Shown in pieces: positions 1 to 64,000 of a stretch of DNA of 64,000 nt. Source of the DNA: Planctomycetota bacterium (GTDB taxonomy: Bacteria > Planctomycetota > UBA1135 > UBA2386). The notes below the pieces were generated by a model that worked only from the letters and a program-made list of their open reading frames with translations, did not search any database and was not told the DNA's origin. The stretch is taken from contig JBKAGP010000001.1 in the NCBI GenBank assembly GCA_046290465.1, positions 3,456,001 through 3,520,000 of the forward strand. The letters run 5' to 3'. Numbering within the stretch: the stretch's first letter is position 1; every line of letters starts with the position of its first letter. The translations under genes were made by a program, and so were the position numbers.

Positions 1-899
1 AGGCTCTCCTCCGGCAGCGCCGTGCCGACGTCGATGATCAGGTGCAGGCGGTGGTAGCCCGACGCGATCCGCTGGTCGTCCGTCGGCTCGTCGTAGAGGT
101 CGCCGGCGAGCTGGTAGCGCAGGAAGTCGTCGTACGGCAGGTTGTCGGCGAACGCGCGGATCACCCAGTCGCGATACGGCGACAGCTCGCGGTAGTGGTC
201 GTGGTGGATGCCGTTGGTGTCGGCGAAGCGCACCGCATCCAGCCAGTAGCGGGCCATGTGCTCGCCGAACTGCGCTCGCTGCAGCAGCCGGTCGACGAGC
301 CGTTCGTAGGCGTTGGGCGCACGGTCGTCGACGAACGCACGCACCTCGTCGCGCGTCGGCGGCAGGCCGGTCAGGTCGAACGTCACGCGCCGGATCAGCG
401 TGCGGCGGTCGGCCGGCTCGCTCGGACGCAGCCCCTGCTGCTCGAGCCGCGCATGCACCAGCCGGTCGATCGCCCGCTCCGACCACGGCCCGTCGCCCGC
501 CACCGGCACGGCCGCAGGCTGCGGCGCCTCGAACGCCCAATGCCGTTCGTGCCGCGCGCCGCCGTCGATCCACGCCCGCACGATCGCCCGCTCCGCGTCG
601 GTCCACGGCTGCTGGTGCGCCGACGGCGGCGGCATGCGGTCGTCGTCGTCGTCGCTGGTGATCCGCCGCCACAGCTCGCGCATCGACACGCCTTCGGTCG
701 CGCGGTCGAGGCGCAGGTCCGCCTTGCGCGCGCGCGCGTCGGGGCCGTGGCACGCAAAGCAACGGCGCGACAGCAGCGGCCGCACGTCGCGCTGGTAGTC
801 GACGGTCTGCTGCGCGGACGCGCGGCTCGCGATCGCGCAGACGATCATGCCGAGCGCGGCGAGCGCCAACGCCAGCCGTGGGGACGAGGGCCTGGTCAC
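1..899 (-). CDS. Planctomycete cytochrome C (PSCyt1) + DUF1549 (PSD1) domain protein; C-terminal part runs off the window
   Basis: Manual minus-strand translation from GTG at 899: signal-like N-terminus, then VDYQRDVRPLLSRRCFACHGPD (CxxCH), RMPP, HWAF, LIRRVTFDLTGLPP, FGEHMARYWLDAVRFADT, YRDWVIRAFADNLPYDDF. Absent from the ORF track because no stop lies in the window. Confidence 0.93.
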   Translation of the reverse strand, partial: MTRPSSPRLALALAALGMIVCAIASRASAQQTVDYQRDVRPLLSRRCFACHGPDARARKADLRLDRATEGVSMRELWRRITSDDDDDRMPPPSAHQQPWTDAERAIVRAWIDGGARHERHWAFEAPQPAAVPVAGDGPWSERAIDRLVHARLEQQGLRPSEPADRRTLIRRVTFDLTGLPPTRDEVRAFVDDRAPNAYERLVDRLLQRAQFGEHMARYWLDAVRFADTNGIHHDHYRELSPYRDWVIRAFADNLPYDDFLRYQLAGDLYDEPTDDQRIASGYHRLHLIIDVGTALPEES

Positions 900-1053
900 G
901 CCGGCACGATAGCGGATCGAGCGACGCGCGCCCGTACCGTTGCGGTCGCCCGCGCCATCGCGCTCCCACGCTCGCGACCTGGCATCCTTGCGACGCCGCC
1001 GCCCGCTGCGGCGAGTTGGTGCGGCGCTACTTCCCCGACGCTACGCTGCCGAC

Positions 1054-2325
1054 GTGAAGACCCTGACCGTCGCCGTCGTCGCCGCGCTGCATGCCTGCGG
1101 CGCCCTCGTTGCCCAGTCCGACGCCGACCGGCACGCGGCGGACCAGCACGGAGACCCGCTCGAGGCGGTGCGCACCTGGCTCGCCCGACCGGCCGCGCAG
1201 CGCGGCGAGCAGATCCCCGACGTGCGCCTGAGCGCGGACCAGGCCGAGCAGGTGGTCGGACTGGTGTTCGTCAAGCTGCGCGAAGAGGCGCGGGCGGCGC
1301 GCGCAGCCGAGCTGAAGCCGGTCGATGCCGAGCGCCGCCGGCCGACCAACCTGCTGACGGTCGAAGCCGCCGGCAAGCAGATGAAGGTCTACGAGCGCAC
1401 GTTCGGCAAGGCGCCGGAGCGCGGCCACAGCCTGTGGATCTCGATGCACGGCGGCGGCGGTGCCCCGGCGCGCGTCAACGACGGCCAGTGGCACAACCAG
1501 ATCGAGCTCTACCAGCCCGAAGAAGGCATCTACGTGGCGCCGCGCGCGCCGAGCAACACCTGGAACCTCTGGCACGAGGGCCACATCGACCCGCTGTTCG
1601 ATCGCCTGATCGAGAACTACGTCATCGACCGCGGCGTCGACCCCAATCGCGTCTACCTGATGGGCTACTCGGCCGGCGGCGACGGCGTCTACCAGCTCGC
1701 GCCGCGCATGGCCGACCGGTTCGCCGCCGCGTCGATGATGGCCGGCCACCCCAACGGCGTGCCGATGCTCGGCCTGCGCAACCTGCCGTTCATGATCTGG
1801 ATGGGCGCCAAGGACGGCGCCTACCAGCGCAACGAGCAGGCCGCCGCCTACGGCAAGAAGCTCGACGAGCTCGCTGCCAAGGACCCCGGCGGCTACGTGC
1901 ACGAGACCCACATCGTCGCGGGCAAGGGCCACTGGATGGATCGCGAGGACCGCAAGGCGGTGCCGTGGATGGCACGACACACCCGCGAACCATGGCCGAA
2001 GAAGGTCGTCTGGAAGCAGAGCGGCCGCCTGCACGAACGGTTCTACTGGCTCTCGCTGGCGGCCGGCGCGGCGAGGGACGGCCAGACGGTGCGCGCCGAG
2101 GTCGACGGCCAGCGCATCGTGCTCACCACCGAGAACGTCACCGGCCTGCGTCTGCGGCTACGCGACGCGCTGGTCGATCTCGACGAGCCACTGCGCATCG
2201 AGCTCGACGGCAAGCCGCTGCCGGCGGCGACGGTGCACCGCTCGGTGCGGGCGATCTACGAGTCGCTGCAGCAGCGGTTGGACCCGGCGACCGCGGCGAC
2301 GGCGGTGCTGCAGGTCCAGGACTAG
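1054..2325 (+). CDS. secreted alpha/beta hydrolase (esterase/peptidase-like)
   Basis: ORF 940..2325, likely GTG start at 1054 (signal peptide KTLTVAVVAALHACG); SMHGGGG oxyanion motif, GYSAGG nucleophile elbow, GxxD, GHW. Confidence 0.82.
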   Translation: MKTLTVAVVAALHACGALVAQSDADRHAADQHGDPLEAVRTWLARPAAQRGEQIPDVRLSADQAEQVVGLVFVKLREEARAARAAELKPVDAERRRPTNLLTVEAAGKQMKVYERTFGKAPERGHSLWISMHGGGGAPARVNDGQWHNQIELYQPEEGIYVAPRAPSNTWNLWHEGHIDPLFDRLIENYVIDRGVDPNRVYLMGYSAGGDGVYQLAPRMADRFAAASMMAGHPNGVPMLGLRNLPFMIWMGAKDGAYQRNEQAAAYGKKLDELAAKDPGGYVHETHIVAGKGHWMDREDRKAVPWMARHTREPWPKKVVWKQSGRLHERFYWLSLAAGAARDGQTVRAEVDGQRIVLTTENVTGLRLRLRDALVDLDEPLRIELDGKPLPAATVHRSVRAIYESLQQRLDPATAATAVLQVQD

Positions 2326-2419
2326 CAGCGGCGGACGCCGTTCTGGCAGGGCCGGCCGCGATGGGCCGGTCGCGAAGGGCCAACCGAGACAAGACAGCCG
2401 AGAAGCGACGACCCGCGAC

Positions 2420-2848
2420 CTACGTCCAGTCCTTCATCATCAGCCCGTCGCCGTCGCGGAAGTTGCCGCAGGCGAGGATGATCAGGTCGACCAGCACCCA
2501 GATGCCGGTCACGATCACGCCAACCAGCGTGAGCGTCAGCAACAGCATCACGATGCCCGAGCCGGTCCTGCCGGCGTAGAAGCGGTGGATGCCGAGCGGG
2601 CCGATGAACCACGCCAACAGGAACGCGACCAGCACCTTGCGCTCGCTGACGTTCTCGCGCTTGCCGGGCACGTTGACGACGCCGGAGATCGAGCGCAGCG
2701 GCACCCAGTCGGGCGTGCCCTCGACCCATGCCAGGTCGTTGCGGTCGAGCTGGTCGGACAGCAGCAGCTGGTTGACGTCGCTGAGCGAGTAGGGCCCGCA
2801 GTTCTCTTCGTCGTGACGAACGGTGATTCGGATCGATGGGTCGCTCAT
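2420..2848 (-). CDS. GYF_2 (DUF4339) + TM2 domain membrane protein
   Basis: GPYSLSDV...LAWVEGTPDWVPL (GYF_2-like), followed by KVLVAFLLAWFIGPLGIHRFYAGRTGSG (TM2). Confidence 0.88.
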   Translation of the reverse strand: MSDPSIRITVRHDEENCGPYSLSDVNQLLLSDQLDRNDLAWVEGTPDWVPLRSISGVVNVPGKRENVSERKVLVAFLLAWFIGPLGIHRFYAGRTGSGIVMLLLTLTLVGVIVTGIWVLVDLIILACGNFRDGDGLMMKDWT

Positions 2849-2903
2849 GGGAGGCGGCGGCTACGCGAACGTTCGGAGGTTATCCCGGATCGGGCGAGAC
2901 AGG

Positions 2904-4901
2904 CTACCGCGGCCAGGAGTTGTCCCCACGCGCGGCGTCCGGGAAACGGCCGCCCGGGTCGAGCACCAGCTGCTGCAGCTCGGCGAGCCGGCCCGGGATG
3001 CGAACCTCCTCGGTCCGGCTGCCGTCGAACCAGACGTCGACCGGACGCGTGAGCCGTCGGGGCTGCTCGTCCCCGGCAAACGTCACGTCGAGCACGATCG
3101 GCGACGGCATGCCGCCGTCCTGGCGCACCGTGACGACGATGTCGTCGCCATCCTGCCGCACGCCCTGGATCGAGCCGTCGACCGACTCGGTGGTCCACAG
3201 CCAGTAGTACCAGAACCAGCCGAGGTCCATCTCGAGGTAGTCGCTCATGAAGAACGCGAAGTCCCACGGGCACGGGTGCTTGAACAACCACGTGCGCGCG
3301 TATTCCTTCATGCCGGCCTGCACGCGATCGTCCCCGACGATGCCGCCGAGCATCGACAGCATCATCGGCGCCTTCATGTAGGTGACGAAGCCGTACTGAG
3401 GGCCGCCGTAGTTGGCGGTCCACATCATCGGCGCCTCGCGCTCGTCGAGCGCGCGCCGACCGTAGCTCTGCCCGCGACCGTCGAGGCCGGGCTCGCGGCC
3501 GCGACGATGCGCGCCCGACAGGATGTTCATGTAGCTGTTGAAGCCTTCGTCCATCCAGCCGTACATCGTCTCGTTGGTGCCGAGCATCATCGGCCACCAC
3601 TGGTGCGCCGCCTCGTGGTCGGCCGCGCCCTGGTTGGAGTTGATGACCATCGGGTACTCCATGCCGGCGCTCGGGCCGTCCTGCAGCGCCAGCTTGGGGA
3701 ACGCGTACGGGATCCACAGGTCGCTGTAGAACTCGAGGGCGTGCCGCGTGATCGCGCCGGCGTTGCGGAACATGCGCGCCCGCCGCGGCAGGTAGAACAT
3801 GTGGATCGGCACCGGCCCCTTCTGCGGGATCGTCGCGCGGGTCGCGGACCAGACGTAGTCGCGTGCGGTCGACCACGCGAAGTCGTTGACGAGGTCGGCG
3901 TGGAAGCGCCAGGTCAGCCGTTCGCCCGCGGCCGTGGCCTTGCCCGAGCCGCGCTCGTCCTCACCGACGATCACCCGCTCTTGGTCCGATCCGGTCACCT
4001 TGGCGAGGCGCTCCCGAACGGTCTCGCTGAGCACCTCGTCGGCGTTCTGCAGCGTGCCGGTGGCGCTGACCAGCCAGCCGCCGGGCACGTCGAGCGCGAC
4101 GTCGAAGCTGCCGAAGTTGTTGTAGAACTCGGACGGGCCGAGGTAGGGCGACGTCACCCAGCCGTGCAGGTCGTCGTACTTGCATAACCGCGGGAACCAC
4201 TGCGTCGGCTGGAACAGCGTGTCGTCCCAGCGCTGCGTCATGCGGTGGCCGCGGCCGCCGTCGCCGCCGGGCAGCCTGGTGTGCCAGTCGATCGCGACCC
4301 GGGCCTTGGCGCCGGCGGCGATCGGCTCGGCGAGGTGCACGGCTGCGACCGTGCGGTCGAGGCCGGAGACCGACGCACCGCCCGAGCCACCCGGCCGACC
4401 ACGTCGACCGCGCCGGCCGCGCGCGGCGAGATCGACCTCGCTGCCGTCGACCGCGATCCGCGTCACCACCATGCCGTCGGTGTTCTCCGCCGGCACCGAC
4501 GAACCGCGCGGCACCCCGAACCGGAACAGGTTGTGGTCGAGACGCAGGTAGAGCGTGCGCAGCGCGTCCGGGCTGTTGTTGTGCACGGTGATCGTCTCGC
4601 TGCCGTGCAGGGTCTGGGTCGCCGTGTCGAGCCGCGCCTCGATGTCGAAGTCGGTGCGCAGCTGCCAGTAGGCAGGGCCCGGGCGGCCGTTCAGCGCGCG
4701 CGCACCCGAAGCCAGGCCGCGGCGGATCGTGCGCGTCAACGGCACGTCGCGGCGGATCGCGCGGCTGTCACCCGGCAGGCCCGCGCGCAGGTGCGCCGGC
4801 GCCTCGGCGATCAGGTCCTGCACGTCGCGCTGGGCGACGAGGGCTGCGGACGGCGACACGAGCGAGGTCAGGACGACGAGGAAGGTCTGGTGGCGCAGCA
4901 T
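2904..4901 (-). CDS. M1 family zinc aminopeptidase, secreted
   Basis: AGMEYP exopeptidase motif, HEAAHQWW, WMDEGFNSY, YMKA; N-terminal signal peptide. Confidence 0.92.
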   Translation of the reverse strand: MLRHQTFLVVLTSLVSPSAALVAQRDVQDLIAEAPAHLRAGLPGDSRAIRRDVPLTRTIRRGLASGARALNGRPGPAYWQLRTDFDIEARLDTATQTLHGSETITVHNNSPDALRTLYLRLDHNLFRFGVPRGSSVPAENTDGMVVTRIAVDGSEVDLAARGRRGRRGRPGGSGGASVSGLDRTVAAVHLAEPIAAGAKARVAIDWHTRLPGGDGGRGHRMTQRWDDTLFQPTQWFPRLCKYDDLHGWVTSPYLGPSEFYNNFGSFDVALDVPGGWLVSATGTLQNADEVLSETVRERLAKVTGSDQERVIVGEDERGSGKATAAGERLTWRFHADLVNDFAWSTARDYVWSATRATIPQKGPVPIHMFYLPRRARMFRNAGAITRHALEFYSDLWIPYAFPKLALQDGPSAGMEYPMVINSNQGAADHEAAHQWWPMMLGTNETMYGWMDEGFNSYMNILSGAHRRGREPGLDGRGQSYGRRALDEREAPMMWTANYGGPQYGFVTYMKAPMMLSMLGGIVGDDRVQAGMKEYARTWLFKHPCPWDFAFFMSDYLEMDLGWFWYYWLWTTESVDGSIQGVRQDGDDIVVTVRQDGGMPSPIVLDVTFAGDEQPRRLTRPVDVWFDGSRTEEVRIPGRLAELQQLVLDPGGRFPDAARGDNSWPR

Positions 4902-5051
4902 GGATTCTCCGGGCGGTCACGATGGCCGATGGCAACGGCGCGCGCAAACCCACGAGCGGCCGACGACAGCACGGTTACAACTCGCGACCCTTGCGCGGCC
5001 ATCGACCCGGTCGATACTCGTCGGCGGCGCCGCCGGCGCTGCCCTGCGACG

Positions 5052-6296
5052 ATGAGCAAGCGCTTCCTGATCCTCGGCATGCAGCGCACCGGGACGACGT
5101 TCGTCGCGGCGTGCGCGGGTGGCCACCCACAGGCGTCGATGCTCGGCCCGGAGCTGCGGCAGGGATTCTTCGGCGTCGGCATGCAGGACTTCGTCGCCGG
5201 CCAGGGCACGTTCGCGAACGTGCGCGAGACGTTCCCGCGGCTGTTCGATGCCTTGACCGGCGCGGACCAGCGACCCGATACGCGCATCCAGGGCGCGAAG
5301 ACCGCGATCGTCACGCACGAGGAGGCGGTCGTGATCTGCGACTGCCTCGAGCAGTTCTTCCCCGACATCCTGGTGGTGCTGGTAACGCGCGCGGATCTGG
5401 TCGCCAGCTGCGGCTCGCAGCTGCGCGCCCGCAGGTCGGGCGTCTGGCACTCGTGGTCGGGCCGCAGCCCGACCGGCACGCTGCGGATCCCGCCGCGCAC
5501 GTTCCGTCGCTACGTGCGCGAGGCGCGCCTGATCGAACGGCGCTTCCGCGCGCTCGCCGCCACCCACCGGATGCTCGAACTGAGCTACGAACAGGACGTC
5601 TGCGGCGGGCGCGCGCACGAGCAGCTGTTCGCGTTCCTGGGACTCGACGTGGTCGAACCGAGCTGGGTCGGCATCCAGAAGCTCAACCCCGACGCCAACC
5701 GCTACATCCGCAACCACGACCGGCTGCAGCAGCTGCTGCGGCGCTGCCCCGTCGTCGATCCCGCCGAGGAGCAGGCCGCGGCGCAGGCCGTGCGCGCTCG
5801 TCTGGCCACGGACCAGTCGACCGCCTACCTGCTCGGCCGCGCCGCCGACCTGGCCGCCAGCGGGCACCTCGAGCGCGGCGTGCGCGACCTGCAGCTTGCC
5901 CTGCAACGTCGGGACGCCGCGCCGCAGACGTTCTTGATGGCCAAGGTGCACGCCGCGTTCGAGCATCCGGACGCCGCCGCGCATCCCGACACGCAGCCGC
6001 TGCTGGCGCACATCGAGGCCGGCTGTGGCGACAACCCGACGTTCTTGCTGCAGCGTGCCGGCGAGCGCGAACGTGCGGGTCGGCTGGACGACGCGCGCCA
6101 GGACCTGACGGCCGCGCTGCTCGGCGACCCGGACCGGCTCGGCGAGCGCGGCGCGCGCACCGGCCTGGAGGCGCTCGGTCGCGTGCTGCGGGCGCTCGAC
6201 GACGCGGAGCTGGCGGCGCGGGCGGCACGCGAACTCGCCGCGCGCCATCGCGAGCACCCGGCCTTCGCCGGGCTGCCCGGCGCCGACGCGATCTGA
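5052..6296 (+). CDS. sulfotransferase-family protein with C-terminal TPR-like helices
   Basis: ATG at 5052; FLILGMQRTGTT (PAPS-binding loop), LVTRADLVASCGS, LSYEQD; Ala/Leu-rich helical repeats in the C-terminal half. Confidence 0.75.
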   Translation: MSKRFLILGMQRTGTTFVAACAGGHPQASMLGPELRQGFFGVGMQDFVAGQGTFANVRETFPRLFDALTGADQRPDTRIQGAKTAIVTHEEAVVICDCLEQFFPDILVVLVTRADLVASCGSQLRARRSGVWHSWSGRSPTGTLRIPPRTFRRYVREARLIERRFRALAATHRMLELSYEQDVCGGRAHEQLFAFLGLDVVEPSWVGIQKLNPDANRYIRNHDRLQQLLRRCPVVDPAEEQAAAQAVRARLATDQSTAYLLGRAADLAASGHLERGVRDLQLALQRRDAAPQTFLMAKVHAAFEHPDAAAHPDTQPLLAHIEAGCGDNPTFLLQRAGERERAGRLDDARQDLTAALLGDPDRLGERGARTGLEALGRVLRALDDAELAARAARELAARHREHPAFAGLPGADAI

Positions 6297-6329
6297 GTCG
6301 ACGCCGGGGGCACAGGCGCGCGGGTCAGG

Positions 6330-7535
6330 TCACCGCTTCGAGCCGACGTAGCGCACGCCGTCGATGACCACGCCGAGGCAGTGGCTCGTGTATTCGAACG
6401 GATCGCCGTCGAACAACGCCAGATCCGCGTCCTTGCCGACCGCGAGCGAGCCGACCCGCTGGTCCACGCCGCACAGCCGCGCCGCGTCGATGGTCATCGC
6501 GCGCAACGCCCGCTCGTGCGCGAGGCCGTGCATCACCGAGATCGCGGTCTCCCACAGCACGACGCGCGTCTTCGGCACGTAGGCCTCGTAGCCGCTCTGC
6601 ATCGCGAACGGCACCTTCGCGTCCGCCAGCAGCCTGGCGAGCTCCATCGTGCCGTTCTCGAGGTCGCCGCGGCTGCGCGCCATCGCCGGGTGCGGCAACA
6701 CCCAGCAGCCGGCCTGCTCGATCCGCGGCAGCATCAGGTAGGCCTCGGCGGCGCCGTCGAGCACGACCTCGATGTCGAACTCCTCGGCCACGCGCAGCGC
6801 CGACGCGAGGTCGTGCGCGCGGTGCGCCGTCACCAGCAGCGGCACCTCCTTGGCCAACACCCTGGCCATCGTCTCGAGGCCGAGGTCGGTCGACGCGCGG
6901 TCGTCACGTTCGCGGCGCGCGGCGTAGGCCTTGGCCTCGAGCAGCTTCTCGCGCAGCATCGCCACCGACTTGGCGCGCGTGCCCGGCGCCTTGCCGTCGC
7001 GCGAACGGCCGCTGTCGGCGAGCGTCACCGCGACCATCGCCAGCGGACGCACGACGTCGGCGTCGACGCTGCGGCCGTGCGTCTTGACGACCATCGTCTG
7101 CCCGGAGATCAGCGCCCCCGGACCGTGGCCGGTGTGCATCGTCGTGACGCCGAGCCCGCGCACCCACTCGACCAGCGGATCGCGCGGGTGGTAGGCATCG
7201 AGCGCGCGCAGCTCCGGCTGCATTGGCGACGACTTCTCGAGCTGGTCCTGGTCGTGCGGCACGTTGAGCACGCCGGTCAGGCCGACGGTCGCGTGCGCGT
7301 CGATCAGCCCCGGGGTGACGACCTTGGCGCGCACCACCTCGAGCCCTTCGGGAACGTCGACCTTGCCGACCGCCTCGATCTTGCCGTCGCGCACGATCAC
7401 GACGCCGTTCTCGATCGGCTTGCCGGCCATCGTGTAGAGCGTCTCCGCCCGCACCGCGAACCGCTGCAGCGGCGTGTGGCCGGGCCCCTGCGGCGTCAGG
7501 CACGACACCGCCACCGTCATCGCGAGCGAGATCAT
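6330..7535 (-). CDS. amidohydrolase family protein (secreted)
   Basis: ATG at 7535 overlapping the upstream stop; VTPGLIDAHAT, AHRAHD, GSLAVGKDADLALFDGDP. Confidence 0.9.
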   Translation of the reverse strand: MISLAMTVAVSCLTPQGPGHTPLQRFAVRAETLYTMAGKPIENGVVIVRDGKIEAVGKVDVPEGLEVVRAKVVTPGLIDAHATVGLTGVLNVPHDQDQLEKSSPMQPELRALDAYHPRDPLVEWVRGLGVTTMHTGHGPGALISGQTMVVKTHGRSVDADVVRPLAMVAVTLADSGRSRDGKAPGTRAKSVAMLREKLLEAKAYAARRERDDRASTDLGLETMARVLAKEVPLLVTAHRAHDLASALRVAEEFDIEVVLDGAAEAYLMLPRIEQAGCWVLPHPAMARSRGDLENGTMELARLLADAKVPFAMQSGYEAYVPKTRVVLWETAISVMHGLAHERALRAMTIDAARLCGVDQRVGSLAVGKDADLALFDGDPFEYTSHCLGVVIDGVRYVGSKR

Positions 7536-8848
7536 TGGTTGCCCCCCTGCTGGCCGTAGCAGCACATCGAGATCGACTGGTCGTTGCTGGCGCCGTAGCC
7601 GCCGTTGGCGAGCAGCTTGTCGGCGGGATCGGCAAGGTCGAAGACCTTGCCGCCGTCGACAAAGGTCTGCAGCACGCGCGTGTAGACCGACAGCGGGTCG
7701 CCGCTGAGCAGCACGAAGTCGGCGTCCTTGCCGACCTCGAGCGTGCCCACCCGGTCCTGCATGTCGAGCATGCGTGCGTTGGCGATCGTCACCGCCTCGA
7801 GCGCCTTCTGCCGGTCCATGCCCGCACGCACCGCGATCGCCGCCGAACGCAGGAACAGGCGGCTGTCGGTGATGCCGTCGTCGGTGTGGAAGCCGACCAG
7901 CGCGCCGGCGCGGTCGAGGATCGCGCCGGTCTCGAGCGACAGGCGCGCGGCCTCGAGCTTGCCGCCGGGAGAGTCGATCACGATCACCGAGCACGGCGCC
8001 TTCGCGGCGGCGATCTCGTCGGCGACCATCCAGCCCTCGCTGACGTGGTGCAGCACGACCCGGAAGCCGAACTCCTTCTGCAGCCGCAGCACCGTCAGGA
8101 TGTCGTCCTGGCGGTGCGTGTGGTGGTGCACGACGCGCTTGCCGTCCATCGCCTCGAGCAGCGCCTCGTAGGCAAGGCTGCGGTCCGGCATCTTGGCCGG
8201 ATCGCCGGCGGCCGCCTCGATCCGCCGACGGTAGTCGCGCGCGCGGTGGAACTGCATGCGCACCAGCGCCGCCGCCTTGCCGCGCGTGCCCGGGAACGGC
8301 GTCTTCTTCTGCGGGTTGGTGCCGTTGGCCATCTTGATGCCGCCGGCGATCGAACCGTCGGCGTTGCGCACCGCCAGTTCCTCGACCGTGTTCACGTCGC
8401 GCAGCTTCAGGTAGATCGTCTGGCCCGACAGCAGGTGGCCGGACCCGGGCATCACGTTGACCGTGGTGATGCCGCCGGCCTGCGCCTTCTGGATGCCGGG
8501 GTCGCGCGGGTTGATCGCGTCGAGCGCGCGCACCTCGGGCTGGATCGGCCCGCTGCCGTCGGCACCCGACACCGAACCGATGTGCGAATGGCTGCAGACC
8601 AGGCCGGGCATCAGCGTCTTGCCGCGGGCGTCGACGACGACCGCTTCGGCAGGAACCCGTACGTCTTCGTTCGCACCGACCGCGACGATCTTGCCGCGGT
8701 GCACGACCAGCGTTCCGTCCGAGATCGCCGCGCCTGCACAGGTCTCGATGCGAGCCCCTACGAACGCCTGCGGAGTGTCCTGGGCCACGACCCCGGACAC
8801 GGTGAGACCGGAGAACACCGCCGGCCACAGCCATCGCCGAATCATCAT
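7532..8848 (-). CDS. amidohydrolase family protein (secreted)
   Basis: LMPGLVCSHSH, HHHTHRQDD, FHTDD, GTLEVGKDADFVLLSGDP; signal peptide. Confidence 0.92.
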   Translation of the reverse strand: MMIRRWLWPAVFSGLTVSGVVAQDTPQAFVGARIETCAGAAISDGTLVVHRGKIVAVGANEDVRVPAEAVVVDARGKTLMPGLVCSHSHIGSVSGADGSGPIQPEVRALDAINPRDPGIQKAQAGGITTVNVMPGSGHLLSGQTIYLKLRDVNTVEELAVRNADGSIAGGIKMANGTNPQKKTPFPGTRGKAAALVRMQFHRARDYRRRIEAAAGDPAKMPDRSLAYEALLEAMDGKRVVHHHTHRQDDILTVLRLQKEFGFRVVLHHVSEGWMVADEIAAAKAPCSVIVIDSPGGKLEAARLSLETGAILDRAGALVGFHTDDGITDSRLFLRSAAIAVRAGMDRQKALEAVTIANARMLDMQDRVGTLEVGKDADFVLLSGDPLSVYTRVLQTFVDGGKVFDLADPADKLLANGGYGASNDQSISMCCYGQQGGNQ

Positions 8849-8980
8849 CCCGACAGCCTACGGCTACCGACAAGGGCCCCTCAACAGCCAAGGGCGGAAC
8901 TGCCGATGCGACCGCTACCGCGAGGCGAACAGGACGCCGCGCAGAGAACCCCACCCAGGAGAGGTCTCATCGAGTCAGCC

Positions 8981-11401
8981 ATGTCGAAGCTCATCACGCC
9001 CACCCTTCTTCTCGTCGCCCTCGCAAGCTGCGGCGGCGGCTCCAGCACCGGCTCCGTGCAGGGCCTGCAGGCGCCAGAACAGGTCACCATCGTCGACGCC
9101 GCCGGCAGCACGCCCAGCACGCTGCTGCTGTCGAGCCAGCTGCTGCCGCTCGCTGGCAGCGACTACGAGACCGACCCGACGCGCTTCTGGGTCGAGGACA
9201 ACTCGATGCAGGCGCTCGACACGGTCAACATGATCCTCAACAGCCTGCAGCAGACCCGCTACTGGGAGCAGACCAACCTCGGCGCCTACCGCGCGCTGAT
9301 CGCCGACGAGAACCGCGGCGGCGGCGAAGGCCGCGGCAACAACGGCACCGAGTACGAGGAGTGGATCGTCAACTCGACGCGCGCCGACAACAGCGCGCCG
9401 CAGATCGTCAGCTTCTGGATCGAGCAGGACGACACGATGGGCAACCCGACCCCGTCGATCATCTACGGCCGCCTGACGGTCACCGCCGAGCCGAGCACCG
9501 ACCAGCCGCTCGGCCAGTTCACGCTCTACTTCAAGAACCTGTCGACCAGCGAGGCCTCGACCAGCACCGACACGAACTTCGAGGGCTACCTGCGCACCGT
9601 CGCACGCAACGACAGCCAGAGCGAACTCGAGTTCTACATGTCGCACGGGGACGTCGACACCACCCCGGCGCTCAACGAGTACGCCATGCGCGACCGCGTG
9701 CACGTGATCGGCAACCCTGGGGCCGACAGCGGCCGCGCCTACACGGAGTCGGTGTTCAAGATGAACAACGGCTCGGTGTTCACCGAGGAAGGCGAGTACC
9801 AGATCGAGTTCAACGCGGACTACCTGGCGCGACGCGACGTCACCAACTCCAACACGCTGTCGGTGCTCGACCGCAACGACTACAACACGCGCGTCTACCG
9901 GTACGGCGTCTACGACGCGACCACCGAAGAGCGCATCGAGCAGCTGTCGGGCTTCCCGGTCGAGGACGAGAACGGCGAGAACGGCTGGGCCGGCTACTAC
10001 GGCATCTGGTTCCCGGAGGGCACCACGCTGACCAACGGCCAGACGATCCTGCGCCGTTCGTTCGAGACCAACTCGACGACGCCGTACACGCTGTTCGTCG
10101 CCCCCGGTCGCCTCGAGAAGCGCACCCGCTCGTCGCTCGTCTGGGGCGACATCATCGACGAGGTCATGGAGTACTTCGACCCGACCTCGGGTGAGGACCT
10201 GCAGGTGATGTGGACCGGCCAGGACTTCGTCAAGGTCGGCACCCGCAGCGGCAACGGCTACACGCAGATCAGCCCCGCGGTCAGCATCGCGTCGTCGTTC
10301 TCGACCGGCCAGTGGGTGTCGTGCTGGAGCAGCGCGCGCGGCCAGGTCGAGTTCACCTGGCCGGCCGTGCCGGGCAACACCGAGGCCGCCTACGTGTGGC
10401 AGAACACGACCATCAACGCCGACTCGGCGGAACTCGCCAGCGGCGACCTGACGCTCTACGGCTACTTCAACATGCTGCGGGCGAACATCACGCAGAACCA
10501 GGCCAACTTCCAGAGCAGCGAGACCCCGTACCTGCCCGACGCCACCGGCGTCAGCACCGGCAACACGGTCTACACGTTCGACAAGTCGTCGCTGCTGCTC
10601 AAGATCGGCGCCGACCCGGTCAACCTCGCCGGCGGCGTCACGATCACGCAGGGCCCCGGCATGTTCGGCCTCAACTGCGGCCCGCTGTTCGACACCGCGC
10701 TGACGTCGTTCAACGACATCGGCCAGCGCGACACCACCTACCAGTGGTACATCGGCTCCAACTCGTGGAACCAGTTGCGCACGCTCAAGGACGCGAACGA
10801 CAACTTCGTCAACTTCGATCCGCCGATCGTGATGACCTACACGCACGACGAGACCGGCTCGCCGTACGACGACCGCAGCTTCTTCCTCGAGTGGGACGGT
10901 CAGTGGCTCGGCGGCATCCCGCACGAGCAGGACACCAACACCAACAACTACTACCCGGTGTTCAACATCCCGACCGGAACGACGATCGCCGTCGGCCAGA
11001 ACACCTACAAGATCAAGCAGCTGGAAGGCGAGCAGACGATGGTCGCGGTCGGCAGCCCGAGCACGGTCTACGCCGCGCAGGGCTTCGACATCGACGGCAC
11101 CCCGATCACCGCCCCGACGGCGACGCCGTACGAGGATCCGGCGATCGGCGAACGCCCGGTGGTGACCGACGCGCCGAAGTACGTCGGCGGCGTCGACCAG
11201 ACGGGCGACAACTCGCCGCCGTCTAGCGCCGGATCTCGCGCAGCAGGCGCCTGGCGTCGTAGACCTTGCGCAGCGCCTCGACGATGCCCTGCGGGTGCAC
11301 ACAGACGCTGCGCTCGACGCGCTCGCCGTAGAGGAACTCGTTGGCCATCGACTCGATGTTGCCGTCGAACAACAAGCCGACCAGTTCGAGCCGGGCGTTG
11401 A
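8981..11401 (+). CDS. large hypothetical lipoprotein (Thr/Asn/Tyr-rich, probably beta-rich surface protein); 3' end uncertain
   Basis: ATG at 8981, lipobox-like LASC followed by a GGGSS linker; strong C/G third-position bias up to about 11220. The last ~59 codons overlap the convergent S46 gene and look like shadow sequence. Confidence 0.8.
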   Translation: MSKLITPTLLLVALASCGGGSSTGSVQGLQAPEQVTIVDAAGSTPSTLLLSSQLLPLAGSDYETDPTRFWVEDNSMQALDTVNMILNSLQQTRYWEQTNLGAYRALIADENRGGGEGRGNNGTEYEEWIVNSTRADNSAPQIVSFWIEQDDTMGNPTPSIIYGRLTVTAEPSTDQPLGQFTLYFKNLSTSEASTSTDTNFEGYLRTVARNDSQSELEFYMSHGDVDTTPALNEYAMRDRVHVIGNPGADSGRAYTESVFKMNNGSVFTEEGEYQIEFNADYLARRDVTNSNTLSVLDRNDYNTRVYRYGVYDATTEERIEQLSGFPVEDENGENGWAGYYGIWFPEGTTLTNGQTILRRSFETNSTTPYTLFVAPGRLEKRTRSSLVWGDIIDEVMEYFDPTSGEDLQVMWTGQDFVKVGTRSGNGYTQISPAVSIASSFSTGQWVSCWSSARGQVEFTWPAVPGNTEAAYVWQNTTINADSAELASGDLTLYGYFNMLRANITQNQANFQSSETPYLPDATGVSTGNTVYTFDKSSLLLKIGADPVNLAGGVTITQGPGMFGLNCGPLFDTALTSFNDIGQRDTTYQWYIGSNSWNQLRTLKDANDNFVNFDPPIVMTYTHDETGSPYDDRSFFLEWDGQWLGGIPHEQDTNTNNYYPVFNIPTGTTIAVGQNTYKIKQLEGEQTMVAVGSPSTVYAAQGFDIDGTPITAPTATPYEDPAIGERPVVTDAPKYVGGVDQTGDNSPPSSAGSRAAGAWRRRPCAAPRRCPAGAHRRCARRARRRGTRWPSTRCCRRTTSRPVRAGR

Positions 11402-13259
11402 CGACCGGGCTGCCGGAGTTGCCGCCGGTCGAGTCGACCGTGCAGACGAAGTCGACCGGCGCCTGCATGTCGATCCGGTCGCGCGCCAGCAGCCACGGCT
11501 CCGGCAGGTCGAACGGGTGCACGCCGTCGAACTCGACGTTGCGCGCGAACATGCCGTGGAACACCGTGCGCCACGGCGCCAGGCTGCCGTTGTACTCGTA
11601 GCCAGCCACGCGGCCGTCGCTGAAGCGCAGCGTGAAGGTCGCGTCGGGCGAGACCTGGTCGCCGTAGACGGCGAACAGCAGCCGGCCGAGGCGGGCACCG
11701 AGCGCCGCCTCGGCCGCCTCGATCTCGCGCTTGCGCGCCTTGTTGGCCGCGGCCAGCGGCCGGATCGCGGCCGCTGCCTGCAGCGCCGCGTCCTGCGACG
11801 CGACGATGGCGTCCTTACCGCCTTCCAGCAGCTCTTCGAGGTAGCGATCGTCGCCGAGGCGGCTCTGCTGCAGCAGGAGCACGACCGCGCCCTTCGGGTC
11901 GCGATCGCCGAGCAGCGCGGCGAGGTACGGGTCCGACTCCGGCAGGTGCCCGCGCGCCCGCGCCAGGTGATCGGCGAACAGCGCCTCCTGCACCGGATCG
12001 CGGCGGCAGTCGGTGTCGCGCGCCCACGCGGCCGCCGCCGGATCGCCGGTCTCGGCGAACTCCAGCAGGTACAGCGCCCGCAGCAGCAGCGGCATGCCGC
12101 CGGCGGAGTGGAAGCTCAGCGGCGCCTCGAGCGCGACCTTCTTCTCCATCAACGCCGCCAGCTGCGACCAGATCTCGAGCTCGCCGGCGTGGCCGCTCGC
12201 CTCGGCCCGGCGCTGGAACGCGCGCTCGGCGCGATCCTTGCGCGCCATGAAGCCGGGGTCGTTGAGCGCGCCGTGCTCGCCGCGGTAGAGCTTCTGCCCG
12301 TTCTCGAGGCCGAGGATCGACGTGCGCAGCGCCTTCTCGATCCGCGGGTCCTTCTCGCTGAACTCGCGCAGGATCGCGATGCGGTTGTCGATCAGCTCGC
12401 GCACGCGCGGGTAGCGGGCGTCGCGCTGGTACTCGAGCTGCGCCTTGGTCAGCAGCCGCGAGGTGCCGCCCGGATTGCCGGTCAGCAGCACCAGCTCGCC
12501 GGCCTTCGGGCCGTCGCCCCACGTGAAGTGGTAAGCGCTGGTGTCGGCAGGCTTGCCGTCGACGTAGGCGCGGCAGAACGCGAAGTCGACCGCGTAGCGC
12601 GGGTAGACGAAGTTGTCCGGGTCGCCGCCGAAGTGCGCCACCTGCAGGTGCGGCGCCATCACCAGCCGGATGTCGTCGAACACGCGGTACTGGTAGAGCT
12701 GCCAGACGCCGCCCTGGAACAGCTTGACCAGCTGCGGCGCCAGCTGCGGGTCGCGCGCCTTGGCGGCGGCCAGCACGCGCTTGCGGTTGTCGGCGCGACG
12801 CGCTTCGGCCTCGGCAGCAGACATGCCCGCGGTGACGCCGTCGTCGACCTCGACGGTGACGTCGCGCATCGACACCAGCTGCTGCACGGTCAGGCCTTCG
12901 AGCCGGACCTCGTCGGTGAGCTCGTCGGCGACGTAGCCGTTCTTGACCCAGTCGTCCTCACGCTGCGCCTCGGCGATCGCGTCGCGCGCACAGTGGTGGT
13001 TGGTCAGGATCAGACCGTTGGGCGACACGAACGACGCCGAGCAACCGCGACCGAACCGGAGCGACGCCAGCCGCATGCGGTTCCACCACGCCTCGTCGGC
13101 CTTCAGGCCGTACTCGCGCTCGAGGTAGGCCAGCGGCGGACGTTCGAACGTCCACATCTTGCCGAGGCCGAGCTCGTCCTGCGCAGCGACGGGCGCCGCC
13201 AGCGCGAGCAGGGAGACCAGCGCGAGCAGGGAGAACAGAACACCGATCGTACGCTTCAT
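11223..13259 (-). CDS. S46 family peptidase (dipeptidyl-peptidase 7-like)
   Basis: GKMWTF, GCSASFVSPNGLILTNHHC, FGGDPDNFVYPRY, DSTGGNSGSPV, GLLFDGN; ATG at 13259 with signal peptide. Confidence 0.95.
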   Translation of the reverse strand: MKRTIGVLFSLLALVSLLALAAPVAAQDELGLGKMWTFERPPLAYLEREYGLKADEAWWNRMRLASLRFGRGCSASFVSPNGLILTNHHCARDAIAEAQREDDWVKNGYVADELTDEVRLEGLTVQQLVSMRDVTVEVDDGVTAGMSAAEAEARRADNRKRVLAAAKARDPQLAPQLVKLFQGGVWQLYQYRVFDDIRLVMAPHLQVAHFGGDPDNFVYPRYAVDFAFCRAYVDGKPADTSAYHFTWGDGPKAGELVLLTGNPGGTSRLLTKAQLEYQRDARYPRVRELIDNRIAILREFSEKDPRIEKALRTSILGLENGQKLYRGEHGALNDPGFMARKDRAERAFQRRAEASGHAGELEIWSQLAALMEKKVALEAPLSFHSAGGMPLLLRALYLLEFAETGDPAAAAWARDTDCRRDPVQEALFADHLARARGHLPESDPYLAALLGDRDPKGAVVLLLQQSRLGDDRYLEELLEGGKDAIVASQDAALQAAAAIRPLAAANKARKREIEAAEAALGARLGRLLFAVYGDQVSPDATFTLRFSDGRVAGYEYNGSLAPWRTVFHGMFARNVEFDGVHPFDLPEPWLLARDRIDMQAPVDFVCTVDSTGGNSGSPVVNARLELVGLLFDGNIESMANEFLYGERVERSVCVHPQGIVEALRKVYDARRLLREIRR

Positions 13260-13275
13260 CACAGTCCGTCTGGCT

Positions 13276-14403
13276 CTACTTGCCGGAGGTTCGCTTCTGC
13301 CGTTCGTGCCACGTGGCCAGCAGCTCCTTCTCGCGCTCCGGACGCATGCCCGAACGCAGCGGCTTGTCGCCACGCTCGGCCTTGGCCCATTCCAGGGTGT
13401 CACGGATCGTGTCCGCGATCGGCCGGAACTTCAGCCCCTTTTCCATCGCCTTGCCGTTCTGCACCATGCGGCGGCCCGCACGAGGGATCCACAGCGGCAT
13501 CTCCGAGTAGGGCCGGACGCCGTGTTCGGCGAGGAACTCCTCGTCGACCCAGGTCAGCCGGACGTCGCTCGCGGTCGCGCACTTGCACGCCGACAGGACC
13601 TCAGAGAGCGCCGTGCGTCCGGCGAAGCCGACCGCGTTGTAGACGCCGGTGACGTTCTGCTCGATGCAGTGCAGCATCCAGTCGGCGAGATCGCGTACGT
13701 CGACGAACTGCGAATGGCCGTCGACGTCACCGGGGCACAGCACCTCGCCGCCCCGGTCGATGCGCCACGGCCAGTAGGTGAAGCGATCGCTGCGGTCCAT
13801 CGGGCCGACGATCAGCCCCGGGCGCACGTTCGACACGCGGCCGGGCATCTCCTTCTCGGCGGCCGCCTCGCACAGCGCCTTCATCGCGCCGTAGTGCCGG
13901 AACGACTGCCGGATCGTCTTGACCTCGTCGATCACCTGCTGCGAGACCGTCGTCGTCGCGGCGTCCTCGTCGACCCGTTCGGGCCGCTGGTCGAACGCGC
14001 CGTAGACCGAGATCGTGCTGATGAACTGGTAGTGGCCGACGTGGTCCTTCAGGATCGACGCCGCCTGCTGCACGTGCGCCGGCACGTAGCCGGAGGTGTC
14101 GAGCACGGCGTCCCACTTGCGTCCCTTCAGCGGCTCGAGCTCCTGCTTGTCGCGGTCTCCGCGCAGCTGCTCGAGGTCCCGGAACAACTCCGGGTTGGTG
14201 CGGCCGCGGTTGAACAGCGTGATCTCGTGGCCGCGCGCCCGCGCCGCGCGCACGAAGTGCGGCCCGAGGAAGGCGGTCCCGCCGAGCACCAGGATCTTCA
14301 TCGGTGCGCCGGTGCGGGCCGGAGCGGCAGAACGGGCCGCGAGCGGGAATGCCGCCCCAGCCGCGGCAACGGACGAGAGGAACGTGCGGCGCGTGGTTGC
14401 CAT
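13276..14403 (-). CDS. NAD-dependent epimerase/dehydratase (atypical SDR) with twin-arginine signal
   Basis: TRRTFL Tat motif; ILVLGGTAFLG Rossmann motif; YGAMK; RPGLIVGP; DVRDLA. Confidence 0.9.
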   Translation of the reverse strand: MATTRRTFLSSVAAAGAAFPLAARSAAPARTGAPMKILVLGGTAFLGPHFVRAARARGHEITLFNRGRTNPELFRDLEQLRGDRDKQELEPLKGRKWDAVLDTSGYVPAHVQQAASILKDHVGHYQFISTISVYGAFDQRPERVDEDAATTTVSQQVIDEVKTIRQSFRHYGAMKALCEAAAEKEMPGRVSNVRPGLIVGPMDRSDRFTYWPWRIDRGGEVLCPGDVDGHSQFVDVRDLADWMLHCIEQNVTGVYNAVGFAGRTALSEVLSACKCATASDVRLTWVDEEFLAEHGVRPYSEMPLWIPRAGRRMVQNGKAMEKGLKFRPIADTIRDTLEWAKAERGDKPLRSGMRPEREKELLATWHERQKRTSGK

Positions 14404-14457
14404 GGACGGATCCTACGGCTGGCTCCGCCGCGTCGTTGGCGCGAAGATCGCCTTGTC

Positions 14458-15276
14458 ATGACAGAGCGCGAATACGTTCTCGGGACCGGCCAGGACGAGC
14501 TGGCGCGGCTGGCGCTGCAAAACCGGCTGTGGTCGGACACCGCGGTCGACGCTTGGCGGCGCGCCGGTCTGCGGCTCGGCCAGCGCGTGCTCGACGTCGG
14601 CTGCGGGCCCGGCTACGCCTCGTTCGACCTGGCCCACCTGGTGACGCCGTCGGGCGCGGTCGTCGGCATCGACGAGTCGCGCGCGTTCGTCGACGACGCC
14701 AACGAGATGGCGCGGGCCCGCCGCGTCGAACACTTCGAGGCGCGCACCGGCGACGTGCAGCGACTCGGCGAGACGCTCGGCGACGACGAGACGTTCGACT
14801 TCGCCTATGCGCGCTGGGTGCTGTGCTTCGTGCCCGATCCCGGCGCGGTCGTCGCCGGCATCGCTCGCGCGCTGCGTCCGGGCGGCCGGCTGGTCGTGCA
14901 CGACTACTTCAACTACGGCTCGATGACGATGGCGCCGCGGCGGCGCAGCCACGACCTCGCGGTCGAAGCCACGATCCGCTCGTGGCGCGGCCACGGCGGC
15001 GACCCGGACGTCGGGCAGCGGCTGCCGGCGCTGTTCGCCGAACACGGCCTGCAGCTCGACGAGGTGCGCGCGCACGTGCGCGTCGCACGCGGCAGCGACA
15101 GCATGTTCGCCTGGCCCGATACCTGGTGGCGCACGTTCGGGCCGAAGCTCGTCGAGATGGGCGAACTGCGGCAGCAGGACTGCGACGAGTTGCTCGCCGA
15201 CCTGGAGCGCATCGCCGCGGGCGAAGGCTTCCTGCAGTGCCCGCCGGTCTACGAGTTCATCGCGACGCGGTCCTGA
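14458..15276 (+). CDS. class I SAM-dependent methyltransferase
   Basis: ATG at 14458; YVLG...ELARL, VLDVGCGPG, FDFAYARWVL, LRPGG. Confidence 0.92.
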   Translation: MTEREYVLGTGQDELARLALQNRLWSDTAVDAWRRAGLRLGQRVLDVGCGPGYASFDLAHLVTPSGAVVGIDESRAFVDDANEMARARRVEHFEARTGDVQRLGETLGDDETFDFAYARWVLCFVPDPGAVVAGIARALRPGGRLVVHDYFNYGSMTMAPRRRSHDLAVEATIRSWRGHGGDPDVGQRLPALFAEHGLQLDEVRAHVRVARGSDSMFAWPDTWWRTFGPKLVEMGELRQQDCDELLADLERIAAGEGFLQCPPVYEFIATRS

Positions 15277-15289
15277 GCGGACCAGTTGC

Positions 15290-15337
15290 TGATCGGGCCA
15301 AAGGGTGATCAGGCCAGCGGGTGATCAGGCCAGCGGC
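15290..15337. repeat. three 16-bp tandem repeats overlapping the DUF1552 stop codon
   Basis: tgatcgggccaaaggg / tgatcaggccagcggg / tgatcaggccagcggc, read directly. Confidence 0.75.
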
Positions 15338-16665
15338 AGCGGCTCGCGGCTGTCGGCGAACGACTCGGCGCGCACGCCCATTGCGCGGACGACCGACAGG
15401 TAGAGGTCGGCCATCGGCGTCTTCTGCGGCACGCGCACGTGGCGGCGGCCGCGCGCAGCACCGCCGCCCTCGCCGAGCAGCAGCATCGGCAGGTCGTCGT
15501 GGTTGTGGCGGTTGCCGTCCCCGATCCCCGAACCGAACAGCACCATGCAGTCGTGCAGCAGGTCGTGCTCGCCCGAACGTTCTCGCTGCAGGCGCGCCGC
15601 GAAGCCGGCCAGCTGCTCGACCTGGAAGCGATCGATGCGGCCGATCTTGTCGCGCTTGGCCTCGAGCTTGCCGTGGTGGCTCAGCGTGTGGTGGCCCTCC
15701 GGCACGCCGAGGAACCGGTAGCTGCGGTTGCTGCCGCCGTTGCCGAGCATCAGCGTGACGACGCGCGTGCGCTCGGTCGCGAACGCCAGCACGACCAGTT
15801 CGTACATCAACTGCAGCTGCCGTTGGTGCGTGCCGCCCGCGTCCAGCAGGCCGTCGGGCACGTCGGCGAGCACCTCGTCCTGCTCCTGGTCCGCCTGCAC
15901 CAGCCGCCGCTCGAGGTCGCGCACCGAGTCGAGGTACTGCGAGAGCTTGCGCCGGTCCGCCCCACCGAGCTCCTTGGCCAGCGACTTCGCGTCGGCGTGC
16001 ACCAGGTCGAGGATCGAGCGCTGCTGTTCGCGCCGCAGGCGCCGCTGCTCTTGGTCCTGGGCCGACTCCGGGTCGCCGAACATGCGCGCGAACACCGCGC
16101 GCGGATCGGTCTCCTTGGCGACCGGCCGGTCCGGCGCGCTCCAGCTGACGTTGTTGCTGTAGGCGCACGAGTAACCCGAGTCGCAGACGCCGGCCGAGCG
16201 ACCGCGCTCCATGCCCAGCTCCAGCGACGCGAACGGCTCGTCGCCGGCGACGCCGCGCGCGATCTGCTGGTCGACCGAGACGCCGGCGCGGATGTCGGCA
16301 CCGCCGGTCTTGCGCGGGTGCGCGCAGGTCAAGAACGACGCCGCCGAACGCGCGTGGTCGCCCGGACCGTCGCCGTGCGACCAGCCGCCGCGGATCTCGA
16401 GGCCCGAGAACACCGTGGTGCGCGCCGCGAACGGCTCGAGGGCCGCCATCGTCGGCCCGAACTTCGCGTCCGCGCCCTCACCCTGCGGCCGCCAGCGGTC
16501 CATGTTCATGCCGTTGGGCGAGAACACGAACACGGCCTTGGGCTTGCCGGCCGGCGGCGGCGACAGCGCCGGCAGCATCGCATCGAGCCACGGCAGCGCC
16601 ATGCAGGCGGCGCCGCCACGCAGCAGCGTGCGGCGATCGAGGGCGACGCGACGGAGGTTGGGCAT
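15325..16665 (-). CDS. DUF1552 domain-containing protein
   Basis: DRRTLLRG Tat-like start, FVFSPNG, GDHAR, GVSVDQ, CDSGYSCAYSNNVSW, HHTLSHH, DGNRHNHDDLP. Confidence 0.93.
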   Translation of the reverse strand: MPNLRRVALDRRTLLRGGAACMALPWLDAMLPALSPPPAGKPKAVFVFSPNGMNMDRWRPQGEGADAKFGPTMAALEPFAARTTVFSGLEIRGGWSHGDGPGDHARSAASFLTCAHPRKTGGADIRAGVSVDQQIARGVAGDEPFASLELGMERGRSAGVCDSGYSCAYSNNVSWSAPDRPVAKETDPRAVFARMFGDPESAQDQEQRRLRREQQRSILDLVHADAKSLAKELGGADRRKLSQYLDSVRDLERRLVQADQEQDEVLADVPDGLLDAGGTHQRQLQLMYELVVLAFATERTRVVTLMLGNGGSNRSYRFLGVPEGHHTLSHHGKLEAKRDKIGRIDRFQVEQLAGFAARLQRERSGEHDLLHDCMVLFGSGIGDGNRHNHDDLPMLLLGEGGGAARGRRHVRVPQKTPMADLYLSVVRAMGVRAESFADSREPLPLA

Positions 16666-16727
16666 GGGCCGCAATGATCCCCGATGCGGCCGGCGAGGCG
16701 TAGCCCCACCTGCCCTTCGCCGACGGA

Positions 16728-17156
16728 TCAGAGGTTGATCGTGAAGACTGCGGTCTCGCCCGAGGGCAGTCCGTCGACCTTGAAGTCGCGGATCTCGACC
16801 GGATAGTTGCCCTTCGGCAGCGACTCCCCGGCCTCGAACAGCCAGCGCAGGTCCAGCTTGTTGGCCGGCTGGATCACCGCCGGGGCGTTGCGACGCGGCG
16901 GGTTGGGCGACACTTCGCGGTCATCGCTGACGATCAGGCGCACGGTGCCGTATTCGAACGACACGGCCTTGTCGTGGTCGTTCCAGATGCGCAGCCGGCA
17001 GTCGATGCGGCCGCGCTTCTGCTTGACGCGCGTCACGTCGACGCGCAGCCCGGCGGTCTCGACCTGCGGCGGCTGGGCGACGCGGCAACCGCCGGCGACG
17101 GCGAGTGACAGCAGGACGACGGGGATTCCCCAGTTGGAACGGCTTCGCGTGGGCAT
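16728..17156 (-). CDS. small hypothetical lipoprotein (Ig-like fold possible)
   Basis: ATG at 17156; hydrophobic stretch ending VAGGC; alternating beta-strand pattern. Confidence 0.65.
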   Translation of the reverse strand: MPTRSRSNWGIPVVLLSLAVAGGCRVAQPPQVETAGLRVDVTRVKQKRGRIDCRLRIWNDHDKAVSFEYGTVRLIVSDDREVSPNPPRRNAPAVIQPANKLDLRWLFEAGESLPKGNYPVEIRDFKVDGLPSGETAVFTINL

Positions 17157-17255
17157 GTTGGTTGAGTGTGCGGATCGGGCCGCGGCATGCAACAACGAGC
17201 CGGCGCGGCCTACGTTGCTTGACGTCGTCGAAGTTCGGCGAATGATGCGAGCCAC

Positions 17256-17990
17256 ATGAGCACCCCCGCCTCCGAGCGCCGCGCCCTCGTCACCGGCGGC
17301 AGCCGCGGCATCGGCGCCGCCGTCTGCGTCGAGCTGGCCCGCATGGGCCACCCGGTCATCGTCAACTACCAGCGCAACGCCGACGCCGCCGAACAGGTCG
17401 TCGCCCGCATCCGCGAGGCCGGCGGAGAGGCCCAGGCAGCCGGCTTCGACGTCGCCGACCGGACGGCGACCAAGGCCGCGCTCGACGAGCTGCTGCAGGA
17501 TCCGCGCCCGATCTCGGTGATCGTCAACAACGCCGGCATCGTTCGGGACGCGCCGCTGCCGGCGATGAACCCCGAGCAGTGGGACGACGTCATCGCGACC
17601 AGCCTCGGCGGCTTCTACAACGTCACCCAGCCGCTGATCATGCAGATGGTGCAGAAGCGCTGGGGCCGCGTCGTCAACATGTCGTCGGTGTCGGCGATCA
17701 AGGGCAACCGCGGCCAGACCAACTACGCCGCGGCCAAGGCCGGCATCCTCGGCGCGACCAGATCGCTCGCGATCGAGATGGCCAAGCGCAACATCACCGT
17801 CAACGCGGTCGCGCCGGGACTGGTCGAGACCGACATGACCAGCGACGTGCCGGACTTCGTGCAGAAGATGATCCCGATGCAGCGCATGGGCCGCAGCGAA
17901 GAGGTCGCGTCGGTGGTCGGCTTCCTGTGTTCCGAAGCCGCGAGCTACGTGACCGGCCAGGTGATCGGCGTCGACGGCGGCTTCCTGTAG
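17256..17990 (+). CDS. fabG: 3-oxoacyl-ACP reductase (FabG-like SDR)
   Basis: [28 protein letters not shown]. Confidence 0.9.
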
Positions 17991-18221
17991 CGCCGTATCG
18001 GTCCCGACGGTGGACCGATGCGCACGGCGAACGTGCGTACGCGCACACATCGACGTGCGCGTGCGAACGATCGCATCGATCGCGCGACCGCCCGCAGGAG
18101 CGGCGAAGGAATCCTGCATCCGCGAGGACGAGGTCGCGAACAGCGCGGTCGCATGGCGAGTGATGTCGTCCATGCATGCCCCCTCGAACCCCGTCACCAC
18201 CACCAGACACCCCTCGCACCG

Positions 18222-19838
18222 ATGAGACTTTCCGCCACCATTCTGTCCGCAGCCCTTGCCCTCGCGCCGCTCGCGGCCCAGGACGCGACCGTCACCGTGC
18301 TTCACGGCGTTCCCGGCCTCAACGGCCCGGTCGACGTGTTCGCCAACGGCAACCAGCTGTTCAGCTTCGACTACGGCGACCAGCAGGGTCCGCTCGAGCT
18401 GGCTCCGGGCGCCTACGCGCTCGAAGTCCGCCAGAACGGCTCGACGCTGCTGAGCCTGAACGCGACGCTCGCCGCCGACACCGACTACTCGGTGATCGCC
18501 AACCTCGACGAGAACGGCAACCCGCAGCTCGGCGCGTTCGTCAACGCGCTCGACAACCTGACGCTGCCGACCTCGCGCCTCTACGTGCGGCACACCGCCC
18601 AGGCCCCCGCGGTCGACGTCGTGCTCGAACAGAACGGCACCACGTTCGCGACCATCAGCAACGTCAGCAACGGCGGCGACGCGACCGCCGACGTCCCGCC
18701 CGGCACCTACTCGGTGCGCCTGAACGTCGCCGGCACCAGCAACACCGCCTTCGGGCCGGTCGAAGTGCGCGTCGAGGACGGCATCGGCTACGGCGTGTTC
18801 GCGGTCGGCCAGGTCGGCACCAACAACTTCCAGCTGCTGCAGCAGCGCGTGCCGCTGACCGCGCTGGTCACGGTCGCGCACGGCATCCCGGCGCTCGGTG
18901 CCCCGGTGACCGTCGAGGCCAACGGCAGCGCGCTGTTCACGTTCGACTACCGTGAGGTCGTCGGTCCGCTGGTCGTGCTGCCGGGCACCTACACGTTCGA
19001 CGCGGTCGTCAACGGCAACTCGGTGCTCAACCGCACCGACACGGTCGGTCGCGGCGACGACGTGACCATCGTCGCGCACCTCGACGGCAGCGCCGCGCCG
19101 CAGCTGTCGGCGTTCGCCAACGACACCACGATGATCCAGAGCGGCAACGCCCGCGTCACCGTGCGCCACCTCGCTGCCGCACCGGCGGTCGACGTGGTCG
19201 TCGACGACGTCGCTGGCCCGCTGGCGACGATCCCGGGCCTCAGCAACGGCAACGAGGCGGTCGCGCAGCTGCCGCTCGGCAACCTGCAGGTGAGCCTCGC
19301 CGCCGGTGGCAACACCGTCTTCGGCCCGGTCAACTTCCGCCCGGTCGACCACGTCGCCTACCAGTTCCTGGCGCTCGGCGACTTCAACGGCGGCACGTTC
19401 ACCGTCGAACTGGTGCAGCGCGACCTGGCCCCGGCGGTCCCGGCGCAGATCACCACGCAGATCGGCGGCTGGAGCTGTGGCCCGGCGATCTCGGCCTCGC
19501 CGAGCACGTTCGACTACGGCCAGCCGTGGAGCCTGATCGCGACCGGCGCACAGCCGAACGCGATGGCGATCGTCAACTTCGGCGACAGCATCTCGTCGCT
19601 CGGCGCGCTGTCGCTGCCGCTGCAGCTCGACGCGATCGGCGCCCCGGGCTGCTTCCTCAACACCAACCTGGTCGCGTCGATCGCGACCATGACGGACGCC
19701 TCCGGCACCGTCGAGGTCGGCTACACGATCCCGGGCTCGCTGTTCGGCCAACTGCAGCCGAGCTACTTCCAGGTCGGCACGATGACGAGCGGCAACGCGC
19801 TCGGCTTCGCCACCAGCGAATACCTCGAGATCCGCTAG
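18222..19838 (+). CDS. secreted DUF4397-repeat protein with the shared C-terminal domain
   Basis: ATG at 18222 with signal peptide; four V-x-V-x-H...(A)PVDV-type sub-repeats; C-terminal LPLQLDAIGAPGC...NALGFATSEYLEIR. Confidence 0.85.
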   Translation: MRLSATILSAALALAPLAAQDATVTVLHGVPGLNGPVDVFANGNQLFSFDYGDQQGPLELAPGAYALEVRQNGSTLLSLNATLAADTDYSVIANLDENGNPQLGAFVNALDNLTLPTSRLYVRHTAQAPAVDVVLEQNGTTFATISNVSNGGDATADVPPGTYSVRLNVAGTSNTAFGPVEVRVEDGIGYGVFAVGQVGTNNFQLLQQRVPLTALVTVAHGIPALGAPVTVEANGSALFTFDYREVVGPLVVLPGTYTFDAVVNGNSVLNRTDTVGRGDDVTIVAHLDGSAAPQLSAFANDTTMIQSGNARVTVRHLAAAPAVDVVVDDVAGPLATIPGLSNGNEAVAQLPLGNLQVSLAAGGNTVFGPVNFRPVDHVAYQFLALGDFNGGTFTVELVQRDLAPAVPAQITTQIGGWSCGPAISASPSTFDYGQPWSLIATGAQPNAMAIVNFGDSISSLGALSLPLQLDAIGAPGCFLNTNLVASIATMTDASGTVEVGYTIPGSLFGQLQPSYFQVGTMTSGNALGFATSEYLEIR

Positions 19839-19921
19839 TGGGCAAAGCCCCGTCCGCACGCGTACGCGCCGCTTCCGTGATCACGGTCGGCAGCGCGTCC
19901 ACTACATGGACGCGCTCCTAG
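19835..19921. repeat. 83-bp CTAG-bounded palindromic element (REP/MITE-like), single copy
   Basis: Reverse complement of the units at 48393-48647; CTAG at 19835-19838 and 19918-19921; internal 10-bp hairpin agcgcgtcca-ctaca-tggacgcgct. Confidence 0.92.
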
Positions 19922-19927
19922 CCGGAC

Positions 19928-19989
19928 GAGCGGGGCGGCGGCCTCATGCGGGTCCGACGAACGGACCCGCGGGGCCTCCGTCCCCGCTC
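19928..19989. terminator. long imperfect GC hairpin between convergent genes (possible terminator)
   Basis: gagcgggg...gcgggtccg-acgaa-cggacccgc...ccccgctc; no clear U-tract. Confidence 0.5.
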
Positions 19990-20004
19990 CGAACCCGGCA
20001 AGGG

Positions 20005-21375
20005 TCAGGCCGGCGGATGCGCGACCACCGCCTTGATGCAGGCGCGCGAGCGCGCGACCTCGAACGCCCGGTCGAGGCCCGCCGCGTCGAAGCGGTGCGT
20101 CACCAGCCGTTCGCCGAGGCCCTGCAGCGCCGGCTTCTGCAGCAGCTCCAGCGCCAGCCGGAAGTCACCGCAGCGCGAACTCGACAGCCGCAGGCCGCGC
20201 GTCGCGACGGCCGCGAGCAGCGGCGAACCCGCCGTCGCGGCATCCGGGTGCAGCCAGATCTGCCCGCGCGGCCGGACCAGCGGACGTTCGCTGCCGGTCC
20301 GCGGACGCACCGCGCGCGCGAAGCTCTCGGCCGAGTCGACCACGGCCGCGTCGGCGTGCGGCAGCCCGTCGGCTGCGGCGTAGCCACGCGCGAGCTCGGC
20401 GGCGGGGCCCCGGCGGAGTTCGGCCCGGTCGACGAAGTCCGCGTCGGGTCCGGCCGCCGCCAGCCACGCGACGCGCGCGTCGCCCGCCGAAGCCGGCATC
20501 GGCGCCAGCGTCAACTCGTCGACGACCAGTTCGGTCAGGTGCGACACGCCGGCCGCCGGCTGGCCGTGCGTCGACTTGAGGTGCACCTCGCGGCGCGCCA
20601 GGCGCAGCGCGCGCTCGAGGCCCGCCGGACTGCCGGTGGTGTCGACGACGACGTCGAACGCCTCGTGCAGCGCGGCATCGTCGTCACCGACCACGTGGGC
20701 CTCGTCGGCCCCGAACCGCCGCGACAGCTCGGCGAGCTGCGGATCGCGCACCACGGCCGCGACCGTGTAGCCGGTGTTGGTCGCGTGCAGGCCGGCGACG
20801 ACCAGCATGCCGAGCCGGCGCGGGCCGAGCACCGCGATGCGTTCGCCGGGCTTCGGCCCGACCGTCGTGACCGCGTGCAGCGCCGCCGCCAACGGTTCGA
20901 CCAGCACCGCGTCGTCGTCGGCGACCGCGTCCGGGATCGGCAGGCACGCGGCGACCGGCGCCAGGATCCACGGCCCGAAACCGCCTGGCAGCGCGTCGAT
21001 GCCGAGCGTGACGCGCTCGGGACAGTGGGTCTCGAGCCCGGCCGCGCAGAACGCGCAGTCGCTGGCGACGCCGCGCGCGGCGTGCGAGGCGTTGATCTCG
21101 ACGACGTAGCGGCGGCCGTCGTCGTCGACCGCGACGACCTCGTGGCCGATCACCTGCGGCAGCTCGAACGGCAGGAAGTGCCGCGCCAGGTCGGTGGAGC
21201 AGACGCCGCACTGCCGCACGCGCAGCGCGCGGTAGCCCGGCCCGAGCTCGAGCACCTGCCGGCCGTCCCGCTCGACGCGCCAGCCGCGCTCGCACGAGCC
21301 CTCGAGGCGGTAGCGGGCCCGGACGAACGACTGGTCGGCGTGGTAGTCGTAGGCGTCGAACCCGATCGTCGTCAT
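20005..21375 (-). CDS. zinc-dependent MDR-family (alcohol/sugar) dehydrogenase-like protein
   Basis: ATG at 21375 overlapping the galK stop; CGVCSTD, GHE, CAFC...HC, LVEPLAAALHA, DVVVDTTGS. Confidence 0.82.
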   Translation of the reverse strand: MTTIGFDAYDYHADQSFVRARYRLEGSCERGWRVERDGRQVLELGPGYRALRVRQCGVCSTDLARHFLPFELPQVIGHEVVAVDDDGRRYVVEINASHAARGVASDCAFCAAGLETHCPERVTLGIDALPGGFGPWILAPVAACLPIPDAVADDDAVLVEPLAAALHAVTTVGPKPGERIAVLGPRRLGMLVVAGLHATNTGYTVAAVVRDPQLAELSRRFGADEAHVVGDDDAALHEAFDVVVDTTGSPAGLERALRLARREVHLKSTHGQPAAGVSHLTELVVDELTLAPMPASAGDARVAWLAAAGPDADFVDRAELRRGPAAELARGYAAADGLPHADAAVVDSAESFARAVRPRTGSERPLVRPRGQIWLHPDAATAGSPLLAAVATRGLRLSSSRCGDFRLALELLQKPALQGLGERLVTHRFDAAGLDRAFEVARSRACIKAVVAHPPA

Positions 21376-22568
21376 GCCTCGATCTCGCCCGGCCCGTCGC
21401 CGATGCGCAGCAGGTCGAACCCCGGCTCGACGCCGAAGCGGGCACCGAACACCTCGCTGACGTGCGCGGCGACCCGTCCGCGGTGGCCCGGCTCGATCAG
21501 GGCGATCGCGCAGCCACCGAAGCCCGCGCCGGTCAGCCGCGCGCCGAACACCCCGTCGCAGGCGCGCGCGGCGTCGGTGATGACGTCGAGCTCGTCGCAA
21601 CTGACGTCGTAGTCGGTCGCGGTCGAACGGTGGCTCGCGTCGAGCTGCGCGCCGAGGCCGGCGTAGTCGTGGTCGCGCAGCGCCTCGGCGCCGGCCGCGA
21701 TGCGGCCCATCTCGGTCGCCACGTGGCGGGCGCGCCGGTAGAGCACCGGGTCCATGCGATCGCGCACCGACTCCAGATCCTCGACCGAGTACGACGCCAG
21801 GTGCCGCTCGTCGCGCACGTGTTCGCTGAGGAAGGCGCGCGCCGCGGCGCACTGTTCGACCCGTTCGTTGAAGCCGCTGGCGGCGAGCTTGCGCGGCTTG
21901 CGGGTGTCCATCACGAGCACCTCGCAGGCCTCCGGATCGAACGGCACGTGCTCCCAGCGCGGCCCCTGGCAGCGCATCCACAGCACCTTGCCGGGCTGAC
22001 CGAGCGCCGACGCGTACTGGTCCATGATGCCGCAGCGCACGCCGACGAAGTCGTTTTCCGCGCGGTGCGCCATGCTGGCCATCGCCTCGCGGTCGAGGCC
22101 GGTGCCAGCCAGCGCGTCGAGCGCCAGGGCGGTGACGACCTCGATGGCCGCCGACGACGACAGCCCCGACGCGATCGGCACGTCGCCGGCGAACACCGCG
22201 TCGAAGCCCGCCTGCACGCCGTGGTCGCGCTGGAAGCTGCGCCAGACCCCGAGCGGGTAGCCGCCCCATCCCCAGCGCTTGTCGGCGACGTCGCCGACCT
22301 CGTCGACCCCGACGTCGACGGCCAGCTCCTGGTCGATGCTGCGCAGGCGGATGCGGCCGTCGTCGTTGCGGCGCACGCCGACGTAGATGCCGCGATCGAC
22401 CGCCATCGGCATGACGTCCCCACCGCTGTAGTCGAGGTGCGCTCCGACCAGGTTGATGCGACCGGGCGCGAAGAAGTAGCGCAGCGCCCCCGCGCCGAAG
22501 TCGGCCCGCGACCGCGACTCGATAGCGTCGAGCAATCGGGAGCGGGGTTCTGCAGTCACGCTGATCAT
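21372..22568 (-). CDS. galK: galactokinase
   Basis: APGRINLVGAHLDYSGG, PIASGLSSSAA, CGIMDQ, GARLTGAGFGGC; start probably the ATG at 22568. Confidence 0.9.
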   Translation of the reverse strand: MISVTAEPRSRLLDAIESRSRADFGAGALRYFFAPGRINLVGAHLDYSGGDVMPMAVDRGIYVGVRRNDDGRIRLRSIDQELAVDVGVDEVGDVADKRWGWGGYPLGVWRSFQRDHGVQAGFDAVFAGDVPIASGLSSSAAIEVVTALALDALAGTGLDREAMASMAHRAENDFVGVRCGIMDQYASALGQPGKVLWMRCQGPRWEHVPFDPEACEVLVMDTRKPRKLAASGFNERVEQCAAARAFLSEHVRDERHLASYSVEDLESVRDRMDPVLYRRARHVATEMGRIAAGAEALRDHDYAGLGAQLDASHRSTATDYDVSCDELDVITDAARACDGVFGARLTGAGFGGCAIALIEPGHRGRVAAHVSEVFGARFGVEPGFDLLRIGDGPGEIEA

Positions 22569-22656
22569 CGAACTGTCCGTCTGGTCCTGGTGCAAGCTGC
22601 GAAGGTGACGGCACGACATCGGCGTTCGCCGTGGGCCGGTTAAGGTTCGGGGATCC

Positions 22657-23391
22657 GTGGAGGCCCCCTCGACACCACCCCCGAACGCCTGCCCCGATTG
22701 CGGCGCGGCGATGCCACCGGCGACGTTCTGTTCGGCGTGCGGCCAACGTCTCGATGTGCGACCCCTGCGCATCGGCGAGATCGCCAGCAGCGCGATCCAG
22801 GGCATGCTGTCGTTCGACGCGCCGGCGTTGCGGACGCTGCGGGACCTGGCACGCGGCCCGGGCAAGGTCGCACGCGCGTGGATCGACGGCCGCCGGACGT
22901 CGTACCTGCATCCACTGCGGTTCCTGTTCGTCGTCGGCGTGGTGACGCTGCTGACGTTCGAGCCGATCCAGCAGCTGCGGCAGAACCGCTTGCCGTCCGG
23001 CCAGGCGCTCTACGTGGTCGGGTTCGACAGCAGGCCGACGTTCGGGCTGCTGGCGATCCTCGTATCGCTGCCGGTGGCGTGCACCATCGCGCTGCTCGGC
23101 CGGCCGCTCGGGCTGCGACGCTCGTGGCTCGAGTGGTACGTGCTGTGCGCCTACGCGTGCGGCGCCGGCGCGCTGCTGCAGCTCGGCGTCAAGGTGGTCG
23201 GACTGGCGCTGCCGACCGGCTGGGGCGGCTGGCTGGCGCTGGCCGAGTTCGCGCTGCCGCTGCTGCTGCTCGCCTGGGGCGCGCGCGATCTGGTCGACGC
23301 CGGTCGCCGCGGCCGGGCCGTGCTGGTCGCTGCCCTGGCCCCGCTGCTGCTGATCGCGCTGATCGCGGCCGTGGCGGCGCTGTCCCACTGA
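22657..23391 (+). CDS. DUF3667-like membrane protein with N-terminal zinc ribbon
   Basis: CPDCG...FCSACGQ, LRTLRDLARGPG...GRRTSYLHPLR, several transmembrane segments. Confidence 0.82.
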   Translation: MEAPSTPPPNACPDCGAAMPPATFCSACGQRLDVRPLRIGEIASSAIQGMLSFDAPALRTLRDLARGPGKVARAWIDGRRTSYLHPLRFLFVVGVVTLLTFEPIQQLRQNRLPSGQALYVVGFDSRPTFGLLAILVSLPVACTIALLGRPLGLRRSWLEWYVLCAYACGAGALLQLGVKVVGLALPTGWGGWLALAEFALPLLLLAWGARDLVDAGRRGRAVLVAALAPLLLIALIAAVAALSH

Positions 23392-23476
23392 GAGACACCC
23401 CGCTCAAACCGGGAGCGATTTGTTGCCGAACGCAATGAGGCGTGACGCCTCCCGTCCCGCACACTATTCCCCGACG

Positions 23477-24556
23477 ATGCACACGCCCATCCGCATGTTC
23501 TCCGCCACTTCGCTGGCCCTCGCCATGGCGCTGTCGGCGCCGTGCCAGGACCAGAAGCCGGCCAGCCTGCAGGCCGAGGGGCCGCAGTTCGTGGCCGTCC
23601 GCTACCCGCGGGACCAGGACAAGGCGGTCGCGGTCGTCGGCAGCAAGACCCTGACGCTGCGCGACCTGGTTCGCCACATCGACGAGCGGCACTACCCGGG
23701 CTTCGAGCAGCTGCTGCGCAAGCAGCCGTCGTTCCAGCGCTTCCTGCAGTCGGACCTGATGGCGCCGTGGGTGCGGCAGTTCGCGGACATCGAGGCGATC
23801 CGGCAGCACCTCGGCGACCGCTACATCGACCCGGTCCTGCTCGAGAAGGCGCAGAGCGCGTCGCTCAAGACCAGCTTCGAGGCCTACCTCGGCAAGGTCG
23901 TCGAGCACCGCCGGCTGACCGGCCGTTCGGGTGAGCTGTCGCAGCGGCACGTCAACCGGCTGCTGGCGGACTTCCAGCTCAAGCGCGGCCTGAGCGCCGA
24001 GCTGCAGGGCATGCTCGACTTCCTCGAGAAGGACGACTACACCCGCAAGGAGCTGCGCGACTTCTTCAACGACAACGCGCGCTTCTTCGGCGGCCAGGTG
24101 ACCGTGCAGCACATCCTGGTGCAGCACCGACACGGCGGCACCGGCCTGCTGCTCAACGACGAAGGCCTGGCGCGCGCCAACGCCCGCGTCGCCGAGATCA
24201 AGGCGCGCCTGCGGCCGGACGGCTCCAACTTCAGCGAACTGGTGCGGCTGTTCTCGGACGACACCAAGACGCGCGACAACGACGGCAGGCTGCCGGGCAT
24301 CCACCGCTTCGACGACCGGCTGCCGGCGTCGCTGTGCCGCGCCGCGTGGGCGCTGCGCGACGGCCAGGTCACGTCGGACGTGATCGAGACGCAGTACGGC
24401 TGGCACTTCGTGCGCCGCCTCGAGTTCGCGCAGCAGATCTTCATCCTGTTCACCGACGACGCGATCCCGTCGATCCGTCAGGTGATGCGTCGGGCGATGC
24501 AGGAGAAGCTGCTCTACGCCGCGCGCCGCAAGGCCAAGATCCGCCTGCTGCTGTGA
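23477..24556 (+). CDS. PpiC/parvulin-type peptidylprolyl isomerase, secreted
   Basis: VQHILV, FSELVRLFSDD, GRLP, IETQYGWHFVR; signal peptide. Confidence 0.85.
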   Translation: MHTPIRMFSATSLALAMALSAPCQDQKPASLQAEGPQFVAVRYPRDQDKAVAVVGSKTLTLRDLVRHIDERHYPGFEQLLRKQPSFQRFLQSDLMAPWVRQFADIEAIRQHLGDRYIDPVLLEKAQSASLKTSFEAYLGKVVEHRRLTGRSGELSQRHVNRLLADFQLKRGLSAELQGMLDFLEKDDYTRKELRDFFNDNARFFGGQVTVQHILVQHRHGGTGLLLNDEGLARANARVAEIKARLRPDGSNFSELVRLFSDDTKTRDNDGRLPGIHRFDDRLPASLCRAAWALRDGQVTSDVIETQYGWHFVRRLEFAQQIFILFTDDAIPSIRQVMRRAMQEKLLYAARRKAKIRLLL

Positions 24557-24590
24557 TCGCCGCGCCGCTGCGCCGGAGCAGACGTCCGGG

Positions 24591-24872
24591 TCAGCTGGCG
24601 GCGCTCTGCCACGACCACCAGACGACCGCCCAGAACGGGTTGAGGATCGTCCACAGGGTCGCGTAGCGACGGAACGGCTGCTTGACGGTCTTGTGCCGGA
24701 ACCAGGCCATCGCCAGCCACGCGCCGGGCCAGCCGGTCGCGAACAGCATCCACAGCAGGGTGCGCTCGGAGACCCGCCGCCCCTGCTTGGACGCGCGCCA
24801 CTTGTCCCAGCCGTAGATGGCCAGCGTCAGCACGTTCCACAGCAGCACCAGGCCCCAGACGAGTTCGAGCAT
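24591..24872 (-). CDS. DUF1294 small membrane protein
   Basis: IYGWDKWRA...RRVSERTL...GWPGAWLAMAWFRHKTVK. Confidence 0.93.
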   Translation of the reverse strand: MLELVWGLVLLWNVLTLAIYGWDKWRASKQGRRVSERTLLWMLFATGWPGAWLAMAWFRHKTVKQPFRRYATLWTILNPFWAVVWWSWQSAAS

Positions 24873-24908
24873 GGAGGGATCTTAGCGACCGGGTAGTCTC
24901 GCGCCGAC

Positions 24909-26117
24909 ATGTCGGTGAAGCCCGAGGACATCGAAGCCGCGCACGCCGCGATCCTGCCCCACGTGCTGCGCACCCCGACGGTGCCGGCGCCACGGCTCGG
25001 CGAACCGCTGGACGTGCGGCTCTGGCTCAAGCTCGAGAACCTGCAGTACACCGGCTCGTTCAAGGACCGCGGCAGCTGCTACAAGCTGGAGCAGCTGGCG
25101 GCTGCGGAGCCGCGGCCGTCCGGCGTGATCGCCGCATCCGCCGGCAACCACGCCCAGGGCGTCGCCCACCACGCCAACCGCCTCGGCATTCCGGCGACGA
25201 TCGTGATGCCGCTGACCACGCCGTTCGCAAAGGTCGAGCGCACCGAGGGGCACGGCGCGCGCGTCGTGCTGCACGGCGAGTCGCTCGCCGAGAGCTACGA
25301 GCACGCGCTCGAGATCGCCGACGCCGAAGGCCTGGTGTTCGTGCACCCGTACGACGACCCGCTGATCGTCGCGGGGCAGGGCACGGTCGCGCGCGAAATG
25401 CTCGAGGACGTGCCCGATCTCGACGTGCTGGTGGTGCCGATCGGCGGCGGCGGACTGTCGGCCGGGATGGCGCTGTGGGCCAAACACGTCAAGCCGGACA
25501 TCCAGGTGTTCGGCGTGCAGACCGAGGGCTGCCCGTCGATGCACGCCGCGCTCGCCGGCGAGCCGATGCCCAAGCCCAACACCCACACGCTCGCCGACGG
25601 CATCGCGGTCAAGACGCCGGGCAAGCTGCCGCTCGAGATCCTGCGTCGGCACCTCGACGAGGTGCTGCTGGTCGGCGAGAGCGACGTCGAGAACGCCGTG
25701 CAGATCCTGGCCGCGCAGCAGAAGGTCGTCGCCGAGGGCGCCGGCGCGACCGGCTACGCGGCGCTGCTGCGGCACCCGCAGCGGTTCCAGAACCGCACCG
25801 TCGGGGTCGTCATCTGCGGCGGCAACATCGACCGTCGCATGCTGTCGACGGTGCTGCTGCGCGGCCTCAAGCGCGACGGCAAAATCGCCAAGCTGCGCAT
25901 CCCGATCCACGACGTGCCCGGCGTGCTGTCGCGCGTCACGCAGCTGATCGGCGCATCGGGCGCCGACGTCGTCGACATCGAGCACCACCGGCTGTTCAAC
26001 CAGCTCGCGCCGCGCGAGGCCGAGCTGCAGGTGGTGATGGAGACCAAGGGCGAAGCGCACGTGCAGACGATCCTCCAACGGCTGGAGGCGGCCGGCTTCC
26101 GCGCGGAGACGATGTGA
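24909..26117 (+). CDS. ilvA: threonine ammonia-lyase with C-terminal ACT domain
   Basis: LKLENLQYTGSFKDRG (PLP lysine), SAGNHAQG, PIGGGGL, GGNID, DVPGVL (ACT). Confidence 0.93.
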   Translation: MSVKPEDIEAAHAAILPHVLRTPTVPAPRLGEPLDVRLWLKLENLQYTGSFKDRGSCYKLEQLAAAEPRPSGVIAASAGNHAQGVAHHANRLGIPATIVMPLTTPFAKVERTEGHGARVVLHGESLAESYEHALEIADAEGLVFVHPYDDPLIVAGQGTVAREMLEDVPDLDVLVVPIGGGGLSAGMALWAKHVKPDIQVFGVQTEGCPSMHAALAGEPMPKPNTHTLADGIAVKTPGKLPLEILRRHLDEVLLVGESDVENAVQILAAQQKVVAEGAGATGYAALLRHPQRFQNRTVGVVICGGNIDRRMLSTVLLRGLKRDGKIAKLRIPIHDVPGVLSRVTQLIGASGADVVDIEHHRLFNQLAPREAELQVVMETKGEAHVQTILQRLEAAGFRAETM

Positions 26118-27910
26118 CCGCGGCGGGCGGCGACCAGGCCTTCGAGGCGGCACGCCGCCACCAGCTCTCGCTGCCGCCCGAGCTGCGCAAGCGGCACGGC
26201 GTCTGGTTCACGCCCCCGGCGCTGGCGCTGCCGACGGCGCAACGCGCGCTCGCGCCGCTCGACGACGGCCGCCCGCTGCGCGTCTGCGATCCGGCCGTCG
26301 GCGGCGGCTCGTTCCTGCTGGCAGCGCGCGCGGCGCTGCAGCGATCGAGCACCGAGCTGGTCGGCGTCGACGTCGATGCGCAGGCGGTCGCGATCGCCAG
26401 CCGGGCGCTCGGCGACGCCGACGTGCGGGTCGGCGACGGCCTGCTCGACCTCGACGACGGCAGCTTCGACGCGGTGCTGACCAACCCGCCGTGGGAGACC
26501 CTGCAGGACGGCCCGGACGCCGGCGCGCGCGTGGCGCAGCTACGCCCGCGGTTCGCGCACCAGGGTCGCGGCAAGCTGTTCACCTACCGGCTGTTCGTCG
26601 AACGCGCCGTGCGGCTGCTGCGTCCCGGCGGCCGACTCGGGATCGTCGTGCCGGCGAGCCTGTGGTTCGACCGCGACGCCGCGCCGCTGCGCCAGCTGCT
26701 GCTAGAACAGTGCGCGTGGGAGTGGCTGTTCGGCTTCGAGAACCGCGCGCGCATCTTCGACATCGACAGCCGCTACCGCTTCGGCGTCGTGATCGCGACC
26801 AAGGGTGCGGCGACGCGGCGGGTGCGCACGGCGTTCGGCCGGACGCGGCTGGAGGAATGGCAACGACCACGACCGGAGCACACCAGCTACGCGCGCGACG
26901 AACTGGCGCGGTTCAGTCCGCACGCCGGCACGTTCGTCGAGGTCGACGCACGCCGCGACCTCGAGATCCTCGCGCGCATGCACGCCGCCGGCCGGCCGCT
27001 GCTCGGCGACGGCGGCGCGTTCTGCTGGCGGCAGGGCGACTTCAACATGACCGCCGACCGCGACCGCTTCGTGCTGCGCGACGACGCCGAGGCGCTCGGC
27101 TACCGCGGCGAACGCGACGGCGTCTGGCGCGCCGACGGCAGGCCCGACCTGCTGCCGCTGCGACAGGGCGCGATGCTCTACGACCTCGACGGCAACGCCG
27201 GCGCCCACGATCGCGGGGTCGGCCACAAGACGCGCTGGCGCCGACCCGCACACCCCGACGAGCTGCGTCCGCTCTACCTGGTCGACGCGGCCACGTGGCG
27301 CAGCGGATCGGACCGGCGACCACCGGCGCGCATCGGGCTGCGCGCCCTCTCCAACGCGACCAACGAACGGACCGCGATCGCGTGCCTGCTGCCCGACGTG
27401 CCGTGCGGCAACTCGATCGGCGTGATGCGCCCGGCAGCCGACGGCGACGCGCCGGTGCGCGAGCTGGCCGCCGGCTCTGCGATGCTGGCGTCGCTGCCGT
27501 TCGACTGGGCGCTGCGCATGCGGCTCGGCGGCACCAACCTCAACCGCTTCGTGCTGACCGACTGCGTGCTGCCGCAGCTGCGCGACGACGTCCGGGACGA
27601 ACTGGCGCGGCTGGCGCTGCGGCTCTGTGCGACGGCCAGCTGGACGGCGCCGCTGTGGCGCGAGGCCACGCGCGAGGGCTGGTGCGCGCGCCGCGACCCG
27701 GCCGACGACGCGAAGCTGCGCCGCGAGCTGCAGACCCGCATCGACGTGCTGGTCGGCGCGGCCTACGGGCTGCGCGACGACGACATCGCCTGGATCACGC
27801 GCGGCCAGCCGTTCGCCAAGGGCTTCTGGCGGGTCGAGCGCGAACTCGACCAGCAGCAGCGGCGGCCGCAGCGGTGGCGTGCCGCCGCCGCCAGCCACGC
27901 GGCCACCTGA
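26114..27910 (+). CDS. N6-adenine DNA methyltransferase (type IIG/Eco57I- or DrmMI-like), no nuclease domain evident
   Basis: GTG at 26114 overlapping the ilvA stop; GVWFTP, DPAVGGGSFL (motif I), NPPW (motif IV), C-terminal target-recognition-like region (ATNERT, RIDVLVGAAYGL). Confidence 0.85.
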   Translation: MTAAGGDQAFEAARRHQLSLPPELRKRHGVWFTPPALALPTAQRALAPLDDGRPLRVCDPAVGGGSFLLAARAALQRSSTELVGVDVDAQAVAIASRALGDADVRVGDGLLDLDDGSFDAVLTNPPWETLQDGPDAGARVAQLRPRFAHQGRGKLFTYRLFVERAVRLLRPGGRLGIVVPASLWFDRDAAPLRQLLLEQCAWEWLFGFENRARIFDIDSRYRFGVVIATKGAATRRVRTAFGRTRLEEWQRPRPEHTSYARDELARFSPHAGTFVEVDARRDLEILARMHAAGRPLLGDGGAFCWRQGDFNMTADRDRFVLRDDAEALGYRGERDGVWRADGRPDLLPLRQGAMLYDLDGNAGAHDRGVGHKTRWRRPAHPDELRPLYLVDAATWRSGSDRRPPARIGLRALSNATNERTAIACLLPDVPCGNSIGVMRPAADGDAPVRELAAGSAMLASLPFDWALRMRLGGTNLNRFVLTDCVLPQLRDDVRDELARLALRLCATASWTAPLWREATREGWCARRDPADDAKLRRELQTRIDVLVGAAYGLRDDDIAWITRGQPFAKGFWRVERELDQQQRRPQRWRAAAASHAAT

Positions 27911-27914
27911 GCGC

Positions 27915-29999
27915 CTACTGGTAGGTGTAGGTGCCGGTCGTCTGGCAACCGTTCGGGCTGGTGATGACGATCGGCACCGCCCCCGGCGAGCCGGCCGGCA
28001 CCGTCGCGACGATCGACGTCATCGACTGCGAGATCGGCGTCAGCGCCACGCCGCCGAGCGTCGCGGTCGTGCCGATCAGGTTGTTGCCGATCAGGATCAG
28101 CGTGTTGCCGCCGGCAGCCGGCCCCGACGCGAACGGGATGTTGGTGATCACCGGCGTGCCGTTGAACGGCAGCGAATCGGACGCGCCCCCCGGGTTGCCG
28201 ACCGCGAGCGTCGCGTCGCAGCCGACCCCGTTGGGCATCGTGAACGTCACCGCGTTGGGCGAGATGTAGTTGAGCGGCACGAACGCGCCGTCGACCGTCG
28301 CGACGATGCCGGGGAAGAAGTCAGTCCCGGTCACGTTGACCTGCTGGCCCGGCGTCGGCGAGAACGGCGTGACCGTCGCCAGCGACGGCGCCGGCAGCGG
28401 CTTGATGCGCAGGAACACCGCGTTGGTGGCCGCAAACGTGCCCTGCGTGTCGACGACCATCGCGCCCTGCAGCGCCGCGTCGAGCAGGATCGGCAGACCC
28501 GGCACGTTGAGCTGGAACGGCGCGGGCCCGGTCGCGAGCGGCGCCCCCAGGCCGAACGAGTCGGCGATCAGCGCGGTCGGCGCGCCGGTCAGGATCGGAT
28601 CCGGCGTGAAGCACAGCGCGTTGGTCGCGCCGGTGATCGGCAGGCCGGCACCGATCGCCGGAATGCCGTCGTGCGCCCACAGCGCGAACATGCCGACCGG
28701 GAACGTGCTGGGCGTCACCACCGGCGCGTCGAGCGTCAGCGTGAACGGCTGCGCGAAGCCGACCTCGACGACGCGGTCGGTGCCGGTCGAACCGTTGACC
28801 TGCAGCGCGCCGAGCGCGCCGCCCTGGCCGTCCGGGATCGCGCCGCCGCCGCAGGCACCGAACAGGTCCTCGACGGTGATCATCGGCTGCGGCCAGATGC
28901 CGACGCGCCCGAACTGGTCGGTGACCGAGATGTCGAGCACGGCGAGGCCCGACTCGAGCGCGCCGCGCATCGCGAACTCGTAGGTGCCGTTGGGCAGCGC
29001 GGTGACCGGGCTGAACGACACGTTGCCGACGGTGCTGTTCAGCGCCAGCCGCGCCTCGAGCGGCAGGCTGTTGCCGAGCGGGTTGTTCTGCGCGTCGCGC
29101 AATTCGACGTTGACGACCACCTCGTCGAGGCCGTTGGCGCGGATCGTCGTCGCGCTGACCGTCGCGGTCGACGTGTAGTGGTCGGGCCGGCCGATCTGGT
29201 TGGCCTTCCACGCGTTGAACTGCGTCTGCAGCTGCAGCACCGGATCGGGCGCGCTGGCCGGCTGGTTGGCGATGTTGATGTCGAGCCAGTAATCGCCGGC
29301 GCCGCAGCCGAGTCCGCCGTTGCACGGCGCGTCGACGTCCGACGGCCGGCTGACGATCATCAGCGCGATGTGCGACGACTTGGTGAAGTTGGCCGGCGGC
29401 GCCCCGCACGCGGTCGGCGCGGTCGGCTGGCACGAGCAGCGGCCGTCGCCGCCCATCACGCGCGCGGCCTCCATCGCGGCCATCAGCTTGTCGGGCAGCG
29501 TCCCGGGCGTGTTGATCAGCGCCTGCTCGGCGGCCGTCACCACCGGCTGGCCGGTCAGCACGTTGCCCTGGATCGCGTAGCGCAGGTTGCCGGTCTGGCC
29601 GGTGACGCCGCCGGCCCAGATGCCGGCGCCGGTGCCGGTGAACGTCACTTCGCCTCCGGTCAGGCTGACGATGCCGTACTGGCGCGACTGGTGGCCGCCG
29701 TCGGCGTTGGCGAGTTGCAGCAGGATGTTCTGTGCGGTCTCGCCGGTCAGGAAGCCGTCGCGGATCAGCTGCCGCAGCGACAGCGGTCCGACGAACGACT
29801 GCGCCGCCGCGACGCCGCGGCCGGGCACCACGACTACGGTGTTGGGACGCAGGTCGAAGCCGGTCAGGCACGTGGCGATGCCGACGGCGACCTCACCGGT
29901 GGCGAGGTTGACGACGACGATCGACCAGGTCGCCGACGCGTTGGCGGTGAGCAGCAGCAGGCCGGCGAAGAACGAGAGGAGGGCGCGAACGCTTGGCAT
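27915..29999 (-). CDS. secreted DUF1028 (Ntn-hydrolase-like) protein with Ig-like and IPT/TIG domains
   Basis: Signal peptide, then TWSIVVVNLATGEVAVG, RQYGIV, QGNVL, GGDGRC; ANGLDEVVVNVELRDAQNNP (Big_1-like); two C-terminal IPT/TIG-like repeats (VTGTDF, GPAAGGNTLILIGNNL). Confidence 0.85.
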   Translation of the reverse strand: MPSVRALLSFFAGLLLLTANASATWSIVVVNLATGEVAVGIATCLTGFDLRPNTVVVVPGRGVAAAQSFVGPLSLRQLIRDGFLTGETAQNILLQLANADGGHQSRQYGIVSLTGGEVTFTGTGAGIWAGGVTGQTGNLRYAIQGNVLTGQPVVTAAEQALINTPGTLPDKLMAAMEAARVMGGDGRCSCQPTAPTACGAPPANFTKSSHIALMIVSRPSDVDAPCNGGLGCGAGDYWLDINIANQPASAPDPVLQLQTQFNAWKANQIGRPDHYTSTATVSATTIRANGLDEVVVNVELRDAQNNPLGNSLPLEARLALNSTVGNVSFSPVTALPNGTYEFAMRGALESGLAVLDISVTDQFGRVGIWPQPMITVEDLFGACGGGAIPDGQGGALGALQVNGSTGTDRVVEVGFAQPFTLTLDAPVVTPSTFPVGMFALWAHDGIPAIGAGLPITGATNALCFTPDPILTGAPTALIADSFGLGAPLATGPAPFQLNVPGLPILLDAALQGAMVVDTQGTFAATNAVFLRIKPLPAPSLATVTPFSPTPGQQVNVTGTDFFPGIVATVDGAFVPLNYISPNAVTFTMPNGVGCDATLAVGNPGGASDSLPFNGTPVITNIPFASGPAAGGNTLILIGNNLIGTTATLGGVALTPISQSMTSIVATVPAGSPGAVPIVITSPNGCQTTGTYTYQ

Positions 30000-30067
30000 G
30001 GACCGTCATTGTCGGCAAGGCAGCCCTGCCGTCCAGACGCACGAGCGAACGGCGGAGCGCAACCGCG

Positions 30068-31468
30068 CTACTTCGCGTGCTCGTCGAAGAACGCGAACAC
30101 GTCCGGCAGCGCGACCTGCACGATCGCGAGGTGCTCGACGGCGGGGTCGACCCGGAAGCTGGCGGTGGCGCCGGCAGCCTCGATCGCCCGGTGCAGCCGG
30201 CGCGCGCCGCCCAGCCCGAAGTCCCGTTCGCCGGCGCAGACGAAGAACGGCAGCCTGGCGAAGGCCTGCGACGCCCGGACGCTGCCGCCGCCGGCGATCG
30301 GCGCTGCGGCGCGGAACCGGTCCGGCCGACGGGAGACGTTCTGCATCGTCTGCACCGCCCCCATCGAGTGGCCGACGACGAACACGCGCTCGCGGTCGAT
30401 CGGGTAGCGCTCGGCGAGCGCGTCGACCAGACTCGCAATGTCGACGAAGCCCATGCCGTTGCGCGGCGACACCACGAACCAGCCGCGGCGCCGGGCGAGC
30501 TCGACGCACAGCCCGTCGCCGTAGCCGTCGAAGAACAGGTTCTCGCTGCCGCCCGCTCCGTGCAGCGCGACGACGATCGGGCGCCTTCCCTGGTCGACGG
30601 CCGGCGCGAACAACCGCGCCGCGACCGTGCGCCTGCCCGTCGGCACGCGCAGCCGGAACGAGCCGGGGCGCTGGCCGTGGTAGCGGTGCTGCTCGCGCGA
30701 GTCGTCGAGCCAGCCCACCAGACGTTCGGCCTCGAGCAGCAGCGCGCGGCCCGCCAGCTCGGTCTCGTAGGCGGAGCGGCGCAAGGTGGTGCGCAGCAGG
30801 TTGGCGAGCGCCGGCAGCGTCGCCGACTCGATCGACTTCGGCGTGATCTTGCGCGCGGTCGCGGCCGCCGCGAACACCCGCTCCAGCCGCGCGTCGAGGT
30901 CCGCCACCGCCGCAAACGCCATCGAACGCGCCAGCACCGGCTGCTGGTCCCGCTCGATCCGCCACGCGAACGTGTGGTCGCCGACCGGCAGATCACGCAG
31001 CTCGCGCTCGATCTCGAACGGCACCGCGGCGATCGGCCGTCGCTGCCACGGCGCGTCGTCGTGCACGCGCCAGGCGAACGTGAGCTGCTGCCGCGCATCG
31101 GCCTCGTACAGCTGCGAGACCTCGATCTGCAGCTGCGCGCTCCCGGCATCGACCAGGCGACGGCCGAGCTGCAGCTGCAGGCTGCGCGCGAAGCGCTCGT
31201 CCGCGGACGCCTCCGCGCCGGCCAGGGCGACGTCGGCGGCGTCGACCGCCGCGGCGACGCTGGCCATGTCGAGCCGGAAGAACGCCTGCACGGCGCGCTC
31301 CAGCTCGACGAATGCAGCATCGCGGCGCGCCGGATCCGGCACCTCGGCGAGGTGCCGTTCGAACGCCCGCAGGCGCAGCCCGAGTTCGTGGCGGCCGCCC
31401 TGAGCGGGCAGCGCGGCCGCGGCCAGAGCAGTCAGAGCAGCCAGCGCGACGCCGCGCGCGCGCCGCAT
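30068..31468 (-). CDS. secreted alpha/beta hydrolase (phospholipase/carboxylesterase-like)
   Basis: ATG at 31468 coupled to the upstream stop; VVALHGAGG, VGHSMG, GERD, VEH. Confidence 0.85.
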   Translation of the reverse strand: MRRARGVALAALTALAAAALPAQGGRHELGLRLRAFERHLAEVPDPARRDAAFVELERAVQAFFRLDMASVAAAVDAADVALAGAEASADERFARSLQLQLGRRLVDAGSAQLQIEVSQLYEADARQQLTFAWRVHDDAPWQRRPIAAVPFEIERELRDLPVGDHTFAWRIERDQQPVLARSMAFAAVADLDARLERVFAAAATARKITPKSIESATLPALANLLRTTLRRSAYETELAGRALLLEAERLVGWLDDSREQHRYHGQRPGSFRLRVPTGRRTVAARLFAPAVDQGRRPIVVALHGAGGSENLFFDGYGDGLCVELARRRGWFVVSPRNGMGFVDIASLVDALAERYPIDRERVFVVGHSMGAVQTMQNVSRRPDRFRAAAPIAGGGSVRASQAFARLPFFVCAGERDFGLGGARRLHRAIEAAGATASFRVDPAVEHLAIVQVALPDVFAFFDEHAK

Positions 31469-34400
31469 CACTTGCCTCCCTTGCGGGCGCGATCGCGGGC
31501 CTCGAGCTCGAGGCCGACGTCGATGTCCCACTCGACGGTCTCGCCGTCACGGATCGTGCGCACGATGCGGATGTCCTCCTTGCCCTGCTCGCGCAGCACC
31601 GCCGTGTAGGTGTCGGGCGGCACGCTGCCGAACTCGTACCAGCCGGAGTTCTCGACGCTGTCCTTGTTGGACATCAACCGCTTCATGATCGTGAACGTCG
31701 AGAGCCGGCTGACGACCGGCTTGCCGTTGCCGTCCAGCAGCGTGATGTTGCCGAGCGGGATCTGCTGCTTGTCGACGTTGGTCGCGCGCACCCGCAGCGT
31801 CGCACCGCGCACCACGCGCAGTTCGACCTCGGTCGGCAGGTCCTGTTGCACCGCGACGTCGTCGAGCTTGCCGGCCTCGAGCGCCTCGCTCTCGACCCGC
31901 AGCGAATACGACCCCGGCGTCAGCCCGACGATCTCGAAGCGGCCGTCCTCGCCGGTGCGCACCGGCCGGGTCGTGCCGATCAGGTCGAGCAGCGGGTTGC
32001 CGCTGCGACGGCGCTGCTCGCGATCGTTGTCGACGTAGACGATCTCGGCGTTGGCGACCGGCGCGTTGGAGCCATCGAGCACGATGCCGGTGATCGCACC
32101 GGCGAGCGGCACGGTGACGACCAGCCCGCTCAGCTCGGTGACGCCGTCGACGCGCACGTCGTCGAGCCGGCCCTCGCCGTAGAGCTGCTCGCCCTCCTGT
32201 GGCCGGCGGCGCGGGCCGCGGCCCATGCGTGCCCCGGCGGTCACGCGGTAGGTGCCGGCGGCGACCGACTTCATCGTGAACTCGCCCTGCTCGTTGGTAC
32301 GCGCCTGGCTGAGGCCGTTCTGCGCGATCATCCCGATCAGGCCGCTCTGGCCCGACAGGCCGCTGTCGTCGCTGCCCAGCGTGACGCGCAGGTTCGGCAC
32401 CGGGTTGCCGCGGGTGTCGACGACGACGCCCGAGATCGTGCTGGTCGGCAGCTCGATGTCGAACGCGTATTCGCGCAGGCCCTCGGGCACCTCGAGCTCG
32501 AACGTCGTCTGCACCGGCTGGCCCTGGAAGCGCGTGACCTGCATCACGTAGTCGCCGGGCTTGATGCCGACCAGCTCGTAGCGGCCGCTCATGTCGGCGG
32601 CGTTGGCGCGCACGCCCATGCCGAGCAACCCCTGGCGGTCGCTGCCGAGCAGCGTGATCAGCGCGCGCGGCACCACCTGGCCGTTCTCGCGAACGGTGCC
32701 GAAGATGCGCACGCCGTCCTCGCCCTCGTCGTGCACGTCGAGTCGCGTGGTCTTGCCGCGCCGCACGGTCACCGTCTTGAGCCGCATGTTGCTCATCAGC
32801 TCGAGCGGGATGTTGTCGGCGCGCTCGTCGAGGCGCGACTTGAACACCACGTACTGGCCCGGCGGCAGGCCGTCGATCTTGTAGTAGCCGTTCTGGTCGG
32901 TGGTGCCGCTGCGCATCGATCCCGCCTGCAGGCTGAACGCGACCATCAGCGCGTCGGGCAGCGGTCGCGTGCCGAGGCCGGTGACGGTGCCGTCGATCGC
33001 GCCGCCGGCGTCGATGACGATCTCGACCGGCGGCGTCTCGATGCCGGCCTGGATCGCGACGTTGGTGGTCGACGACTTGGCCATGTCCGGGTGCCGCGCG
33101 GTGAAGCGGTATTCGCCCGGCGCCAGCGCCGGCACCGTGAACGCGCCCTTGGAGTTGGTCAGGGCCGCTCGCTGGTTGGTCGACAGCGCCAGGAAGTCGA
33201 AGTCCTCGGGGTCGACCTGGAACAGGCCGCGCAGGCCGCCGCGACCGTCCTCGTCGTCGTCCTTCTTGTAGGCGGTCACCTGCGCGTCGCTGACCGGCGC
33301 GCCGGCTTCGTCGACGACGAATCCGGACACCGACTCGCCGCCGCCGCAGACGAACAGCAGGTCCTCGACGGTCGCCCCCGGCTCGAGGTCGACGGTCTGG
33401 TTCTCCGGCGGCAGGAAGCCGTCGGCGCGCACGCGCAGGCGCACGCGGCCGGGCGGGATGCCGGTCAGTTCGAAGCGGCCGTCGGTCGCCTTGACCTCGC
33501 GCCAGTTGCCGTCGAGGCTGCGGTTGCCCATGGTCATGCCCTCGGGCATCTGGCGGGTGCGCTTCTCGCGCATGCGCTGCCACGGCGGGCCGCCGCGACC
33601 GCGACCGCGCCAGCCGCGTCGGTCCGAGCTGGCGTCGATCGCGATGACGTTGCCGTCGTCGTCCCGGGGGATCTCGCGGCTGCGCGTCTCGATGCGGTAG
33701 CGCGTGATCGGCTGCTGCTGGTCGCCCTCGCCGACGACGACGCGGCCGCGGATCGTCACGCCGCGCTGCACGCGCACGACGATCTCGGGGTCGTCGAGCT
33801 CGAAGCCCGACGCGATCGCGGTGGTGTAGCCCGGCTTGCTCGCCTGGATGATCAGCCGTTCGCCGGTCATGCCGCGCACCAGGAAGCGCCCGGACGCGTC
33901 GGTCTTGGCGGTGACGCGGCGAACCTTCAGCATCATCTTGAGGAACTGCGGGTCGTTCGGCCGCTCGAACGGCCGCACCTCGACCTCGGCTCCGGCCACC
34001 GGATCGTCCTGGTCGTCGACGACCAGGCCGGTCACCGGCGAGCCGGTCGCGACCTGCAGCAGCACGTCCTCGTAGACGCCGCCGTCGACGACGGCCAGCT
34101 CGACGATGTTGCTCGGCGCGACGTCGTCGGCCGCGGCGACCACCGCGACGCGGCCGGCCGCGACGTGGTCCATACGGAAGTAGCCGTCGGCATCGGTCAC
34201 CAGCGGCTCGTTGCGGCCGTCGGCCGAGAACAGCACGCGGCTGATGTCGAGGTAGACCATCGCGACGTTGGCGCCGGCGAGCGGTTCGCCGTCCGGATCG
34301 AGCACGCGCCCCGCGACGATCGCGCCCTGGTGCGCCTGCACCGACAGCGTCGTGACCTGGCCCGCCTGCACCGCGACGCCGTGCACTTCCTCGAGCGCGA

Positions 34401-35181
34401 TCGACGGCGCGGTGACCGCGACGGTGTAGCCGTTGCCCTCGGGGATGCCGGGGATGTCGAAGCGGCCCTGGTCGTCGGTGACGGTGTCGAGCCAACGGTA
34501 CTGGCGGTCGGTGATCTGGCCGAGGAACGCGTTGAGACCCGGCCGCACGCTGACGTTGGCCCCGGGGGCCGGCGCGCCGTCGGCGCCGAGCACGATGCCG
34601 CGCAGCCGGCCGCCGGGCGAGGCACGCAGCTCCAGGCCTTCGACGATCTCGCCGCGGGCGACGCGCGTCGGCGTCGGGGTGCGCACGAACCAACCGTCGC
34701 TGCGCCCGTCGAGGAACAGGCGACCCGGCGTCAGGCCGGTGATCTCGAACGTTCCGTCGGGGTTGCTGACGGTCCGGCCGAGCTCGCGGCGCGGCGCGCG
34801 CGTGTCGACGAACATGCCTTGCTGGAACAGGCCGCGGAAGCGGTCGACCAGCGGCGCGAGCGACGGCTGGTCCTTGACCGCGACCACCTCGACGCCGCCG
34901 AGCGGCTGGCCGGTGCGTGCGTCGACGACGATGCCGCGCACGCCGGTGGTGCGGTCGCCGGTGACGGCTTCGGCGCGTTCGGCCGGGACGACGGCGCCGC
35001 CGTCCACACTCGCCGACGCCAGCCCCCCGGTCTGCGCCTCGGCGACGGGGTCGTCCGGTCCACCGTTGGGCCCGGTCGGGAGCGAAACGTCATTGGCACT
35101 GCCGAAGCCATACATCCCGAACAGGACGGCGGCGACGACGAGGACCGCGAGCACGACGGCTACGGCAGCTCGGTTCTGCAT
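31468..35181 (-). CDS. large membrane-anchored carboxypeptidase-regulatory-like (beta-sandwich repeat) protein
   Basis: N-terminal transmembrane helix; many G-x-V-x-D...G-x-P...A-x-V and TD..G.F...PG repeats. Confidence 0.88.
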   Translation of the reverse strand: MQNRAAVAVVLAVLVVAAVLFGMYGFGSANDVSLPTGPNGGPDDPVAEAQTGGLASASVDGGAVVPAERAEAVTGDRTTGVRGIVVDARTGQPLGGVEVVAVKDQPSLAPLVDRFRGLFQQGMFVDTRAPRRELGRTVSNPDGTFEITGLTPGRLFLDGRSDGWFVRTPTPTRVARGEIVEGLELRASPGGRLRGIVLGADGAPAPGANVSVRPGLNAFLGQITDRQYRWLDTVTDDQGRFDIPGIPEGNGYTVAVTAPSIALEEVHGVAVQAGQVTTLSVQAHQGAIVAGRVLDPDGEPLAGANVAMVYLDISRVLFSADGRNEPLVTDADGYFRMDHVAAGRVAVVAAADDVAPSNIVELAVVDGGVYEDVLLQVATGSPVTGLVVDDQDDPVAGAEVEVRPFERPNDPQFLKMMLKVRRVTAKTDASGRFLVRGMTGERLIIQASKPGYTTAIASGFELDDPEIVVRVQRGVTIRGRVVVGEGDQQQPITRYRIETRSREIPRDDDGNVIAIDASSDRRGWRGRGRGGPPWQRMREKRTRQMPEGMTMGNRSLDGNWREVKATDGRFELTGIPPGRVRLRVRADGFLPPENQTVDLEPGATVEDLLFVCGGGESVSGFVVDEAGAPVSDAQVTAYKKDDDEDGRGGLRGLFQVDPEDFDFLALSTNQRAALTNSKGAFTVPALAPGEYRFTARHPDMAKSSTTNVAIQAGIETPPVEIVIDAGGAIDGTVTGLGTRPLPDALMVAFSLQAGSMRSGTTDQNGYYKIDGLPPGQYVVFKSRLDERADNIPLELMSNMRLKTVTVRRGKTTRLDVHDEGEDGVRIFGTVRENGQVVPRALITLLGSDRQGLLGMGVRANAADMSGRYELVGIKPGDYVMQVTRFQGQPVQTTFELEVPEGLREYAFDIELPTSTISGVVVDTRGNPVPNLRVTLGSDDSGLSGQSGLIGMIAQNGLSQARTNEQGEFTMKSVAAGTYRVTAGARMGRGPRRRPQEGEQLYGEGRLDDVRVDGVTELSGLVVTVPLAGAITGIVLDGSNAPVANAEIVYVDNDREQRRRSGNPLLDLIGTTRPVRTGEDGRFEIVGLTPGSYSLRVESEALEAGKLDDVAVQQDLPTEVELRVVRGATLRVRATNVDKQQIPLGNITLLDGNGKPVVSRLSTFTIMKRLMSNKDSVENSGWYEFGSVPPDTYTAVLREQGKEDIRIVRTIRDGETVEWDIDVGLELEARDRARKGGK

Positions 35182-35304
35182 GGGTGGTCAGGGGGAGAGC
35201 CCCGCGGGGGCACTGCGGGGCGGGCGAGGGGTGGACGGCCCGAACGTGGTCCTGTCGGAGAAATGACGCGGAACGGCCGGAGCTCGGATCCGTCGGACGG
35301 CACA

Positions 35305-37707
35305 ATGGCGACGATGCGGGTCGCCTGGGTCGTGCTGCTGGTCGGACTGCTGGTCGGACTGCTGGCGGGGATCGCCTGGTGGCTTCGGCACGACGGCGCG
35401 CCCGCACCCCCAACGGCGACGGTGACCGAACTGCCGCTGCCGAAGAGCCTGCAGCAAGTGCGGCCGGCGTCGGACTCGCCGACACGGCGCGAGCACGTCG
35501 CGGAACCAGTCGCTGCTGCTGGGCCCGATGCGGCCGACGACACGGTGTTCGCAACGATCACGGGCCGGTGCGTTCGCCAGGAGGACGGGGCCGGTTGCGC
35601 CGACTGCCGGATCGAACTCGATCGCCCGGGCGCCGACACGCTGGTGGCCCGCAGCGACGGGCGCGGCACGTTCTCCCTGGCGGTCCCCACGGCCAGCGAC
35701 AGCTACCACCTGACCGTCTCGGCGAACGGGCGCGTCACCCGCTACAGAGACCTCGACGAGCTGCGCGCGGGCGCGACCGAGGACCTCGGCGAGCTGCCGA
35801 TGCAGCGCGGCTTCCTGGTGCCCGGCCAGCTGGTCGACACCGAAGGCGCGCCGGTCGCCGACGTGCACCTGACGGTCGCCGGCTTCGACAACCAGATCCC
35901 GGCCGGCCACACCCGCTTCGGCGCGTCGATCGCGACGACCGACGCCGCCGGGCGGTTCACGTTCGACGGCGAGATCCCGCACGGCACCTGGCAGATCCAG
36001 CTGCAGGGCGACTACGTGCTGCTCGAAGACCGCTTCTCGATCGTCGGCGACCAGGCGCCGACGCTGCAGCTGGTCGTGCGTGCGCTATCGCGGATCCAGG
36101 GTCAGGTGCTCGGTCCCGACGACCACCGCATGACCCACATCGTCGTCGCCACCGCCGATCGCGCGGTCCGCGCCGAGACCAACGCGGTCGGCGACTTCGT
36201 GCTGCGCAGCGCCGAGCCGCGGCACGGTCCGGTCGACCTGGTCGTCGACGACGGCGCCAACTGGCCCGACGCGCCGCGCACGCGCGCGCACTGGGGGGAT
36301 CACGGCATCGTGATCCGGCTGCCGGAGACGCCGCCGATCGAGGTCGAGGTCGTCGACGACCGGGGCGAGCCGGTCGAACGGTTCGGCCACCGCTTCGCCA
36401 AGGGTGGCCGCGCGTCGCAGAGCGCGCCGCCCGAGGACCACCCGGAGGGCCGGCTGCGGCTGCAACCGGGTGGACGCGGCACGTTCGTGCTGCGGGTGTT
36501 CCCCGAGTCCGAGCGCTGGGCGGCGTCGCCGCCGCACCAGGTCCTGGTCACGGCGACCCGGCAGCCGCGCCTGCGCGTGACGGTCCCGAGGCTCGACGAC
36601 GCCACCGTGCAGGTGCTCGACGCCGACGGTACGCCGGCGGCCGGGGTCGAGGTCACGCTGTTCCGCACCTACGCGGGGGTCGCCCAGCACACCGGCATCG
36701 TCGACCTGCGCCGGCCGATGTACCACCACGCCGGCGACCACAACGAACGCGTGTCGGGTGGCCGAAGCGACGGCCGCGGCAGGCTCACGATCCCGACCCC
36801 ACGCGATCCGACCGGCCTCTTGCTGCGCGTGCGGCAGGGCAACGCCCGACCCGACGACACCGTCGCGACTGCGCTCGCGCGCGAGCGGCGCCAGACGCTG
36901 GTGCTGCAGCGCTACGGACAGGTCGTCGGCCGGGTCGAGCTGCGCGGTGCCGACCACCGCGACTACGTCGTCGGCCTGTTCGACGCGGACGGCATCCGCG
37001 TCGAAGGCGCGAGCACCGCCCGGCTGAAGGCCGACGGCAGCTTCCGCAGCCCCCCGCTGCGGGTCGGCAGCTACCGCGTGCGGCTGATGAACGCGATGGC
37101 CGTGTCCGGGCCGCACACGTCGATGACGTCGTTCGTGCCGTGCCGCGTCGACGGCGCCCTGCTCGAACGACGGGCCACGGTCGCGGCGGACACGCCGGCC
37201 GAAGTGACGTTCGCGGTGCCGCAGCGCACGTTCGGGCGGCTGCGCGGCCGCCTGGTGCCGACCGACGGCGCCGGGCTGCCGGCGACGGTCTGGCTCGAAT
37301 ACGCCGACTACGACCTCGGCGCGCGCGGCGAGTTCGCCGTCGATGCGCACGGCGACTTCCACGCGACCGGCCTGCAGCCGGGTCGCTACCGGGTCGCGGT
37401 CGGGCGACCGGTGCGCGCGGGCGTGCTGGCCGAGGTCGTCACGGTCGTCGCCGGCCAGACCGTCGCGCAGTCGTTCCACTACGAAGGCCGCACGGTGCGG
37501 GTCGACCTGCTCGACGCTCGCGGCGCTCCGGTCGAACGAACCTGCTGGGTCCGCTACGCCGGCCGCACGCGCCGCATCTACGACGGCCGCTCGGTGACGT
37601 TCGCGTGCGCGCCGACGATCCCGGTCGCGTTCGCCCGCACGCCCGAAGGACCATGGACGGCTGCGAGCCTGCTCGACCAGCCGCACGTGCGCGTCACGCT
37701 ACCGTGA
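35305..37707 (+). CDS. membrane-anchored carboxypeptidase-regulatory-like repeat protein
   Basis: ATG at 35305 or 35314, transmembrane helix, repeats GQLVDTEGAPV, TTDAAGRFTF, VVDDRGEPV, VLDADGTPAAGV. Confidence 0.8.
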   Translation: MATMRVAWVVLLVGLLVGLLAGIAWWLRHDGAPAPPTATVTELPLPKSLQQVRPASDSPTRREHVAEPVAAAGPDAADDTVFATITGRCVRQEDGAGCADCRIELDRPGADTLVARSDGRGTFSLAVPTASDSYHLTVSANGRVTRYRDLDELRAGATEDLGELPMQRGFLVPGQLVDTEGAPVADVHLTVAGFDNQIPAGHTRFGASIATTDAAGRFTFDGEIPHGTWQIQLQGDYVLLEDRFSIVGDQAPTLQLVVRALSRIQGQVLGPDDHRMTHIVVATADRAVRAETNAVGDFVLRSAEPRHGPVDLVVDDGANWPDAPRTRAHWGDHGIVIRLPETPPIEVEVVDDRGEPVERFGHRFAKGGRASQSAPPEDHPEGRLRLQPGGRGTFVLRVFPESERWAASPPHQVLVTATRQPRLRVTVPRLDDATVQVLDADGTPAAGVEVTLFRTYAGVAQHTGIVDLRRPMYHHAGDHNERVSGGRSDGRGRLTIPTPRDPTGLLLRVRQGNARPDDTVATALARERRQTLVLQRYGQVVGRVELRGADHRDYVVGLFDADGIRVEGASTARLKADGSFRSPPLRVGSYRVRLMNAMAVSGPHTSMTSFVPCRVDGALLERRATVAADTPAEVTFAVPQRTFGRLRGRLVPTDGAGLPATVWLEYADYDLGARGEFAVDAHGDFHATGLQPGRYRVAVGRPVRAGVLAEVVTVVAGQTVAQSFHYEGRTVRVDLLDARGAPVERTCWVRYAGRTRRIYDGRSVTFACAPTIPVAFARTPEGPWTAASLLDQPHVRVTLP

Positions 37708-39573
37708 CTTCGCCAGCGGCAGCCGGATCAAGAACCGGGTCTCGCCGACGCGCGTCGCATCGAGCCGGATCGTGCCGCCGTGCGCCTCGACCAGGCGGCG
37801 GCAGATCGCGAGGCCGAGGCCGGTGCCCGAGGTCTTGGTCGTGAAGTAGGGATCGAACAGCTTGTCGCGCACGTCCGTCGGCACGCCGGGTCCGTCGTCG
37901 ACGACCGTCACCAGCACGTGGTCGTCGTCGCGCCGCGAGGCCATGCCGACCTGGACCGGCCCCTGCGCCGCCTCGATCGCGTTCTGCACCAGGTTGACGA
38001 ACACGCGCGCCATCGACTTCTGGTCGATCGAGATCGAGGCGTCGCCGGCGCCGGCTGCGAAGGTCAGCGTCAACGGCTTGTCGGCGAACAGCCGCGCCGT
38101 CTGCTCGCGCAGCTCCACGAGCCAGTCGTCGGCAGAGACCACCGACTTCTGCGCCGCCGCGATGCCGGCGAACGAACGGAAGTCGCTGGCGATGCGATCG
38201 AGCGCCTCGGTCTGCTCGAGCACGGTGCGCGCGAGCCGCTCGGCGACCTGGTCGGCGCGCGGGTCGTTGTCGCCACGCGCGCGCTGCAGCAGCTGCGCCG
38301 TCATGCGCATCGGCTGCAGCGGGTTCTTGACCTCGTGCGCGACCTGACGCGCCATCTCGGCCCACGCCTGGTCGCGCTCGGCGTGCGCCAGCCGGTCCCG
38401 CCCGACCGCGAGTTCGTGCGCCATCAGGTTGAACGCCGAGGCCAGCTCGCCGAGCTCGGGGCCGCCGCGCTGCGACACCGACACGGCGAGGTCGCCCTGC
38501 GCGATGCGCCGGGTCGCGGCGACCAGCGCCTGGATCGGCGCGGTGATCGCGCGCGACGCCGCCAGCGACCAGATCACCAACACGATGATCGACACCAGGA
38601 TCGCGACCAGCAGCACCTGCTCGAACGCGTTGCTGGCGGCGAACAGCTCGGTCTCCGGCACCGCGACGCCGAGCACGAACGACCGGGCCGCCGCGCCGCC
38701 GCCGGGCGCATAGCCGACCCGCCAGCGTTCGCCGTCGGCACCGAGGGACTCGCACCGACCGAGCTCCGCCGCCGCGGCGAGGCGCACGGCGAGTTCGGGC
38801 GGCTCGAGCGGCAGGCCGTAGTGCTGCCGGTCGGTGTGCGCCTGCACGGTGCCGTTCCTGCCGATCAGGAACACCTCGGCCGACGGCAGCCGCGCCTCGT
38901 CGACGAGCACCTGCCGCGCCTCGTCGATGACCTCCTGCACCTCCGGCCAGCGCATCAGCGCGAACAACACACCCGACGGCCCCTCGGCCTTGGGCACGTC
39001 CATCGCGACGCCGAGGTGGTGGCTGCCGGGATCCATCGACCGGAAGTCCAGCCCGCGGTGCAGGTAGCGCGACCGCCCCCACGGCAGGAAGTGGGTGCCG
39101 CGCACCCGCTGCGAGCGCCCGAACCAGTCGGTACCGGCGACGCTGTCGGGGATCAGGGACGCGCGGCGCTGGTGCTGGCTCGGGTCCAGCCTGCGGCCGT
39201 CCTGCCAGTAGACGACCCGGCCGTCGGCGTCGGCGAGCATCAGCAGGTCGAGGAACTCGCTGAGCAGGTCCGGGATCATCTCGACCTGCTCGGCGAACGC
39301 CTCGAGCTCGTCGTTGAGCTGGTCGGCCGGCGTGTCGAGCACGCGCCGCGACAGTTCGCGCACGATCGCGCAGGCCTGGTCGGTGCGCTCGAGCCGGGTC
39401 TCGATCTTCTGCGTGTAGTCGGCCGCCAGCTGCGGCAGGAACACGCGCACGACCTGCTCGTCGATCTGCTCGCGCATGCCGTTCAGCGAGAACCAGCCGT
39501 AGAGCAGCAGCGGCAGCACGGCCGACACCACCAGGGTGATCAGGAACCGGCTTGCCAGCGAGAGCGCGTGCAC
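37699..39573 (-). CDS. HAMP-domain sensor histidine kinase (NtrY-like)
   Basis: Two transmembrane helices, HAMP, EMARQVAHEVKNPL (H-box), NLVQNA, DDGPG, GTGLGL. Confidence 0.95.
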   Translation of the reverse strand: MHALSLASRFLITLVVSAVLPLLLYGWFSLNGMREQIDEQVVRVFLPQLAADYTQKIETRLERTDQACAIVRELSRRVLDTPADQLNDELEAFAEQVEMIPDLLSEFLDLLMLADADGRVVYWQDGRRLDPSQHQRRASLIPDSVAGTDWFGRSQRVRGTHFLPWGRSRYLHRGLDFRSMDPGSHHLGVAMDVPKAEGPSGVLFALMRWPEVQEVIDEARQVLVDEARLPSAEVFLIGRNGTVQAHTDRQHYGLPLEPPELAVRLAAAAELGRCESLGADGERWRVGYAPGGGAAARSFVLGVAVPETELFAASNAFEQVLLVAILVSIIVLVIWSLAASRAITAPIQALVAATRRIAQGDLAVSVSQRGGPELGELASAFNLMAHELAVGRDRLAHAERDQAWAEMARQVAHEVKNPLQPMRMTAQLLQRARGDNDPRADQVAERLARTVLEQTEALDRIASDFRSFAGIAAAQKSVVSADDWLVELREQTARLFADKPLTLTFAAGAGDASISIDQKSMARVFVNLVQNAIEAAQGPVQVGMASRRDDDHVLVTVVDDGPGVPTDVRDKLFDPYFTTKTSGTGLGLAICRRLVEAHGGTIRLDATRVGETRFLIRLPLAKSR

Positions 39574-39615
39574 GCGGCGATTATGCCACGGACGCGCCCG
39601 CTTCCGACCGAAGGG

Positions 39616-40947
39616 TCAGTTGCCTTCGCCGCCGGTCTCGGCGGCCTGGGCGGCGATCGCCTTGCGCAGGCGCTCGATCTCCTTCTCGCCGTCGCGCCAG
39701 AGCTCGTAGAAGCGCTCGGCGTTGATGTAGTGGTCGAGCGCCTTCTCCAGGTCGCCCGCAGCCTCGGCGTCGATCGCCGCCTGCCACTCGGTCTTGGCGC
39801 CCTGGATGTCGATGCGCAGCGCGTCGATGCGCGCGCCCTCGTCCTGGAAGCCGTCCGGCCACTTGACGGCCAGCGCCTCGAACGCGGCCAGCGCCTCGGC
39901 CTTCTTGCCCATCACCTCGAGGTCCCGTGCAGCGCGGAACTCGGCCTGGCCCTGCAGCTTGCGGTTCTCGATCATCAGCTCGCTGATGGCGCCGCGCGAC
40001 AGCGTCGACTGCTCGAACGCCTCGTCGAGCATCTCCTTGGCCTTCTTGAACTCACCGTTGCGCATGATCAGCTGCGCCGACTCGATCAGGCCGAGCGCGG
40101 CCAGCTCCGAGGTCATCTTGTCGATCGCCTCTTGCGTGCCCTCGAGCTCCGCGTCGAGCTTCTGCGCCTGGCGGTAGAGCACCAGCGCCGCGCCGAACTG
40201 GTTGTCGCGCTCGCAGGCCTTGGCCTCCGCGAACTTGGACCGGGCGCGCTCCAGACGAGCCTCGTCGCGCAGCCGCTTGGCGTTGTCGCGGCGCTCGTCG
40301 TCGGGATCCGGCGTGTGCCGCAGCACCGACTCGGCGTGCCACGCGACCTCGATGTGGCGGAACTCGGGGTACTTGCGCACCGCCTGCAGGAATTGCGCCT
40401 GCGCCACCGCATCCATCCGCGTCAGCTCGTCCTTGACGCGCTGGATGCCGTCGTTGGCCGCCTCGAAGCCCGGCATGATCCGCTGGCTCTCGAGGTACAT
40501 CTCCATCGCCTCCTGGAACTCCCGCTGCGACAGCATCGTGTCGCCACGCAGCACCAGCGCCTTGGCCTGCTTGTGGTGGGCGTGGTCGCGCAGGTCCTGC
40601 ACCGCCTCCGGCTTGAAGTCCGGCGCCATGCGCTCGAGCTTGGCCAGCAGCCGCAGGGCATCGTCCTCCCGTTCGCGGAAGATCAGCGTCTGGGCGCGGT
40701 CGCGGATCGCCTCGTGCTTGATCCGGGTGTGCTCCTTCTCGAGCGCCTCGTCGACGCCACCGCCCTCGAGCTGGCGCAGATACTCCGTGTCGAGCACCTC
40801 GAAGGCGTGCTGCCAGTCGCCGCGACGCTCGAACGAACGGCTCTTCTCGATGACCGAACTCGTTGCGCACCCGGAGAGTAGGAGAAGTCCGAGCAGCGGG
40901 ACCGCGGTTCGGAGAAGGGCCGTCGGGAGGGGTCGCACGAAATACAT
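39616..40947 (-). CDS. TPR-repeat lipoprotein
   Basis: ATG at 40947, lipobox LSGC, helical TPR-like repeats. Confidence 0.8.
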   Translation of the reverse strand: MYFVRPLPTALLRTAVPLLGLLLLSGCATSSVIEKSRSFERRGDWQHAFEVLDTEYLRQLEGGGVDEALEKEHTRIKHEAIRDRAQTLIFREREDDALRLLAKLERMAPDFKPEAVQDLRDHAHHKQAKALVLRGDTMLSQREFQEAMEMYLESQRIMPGFEAANDGIQRVKDELTRMDAVAQAQFLQAVRKYPEFRHIEVAWHAESVLRHTPDPDDERRDNAKRLRDEARLERARSKFAEAKACERDNQFGAALVLYRQAQKLDAELEGTQEAIDKMTSELAALGLIESAQLIMRNGEFKKAKEMLDEAFEQSTLSRGAISELMIENRKLQGQAEFRAARDLEVMGKKAEALAAFEALAVKWPDGFQDEGARIDALRIDIQGAKTEWQAAIDAEAAGDLEKALDHYINAERFYELWRDGEKEIERLRKAIAAQAAETGGEGN

Positions 40948-41043
40948 GGCGGAGCTGCGGATTGGCCTTCCTGGTCGGAAGGGCCAGAATGGTCCGCCCC
41001 TGAGACCGGCGGACGGCCCGCCATCTTCCCGCCCATCCCCTAG

Positions 41044-41646
41044 ATGTCCACAGCTTCCCCCACCGGCTTCGGCCTGCACGAATACATCCGCACCATCGAG
41101 CAGGTGCTCGACCGCCGCCCCTCCAACCGGATCATCATCCGCGAGGTCTCCAAGGCCACCAAGGAGCTCTGCAGCGACGACCGCTGGCTCGAAGATCGCC
41201 ACCGGATCGGGGAGAAGGACCGCTACACGCGCCACCTGCTGCACAAGGACCCGCAGAACCGCTTCATCGTGCTGTCGCTTGTCTGGCAACCGGGCCAGAT
41301 GACGCCGATCCACGACCACGCCTGCTGGGGCGTGATGGGCCTGGTCGACAACACCCTCGAGGAGATCTGCTACGAGCGCCTCGACGACGGCTCGCGGCCG
41401 GACTTCTGCGAGCTGGAGCAGACCCGCGGCACCGACGTGTCGAAGGGCGGCGTCGCCTACCTGCTGCCGCCCTACGAGGAGATCCACCGGATCGGCAACA
41501 CCAGCGACAAGCCGACGATCTCCCTGCACGTCTACGGGCGGGACCTCGACGAGATCAACGTGTTCGATCCGGTGACCGGCAAGGTCAGCCCGATGCGCAT
41601 CAAGTACTACTCGCCCGAGATGGGCGACCAGCCGTTCATCATCTGA
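41044..41646 (+). CDS. cysteine/thiol dioxygenase family cupin
   Basis: YTRHLL, WQPGQMTPIHDH, IHRI, SLHVY (3-His Fe site and Ser-His-Tyr motif). Confidence 0.92.
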   Translation: MSTASPTGFGLHEYIRTIEQVLDRRPSNRIIIREVSKATKELCSDDRWLEDRHRIGEKDRYTRHLLHKDPQNRFIVLSLVWQPGQMTPIHDHACWGVMGLVDNTLEEICYERLDDGSRPDFCELEQTRGTDVSKGGVAYLLPPYEEIHRIGNTSDKPTISLHVYGRDLDEINVFDPVTGKVSPMRIKYYSPEMGDQPFII

Positions 41647-41739
41647 CCCGCTTCGGCCCGAACGGCCGGGGCGGCGCAACAACGCCAGGCGCCCTGCGAG
41701 GCCCGGTTCGCTGATGGGTCGAGCCGCCGACCGCTGTGG

Positions 41740-43362
41740 CTACCTGGGCAGCCGGCTGCGAACCAGGGGCCCGGCATCCACGTCGGTGACTTGCCCCTCC
41801 TCGATCGTGACCTCCTTCTGCACGGCAGCCCAGCCATGCTTGCTGATGCGAAGCTGGTGCCGACCCAGGGGCATCGGCCAGAGCTGCTTGCCGGATGCTG
41901 CAGCCAACGTGAAGCCATCGCCTGACTCGAGCTCGACCGTCACCCCGACATCCGCGTCGAACGATGGGATCCTGAGCCACCCCAGAGGCCCCTTCAACGA
42001 AACGAGAGCAATCGCGGCTTGCCCTCGATCTCCATCTCGCACGTGCACCCTGACGCCTTCCACTTCGTCCATGACCTCGGGGCACATGACTCGGGACGTG
42101 AGCGTGTATTCCCCGACCGGTAGCTCGACTTGCCGGCCGCTCGTGATGGACCAGGACCTGCCCGCCTGATCGAGCAGGATCAGCGGGTGGTCGTGCACGA
42201 CGTCCAGGCCGGCCATCAGATCGACTCGGAGCCAACCGACGCTACCCGATGCGCGACGCAGCAAGTGGGGACGCGACCAACCGGCGATCGGCCGCACCTC
42301 GATCGAACCCTGATACAGCTCACCGCTGACGGCCGTCGCCATGACTCGAACGGTATCGCCTGTGTGCTCACCCAAGCTCGCCACGACGTAGGCGCGCGAA
42401 CCCGGCGCCCGCGTCGACCATTGCGACGCGAGATCCTTCGCGCGCCGGTACACCTGTCGGTCGACTGGCAGCCGGTCAGGATGGAACCTCCATGCCGCGA
42501 CCTCGACTCCGCCAGGAACGACCGCCCAGACACCCCAGGCTGGATGCATGACGATCTGCACCACCGCCACGTTCGGAGCCACCTCGACGAAGTAGCCGTC
42601 GTGCATGCCCAACCGCCACATCGCGCGCACGAAGGCTTCGGCCCCCGTCGGAATGCCGCCGATCACGGCCACCCCTCGTTCGTCCGTGGTTGCGCGATAG
42701 CAACTCGTCGTCAGCCACGGATTGTCGAATCCGCTCTCGGACCAGTCCCAGCCGTCGCGGCAACCGGCCTGATCCAACGACAGCTCGATCGGGCACCCCC
42801 CCAACGGAGCACCAGCGTCGTCGACGCAGTGCAACTCCAGACGACGCCCACTCCCGAGCAATACGACCTGCTCCGCGGGTCCGTCCGTCTCGACCCGGAG
42901 CTGTGCCGGTGCATACATGGGATGAAAGGCCACGAGTTCGTCACCGACCTGTTTCTCGGCAAGCTCGACCCAACCGTTCTCGTCGCTGACCAGGTCGATC
43001 GCACACGGCCCGGAAACGCACACGCGTTCTCCTGGCCGAAACAAGCGAACATCGCCGACGGGACGCTCATCCGGATCCACGAACCGGATGCGGAACGCCG
43101 GCTTGCGAACGCCTTCGACGGACTGGGCTTCCGCCGGCTGCGCCTCGACCCGAACCAGGGTCTCGGGATCTCCTTGCAGGCTCCCTGACCGCTCCATGCC
43201 ACCAGCATCGTGCGACGCCGCCCCCACCGAGGACGCACGTGCATCGCCTTGCGATCGCGAGGTCGCCCAGAGGATCAGCGCCACGAGACATGCAAGGACC
43301 AGGATCACGGCAACGGCCGCCCTGCGTCTCGCCAATTCGTTCATCTGCCAACCTCCACTCAC
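41740..43362 (-). CDS. membrane-anchored carboxypeptidase-regulatory-like protein with atypical codon usage
   Basis: N-terminal transmembrane helix, FVDPDERPV, CVDDAGAPL, TTDERGVA, PEGA-like C-terminus; visibly more A/T than flanking genes. Confidence 0.7.
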   Translation of the reverse strand: MSGGWQMNELARRRAAVAVILVLACLVALILWATSRSQGDARASSVGAASHDAGGMERSGSLQGDPETLVRVEAQPAEAQSVEGVRKPAFRIRFVDPDERPVGDVRLFRPGERVCVSGPCAIDLVSDENGWVELAEKQVGDELVAFHPMYAPAQLRVETDGPAEQVVLLGSGRRLELHCVDDAGAPLGGCPIELSLDQAGCRDGWDWSESGFDNPWLTTSCYRATTDERGVAVIGGIPTGAEAFVRAMWRLGMHDGYFVEVAPNVAVVQIVMHPAWGVWAVVPGGVEVAAWRFHPDRLPVDRQVYRRAKDLASQWSTRAPGSRAYVVASLGEHTGDTVRVMATAVSGELYQGSIEVRPIAGWSRPHLLRRASGSVGWLRVDLMAGLDVVHDHPLILLDQAGRSWSITSGRQVELPVGEYTLTSRVMCPEVMDEVEGVRVHVRDGDRGQAAIALVSLKGPLGWLRIPSFDADVGVTVELESGDGFTLAAASGKQLWPMPLGRHQLRISKHGWAAVQKEVTIEEGQVTDVDAGPLVRSRLPR

Positions 43363-43464
43363 GACTCGTTGGTTGGATCCGTTGCCTGCGCGATGACGTG
43401 CGCTCGATCGCCATGACGACCAACTCCCACATGACCACGAGCGGCGCCGCGAAGAGGATACGCG

Positions 43465-44343
43465 ATGGCCCGGACCGCGGGGATCCCCTCAACCCCTGCG
43501 TGCACACCTGCCGATGGCTCCGATGCCATGGAAGACGGCGACATCCTGGACGCGTTCGACGACGCCGAAGACCTGAAGAAGTCGATCCAGCAGGGCGAGA
43601 ACGGCCCGTGGAACGACGACTCGGCGGTGTTCGAGGACCCGAAGCTGGCGGAGCTGCAGAAGGACCTCGCGGAACCGAAGCAGACCGACTACCAGCAGCG
43701 GCGCATGCAGGAGATGCAGCGTCGCGCGGCGGCGGCCCAGAAGGAAGCCGAGCGCAAGGCGCGCACCGACTTCGAGGTCGCGCCGTCGACGACCGCTTGG
43801 ACCGGAGACCAGGACGAAGCGGCCGGCACCGAGGCTCCGCAATGGAGCGAGACGCCGGTCTGGGACGAGCACGGCGGCTGCGCGGCACCGGTCGAACGCC
43901 GCTCCCCCAACGGCCGGCCGGACCCGAACAGCCCGGTCGTACACGCCCGCCGGGCGACCGACCGCGCGCCGCAGGAGAAGCCCCAGCTGACGCCGGCGAG
44001 CACGCCCGAACAGAGCCTGGTGGTGCACTACGCGCCGTCGGTGTTCGCCGCGGTGCTGGTGTTCGTCGCGGCGACGGTCGTGCACGGCACGCTCGATGGC
44101 TGGCACCTCGACCTGATCGCGCGCGCGGTGGTCGCGATGGGCGCCACCGGAGTGCTGTGGCGCCGTTTCCAGACCGGCAGGCTGCGCGCGATGGCGATCG
44201 GCGCCGCCGCCTACACCGCGGCGTTCGTGCCGTCGGACCGGCTCGGCACGCCGGAGAACATGTTCGCGCTGACGCTCGGCCTGCTGGCCGTCGCCGCTGG
44301 CTCCGGCCTGGTCGGCGTGCAGCGCGACGACTTCGCCAGATAG
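43465..44343 (+). CDS. hypothetical membrane protein (acidic N-terminus, about four C-terminal TM helices)
   Basis: Genome-typical codon bias from about 43528; hydrophobic C-terminal segments. Confidence 0.7.
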   Translation: MARTAGIPSTPACTPADGSDAMEDGDILDAFDDAEDLKKSIQQGENGPWNDDSAVFEDPKLAELQKDLAEPKQTDYQQRRMQEMQRRAAAAQKEAERKARTDFEVAPSTTAWTGDQDEAAGTEAPQWSETPVWDEHGGCAAPVERRSPNGRPDPNSPVVHARRATDRAPQEKPQLTPASTPEQSLVVHYAPSVFAAVLVFVAATVVHGTLDGWHLDLIARAVVAMGATGVLWRRFQTGRLRAMAIGAAAYTAAFVPSDRLGTPENMFALTLGLLAVAAGSGLVGVQRDDFAR

Positions 44344-44357
44344 CGCTGCGTGCCGCG

Positions 44358-46241
44358 CTACTGGTCGAAGGTCGCGCGCCCCGCGTCCGACACCACGATG
44401 CCGAGCGGGTTGACGTAGTCGACCACCGCCCACTGGTGGAAGAACTCGAGGCCGACGTAGGCCGGGTTGCTCGGCAGGTTGAACGTGCCGCTCGCCGCGC
44501 CCTGGCCGTCGGTGATCTTGAGCTCGAGCAGTTCGGGCGAGACCAGCAGGTCACAGCCCGGCGCGCCCGGCAGCGCCACCGGCAGCGGCGCGCCGTTGTA
44601 GACGGTGTCCGACTGCCCGGTGACCAGCACCGCGAACGTGCTCGGCAGCGCGTTCGCCAGCGTGACGTCGTAGCTCGAGCCGAGGATCGGCGAACCGGCG
44701 TTGCCGAGTTCGGGCACGATCGTGTTGCCGCCGGTGCAGGTGACGCGGTAGGACGGCCGTTGCACCAGGCCCGACTGCGACCAGTTGCCGGTGACCGCGG
44801 TGCGGTAGTGGCCGACGCCGCCAGCACCCCCGGTCAGGTTGGAGATGACGCCGTCCGGCGAGTTCTCGTAGCCGATGTAGAACGTGCCGTTCACGGTCAC
44901 CGGCGACGCCAGCGTAGCGGTGTAGAAGCCGGCCGACGGACTGACGGTGATCGTCGTGCTCGCCAGCGGCGTCGTGTCGGGCCCGTTGCCGGTCGACGCG
45001 TAGACGTGCGCCGGGCGCGTGATCGTGCCGTTGGTCGACTCGGTGTAGATGTCGAACGCGCTGATCTGGATCGGCCCGGTCGTCGTCACCTCGTAGCAGT
45101 ACTCATACTGGTTGGTGTTGCCGGTCAGCGTGCCGCCGCCCGCGTTGAGTTCGGGGCACGGTGCGGTCACCGAGCCGGGGCAGCCCTGGCCGAAGTTGCT
45201 GAAGCTCGCACCGCTCGGGCGCACGATGTAGAGGCCGGTCGTGCGGTCCGAGATCAGGATGTTGCCCGACGGCAAGAACGGGTAGCAGCCCCAGCAGCCG
45301 TTGAAGCCGCCCGAAGCGCCGGGCCACGTGTCGTACGACGCGACCTCGACCGGGTTGCTCGGGTTGCTGATGTCGAGGCAGCGGTAGCCCTCGGTGTACC
45401 AGCTGACGTGCACCTTGTCGCCGACGATGAACGCGTTGTGCGGGATCGACGCCGGGTTCGGCGTGAACGAGCTCAGCCCGATCGGGTTCGACTTGTTGGT
45501 GATGTCGAAGATCCGGATCACGCCGCCGGCCACCTCGTCGGTCGTCACGCACAGCGTGCCCGCCGCGTTCGGCCACGCGTTGTGCGTGAAGTTGCCGGGG
45601 GTGCCGGTGTTGCTCAGCACCGGGTGCGGGAACGAGCTGGTATCCGAGATACGCAGGTCCCCGTTGTAGATCATCGAGCCGTAGAAGTAGCCGTTCTCGA
45701 CGCAGATGTCGTGGTAGTAGTTGCTGTTGCCGCTACCCGTCGTCGTGCCGATGTAGGTCGGGTTGGCCGGGTTGGCGTTGAGGTCCCAGACCGGCGTGCC
45801 GACGTTGGTGCCGGCGAGGTAGAGCAGGCCGGTGCCTTCGTCGATGCAGATGTTGTGCGCGTTGTTGGTCACCGACGTGCCGAACGCGCCGACCGCGGTC
45901 GGGCTGTTCGGGTTGCTGAGGTCGATGATCTGGAAGCCCGACGTCGACTCGGTCACCACGTAGGCGTAGTTGCCGAAGGTGCGGCAGTCGCGCCACGTCG
46001 ACGACCCGAACGGGAAGAAGCCTCGCTCGATCGGGGTCGCCGGGTTGCTGACGTCGACGACCACCGTGCCCGTCGTCGAGCACAGCAGCGCGTACTCGTC
46101 GCCGTTGGGCGCCGTGTAGCCCCAGATGTCGTTGAACGGGCCGTGGTTGTTGAACGTGCCGAGCAGGGCGCAGTTGACGCCTTGGGCGGAGATCGACGCG
46201 GCCAGGATGCCGGTCAGGAGGAGTGCCTTCTTCGTGAGCAT
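44358..46241 (-). CDS. choice-of-anchor B (LVIVD-type propeller) protein with the shared C-terminal domain
   Basis: ATG at 46241; NDIWGY...EYAL, WRD, AHNI, YYHD, THNAW, PHN, SWYTEG, WGCYPFLPSGNILISDRTTGL. Confidence 0.9.
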   Translation of the reverse strand: MLTKKALLLTGILAASISAQGVNCALLGTFNNHGPFNDIWGYTAPNGDEYALLCSTTGTVVVDVSNPATPIERGFFPFGSSTWRDCRTFGNYAYVVTESTSGFQIIDLSNPNSPTAVGAFGTSVTNNAHNICIDEGTGLLYLAGTNVGTPVWDLNANPANPTYIGTTTGSGNSNYYHDICVENGYFYGSMIYNGDLRISDTSSFPHPVLSNTGTPGNFTHNAWPNAAGTLCVTTDEVAGGVIRIFDITNKSNPIGLSSFTPNPASIPHNAFIVGDKVHVSWYTEGYRCLDISNPSNPVEVASYDTWPGASGGFNGCWGCYPFLPSGNILISDRTTGLYIVRPSGASFSNFGQGCPGSVTAPCPELNAGGGTLTGNTNQYEYCYEVTTTGPIQISAFDIYTESTNGTITRPAHVYASTGNGPDTTPLASTTITVSPSAGFYTATLASPVTVNGTFYIGYENSPDGVISNLTGGAGGVGHYRTAVTGNWSQSGLVQRPSYRVTCTGGNTIVPELGNAGSPILGSSYDVTLANALPSTFAVLVTGQSDTVYNGAPLPVALPGAPGCDLLVSPELLELKITDGQGAASGTFNLPSNPAYVGLEFFHQWAVVDYVNPLGIVVSDAGRATFDQ

Positions 46242-46369
46242 GGGAGAGGGGAGTGGGGCAACCGACAGGGTGCGACGGCGGCAGGCACCGCCGTCGCGGG
46301 GTTCGAGGGGATGCGACCCGGCGAGGCTCGTCGGCCCAGCTGGGTCGCTCGGCAGCTGGGTCGCTGGCC

Positions 46370-48262
46370 TTACTGGTCGATGGTCGCGCGACCGGCGTCC
46401 GAGACGACGATGTTGAGCGCGTTGACCTGGTCCCAGACCGCCCACTGGTGGTAGAGGCTGAGGCCGATGTTGGCGGGCGAGGCCGGGATGCTGAACGGCG
46501 CGCTGGCGGTGCCCTGCGCGTCGGTGATGAACAGCTCCAGCACGTCCGCCGCGACGAACAGGCTGCAGCCGGGCGCGCCGGGGATCGCGATCGGCAGCGG
46601 GGCGCCGTTGTAGACCTGGTCCGACAGACCCGAGACGCAGATCGCGAACGTCTGCGGGATCGCATCGGCCAGCGTCACGCTGTAGTTCGAGTTGAGCGTC
46701 GGCAGGCCCTGGTTGCCGATCGACGGCGTGATCGCGCCGCCGCCGGTGCAGTTGACGCGGTACGACGGGCGGTCGACCAGGCCCGAGCTGGTCCACTGCG
46801 CCGGCCCGTTGATCAGGTCACGGTAGTAGCCCGAACCCTGCTGGCCCGCCTGCAGCGAACTGATGATCACGTTGTTCGAGCTACTGTCGAGGCCGATGTA
46901 GAACGTGCCGTTGACCGCGACCGGCGCCGCAAACGTCGCGGTGTAGAACTGCGGCGACGTGCCGATCTGCATCGTCGTACTGGCGATCGGGCTCGCGCCC
47001 GGGCCACCGTTGACGTCCGGGTAGATGTGCACCGGGCGGTTGAGCGTGCCACCGGTCGTCTGCGTGAAGATGTCGACCGACGTGATGTTGATCGGGCCCG
47101 CCGACTGCGCGGTGTAGCAGTACTCGTTGTCGCGGGTGTCGCCCTCGAGCGAGCCGCCGCCCGGGTTGAGCTCCGGGCACGGCGCCGTGGCCGAGCCGGG
47201 GCAGCCCTGGCCGAACCTGGCGAAGTTCGCGCTGGTCGGGCGCACGATGTAGAGACCGGTCGCGCGGTCCGACACCAGGATGTTGCCCGACGGCAAGAAC
47301 GGGTAGACGCCCCAGGCGCCGTTGAAGCCGCCCGACGGGCCCGGCCACGTGTCGTACGACGCGACCTCGACCGGGTTGGCCGGATCGCTGATGTCGATGC
47401 AGCGGTAGCCCTCGGTGTACCAGCTGACGTGCACCTTGTCGCCGACGATGAACGCGTTGTGCGGGATCGACGCCGGGTTCGGCGTGAACGAACTCAGCCC
47501 GATCGGGTTCGACTTGTTGGTGATGTCGAAGATCCGGATCACCCCGCCAGTCACCTCGTCGGTCGTCACGCACAGCGTGCCCGCCGCGTTCGGCCACGCG
47601 TTGTGCGTGAAGTTGCCGGGCGTCTGCGTGTTGCTGAGCACGGTCTGCGGGAACGTGCTCGCGTCGGCGATGCGCAGGTCGCCGTTGTAGATCATCGAGC
47701 CGTAGAAGTAGCCGTTCTCGACGCAGAGGTCGTGGTAGTAGTTGCTGTTGCCGCTGCCGCCGGCGCTGCCGAGGTAGGTCGGGTTGGCCGGGTTGGTGTT
47801 GAGGTCCCAGACCGGCGTGCCGGCGTTGGAACCGACCAGGTAGAGCAGGCCGGTCGCGGTGTCGACGCAGACGTTGTGCGCGTTGGTCGTGACCGACGTG
47901 CCGAACGTGCCGACCGCGGTCGGGCTGTTGGGATTGGTGAGGTCGATGATCTGGAAGCCCGACGTCGCCTCGGTCACCACGTACGCATAGTTGCCGAACG
48001 TGCGGCAGTCGCGCCACGACGACGAGCCGAACGGGAACCAGCCGCGCTCGATCGGGGTCGCCGGGTTGCTGACGTCGACGACCACCGTGCCCGTCGTCGA
48101 GCACAGCAGCGCGTACTCGTCGCCGTTGGGTGCCGTGTAGCCCCAGACATCGTTGAAGGGACCGTGGTTGTTGAAGGTGCCGAGCAGGGCACAATTCACG
48201 CCTTGGGCGGAGATCGACGCGGCAAAGATGCCGGCCGCAAGGAGGGCTTTCTTCATCTGCAT
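46370..48262 (-). CDS. choice-of-anchor B protein, tandem paralog, with the shared C-terminal domain
   Basis: ATG at 48262; same motifs as the adjacent paralog (NDVWGY, GAWGVYPFLPSGNILVSD). Confidence 0.9.
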   Translation of the reverse strand: MQMKKALLAAGIFAASISAQGVNCALLGTFNNHGPFNDVWGYTAPNGDEYALLCSTTGTVVVDVSNPATPIERGWFPFGSSSWRDCRTFGNYAYVVTEATSGFQIIDLTNPNSPTAVGTFGTSVTTNAHNVCVDTATGLLYLVGSNAGTPVWDLNTNPANPTYLGSAGGSGNSNYYHDLCVENGYFYGSMIYNGDLRIADASTFPQTVLSNTQTPGNFTHNAWPNAAGTLCVTTDEVTGGVIRIFDITNKSNPIGLSSFTPNPASIPHNAFIVGDKVHVSWYTEGYRCIDISDPANPVEVASYDTWPGPSGGFNGAWGVYPFLPSGNILVSDRATGLYIVRPTSANFARFGQGCPGSATAPCPELNPGGGSLEGDTRDNEYCYTAQSAGPINITSVDIFTQTTGGTLNRPVHIYPDVNGGPGASPIASTTMQIGTSPQFYTATFAAPVAVNGTFYIGLDSSSNNVIISSLQAGQQGSGYYRDLINGPAQWTSSGLVDRPSYRVNCTGGGAITPSIGNQGLPTLNSNYSVTLADAIPQTFAICVSGLSDQVYNGAPLPIAIPGAPGCSLFVAADVLELFITDAQGTASAPFSIPASPANIGLSLYHQWAVWDQVNALNIVVSDAGRATIDQ

Positions 48263-48392
48263 GGGGAGATCGTGGAGTCTTGGCGCAGACTCGAGGCGGG
48301 GTGGCAGATCTACTGTATGCGACGCGCGCCCAGGCACCAATCGGCCCCGGGCAGCAAGGCGACGGCGAGCGCCGCTTGATTACGGGCAACCG

Positions 48393-48647
48393 CTAGGAGC
48401 GCGTCCATGTAGTGGACGCGCTGCCGACCGTGATCGCGGAAGCGGCGTGTACGCGTGCGGACGGGGCTTTGCCCACTAGGAGCGCGTCCATGTAGTGGAC
48501 GCGCTGCCAACCGTGATCGCGGAAGCGGCGTGCACGCGTTGCGGACGGGGCTTTGCCCACTAGGAGCGCGTCCATGTAGTGGACGCGCTGCCAACCGTGA
48601 TCGCGGAAGCGGCGTGCACGCGTTGCGGACGGGGCTTTGCCCACTAG
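48393..48647. repeat. head-to-tail array of three 83/84-bp CTAG-bounded palindromic units (REP/MITE-like)
   Basis: CTAG at 48393, 48476, 48560 and 48644; near-identical units with no unique spacers; each carries the hairpin agcgcgtcca-tgtag-tggacgcgct. Confidence 0.95.
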
Positions 48648-50311
48648 CGAATCTCGAACCGCCAGCCCGGCGGCAGCTGGATCGGCGGCGCCTGGATCGT
48701 CAGCGGCAGCACGGCGGCCTGCACGATCAGCTGGGCGCCGTAGAGCAGCGGCTGGTTGGGGACCTGCCAGGACGTGCCCTGCTGGCCGGTGTAGATGCCC
48801 GGCAGGAACACGATCTGCGCCGGGTCCATGTAGACGTGGTACGGCGGTGGCAGCGGCGAGACGAACTGCGGCACGACGCCGAGCGCGAACGCCCCGACCA
48901 GGCCGGTCGGCAGGTCCATCGAGAACTGGATCGCGCCGCCGAACGGCGCGTCGTCGGGCGCGACCTCCATCGATCCCAGCTGCGCCTGGGCCAGCGACGC
49001 GGTCGCGCTGACTCCGGCGCCCGGGCTGGCGACATAGCAGCCGTTGGTGGTGATCAGCCCCGCGGCAGTCGCGGCGCCGGTCGAGCCGCCTTCGAAGCTC
49101 GAGCCGACGAACGACACCGGGCCGGTGCCGAGCGACTCGACGACGCAGTCGGTGAAGCGCGACTCGGTGACCTCGAAGGCCTGGCCGGCCTCGGTCGAGA
49201 ACGAGACCGCGCCGTCGCGGCAGCGCAGGTTGCGCACGTCGAGCGACAGCGGCGCACCGCCGGTCGCGACGGTGACGTCGCCGACGCAGCGGAACTCGCG
49301 CAGATGGCCGTAGAGCTGGTCGCCGACGGCACCGAGTTCGAGCGCGACGCCGCCGGGCGGCGCCAGCAGGTTCCACATCGAGCACTGCAGCCAGGTCACC
49401 GCGTCGCTGGCGCCATCGATGCGCGCGCACAGCGGCGACCGCACGCGCAGGTGCGTGCCCTCGACCAGCAGCGGCCGGCCGTTCGTCGACGGAGCCGCGA
49501 GGTCGACGCCGGTGCCGGTGCACTCGACGACGCAGCGGTCGAGCGTGAAGCGCGCGGTGCCGCCGGTGCCGACATCGAAGTCGAACCCGGTCGCAGCGCC
49601 CGTGACGCGCACGTCGCGCGCCTCGAAGATCGTGTCGCGATCGGCCGGCGAGTCGTCGAACGCGATCGCGTTCGGCACGTTCACGAAGCGGCAGTTCTCG
49701 ACGATGAAGCGACCGACGCCGCCGGGCAGCGTGCCGTCGACGTCGATGCCGAACTGGGCGAGGTTCTCGAACACGCAGTCGAGCACCGTCAGCCCGGGCT
49801 GGCCGGTCGCGTCCGACTGCACGACCTCGAGGCCGCTCGGACCACCGAGGAAGCGCAGGCCCTGGATCACCAGGCTGCTGCTGGTCGAGTGCAGGCCGTA
49901 GGTCAGCCCGGGGGCGCTCAGGTCGAGGGTCACGCGGCCGCCAGCGCCGCGGATGAACAGGCCGAACGGCGTGTTGACGATCGACTCGAAGTCCTGCTGC
50001 ACGGTGATCGTCGGGATCGCCTCGGAGTCGATGTCGATCCACGTCACGTCGGTCGTGACCGAGCCGGGCAGCAGGCTGACCTGCAGTTGCTCGGCGGCCG
50101 ACAGCTGGGTGACGGTGATCGTGCCGTTGTGCAGCTGGATCGCCTCGTTGAGCGACAGGAAGGCGTCGCCCAACGTGCCGTGCGAGAGCGCGTCGTTGAC
50201 GAACGCGATCTGGTGGAACGACGGCGGGTTGGCGGCCGGCAGCGGTGCCGGGATGCCGTCGGCCCCCGGGTGCCCCGCACAGGCGAGCAGGGAGAGAAGG
50301 GATGCAATCAT
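48644..50311 (-). CDS. secreted probable beta-helix protein with a divergent copy of the shared C-terminal domain
   Basis: N-terminal hydrophobic segment; LSLNEAI (CSLREA-like); repeating V.DCVF/VENCRF/LDRCVV strands; ends WQVPNQPLLYGAQLIVQAAVL...FEIR. Confidence 0.75.
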   Translation of the reverse strand: MIASLLSLLACAGHPGADGIPAPLPAANPPSFHQIAFVNDALSHGTLGDAFLSLNEAIQLHNGTITVTQLSAAEQLQVSLLPGSVTTDVTWIDIDSEAIPTITVQQDFESIVNTPFGLFIRGAGGRVTLDLSAPGLTYGLHSTSSSLVIQGLRFLGGPSGLEVVQSDATGQPGLTVLDCVFENLAQFGIDVDGTLPGGVGRFIVENCRFVNVPNAIAFDDSPADRDTIFEARDVRVTGAATGFDFDVGTGGTARFTLDRCVVECTGTGVDLAAPSTNGRPLLVEGTHLRVRSPLCARIDGASDAVTWLQCSMWNLLAPPGGVALELGAVGDQLYGHLREFRCVGDVTVATGGAPLSLDVRNLRCRDGAVSFSTEAGQAFEVTESRFTDCVVESLGTGPVSFVGSSFEGGSTGAATAAGLITTNGCYVASPGAGVSATASLAQAQLGSMEVAPDDAPFGGAIQFSMDLPTGLVGAFALGVVPQFVSPLPPPYHVYMDPAQIVFLPGIYTGQQGTSWQVPNQPLLYGAQLIVQAAVLPLTIQAPPIQLPPGWRFEIR

Positions 50312-50528
50312 GGCGCGGTGGATCCCTCAGACGGGATCCGCAGGGAGGGCAGGCGAGGCCCCAGAAGGGTACTCGATGTCTTCGCAGAGGGTCAACGGGG
50401 CCAACCGGCACCGGGCGACGCCATCGCGCGTTCGCGGGCGAAGAAAGGGCGAGCGCTCGACGGAGGGGGCGATTCCGGAGCGCTCGGGGTGGGGCGCCGG
50501 CCGCAGCCGGCGCCCCGTCGGGCATCGC

Positions 50529-52436
50529 TTAGAGCGTGCCGATCTTGAAGCAGACCGCGTTGCTGAGCGTCAGGCCCAGCTGGTTGGGCGGCAGCTGGAT
50601 GTGCAGCGCCGCGCCCTGCGCGTAGACGTCGAAACCAGCCGTGGCGGCCGGCAGCGGGAACGGCAGGACGATCTCGCCCGGCAGGCTCGGATCCTCGAAC
50701 GCCGTGATGACGATCGGGGCCGGGTTCAGGCCCGGGTAGAACGGGCAGCCCGGCATGCCGATGACACCGAGGTCGACCGGGACCGGGTTGACGGTCGTGT
50801 TCAGCGCGAACAGGCCGATGTGGCCGATGCCCGCCGGGTAGGCCGGCAGGTTGCCCATGACGAGGTCGGCGTTGCCGTTCTCGACCGGACGGGTGGCCAG
50901 ATCCAGCGTCGGGGCCGACGAGCCGTCGCCCGAGACCGCGGCGCCCGGCAGGGCCGGGATGGCCGACCAGTCGGTCAGACCGCCGACCGGCTCACCGTTG
51001 CCGGCGCTGAAGCCGATGATGGCGTCGTTGCCGCCACCGTCGTTGGCCAGGTTCGGGCCGTAGGCGATGTTGACGACCGAGCCGTCTTGCGTGAACTCGA
51101 TCGACATGCTGCAGGTGACACCCGCGACGACCGGCCAGTTCGGGACGTTGTCCCACCAGATCATGACGCCGCCGAGGTTCGGGCTCGGCTCCATCACGTA
51201 GATGTCGCCACCCCCGGTCGGGTCGAGGTCGGTGTTGAAGACGCACCACTGCGTGGCGAGGTCACGGAACGGCACGATGCTCGCGTAGTTGGCGCCGTTG
51301 TAGTTGAACGACGTGTCGCTCGGGGCAACCGTGTCGAAGTAGACCTTGCCGTTCGAGTTGATGCCCAGCTCGGTGGCCATCAGGCCGCCGCCCGGGGCCG
51401 GCAGGGAGATCGGGAACGCCGGCGTGTAGCTGAACGTGCAGTCGTCGAGCGTGCCCGACGAGTTGGCGATCGGGACGGCCGCGCCACCACCTTGCGTCAG
51501 GTTGGTCGCACCAGCGGGCGGCGCGATGTACGGGATGCCGCCGTTGCTGATCTGGTAGAAGCCGCCGTTGGCCGACGGGGTCAGGATCGCCGTGTAGGCG
51601 GTGCTGGCCACGTCGATCGGCTGCGTGTTGGCCGCGATCTGCTCGTAGATCATGAACGGCAGGTCGTAGCAGCCACCGCCGATCGACTGCGACGCGCCGG
51701 CGTTCGGATCCGGCGTGTAGTCGAACGCGATGTTCGGCTGGTCGTTGAAGATGCCGCCGATCGCCGGGTTCGGGATCAGCACACCCGACGGGTCGACCTG
51801 CTGCCAGCCCGACGTCTGGATGTCGCCGTTGCTCATCTGGATGAACTGGTCGCTGCTGAGCGGGTCCGGCCAGTTGGCGGGCGAGAAGCCGATGCAGGAG
51901 TGATCGCCCGGGTTCAGCAGCGGGACGTTCGTCTGCGGCAGCGAGGTGGTGCCCTGCCAGGTGGTCGGGATGTACTCGATGCAGAAGCCGTAGCTGCCCG
52001 CCGGGAGGACGAACGTGAACGGCGCGTTGGTGACCGGGTCCTTGAAGTTGGTGGTGACGCAGTCGCCGTTCCACGGAACGATCGTCATCTCACCCGTCGC
52101 GACGTGGGTCCAGTTGGCGGGAGTACCTTCCTGGCCGACGTGCGTGGTCGGGGTCGTGTAGATGCGGACTTCGGCGACGTTGCCGCTCTGGTCCGGAGGA
52201 GTCGTCGAGCCGGCACCCTGACTGTAGGTCGTGGTGTAGATCTCGTTGATCGTCAGCGGAGCATCGACGGCGAGGTCGACGTACTGGTTCAGCGTGTCGC
52301 CGTTGGCGCTCGCGTAGTAGAAGCTGACGGCCCACGGATCGAACGTTCGGATCGTGGACGGGTTGAGGGCGTTGCACTGCGCGAACGCAGCGCCGGCGGT
52401 GGCCATAACGGCCAACGCAATCTTCGAGGTTTGCAT
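50529..52436 (-). CDS. secreted protein with a nidogen-like central region and the shared C-terminal domain
   Basis: Signal peptide AFAQC; LDD...PAFPISL...INSNGKVYF, DLDPTGGGDIYV, WDNVP; ends PVDLGVIGMPGC...YAQGAAL...NQLGLTLSNAVCFKIGTL. Confidence 0.8.
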   Translation of the reverse strand: MQTSKIALAVMATAGAAFAQCNALNPSTIRTFDPWAVSFYYASANGDTLNQYVDLAVDAPLTINEIYTTTYSQGAGSTTPPDQSGNVAEVRIYTTPTTHVGQEGTPANWTHVATGEMTIVPWNGDCVTTNFKDPVTNAPFTFVLPAGSYGFCIEYIPTTWQGTTSLPQTNVPLLNPGDHSCIGFSPANWPDPLSSDQFIQMSNGDIQTSGWQQVDPSGVLIPNPAIGGIFNDQPNIAFDYTPDPNAGASQSIGGGCYDLPFMIYEQIAANTQPIDVASTAYTAILTPSANGGFYQISNGGIPYIAPPAGATNLTQGGGAAVPIANSSGTLDDCTFSYTPAFPISLPAPGGGLMATELGINSNGKVYFDTVAPSDTSFNYNGANYASIVPFRDLATQWCVFNTDLDPTGGGDIYVMEPSPNLGGVMIWWDNVPNWPVVAGVTCSMSIEFTQDGSVVNIAYGPNLANDGGGNDAIIGFSAGNGEPVGGLTDWSAIPALPGAAVSGDGSSAPTLDLATRPVENGNADLVMGNLPAYPAGIGHIGLFALNTTVNPVPVDLGVIGMPGCPFYPGLNPAPIVITAFEDPSLPGEIVLPFPLPAATAGFDVYAQGAALHIQLPPNQLGLTLSNAVCFKIGTL

Positions 52437-52708
52437 GGATTGCCTTTACAGAAAGGACGAGTGAGGCCCGAAGAGAACGGGCAGGTCCGGGCAATCCTAG
52501 TGAAGGCCGGGAACCACGCAAACCCCTGCGGAGCCATGCCCGGGACATCCTGCAGACATCGTTGCGGCAGACCTCAATGACGATGCGCACCAGCGTCGAT
52601 CGAGCGGCGCAGAGCATGTCCGAAGTGCAATGACGGCGCGCGGCGGGCACGCGGCGCGCGTCTCTCGAATGCGGTCGACAGCAGTCTGGAAAGACTACCC
52701 GATCGCTA

Positions 52709-53638
52709 TCACGCCTTGCTGATGAAGCCCTCGAGGTCGGTCTGCAGGTCCGACAGGCCGTAGTCCTGCACCGTGATGCAGCGGTAGACGATGCGCTCGA
52801 GCTCCTCGGGCGTCTTCGGGTTGAGCACGTTCGGCGGCGTGTAGCTGAAGAAGTAGCTGAGCGACAGACGCTGCGTCTCGCCGCCGCTCTGCCGGCCGGC
52901 GAACTCCCACGGCACCTCGTCGAACGGCAGCGTGCCGGTCAGGATCTCGTAGATCATGATGCCGATGGCCATCACGTCGGCCTTGCTGTCCGTCAGCAGC
53001 ATCGGGTTGTAGTGCGGCGTGGTCGTGACGACCGGCCGCTCCGGGATGCGCATCGCGGGATCGAGCAGCACGACCTTGCCGCTCGGCTTGACGATGACGT
53101 TCTCCGGCTTCAGGTCGCCGTGGTACTGCATCGCGCCGGAATCGCGCAGCGACGTCAGCGCCCGCACGATCGCGAGGAACCAGTTGAGGTGGATGCCCTC
53201 GAGGCTGCGGATCTTCTCGCGCAGCGTCTTGCCGCGCACGTAGTCGAGCACCAGCACCGGGTCGCCGTCGACCATCAGCCGATCCTGCACCCGCACCAGG
53301 TTGTCGTTCTCGCAGGCCGCCAGCAGGTCGCCCTCGGCGCGCAGCATGGCGTGCACCTCCTGTTCGTCGAACAGGTCGATGCGCACCCCGCGCGGCTCGA
53401 AGAACACCGCCTCGGCCGGCAGTTCGTCCGGGCTGATACCCTCCGCGGTGCGCCGCGACGTCACCTCCAGCAGTCTGGTGACCTGTCGGCCACCGCCGGA
53501 GATGCCGCCTACCTTGAGCGCCACCTTGCTGCCGGATTGCTCGTGTTGGGCGAGGTCGACGGAGGCGAAGCCTCCGCGCCCAAGGAAACGAGTGATCCGG
53601 TAGCCCTCTACGACCTCACCGACCGCAAGCTTCATCAT
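52709..53638 (-). CDS. Hanks-type Ser/Thr protein kinase with atypical motifs
   Basis: GRGGFASV, VALK, HGDLKPEN, LLDPAM (DFG position), KADVMAIG, LTGTLPF. Confidence 0.88.
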   Translation of the reverse strand: MMKLAVGEVVEGYRITRFLGRGGFASVDLAQHEQSGSKVALKVGGISGGGRQVTRLLEVTSRRTAEGISPDELPAEAVFFEPRGVRIDLFDEQEVHAMLRAEGDLLAACENDNLVRVQDRLMVDGDPVLVLDYVRGKTLREKIRSLEGIHLNWFLAIVRALTSLRDSGAMQYHGDLKPENVIVKPSGKVVLLDPAMRIPERPVVTTTPHYNPMLLTDSKADVMAIGIMIYEILTGTLPFDEVPWEFAGRQSGGETQRLSLSYFFSYTPPNVLNPKTPEELERIVYRCITVQDYGLSDLQTDLEGFISKA

Positions 53639-53771
53639 CCGCTGTGTGTCCCAGTTGCTATTGCGAGGAGCGCTTCCCCCCGCCGCTGAGTTTTCGGTAT
53701 CCCCTTACTCAGAGTTGAGTTAGGACTGAGACAACGGCGGCGGCGGCGGTGCCACCGGGACTTCGCGCCCG

Positions 53772-54335
53772 CTACCAGACGAAGCGGACCATCGGACTCT
53801 TGACGGTGCGGTCGTTCACCACAGCGAGCACGTGCGCGTGGTAGGTGGTTGTCGGCTTCAACGACAACCGGAGCTCGTCCGTCGGCTTCCACGGCGAACG
53901 TTCGATGCCATCGATGGTCGTGATCGGGCGGTAATCCTCGCCGAGCAGCACCAGCCGGAACGGCCCCTCGATCCCGGCCTCGGACCAGCGGAACGCGCCG
54001 AGCAGTTCGTCGAACTCGAGCGAGGAAATCGCCATCGCCGGACCGCGCGACTCAGGCCCTGGCCCGCTGGCGGCCGATACCGGAACATGCGGTGGCAACG
54101 GCCCCACCGGCATCAGAACCCCGACGCACGCAACCCCGATGCACCCCCATCCGAGCAACCTGGGCCACCGCGACTGTGGCCGCGCCGCGCGCACGCGGCG
54201 GGCTTCGGTGACGGCGCGTTCGGAGCGCTTGCGCCACGGCCGCTGCAGCAAGCGGCCGTCGGGACCGACCGTGCGGGGCACGGCAGCGCCCGCCCACACG
54301 TATCGATGTGCCGCCCACAACGCCCACCTGGCCAT
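53772..54335 (-). CDS. hypothetical single-TM protein; start uncertain
   Basis: ORF 53772..54359; hydrophobic segment LLGWGCIGVACVGVLM and a beta-rich C-terminus. Confidence 0.5.
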   Translation of the reverse strand: MARWALWAAHRYVWAGAAVPRTVGPDGRLLQRPWRKRSERAVTEARRVRAARPQSRWPRLLGWGCIGVACVGVLMPVGPLPPHVPVSAASGPGPESRGPAMAISSLEFDELLGAFRWSEAGIEGPFRLVLLGEDYRPITTIDGIERSPWKPTDELRLSLKPTTTYHAHVLAVVNDRTVKSPMVRFVW

Positions 54336-54341
54336 GAACCC

Positions 54342-56129
54342 ATGATCGGAACCAACCACCTCTCGCCGCAGCGGTTTCTCGCAGCCGCGCTCCTGGTCAC
54401 CCTCGCCGGCTGCGGCGGTGGCGGCGGCGGCGGCGGCCCCAGCTCGGCCGCCCCGGTGATCGTCACCGCGTCGTTCTCAGGCGTCGGCGCCAACCCGGCC
54501 GCCGGCGACACGCTGGTGCTCGCCTTCTCGACCACGATCACGCTGGCTGCGGGCCAGCTGCTGACCGACGACGACCTGGTGCTGTCGACCGGCGACACGC
54601 TCGGCACGGTCACGGTCGCGCCGACGCTGCTCAGCTCCAACACCCTGTCGGTCACGCTCGGGGCCGGCGTCAGCTTCACGCCGGGTTCTTCGACGATCGC
54701 GCTCGGCGCGGGCAACGACGTGGTCGGTGGCACCGCCACGTCGCCGCAGGCCGGCGGCGACCCGATCACGATCGGGACCAGCGACGGCGTCTCGCCGACG
54801 GTCACCAACGTCACGGTCGCGATGATCGACGACGAACTGAACGGCACCGGCGCCGCCGGCGGCACGCTGCAGGTCCCGACCAACGGCTGGAACCTCGACC
54901 TCGCCTACTCCGACAACAGCGCGATCGCGACCACCCAGACCGTCATCACCGCCAACGTCGCGGTCAACACGTCGTCGGGCTCGCAGCTGGCCGGCACCAA
55001 CCTGCGGCCGTTCCTGACCGAGGTCAGCGCCGGCAACACCGCGGCGACCTACACGGTGCCGACGACGGTGCAGTTCCCGCAGACGACGGTGACCCTGACG
55101 GTGATCGTGTCCGACGTCAGCGGCCTGTCGTCGACGCCGACGACGTTCGCCGTCGCGGTGCGGCCGTTCAGCGCCGCGCTGCAGCCGTTTGAAACCGCGG
55201 TCAACGCCAGCCAGGTCTGGTTCCTCGACTTCTCGCGCGACCTCGAGTCCTACACGACCACCGCGGAGGCCGGCGGCTTCTCGGTCGACGTCGTCAACGG
55301 CGCCAACGGCACCAGCGACTTCGAAGACCTGTTGCGCGTCATCGGCCTGACCAGCGCCACGCCGATCGCCAACGTGCAGGGCGGCATGGACAGCAACGAG
55401 GTCGCGATCGACCGCTTCAAGACCAACCTGCTGGCCGACCTCGCCACCTACTACACCGGCGCCAACGTGACGTTCACGCTGACCCAGCCGGCCGGCAGCT
55501 TCGGCAGCAGCACCAGCGTCACCTACAGCTCGCTCGGCTACTCGGCGATCAGCATCGGCGGCGCCTCGACGTCGGCGGGCGTGCTCGGCCTGGCGATCTT
55601 CGATCCGTCGAACACGACCCAGAACAACAACACCGTCACCGACTTCGACAGCCAGCGGCTCGGCGTGTTCCTGCACACGATCGTCGACTCAGGCATGGGA
55701 CCGCCGTCGTCGAGCAACTTCCGCACGACCTTCGACGACTTCGCCACCGACCTCGGCGGCACGCCGATCGGCGACGACGCCCAGGACGGCAACCGCCTGC
55801 TGGGCACCGTCGGCGACTCGCGCGAGACCGCGATCGACGCCGCGCTCGCGGAGCTGGCGCGGTTCGTCGCCACCGTGACCGCGCACGAGTGCGGACACTC
55901 GGTCGGCCTGGTCGTCAACGGCGCGATGCCCGCCGGCCTCTACGGCAACGACGGCGTCAACTTCCCCGGCTCCGCCAACGGGCACATCCGCAATGCGAGC
56001 CTGTTCCCCGCCGGTTCGACCAACATCATGAGCCCGTCGCTGTCCTACACGACCGCGACCAGCTCCTCGACCGACTTCAACACCCTCAACCGGGCGTACC
56101 TGCAGGAGCAGGTCTTCTACGGCAACTGA
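54342..56129 (+). CDS. lipoprotein with C-terminal metzincin-like zinc metalloprotease domain
   Basis: ATG at 54342, lipobox LAGC plus poly-Gly linker, Thr/Ser-rich beta domains, HECGHSVGL and Met-turn-like NIMSP. Confidence 0.8.
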   Translation: MIGTNHLSPQRFLAAALLVTLAGCGGGGGGGGPSSAAPVIVTASFSGVGANPAAGDTLVLAFSTTITLAAGQLLTDDDLVLSTGDTLGTVTVAPTLLSSNTLSVTLGAGVSFTPGSSTIALGAGNDVVGGTATSPQAGGDPITIGTSDGVSPTVTNVTVAMIDDELNGTGAAGGTLQVPTNGWNLDLAYSDNSAIATTQTVITANVAVNTSSGSQLAGTNLRPFLTEVSAGNTAATYTVPTTVQFPQTTVTLTVIVSDVSGLSSTPTTFAVAVRPFSAALQPFETAVNASQVWFLDFSRDLESYTTTAEAGGFSVDVVNGANGTSDFEDLLRVIGLTSATPIANVQGGMDSNEVAIDRFKTNLLADLATYYTGANVTFTLTQPAGSFGSSTSVTYSSLGYSAISIGGASTSAGVLGLAIFDPSNTTQNNNTVTDFDSQRLGVFLHTIVDSGMGPPSSSNFRTTFDDFATDLGGTPIGDDAQDGNRLLGTVGDSRETAIDAALAELARFVATVTAHECGHSVGLVVNGAMPAGLYGNDGVNFPGSANGHIRNASLFPAGSTNIMSPSLSYTTATSSSTDFNTLNRAYLQEQVFYGN

Positions 56130-56131
56130 TC

Positions 56132-57091
56132 ATGCGACTCCTCCCCGTCCTCTGTTCGGCTCTCGCGCTGGCGGCCACTGCCGCGGCCCAGAGCCTCCGC
56201 CGCGGGCTCGTCGACGCGGACGCCGTGTTCGTCGGCCGCCAGGTCGGCAAGAAGCCGCACGGCGACTCGCTCACGCTGCACCGGGTGCAGATCGTCGAGA
56301 ACGTGCGCGGCGTCGACGGCCACCGCGCCGTCACCGTCATCGACTGGCCCAAGCTGTCGCTGCACAACCGCCCGACGCCGCGCCAGTCGCGGCTGTTCTG
56401 CCTGCAGGACGCGTCGGCGATCGCCGAGCGCCTCGCGCTCCCGGCCAGCGGCGCGCCCTACTACAAGATGGTCGGTTGGTCCGGCAGCCACCCGCTGATC
56501 GGCGCCGACCGGGACCAGGATCCGATCGTGAGGTTCGCGCGCACGCTCGCCGACGGCGAGAAGGGCACCGCACCGGACGTCACCGCCGCAGCGCTGGTGA
56601 CGATGGCGATCAGCGGTGACGCCAGCGTGCGCACCGAAGTGACCCGCTACCTGACCGAACGTGGCGACCTGCGCGGCAAGCTGTCCGCCGTGCACTGGAA
56701 CCAGCTGATGGCGCGCGCCACCGGCGAGGTCGAGGACGTCGACTACAAGATCGCGCTGGCCACGCTCTGCGGGGAGCAGCGGCTCGAAGGCCTCGTCGAG
56801 GCGCTGGCCGTGTCGCTCGGGCCGGTCACCGACCCGCGCTATGCCCGCTGCGTCGGCCGCATCAGCGAGGTGCTGCACGGCGAACGGGCGACCGAGGTAC
56901 TCGGCCGACGGCTGCGCAACCTCGGCAAGCAGCAGGACCGCAAGATGGTGCTGATGGCGATCGGCGCCACCAACACGCAGTCGGCGCTCGACGCGCTGAT
57001 GAAGATGGACAAGAAGGACGCGGCCGTGGTCGCCGCGCTGCGCGAGCACCGTTCGAAGAAGGCGCGGGACGCTGCCGGCAGGCGCCGGTAG
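56132..57091 (+). CDS. secreted hypothetical protein with HEAT-like helical C-terminus
   Basis: ATG at 56132, 2 bp after the upstream stop; signal peptide; DADAVFVG N-terminal beta region, then helical repeats. Confidence 0.7.
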   Translation: MRLLPVLCSALALAATAAAQSLRRGLVDADAVFVGRQVGKKPHGDSLTLHRVQIVENVRGVDGHRAVTVIDWPKLSLHNRPTPRQSRLFCLQDASAIAERLALPASGAPYYKMVGWSGSHPLIGADRDQDPIVRFARTLADGEKGTAPDVTAAALVTMAISGDASVRTEVTRYLTERGDLRGKLSAVHWNQLMARATGEVEDVDYKIALATLCGEQRLEGLVEALAVSLGPVTDPRYARCVGRISEVLHGERATEVLGRRLRNLGKQQDRKMVLMAIGATNTQSALDALMKMDKKDAAVVAALREHRSKKARDAAGRRR

Positions 57092-57099
57092 CGCTGCCG

Positions 57100-57516
57100 C
57101 TACGACGCGACGCGCCCGCCGTGGTCGGCGATCTGCTCGCGGGTCGTCAGGTCGAGCGCCTGCTCGGTGACGAAGACCCGCAGCGAACCGAGCAGCAGCG
57201 CACCCTGGATCGCGACCACGGTCAGCACGAACGCGACGATCGAGAAGCCGAGCAGGTGCTCGTCGGTCGCCAGCTGCAGCTCGCGGTACCACTCGATCGG
57301 CACCTCGGCGCCGGTGACCTCGCGCGCCGACGGCGGCCGCACCTGAGCGGTGACGACCAGGGTGGCGGCCATCGGCACCAGCAGGGCCCCGAAGACCAGC
57401 AGGGTGCGGCGCAGCAACGCGATCCGCAGCGTCAGCGTGTGGGCGCGGAAGGCCGCGCCGATCGAGAACAGGCCGAAGACGCCGACGAAGATCGCGATCA
57501 GGCTGGTGAAGGTCAT
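57100..57516 (-). CDS. small membrane protein (three TM helices)
   Basis: Three hydrophobic segments; typical codon bias. Confidence 0.7.
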   Translation of the reverse strand: MTFTSLIAIFVGVFGLFSIGAAFRAHTLTLRIALLRRTLLVFGALLVPMAATLVVTAQVRPPSAREVTGAEVPIEWYRELQLATDEHLLGFSIVAFVLTVVAIQGALLLGSLRVFVTEQALDLTTREQIADHGGRVAS

Positions 57517-57664
57517 GGGCGGAACAGTCGGACGGAGCCGGGCGCCCGCTATTCCAGCGAACCCAAGTCGTTGTTTCGCAACGACTCACAACGCCCTAGG
57601 CTTCGTCGGCACCAGCGCCCCGCCGCGTCGTAGCACGCGGCGCTCCGGCCCGAGCAGCTCTCCC

Positions 57665-59122
57665 ATGTCGCACCGCCGCATCCTGTGCGCCGCGCTCGCC
57701 GCGGCGTTTCCCGCCCTCGCCGTCTCCCAGTGTCCGCTCGCGTGGCAGCCGTTCGTCGGCGGCGGCGCCGACGCGCGCGTGCGCTGCCTGCTCGACTCGC
57801 CGTTCGGCCTGGTCGCGGGCGGCGACTTCCTGACCCTGGGCGGCACGGCGTGCAGCCACCTTGGGACCTTCGAAGGCGCCACCTGGCAGCCGCTCGGCGG
57901 CGGCACCGACGCAACCGTGCGCGACCTGGTGCTCGCGCCCAACGGCGACCTGGTCGTCGGCGGCTCGTTCACGACCGCGGGCGGGCAACTGGTGGACCAC
58001 GTCGCCCGCTGGAACGGCGCCGGCTGGAGCGCGCTCGGTGGCGGGGTCGACGGCGCGGTCTGGTGCGTCGCGGTGCGAGCCAACGGCAACGTCATCGTCG
58101 GCGGCAACTTCGCAACCGCGGGCGGCGCGCCGGCCAGCAGCATCGCCGAGTTCGACGGCAGCAGCTGGCAGGCCTACGGCGGCGGCGTCAACTCGACCGT
58201 GCGCACGCTGCACGTCGCCACCAATGGCGACGTGTTCGTCGGCGGTGGCTTCGACCAGGTCGACGGCCAGGCGATCAGCCGGCTGGCGCGCTGGAACGGC
58301 AGTTCGTGGTCCCAGGTCGGCAGCGGCACCAACGGGCCGGTCTACGCGCTGGTGCCGGCAGCGAACGGCGACCTGCTGGTCGCGGGCAACTTCACGGCGC
58401 TCGGCAGCACGCCGACCCAGAACCTCGCGCGATGGAACGGCACCGCGTTGCTGCCGTTCGCGACCGGCCCGGACGGACCGGTGGAGACCGTGGCCGTGCT
58501 GCCCGACGGCGACCTCGCCGTCGGTGGCAGCTTCTCGACCGCCGGCGGCGTGCCGACCAACAACACAGCCCGGCTCGACGGCGCCACCTGGACCGCGCTC
58601 GACGGCGGCGTCGACAACCGCATCGACGACCTGCTGTTCACCGCCGGGGAACTGCACGCGTGCGGCGCGTTCACGTCGACCAGCAGCGCGCCGAGCGCGT
58701 TCGTCGCGACCCTGCGCACCCCGTGCCCGGCCGGCGTGATGCCGTTCGGCGCGGCCTGCGGCGGCACCTCGCTGCAAGCCAGCACCGCGCCGTGGACCGG
58801 CGCCGGCTACACCGTGCGCGGCCTCGGCTTCGCCGGCACCGCGCTGGTCGTCGCCGTCACCGGCCTGTCGCCCGCCAGCCTGCCGCTGCCGGCGCTGCTG
58901 CCGCAGTCGCTGCCCGGCTGCCAGCTGTCCGCCACCCCCGACGTGCTCGACCTGCTGGCCCCCACGTCCGGCGAAGCGAGCTACACGTTCGTGCTGCCCA
59001 ACGACCCGACGATCGCCGGCCAGACCTTCGTCCAGCAGCTGGTCGCCTTCGACCTCTCACCCGCAACCATCACCTCGATCACCAGCACCAACGCCCTCCA
59101 GGCCACCATCGGCACGTTCTGA
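57665..59122 (+). CDS. secreted beta-propeller repeat protein with the shared C-terminal domain
   Basis: ATG at 57665; about seven repeats of GDLVVGGxFxxAGG...ARWNG.W..LGGG; ends FGAACGG...LPGCQL...QQLVAFD...TNALQATIGTF. Confidence 0.88.
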   Translation: MSHRRILCAALAAAFPALAVSQCPLAWQPFVGGGADARVRCLLDSPFGLVAGGDFLTLGGTACSHLGTFEGATWQPLGGGTDATVRDLVLAPNGDLVVGGSFTTAGGQLVDHVARWNGAGWSALGGGVDGAVWCVAVRANGNVIVGGNFATAGGAPASSIAEFDGSSWQAYGGGVNSTVRTLHVATNGDVFVGGGFDQVDGQAISRLARWNGSSWSQVGSGTNGPVYALVPAANGDLLVAGNFTALGSTPTQNLARWNGTALLPFATGPDGPVETVAVLPDGDLAVGGSFSTAGGVPTNNTARLDGATWTALDGGVDNRIDDLLFTAGELHACGAFTSTSSAPSAFVATLRTPCPAGVMPFGAACGGTSLQASTAPWTGAGYTVRGLGFAGTALVVAVTGLSPASLPLPALLPQSLPGCQLSATPDVLDLLAPTSGEASYTFVLPNDPTIAGQTFVQQLVAFDLSPATITSITSTNALQATIGTF

Positions 59123-59215
59123 AAGTAGCGGTACGGTACGCGGTTCATCCTCCAACGTTCGCGGCGGCTGCGCCGCGAACGTTGGAGGATGAACCGCGTA
59201 ACGTACCGCTACTTT
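59122..59215. repeat. long inverted repeat (45-bp arms, one mismatch, 4-nt loop), REPIN-like
   Basis: Arms at 59122-59166 and 59171-59215; both start aaaGTAG on their own strand; lies between convergent genes. Confidence 0.92.
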
Positions 59216-60318
59216 GCGGCGAGGCGGCGGAGGACCTTCAGGGCATGTTGGCGTTCCTGGAGGTGGTCGCGAACCTGCAGGTCGGGCACCACGCGCGGCA
59301 TGCGGGTGCCGTTGCCGTGCCAGCGTTTGCCGAGCTGGTCCTCGTTGGGGTTGGTCAGGTAGGCCGCGCCCGCCGCGCCGAGGGTCCACTCGACCATCGG
59401 CAGCGGACTCGCGCCGGCGAACAGCTGCAGCCGTGGCGCCAGTGGCCCGCCGAGGTCGAGTTCGAGCTCGAAGCCGCCCTCGAGCAGCCACCGCAGGCGG
59501 TCGTGCTCGGCGCGACGCAGCGACGCCCCCGCCGGGAAGATCACGTCGCCGCGATCGGCGACGGCGGTCACCGCCGCGACCGCACGGCGCACGTTCTTCT
59601 GGGTCTCGCGGTGCTGGCGCGGCATGCGCGCGAGCGACCGGCGCAGCGGATCGGTCAGCACCACCAGCCGCTCCTCGGGCGTGTCGTCGCGGCGTTCCTT
59701 CGCCACCAGGACACGATCGAGCACGACCATCGCGCCGAGCGCCATCGGCCGATACAGGTCGCCGCCGTCCCCGCAGCACGCCAGCCGCACGCCGGCCCAC
59801 TCGCGGGCGCGCCCGTGGCCCTTCGCCGCGGTGCCGCGCTGCCACGGCTGCAGCGCGCGATCCCCGTGCACCACCCACACGTCGCGCACGCGGTTCTTGC
59901 GGCTCTGGGCCAGCGACACCTGCACGCGGCTGCCGTCCGCGAGCAGCAGTTCGAGGCCCGCCGCGAACGGGCCCGCCGCCTCGCCGCTGCGCAGGTGCAG
60001 CGCGCCGTCGGGTGCGACCAGCAGCTGGCGGCCCGACGGAAACGTCAGCTTCACGCCCACCGCGCGGCAGGCCACGTGCACACCGCCCGGGGTCACGCAG
60101 CCATCGGTGTCGTGGAAGCGCAGCCGACGCTCGCGCCGCGCGACGCCGCCGTCGCCGAGGCCGAAGTCGGCCACCGGCACGGATCCGGCCGCGCCGGACA
60201 AGACGACCTCTGGCAGCTGCTTCTGGAGCGGCCGCAGCGGCGTGCGTTCTTGCTGCGCGAGCAGCGCGCTGACGAGCGGAGCACAGAGCAACAGCCGGAC
60301 GATCGAAGGGCCCATCAC
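59209..60318 (-). CDS. secreted hypothetical protein
   Basis: Signal-like N-terminus (LLLCAPLVSALLAQ); fills the gap between neighbours; no recognised motif. Confidence 0.65.
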   Translation of the reverse strand: MMGPSIVRLLLCAPLVSALLAQQERTPLRPLQKQLPEVVLSGAAGSVPVADFGLGDGGVARRERRLRFHDTDGCVTPGGVHVACRAVGVKLTFPSGRQLLVAPDGALHLRSGEAAGPFAAGLELLLADGSRVQVSLAQSRKNRVRDVWVVHGDRALQPWQRGTAAKGHGRAREWAGVRLACCGDGGDLYRPMALGAMVVLDRVLVAKERRDDTPEERLVVLTDPLRRSLARMPRQHRETQKNVRRAVAAVTAVADRGDVIFPAGASLRRAEHDRLRWLLEGGFELELDLGGPLAPRLQLFAGASPLPMVEWTLGAAGAAYLTNPNEDQLGKRWHGNGTRMPRVVPDLQVRDHLQERQHALKVLRRLAAK

Positions 60319-60381
60319 AGCGGACCTATCGGCACGCGGCGCGGCGCAGCCGTAGCCGCGGCCACGACGTTCGCGCCGCGA

Positions 60382-61620
60382 TCAGGCGTCCGGCAGCGCG
60401 ACCCCGAGCTCGGTCGCGATCGCCGCCAGGAACGCGCCGACGTCGGTCACGATGCCCTGGCTCTGGGCCGAACCGCGGTCGCTCAGCTTGCTGACGACCG
60501 CCGGGTGGATGTCGACGCAGACCGTCAACACGTCGGCCGGGATCATGTTGCCGGTGCCGATGCCGTGCAGCATCGAACTCAGGATCACGACCATGCCGGC
60601 GTCCTGCAGGATCTCCGCATAGCCCGCCTGCGCCGCGATCAAGTCCATCTCGGTGTCCGGCAGCGGCCCGTCGTCGCGGATCGAACCAGCGAGGCAGAAC
60701 GGCACCTTCGCCTGCACCGCCGCGTACATGACGCCGGTGGTCAGCGTGCCCTGCGCGACCGCGTTGGGGATGTTGCCCGCGCGGCGCACCGCGTTGATCG
60801 CGCGCATGTGGTGCATGTGGCCGTGCACCGCCGGACGACCCGTGGCCAGCTCGACGCCGAGGCTGGTGCCGTAGAGCGCCACCTCGACGTCGTGCACCGC
60901 GAGCGCGTTGCCGCTCAACAGGCCGTCGACCAGACCCGCGGACAGGATCGCGGCCAGCGTCGGCGCCGCGCCGACGTGCACGACCACCGGCCCGGCGACC
61001 AGCACCACCTTGCGGCCGGCAGCGCGAACGTTCCGCCAGGCCTCGGCGACCTCCTGGACCTGCGCGGCCAGCCGACGTTCGGAGCTGACGCCGCCCTGCA
61101 TGAACCCGAACTTGCCCTGCTGCCGCTTGCGCGTCGTGTGCGCCGTGATGCGGATGCCGGCGAAGCCCACCACGCAGCGGGTGCCCTTCTGCAGGTCGCG
61201 CAGCTTGATGCAGGTCGGCACGCCGTCGCCGGTGTCGGCGACCACCGCGTCCATGCGCTGCTTGTGCACCTGCACCCAGCGACCGTCGATGCGGACCTCG
61301 GTGACCAGGTTGGTGGTCGAGTAGAAGCCGTCGGGCGCGGTGCCGTCGATGTCGACGACCTCCCAGACGGCGTCCTCGGTCTCGAGTTCGCTGAGCCCCA
61401 GCGACATCAGGTCCGCCTGCAGCCGTTCGAAGGCCTGCTCGTCCGGGGCCGTCACCTGCATCTCGAGCTCGCTGTCGTCGGTGCGCAGCCGGCCGATCTC
61501 GAGCCTGGTGATCTCGTAGCTCGCGTCCGCCGCGTGCACCGCCTCCATGGCGTCCGACAGCAGGCCGCTGTCGATCAGGTGGCCGCGCGCATGGAACTTC
61601 GCAACGATGGGCTTGCTCAC
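60382..61620 (-). CDS. TIGR00300 family protein (ornithine cyclodeaminase of the AgrE/ArgZ C-terminal type)
   Basis: GTG at 61620; GHLIDSG, APDGFYSTTN, QRMD, FGFMQGGVSSER, GPVVVH, GNALAVHDVE, LAGSIRDDGPLPDT, MLHGIGTGNM, KLSDRGS. Confidence 0.92.
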   Translation of the reverse strand: MSKPIVAKFHARGHLIDSGLLSDAMEAVHAADASYEITRLEIGRLRTDDSELEMQVTAPDEQAFERLQADLMSLGLSELETEDAVWEVVDIDGTAPDGFYSTTNLVTEVRIDGRWVQVHKQRMDAVVADTGDGVPTCIKLRDLQKGTRCVVGFAGIRITAHTTRKRQQGKFGFMQGGVSSERRLAAQVQEVAEAWRNVRAAGRKVVLVAGPVVVHVGAAPTLAAILSAGLVDGLLSGNALAVHDVEVALYGTSLGVELATGRPAVHGHMHHMRAINAVRRAGNIPNAVAQGTLTTGVMYAAVQAKVPFCLAGSIRDDGPLPDTEMDLIAAQAGYAEILQDAGMVVILSSMLHGIGTGNMIPADVLTVCVDIHPAVVSKLSDRGSAQSQGIVTDVGAFLAAIATELGVALPDA

Positions 61621-61726
61621 CGCCGGAACGTAGCCGCGGAATGTCCGCCAGACCAGCGAACCAGGACCGCCCCCCGCCCGTTGCTGGGGTGCCCCTTCTG
61701 CCCTTCTCCCCGCGCGTGGTGCTAGC

Positions 61727-62665
61727 ATGCCGACTGCGTACCGAACCCAGCGAATGACCCCTCTCGCGCAAAAACTCATCGAGGCCGTCGGCCAGACCGT
61801 GCACGGCAAGGAAGACGCCATCGAACTGGCCGTCATCACCTTGTTCGCGGGCGGACACCTGCTGGTCGAGGACCTTCCCGGCGTCGGCAAGACGCTGCTC
61901 GCGCGCACCCTGGCGCAGTCGCTCGACCTGCCGTTCCAGCGCGTGCAGTGCACGTCGGACCTGCTGCCGTCGGACCTGATCGGCGCGCAGATCTACCACC
62001 CACGAACGGGCGAGCTGACGTTCCGCCAGGGACCGGTGTTCACGTCGGTGCTGATGGCCGACGAGCTCAACCGCACGCCGCCGCGCACGCAGTCGGCGCT
62101 GCTCGAGTGCATGGCCGAGCGCCGCGTGACCGTCGACCGCGAGACCCACTCGCTGCCCGATCCGTTCTTCGTGGTCGCGACGCAGAACCCGCTGACCGCC
62201 GCCGGCACCTACATGCTGCCGGACAACCAGCTCGACCGGTTCCTGCTGCGCATCGAGATCGGCCACCTCGACCCCGAGTTCGAGATCGACGTGGTCAGCC
62301 GCGAGGACGGCCACCGGCTGGCCGACGACGTGCGGCCGGTCGCCTCGCGCGACGACCTGTTTGCCGCGCGCGCGGCGATCGACGAGGTGCGCTGCGACCG
62401 CGAGCTGGTCGCGTTCGTCGTCGAACTCGCCAACCGCACGCGCACGTCCCCGGACGTGATCCAGGGCGTCAGCACGCGCGGCGCGCAGGCGCTGCACCGC
62501 GCCTGCCGCTCGCGCGCCTACGTGCACGGTCGCGACTTCGTCGTGCCGGACGACGTGCGCGCGCTGCTGGTGCCGTCGTGGGCCCACCGCCTGGCACCGC
62601 GCACCGGCGCCAACGCCGATGCGGTGCTGCACGAGATCCTGGCCGAGACGCCGCTGCCGGACTAG
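61727..62665 (+). CDS. MoxR family AAA+ ATPase
   Basis: GHLLVEDLPGVGKT, DLLPSDLIG, ADELNRTPPRTQSALLE, ATQNP, QLDRF. Confidence 0.96.
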   Translation: MPTAYRTQRMTPLAQKLIEAVGQTVHGKEDAIELAVITLFAGGHLLVEDLPGVGKTLLARTLAQSLDLPFQRVQCTSDLLPSDLIGAQIYHPRTGELTFRQGPVFTSVLMADELNRTPPRTQSALLECMAERRVTVDRETHSLPDPFFVVATQNPLTAAGTYMLPDNQLDRFLLRIEIGHLDPEFEIDVVSREDGHRLADDVRPVASRDDLFAARAAIDEVRCDRELVAFVVELANRTRTSPDVIQGVSTRGAQALHRACRSRAYVHGRDFVVPDDVRALLVPSWAHRLAPRTGANADAVLHEILAETPLPD

Positions 62666-62705
62666 CCCGACGGCCCCGGCATCCCCGACCCGACGCAACT
62701 CCCAG

Positions 62706-63779
62706 ATGGCGACCCCCAACAGCACGCTCGAGCTGACCCCACGCGGCAAGGTCGTGCTGTGGCTGGCGGGCCTCGCCAGCGGCGCGGCCTGGCTCGGTGG
62801 CGACGGCAACGCGCGGCTGGCCGCGGCGATGCTCGCCGCGCCGATCGTGGTCGACTTCGTCGCCAAGCAGCGCCGCCTGCACTTCACCAGGATCCGCGTC
62901 GCGCCGCGCACCACCACCGCCGGCGCGATCTACAACGAGAGCGTCGTCGTCGAACACTGCGGTCGCCGGCCGCTGCGCCACTGCCAGCTGTACGAGCCGC
63001 GCTCGATGCGCGGCGAGGCCCCGACGCTGCTGCCGACGCTGACGCCGTTCGCGGAGCAACGGGTCGAGATGCGCCAGCGCAGCATGGTGCGCAGCCACGT
63101 GCTCGAGCGCGTGTTCATCCTCGAGTCGCAGTGGCCGCTCGGCATGTTCGCGACCCGATCGGTCGTCAGCGCCGACGCCGAACTGATCACCGAGCCGGCG
63201 CGCGTGCCGCTGCGCGCCGACGTGTTCGACGCCGCCGCCGAGGCCGAGGTCTCGCCGATCGATCGCTCGCAGCTGCCGGGCCCCGAGTTCTACGCGCTGC
63301 GCGAACACAGCGTCGACGAGGACGCGCGCGGCGTGCACGCGCTGCGCAGCGCCGCGATGGGCACGCTGGTGCGCCGCGTCACCCGAGGGCGCATGCCACG
63401 CATGATCGGCGTGGTGCTGGACCTGCGGCGCGCCCCGGGCACGCCGCGCGGTCGCGGCCTGCGCCGCTGCGAGTGGAGCCTCGGCGCCTGCGCGACGCTG
63501 GTGCACGAACTGCACCGACGCGGCTCCGAAGTACGCGTGCTGGTGCTCGACGCGACGCCCGAGTCGTTCGACGTGCGCGGCCCGGCACAGCTGACCGAAC
63601 TGATGACGCTGCTGTCCGAGGCCAGCCTTGCTTCGAACGCGCCGGTCGCCGACGAACTGCTCGAAGGGCTCGAGGCGCTGGTGCACTGCTACTGGATCCC
63701 GGCCGGCGGCTACCTGCGCGCGCCCGAACTCCAGGCGCTGCCCGGCCGCGTCACGCTGCTCGAGGAGGAACGCGAATGA
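62706..63779 (+). CDS. DUF58 domain-containing protein
   Basis: ATG at 62706; N-terminal transmembrane segment, WPLGMF, EFYALREHSVDEDARGVHALRSA; follows MoxR. Confidence 0.85.
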   Translation: MATPNSTLELTPRGKVVLWLAGLASGAAWLGGDGNARLAAAMLAAPIVVDFVAKQRRLHFTRIRVAPRTTTAGAIYNESVVVEHCGRRPLRHCQLYEPRSMRGEAPTLLPTLTPFAEQRVEMRQRSMVRSHVLERVFILESQWPLGMFATRSVVSADAELITEPARVPLRADVFDAAAEAEVSPIDRSQLPGPEFYALREHSVDEDARGVHALRSAAMGTLVRRVTRGRMPRMIGVVLDLRRAPGTPRGRGLRRCEWSLGACATLVHELHRRGSEVRVLVLDATPESFDVRGPAQLTELMTLLSEASLASNAPVADELLEGLEALVHCYWIPAGGYLRAPELQALPGRVTLLEEERE

Positions 63780-64000
63780 CCGCGCGCGATCCGGCCCCGC
63801 GCGGCCTGCGCCGCTTCGCCACCGTGTGCATGTTCGCGGCGACGATCCTGGCCCTCGCCAACCTGCCCGGCGACGAGCTGCCGGTCCCGTGGCTGCTCGC
63901 GTTCACGCTGCCCGGCGCGATCCTCGGCGGCTGGTCGCGACTCGCGCGGTCGCCGTGGCGGCGCGCGGCGATCGCCGTGATCCTGCAGGCGGGCGCCTGC
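63776..64000 (+). CDS. membrane protein, 5' part only; probably DUF3488/transglutaminase-like (TgpA-type)
   Basis: ATGA overlap with the DUF58 stop; hydrophobic MTARDPAPRGLRRFATVCMFAATILALANL...; product inferred only from the common MoxR-DUF58-transglutaminase gene order. Confidence 0.6.
   Translation, partial: MTARDPAPRGLRRFATVCMFAATILALANLPGDELPVPWLLAFTLPGAILGGWSRLARSPWRRAAIAVILQAGAC

Follow-up and report, generated by a model that had tools for sequence, protein, structure and literature searches.

An Ig-like domain of ~135 aa, with eight predicted strands and as yet no name, is shared by six proteins encoded in the window (the whole 64,000-nucleotide stretch of Planctomycetota DNA analysed here) and by about 190 proteins of the genome (193 of 4,948 predicted genes by profile search, with no reversed decoys). 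Its most plausible role, to which we would give an even chance, is that of a retained, non-covalent envelope anchor which alternates with a lipid anchor and can be placed N- or C-terminally. The initial annotation had noticed the shared domain on these six proteins, an observation which is confirmed, and had proposed that it acts as a sorting or anchoring tag. The features concerned are as follows.

44358..46241, minus strand: carrier 1, 627 aa; signal peptide, choice-of-anchor B (LVIVD) propeller and a domain split around a ~150-aa insert
44361..44780, minus strand: carrier 1, main C-terminal part of the domain (residues 488-625; leave-out profile E 1.1e-33)
45180..45212, minus strand: carrier 1, displaced first strand, bearing the first cysteine in a GxGC motif (PSSM 21.1; 284 aa from the end)
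46370..48262, minus strand: carrier 2, 630 aa, a paralogue of carrier 1
46373..46792, minus strand: carrier 2, main part of the domain (leave-out profile E 1.4e-31), source of the first AlphaFold model
46748..47200, minus strand: carrier 2, domain inserted within the split domain, with flanking cysteines and a weak choice-of-anchor R likeness (NF041539 E 6.6e-4, below cut-off)
47201..47233, minus strand: carrier 2, displaced first strand (Cys354; PSSM 14.8; 287 aa from the end)
48644..50311, minus strand: carrier 3, 555 aa, weakly beta-helix-like (Beta_helix E 0.002; leave-out profile E 4e-5)
50529..52436, minus strand: carrier 4, 635 aa, no Pfam family; its domain is split too, around a longer insert
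50532..50945, minus strand: carrier 4, main part of the domain (leave-out profile E 1.4e-15)
51669..51701, minus strand: carrier 4, displaced first strand (PSSM 11.1; 390 aa from the end)
18222..19838, plus strand: carrier 5, DUF4397 repeats followed by the unsplit domain at ~19431-19835 (leave-out profile E 1.3e-14)
57665..59122, plus strand: carrier 6, Rax2/DUF5122-type propeller followed by the unsplit domain at ~58712-59119 (leave-out profile E 8e-23)

All six open reading frames are present, with likely starts at 46241, 48262, 50311 and 52436 on the minus strand and at 18222 and 57665 on the plus strand (the codon model put two of the six slightly later). RNA-library contigs cover carrier 4; most of carriers 1, 3 and 6 is uncovered, which shows nothing. 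The shared tail is real, in that a profile from which all six were omitted, and which used 161 copies from elsewhere, recovers 6/6 (best reversed decoy E 1.7). The pairwise similarity that had been claimed for the tails holds for five of them, which BLASTP links with E of 1e-8 to 5e-3 apart from a 64%-identical paralogue pair, but the tail of carrier 3 does not align pairwise; this copy is indeed the most divergent, and lacks the conserved cysteines. The domain had been described as C-terminal and of ~120 aa, where in fact it is longer and, in carriers 1, 2 and 4, split. As to the passengers, the LVIVD propellers are borne out by the choice-of-anchor B model TIGR04312 (190 and 196 bits, cut-off 100), as is the DUF4397 label of carrier 5. 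The ‘GGxF propeller’ of carrier 6 is a propeller, of Rax2/DUF5122 type by family, the beta-helix label of carrier 3 stands only as a weak match below cut-off, and ‘nidogen-like’ for carrier 4 finds no support in Pfam. The claim of no C-terminal transmembrane helix extends to the genome, with 19-residue hydropathy of at least 1.9 in 3/193 domains and of at least 2.2 in 0/193. None of the three outcomes that the initial annotation had set against its own proposal was found, these being a failure of the tails to align, a match to a known domain, and random or non-secreted placement.

The AlphaFold model of the main part of the carrier 2 domain has a pLDDT of 94.6 and a model of the unsplit domain one of 97.7, and both are Ig-like beta-sandwiches. 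The models best resemble generic Ig/MG domains (Z 8-9), CBMs rank in the middle of the matches, and the fold overall is generic Ig/FnIII-like. Mean column identity among the copies is 25-30%. The conserved cysteine pair co-varies (odds ratio 25, p 3.5e-8) and is likely to form a disulfide. The domain is hydrophobic (mean hydropathy +0.40 vs -0.04 for the passengers), carries a mean net charge of -5, and is hydrophobic on both faces in strands C, D and F and the start of G; burial beneath a flap may be all that this reflects. The flap and both cysteines are absent from some families, and are therefore not essential. A two-copy homodimer prediction (alignment A1) gave a median of 0.32 vs a mark of 0.42 and is counted neither for nor against binding. 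With the unsplit model, Foldseek gives its best E values (2e-4 to 1e-3) to the ML lipid-binding domains (GM2 activator, NPC2, Der f 2, MD-2), with which the domain shares a hydrophobic beta-sandwich and a similar size. With TM-scores of 0.26-0.33, an rmsd of ~12 A and no place among the top 50 VIA-align matches, these were treated as non-specific, a lead at most and no sign of homology. The alpha-2-macroglobulin fold matches and the named ESM Atlas matches (<=0.84; CHRD/Spondin proteins of Planctomycetota) were treated as non-specific, as was the one match returned by a PDB sequence search, to a cellulosomal scaffoldin (cohesin) chain at E 0.62.

The split form is found in 22 carriers, including three encoded in the window; here an inserted domain separates the first strand from the rest, so that it lies 170-400 residues further upstream. 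The displaced strand was detected in 22/107 carriers without the motif near their end and in 0/45 controls, for which the maximum PSSM score was 7.2, and the unsplit model shows the corresponding segment as a strand. The domain can apparently close round an inserted domain and therefore probably acts as a folded unit. The split form moreover argues against cleavage, since removal would discard the inserted domain.

Across the genome, which is 94% complete, the carriers make up ~4% of genes and 5.4% of predicted coding residues. Every one of the 193 has a single copy of the domain, in positions which are C-terminal in 163, followed by a short extension in 11, N-terminal in 7, internal in 1 and short or partial in 11; N-terminal copies also occur in other genomes, and four to five proteins of 132-193 aa consist of a signal peptide and the domain alone. 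The extreme C-terminus holds ~85% of copies, a proportion more simply explained by an export signal. The last residue of the 163 C-terminal copies varies (Q 26, N 25, L 23, F 22). Among the passengers are M14, S8, M10 and trypsin-type peptidases, together with Kelch, RCC1, BNR, PKD and CHRD domains, with a Pfam family present in 31/60 carriers scanned. As had been proposed, the domain fills the choice-of-anchor sorting slot, being the tail of 114/120 of the closest choice-of-anchor B homologues.

The anchoring half of the proposed tag gains from a comparison with lipoproteins. By regular-expression heuristics applied to our own gene model, not SignalP, and with several starts mis-called, a hydrophobic stretch followed by a small residue and Gln is found in 133/164 carriers vs 674/3,182 others, a stricter signal-plus-Gln pattern in 118/193 carriers vs 529/3,164 others, and a lipobox in 0/193 carriers vs 118 of the same 3,164 others (Fisher p 8e-10, set against the 118 lipobox and 529 signal-plus-Gln proteins). 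Moreover, the domain and the lipoprotein anchor are exchanged, at the domain border, on related passengers: g_6211652 from residue 391 onward (its domain ends at 393) aligns with lipoprotein g_1960310 from 301 (48.5%, 604 aa), g_96842 from residue 169 onward (its domain ends at 166) aligns with lipoproteins g_214750 (49%) and g_4730523 (43%), the Kelch lipoprotein g_5414171 is matched by g_6275941 and g_5031252, and g_4060001 finds its match in the C-half of giant lipoproteins. These swaps come mainly from one genome, the alignments behind two of them are weak or of repeat type, and the change may have run in either direction. The passenger of g_96842 is also found with neither anchor (g_453938). 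The lipoprotein (signal peptidase II) anchor with its Ig stalk takes the same position on paralogous passengers as the domain, and the two are mutually exclusive. Unlike that anchor, the domain is itself protein and is carried by signal peptidase I-type proteins, which lack a lipidated cysteine at the N-terminus; its own conserved cysteines have the behaviour of a disulfide pair. The swap pairs offer a direct experimental handle.

Among known systems, the domain is like the T9SS C-terminal domain (CTD), the type A form of which is Por_Secre_tail (PF18962 / TIGR04183), in being an Ig-like sandwich at the tail of unrelated Sec-exported proteins, including choice-of-anchor B proteins. PMC5121618 describes the T9SS CTD as an Ig-like beta-sandwich tail of many unrelated Sec-exported, periplasm-folding proteins. 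The T9SS CTD has, however, 70-85 aa and seven strands, and differs from the present, longer domain with its co-varying cysteines, its acidic and hydrophobic character and its N-terminal, internal and split copies; neither a solved T9SS CTD nor a cohesin is among the listed fold matches of the models. Dockerin-cohesin and SLH modules are retained, non-covalent surface modules found on diverse enzymes, at either end, with one set per protein. The domain would be similar in all these respects, but it is all-beta, with no calcium-loop duplication seen and no Pfam match. PEP-CTERM/exosortase, MYXO-CTERM and GlyGly-CTERM are lineage-expanded C-terminal sorting tags on choice-of-anchor families, and from these the domain is distinguished by being globular and all-beta, with no motif, transmembrane helix and basic tail. 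The anchors of autotransporters, trimeric ones included, differ in having a membrane beta-barrel and a terminal aromatic residue, against a sandwich model and a variable last residue here, and for chaperone-usher pilins there were 0 usher matches in the genome, the E. coli control being positive. PMC3482391 is irrelevant, since PVC there denotes the Photorhabdus virulence cassette.

As a folded, retained tether, the domain would hold Sec-exported enzymes and adhesin-like proteins on the envelope without lipid, most likely at the outer surface. From sequence, the carriers are predicted to be exported by Sec and cleaved by signal peptidase I, usually leaving an N-terminal Gln, after which they would fold and form the disulfide in the periplasm. 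Passage across the outer membrane, the weakest step, would follow a general route, for which a secretin/pseudopilin (T2SS-like) apparatus is the best candidate. The hydrophobic C-D-F-G face and the cysteine-bearing flap would then bind non-covalently to a common envelope component, possibly an outer-leaflet lipid, a surface glycan or a protein receptor. The carriers may instead sit in the periplasm. If the domain is indeed a retained anchor, one that can be used at either end and tolerates inserts, it would give diderm bacteria a new means of surface display, could itself be a candidate display tool, and would imply a receptor or export machine. An extended form, which we think unlikely, has a disulfide-clasped, plug-in Ig-sandwich anchor which grips the outer leaflet or polymerises; secretins and the giant pseudopilin would deliver the 100-200 enzymes and adhesins of the resulting mosaic coat, replacing covalent sorting in this Planctomycetota branch; if true, this would be surface display without sortase, lipid or barrel.

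As the main alternative, it is possible, if doubtful, that the domain is instead a folded recognition module which selects periplasmic proteins for outer-membrane export, through T2SS-like secretins or an unknown translocon, and has no part in anchoring, lipoproteins needing no such domain when they are routed by their lipid. The strong C-terminal bias, the near restriction to signal peptidase I-type proteins, the all-or-none distribution by family, the seven secretins of the genome and a giant GspK/PilX-like pseudopilin gene in all 20 domain-rich genomes tested are in keeping with this, but the same gene is present in 12/12 sister-family genomes with no or single domain copies, N-terminal copies stand in for anchor and stalk at the matching position, and the proteins of signal peptide plus domain alone would have no cargo. 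Least probable of all is a T9SS-like signal, read at the C-terminus by a very diverged machine, with sortase-like cleavage and a covalent glycolipid anchor. The Ig-like C-terminal domain on Sec cargo and an exosortase-family match at two loci would suit it, as would a probable likeness to Bacteroidota cargo in the kinds of passenger and the N-terminal Gln. Against it, PorV was found in 0/61 domain-rich genomes while its control matched in Bacteroides thetaiotaomicron, a heuristic screen of the largest predicted proteins showed no barrel the size of SprA, and none of the 66 members scanned matched a T9SS-CTD model; SprA, C25 (PorU sortase) and PorP, sought in this genome and the 61, were likewise not found, nor was SprA_N, but these controls were silent, with no control genome matched. 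The notion of a C-terminal, T9SS-like recognition tag in the initial annotation is weakened because of the PorV result, the N-terminal and internal copies and the split form.

Self-association, in which ~190 carriers and the domain-only proteins co-assemble into an S-layer-like mosaic coat displaying the passengers, appears improbable. The existence of those domain-only proteins, the large share of coding residues taken by carriers and an Ig-like fold with a hydrophobic face all speak for it, as do S-layer Ig domains among the generic fold matches (7ptp, Z 6.7), yet that match is no better than those of unrelated Ig domains and the column identity is low for a shared lattice interface. Slightly less probable again is a domain that binds an external substrate or particle in the manner of a CBM, or is a stabilising Ig module spread by shuffling: the generic fold, the middling CBM matches and the flexible position would agree with it, whereas the single copy in every carrier and the unrelated passengers do not, and a substrate-binding module would tolerate a lipid anchor, with which the domain never occurs.

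The initial annotation saw no cognate machinery in the window, and no binding partner or dedicated apparatus was found here either. A search via the small, distant genome G160 (1.53 of ~2.4 Mb) gave 88 shared exported candidates, of which 42 were Pfam-scanned (41 plus one neighbour) and 3 profiled. All three were rejected as domain-tracking genes: g_5563527 (5/20 domain-rich, 0/22 other genomes), g_1433798 (19/20 domain-rich, 8/12 sister, 0/10 others) and the giant pseudopilin g_869085 (20/20, 12/12 and 1/10), which is not dedicated because of its occurrence in the sister family. For giant Big_5 lipoproteins a single query had pointed to close co-occurrence with the domain (29/36 vs 1/44 genomes), but a profile search widened their occurrence to 39/240 other genomes, vs 54/61 domain-rich ones (kin not being independent), and as a specific receptor or scaffold they were therefore rejected, being associated with the domain but neither necessary nor sufficient. 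The neighbours of domain-only and N-terminal carriers have no common machinery. Glutaminyl cyclase PF05096 was not found in this genome and in only 5/46 tested, and pyroglutamate formation by this family is therefore not supported.

The domain is, as the initial annotation supposed, lineage-restricted and carried on Sec-exported proteins; it is also uncatalogued. Scans of 66 members against Pfam and NCBIfam (E up to 1) gave no family match, with 14 NCBIfam and 5 Pfam sporadic matches, and no description was found in the literature searched. It may serve as a marker for the likely surface proteome of little-studied Planctomycetota lineages. Of the 301 Planctomycetota genomes sampled, 61 (about a fifth) have it in multiple copies, the named database matches are labelled only Planctomycetota, Planctomycetes or bacterium, and the family, a very large one, comprises 27,410 clusters at 50% identity.

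Computation shows the domain to be a real, expanded, folded module, present singly on predicted signal peptidase I substrates; it is tolerant of position, is exclusive with lipid anchors and swaps with them. The genome is a single contig (6.59 Mb, 70.2% G+C, 94% complete), of which the window spans positions 3456001-3520000. Planctomycetota is the label on close homologues, and the gene set is a codon-model prediction of 4,948 genes (88.6% coding), named g_ by genome start. All six open reading frames listed in the initial annotation are found in place, four on the minus strand (44358, 46370, 48644 and 50529) and two on the plus (18222 and 57665). BLASTP connects five of their supposedly similar tails, that of 48644 staying apart. 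A six-tail profile, set against 51,419 six-frame ORFs, matched 99 with E below 1e-3 and converged on iteration at 177, in 169 of which a stop codon lies no more than 15 residues from the domain end; reversed ORFs, scored as decoys in every round, gave no match. That the tails form one family is borne out by a profile of 161 copies without the six, which recovers all six (E 1e-33 to 4e-5; best decoy E 1.7). The union of three profiles gives 193 carriers among the predicted genes, one copy in each, amounting to 5.4% of coding residues; 49 of the 193 have a carrier as direct neighbour, where random placement gives a mean of 14.6. Between carriers 46370 and 48644 (48393-48647) lies an 84-bp unit in three tandem copies (98% matches), an element like a REP/BIME-type repeat which forms short arrays at ~130 genome places (best hits ~90-97% identity).

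The domain is accounted for by no Pfam or NCBIfam family: with E allowed up to 1, a search of 66 members yielded nothing beyond sporadic hits; a PDB sequence search returned one chain, at E 0.62. Nor is it described in the full-text literature searched, a scope outside which most subscription papers fall. So far as accessible, the main text of the Saltatorellota paper (10.1101/817700) makes no use of the terms secretion, C-terminal, signal peptide, lipoprotein or S-layer, and the accessible part of PMC11032199 has kinases as its subject. The Saltatorellus clade has a G+C of ~70% according to the accessible portion of 10.64898/2026.10.26.761892, and the present genome agrees with that value, an agreement which does not place it in the clade. 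Beyond this genome, 27,410 representatives (50% identity) match the domain at E up to 0.001, with the domain C-terminal in 147 of the best 150; named hits are all Planctomycetota, the remainder being unlabelled. In a survey scoring 13 candidates per genome, where a negative means 'not found', 67 of 301 Planctomycetota genomes match, 61 with 4-13 matches (hereafter domain-rich) and six with one. The 61 belong to 16 families, and the families listed are all-or-none (e.g. 8/8, 6/6 and 6/6 vs 0/16, 0/17 and 0/11). Rescoring all candidates in five sister-family genomes left three with no copy and two with one.

In terms of structure, AlphaFold predicts the main part of the domain in the 46370 protein as a confident beta-sandwich (pLDDT 94.6), and an unsplit copy as eight strands (pLDDT 97.7), with the GxGC motif, which holds the first cysteine, reached from the first strand. 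In fold searches the matches were to generic domains of the Ig, MG and FnIII types, with Z at best 9.2 and 8.0; Foldseek ranked ML lipid-binding domains top, but at TM 0.26-0.33, such that this likeness is a lead only. The most conserved residues are Gly, Pro, a strand-F Gln and a terminal Gly (92-97%). Because the two cysteines co-vary (both in 93 copies, neither in 14, one in 17; odds ratio 25) and in several other families both are missing, the pair would fit a disulfide and not a lipid attachment site. The domain is acidic (net -5), has a mean hydropathy of +0.40 vs -0.04 in passengers, and contains no transmembrane helix, in keeping with the initial annotation. Polar and apolar residues alternate in strands B and E, whereas in C, D, F and the first part of G, which adjoin a Leu/Pro-rich flap, both faces are apolar.

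The signal-peptide calls are purely heuristic. A hydrophobic stretch with a small residue and Gln after it occurs in 133/164 carriers vs 674/3,182 other proteins (at least 250 aa), and a stricter signal-plus-Gln pattern in 118/193 vs 529/3,164; Gln is very often the predicted mature N-terminus, not only of carriers but also of hundreds of further exported proteins, and a search of the genome for the PF05096 glutaminyl cyclase did not find it. A Pfam scan of the best-scoring 60 of the 151 carriers outside the window gave families in 31, among them M14, S8, M10 and trypsin-type peptidases, Kelch, RCC1, Rax2/DUF5122, BNR, PKD, CHRD, GEVED, LTD, PPC and more. The supposed choice-of-anchor slot is upheld, as 114 of the 120 closest choice-of-anchor B head homologues terminate in the domain and the other six are apparently truncated. 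This is a real, very large and unnamed family which works like a choice-of-anchor module. The 50529 gene is covered, with few differences, by contigs of three seawater metatranscriptome runs (one study), and also by contigs of one further run whose RNA origin is a guess; the contigs, which could derive from DNA, are weak evidence of its expression. Five proteins of 132-193 aa (517440, 4278839, 4859367, 6134578 and 499754) consist of a signal peptide and little beyond the domain. A 2,366-aa exported repeat protein without Pfam family (6333210-6340310) ends in residues similar to the last strand of the domain and is possibly a missed carrier. A subfamily of 350-390 aa has a similar-looking N-terminal domain, then the domain and an extension of 30-40 aa:

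Carriers of the 350-390 aa subfamily (genome starts)
302976
1574717
3264950
3776803
3869823
4614759
4707972
6592962

The relation to lipid anchors is one of exclusion. No carrier (0/193) has a lipobox, while among other proteins lipoboxes number 118 and signal-plus-Gln starts 529 (p 8e-10). Several passengers exist in both forms, with domain or as lipoprotein, the switch falling at the domain border: the match of g_6211652 to lipoprotein g_1960310 begins at the domain end (48.5% over 604 aa), and g_96842 matches lipoproteins g_214750 and g_4730523 (49% and 43%, ~420 aa). Two N-terminal carriers with Kelch passengers match Kelch lipoprotein g_5414171 at 31-34% (weaker, this being a repeat family), and a match at 29% links a haloperoxidase-like carrier to lipoprotein g_5590604. 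For g_4060001 the counterpart is the C-terminal half of giant lipoproteins, with E 3e-26 and 5e-21 in two further genomes and ~1e-5 in the present genome. A CHRD protein of this genome (L027) terminates in the domain, and a lipoprotein with CHRD repeats and an Ig-like stalk (L127, G254:C3:29576-33406) occurs in a family without it, a possible cross-lineage anchor swap.

With regard to export, the genome encodes seven secretins, three Omp85 matches and two exosortase-family matches; no usher was found in it. A T2SS/T4P-like operon (865862-881011) encodes a 1,727-aa candidate pseudopilin (homologue L146:10858-16008), called GspK/PilX-like from its N-terminal motif and without match in a Pfam search. 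Of 42 genomes tested, 33 encode it, nearly all of them members of the wider clade (20/20 domain-rich, 12/12 sister, 1/10 other), and therefore a T2SS-like route is available wherever the domain was checked. According to the abstract of PMC12802150, T2SS is able to surface-display lipoproteins. Both secretins of a twin-secretin locus (1693134-1705420) are kept together in a small genome (L136, G160:C5). About ten giant (850-1,300 aa) Big_5 lipoproteins are encoded:

Giant Big_5 lipoproteins (contig positions)
1981310-2005894 (L084-L087)
1960310-1969945
1763608
2521255
4565006

Four stand in tandem upstream of prepilin peptidase, pilT/pilB/pilC and pilin-like genes, names which reflect a reading of sequences and gene order. 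The linkage is kept in several other families; 20 regions retrieved around homologues include 8 with a prepilin peptidase homologue and 6 with one of pilT. Giant Big_5 lipoproteins occur in 54/61 domain-rich vs 39/240 other genomes (93/301 overall). Among the genes profiled, no machinery dedicated to the domain was found. A 729-aa exported protein without Pfam hit (1433798-1435987; homologue L183:7580-9943) shows 40-55% identity across distant families and occurs in 27/42 genomes, 0/10 outside the wider clade.

The domain had been likened to a T9SS-type sorting signal, of which the likeness to a choice-of-anchor module stands and membership of the T9SS CTD, on the features tested, does not; on those features it is likewise no PEP-CTERM, dockerin, autotransporter or pilin family member. 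In T9SS, the signal resides in the two final strands of a C-terminal domain which is cut off by the sortase PorU (PMC5121618, accessible part). Here PorV, sought with a working control, is absent from 61/61 domain-rich genomes; SprA, SprA_N, C25 and PorP were not found either, though their controls also gave no match. The idea of a strictly C-terminal tag holds for most copies only: among the 193 carriers the domain is C-terminal in 163, followed by a short extension in 11, short or partial in 11, directly after the signal peptide in seven and internal in one, and N-terminal copies recur in other genomes. Moreover, in 22 of 107 C-terminal carriers lacking the GxGC strand near the end, the 44358, 46370 and 50529 proteins among them, this strand is strongly matched at a site 170-400 residues upstream (0/45 unsplit controls). 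To judge from these sequences, the split module appears to clasp an inserted domain, in which case cutting the domain off would throw the insert away. A diverged T9SS-type cleaved signal is, with PorV absent, position variable and an insert apparently enclosed, the least probable reading.

We give about even odds to the domain being a retained anchor. It would fold in the periplasm with its disulfide, the carrier would cross the outer membrane through a T2SS-like machine, and the domain, kept on the mature protein and not removed, would attach it non-covalently via its hydrophobic face. The g_96842 passenger with neither anchor, g_453938, counts against anchoring. Lipobox exclusion is equally well explained by export recognition, provided that lipoproteins are routed by their lipid; such a role, compatible with anchoring, we regard as rather unlikely. 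That the domain builds a self-assembling coat is improbable, and that it is a substrate-binding or neutral module very improbable.

At 54342-57091 of the window, a gene of lipoprotein type precedes one for an exported protein of 319 aa; a similar-looking pair occurs at 6320485-6324467 of the contig, the lipoprotein there having five Big_5 domains. The DUF1028 protein encoded at 27915-29999 (minus strand) is exported and has Ig domains of the Invasin_D3 and IPT/TIG families, though not the domain described here, and 31468-37707 holds a divergently oriented, membrane-anchored pair with CarboxypepD_reg repeats, ten of them in the 1,237-aa member.
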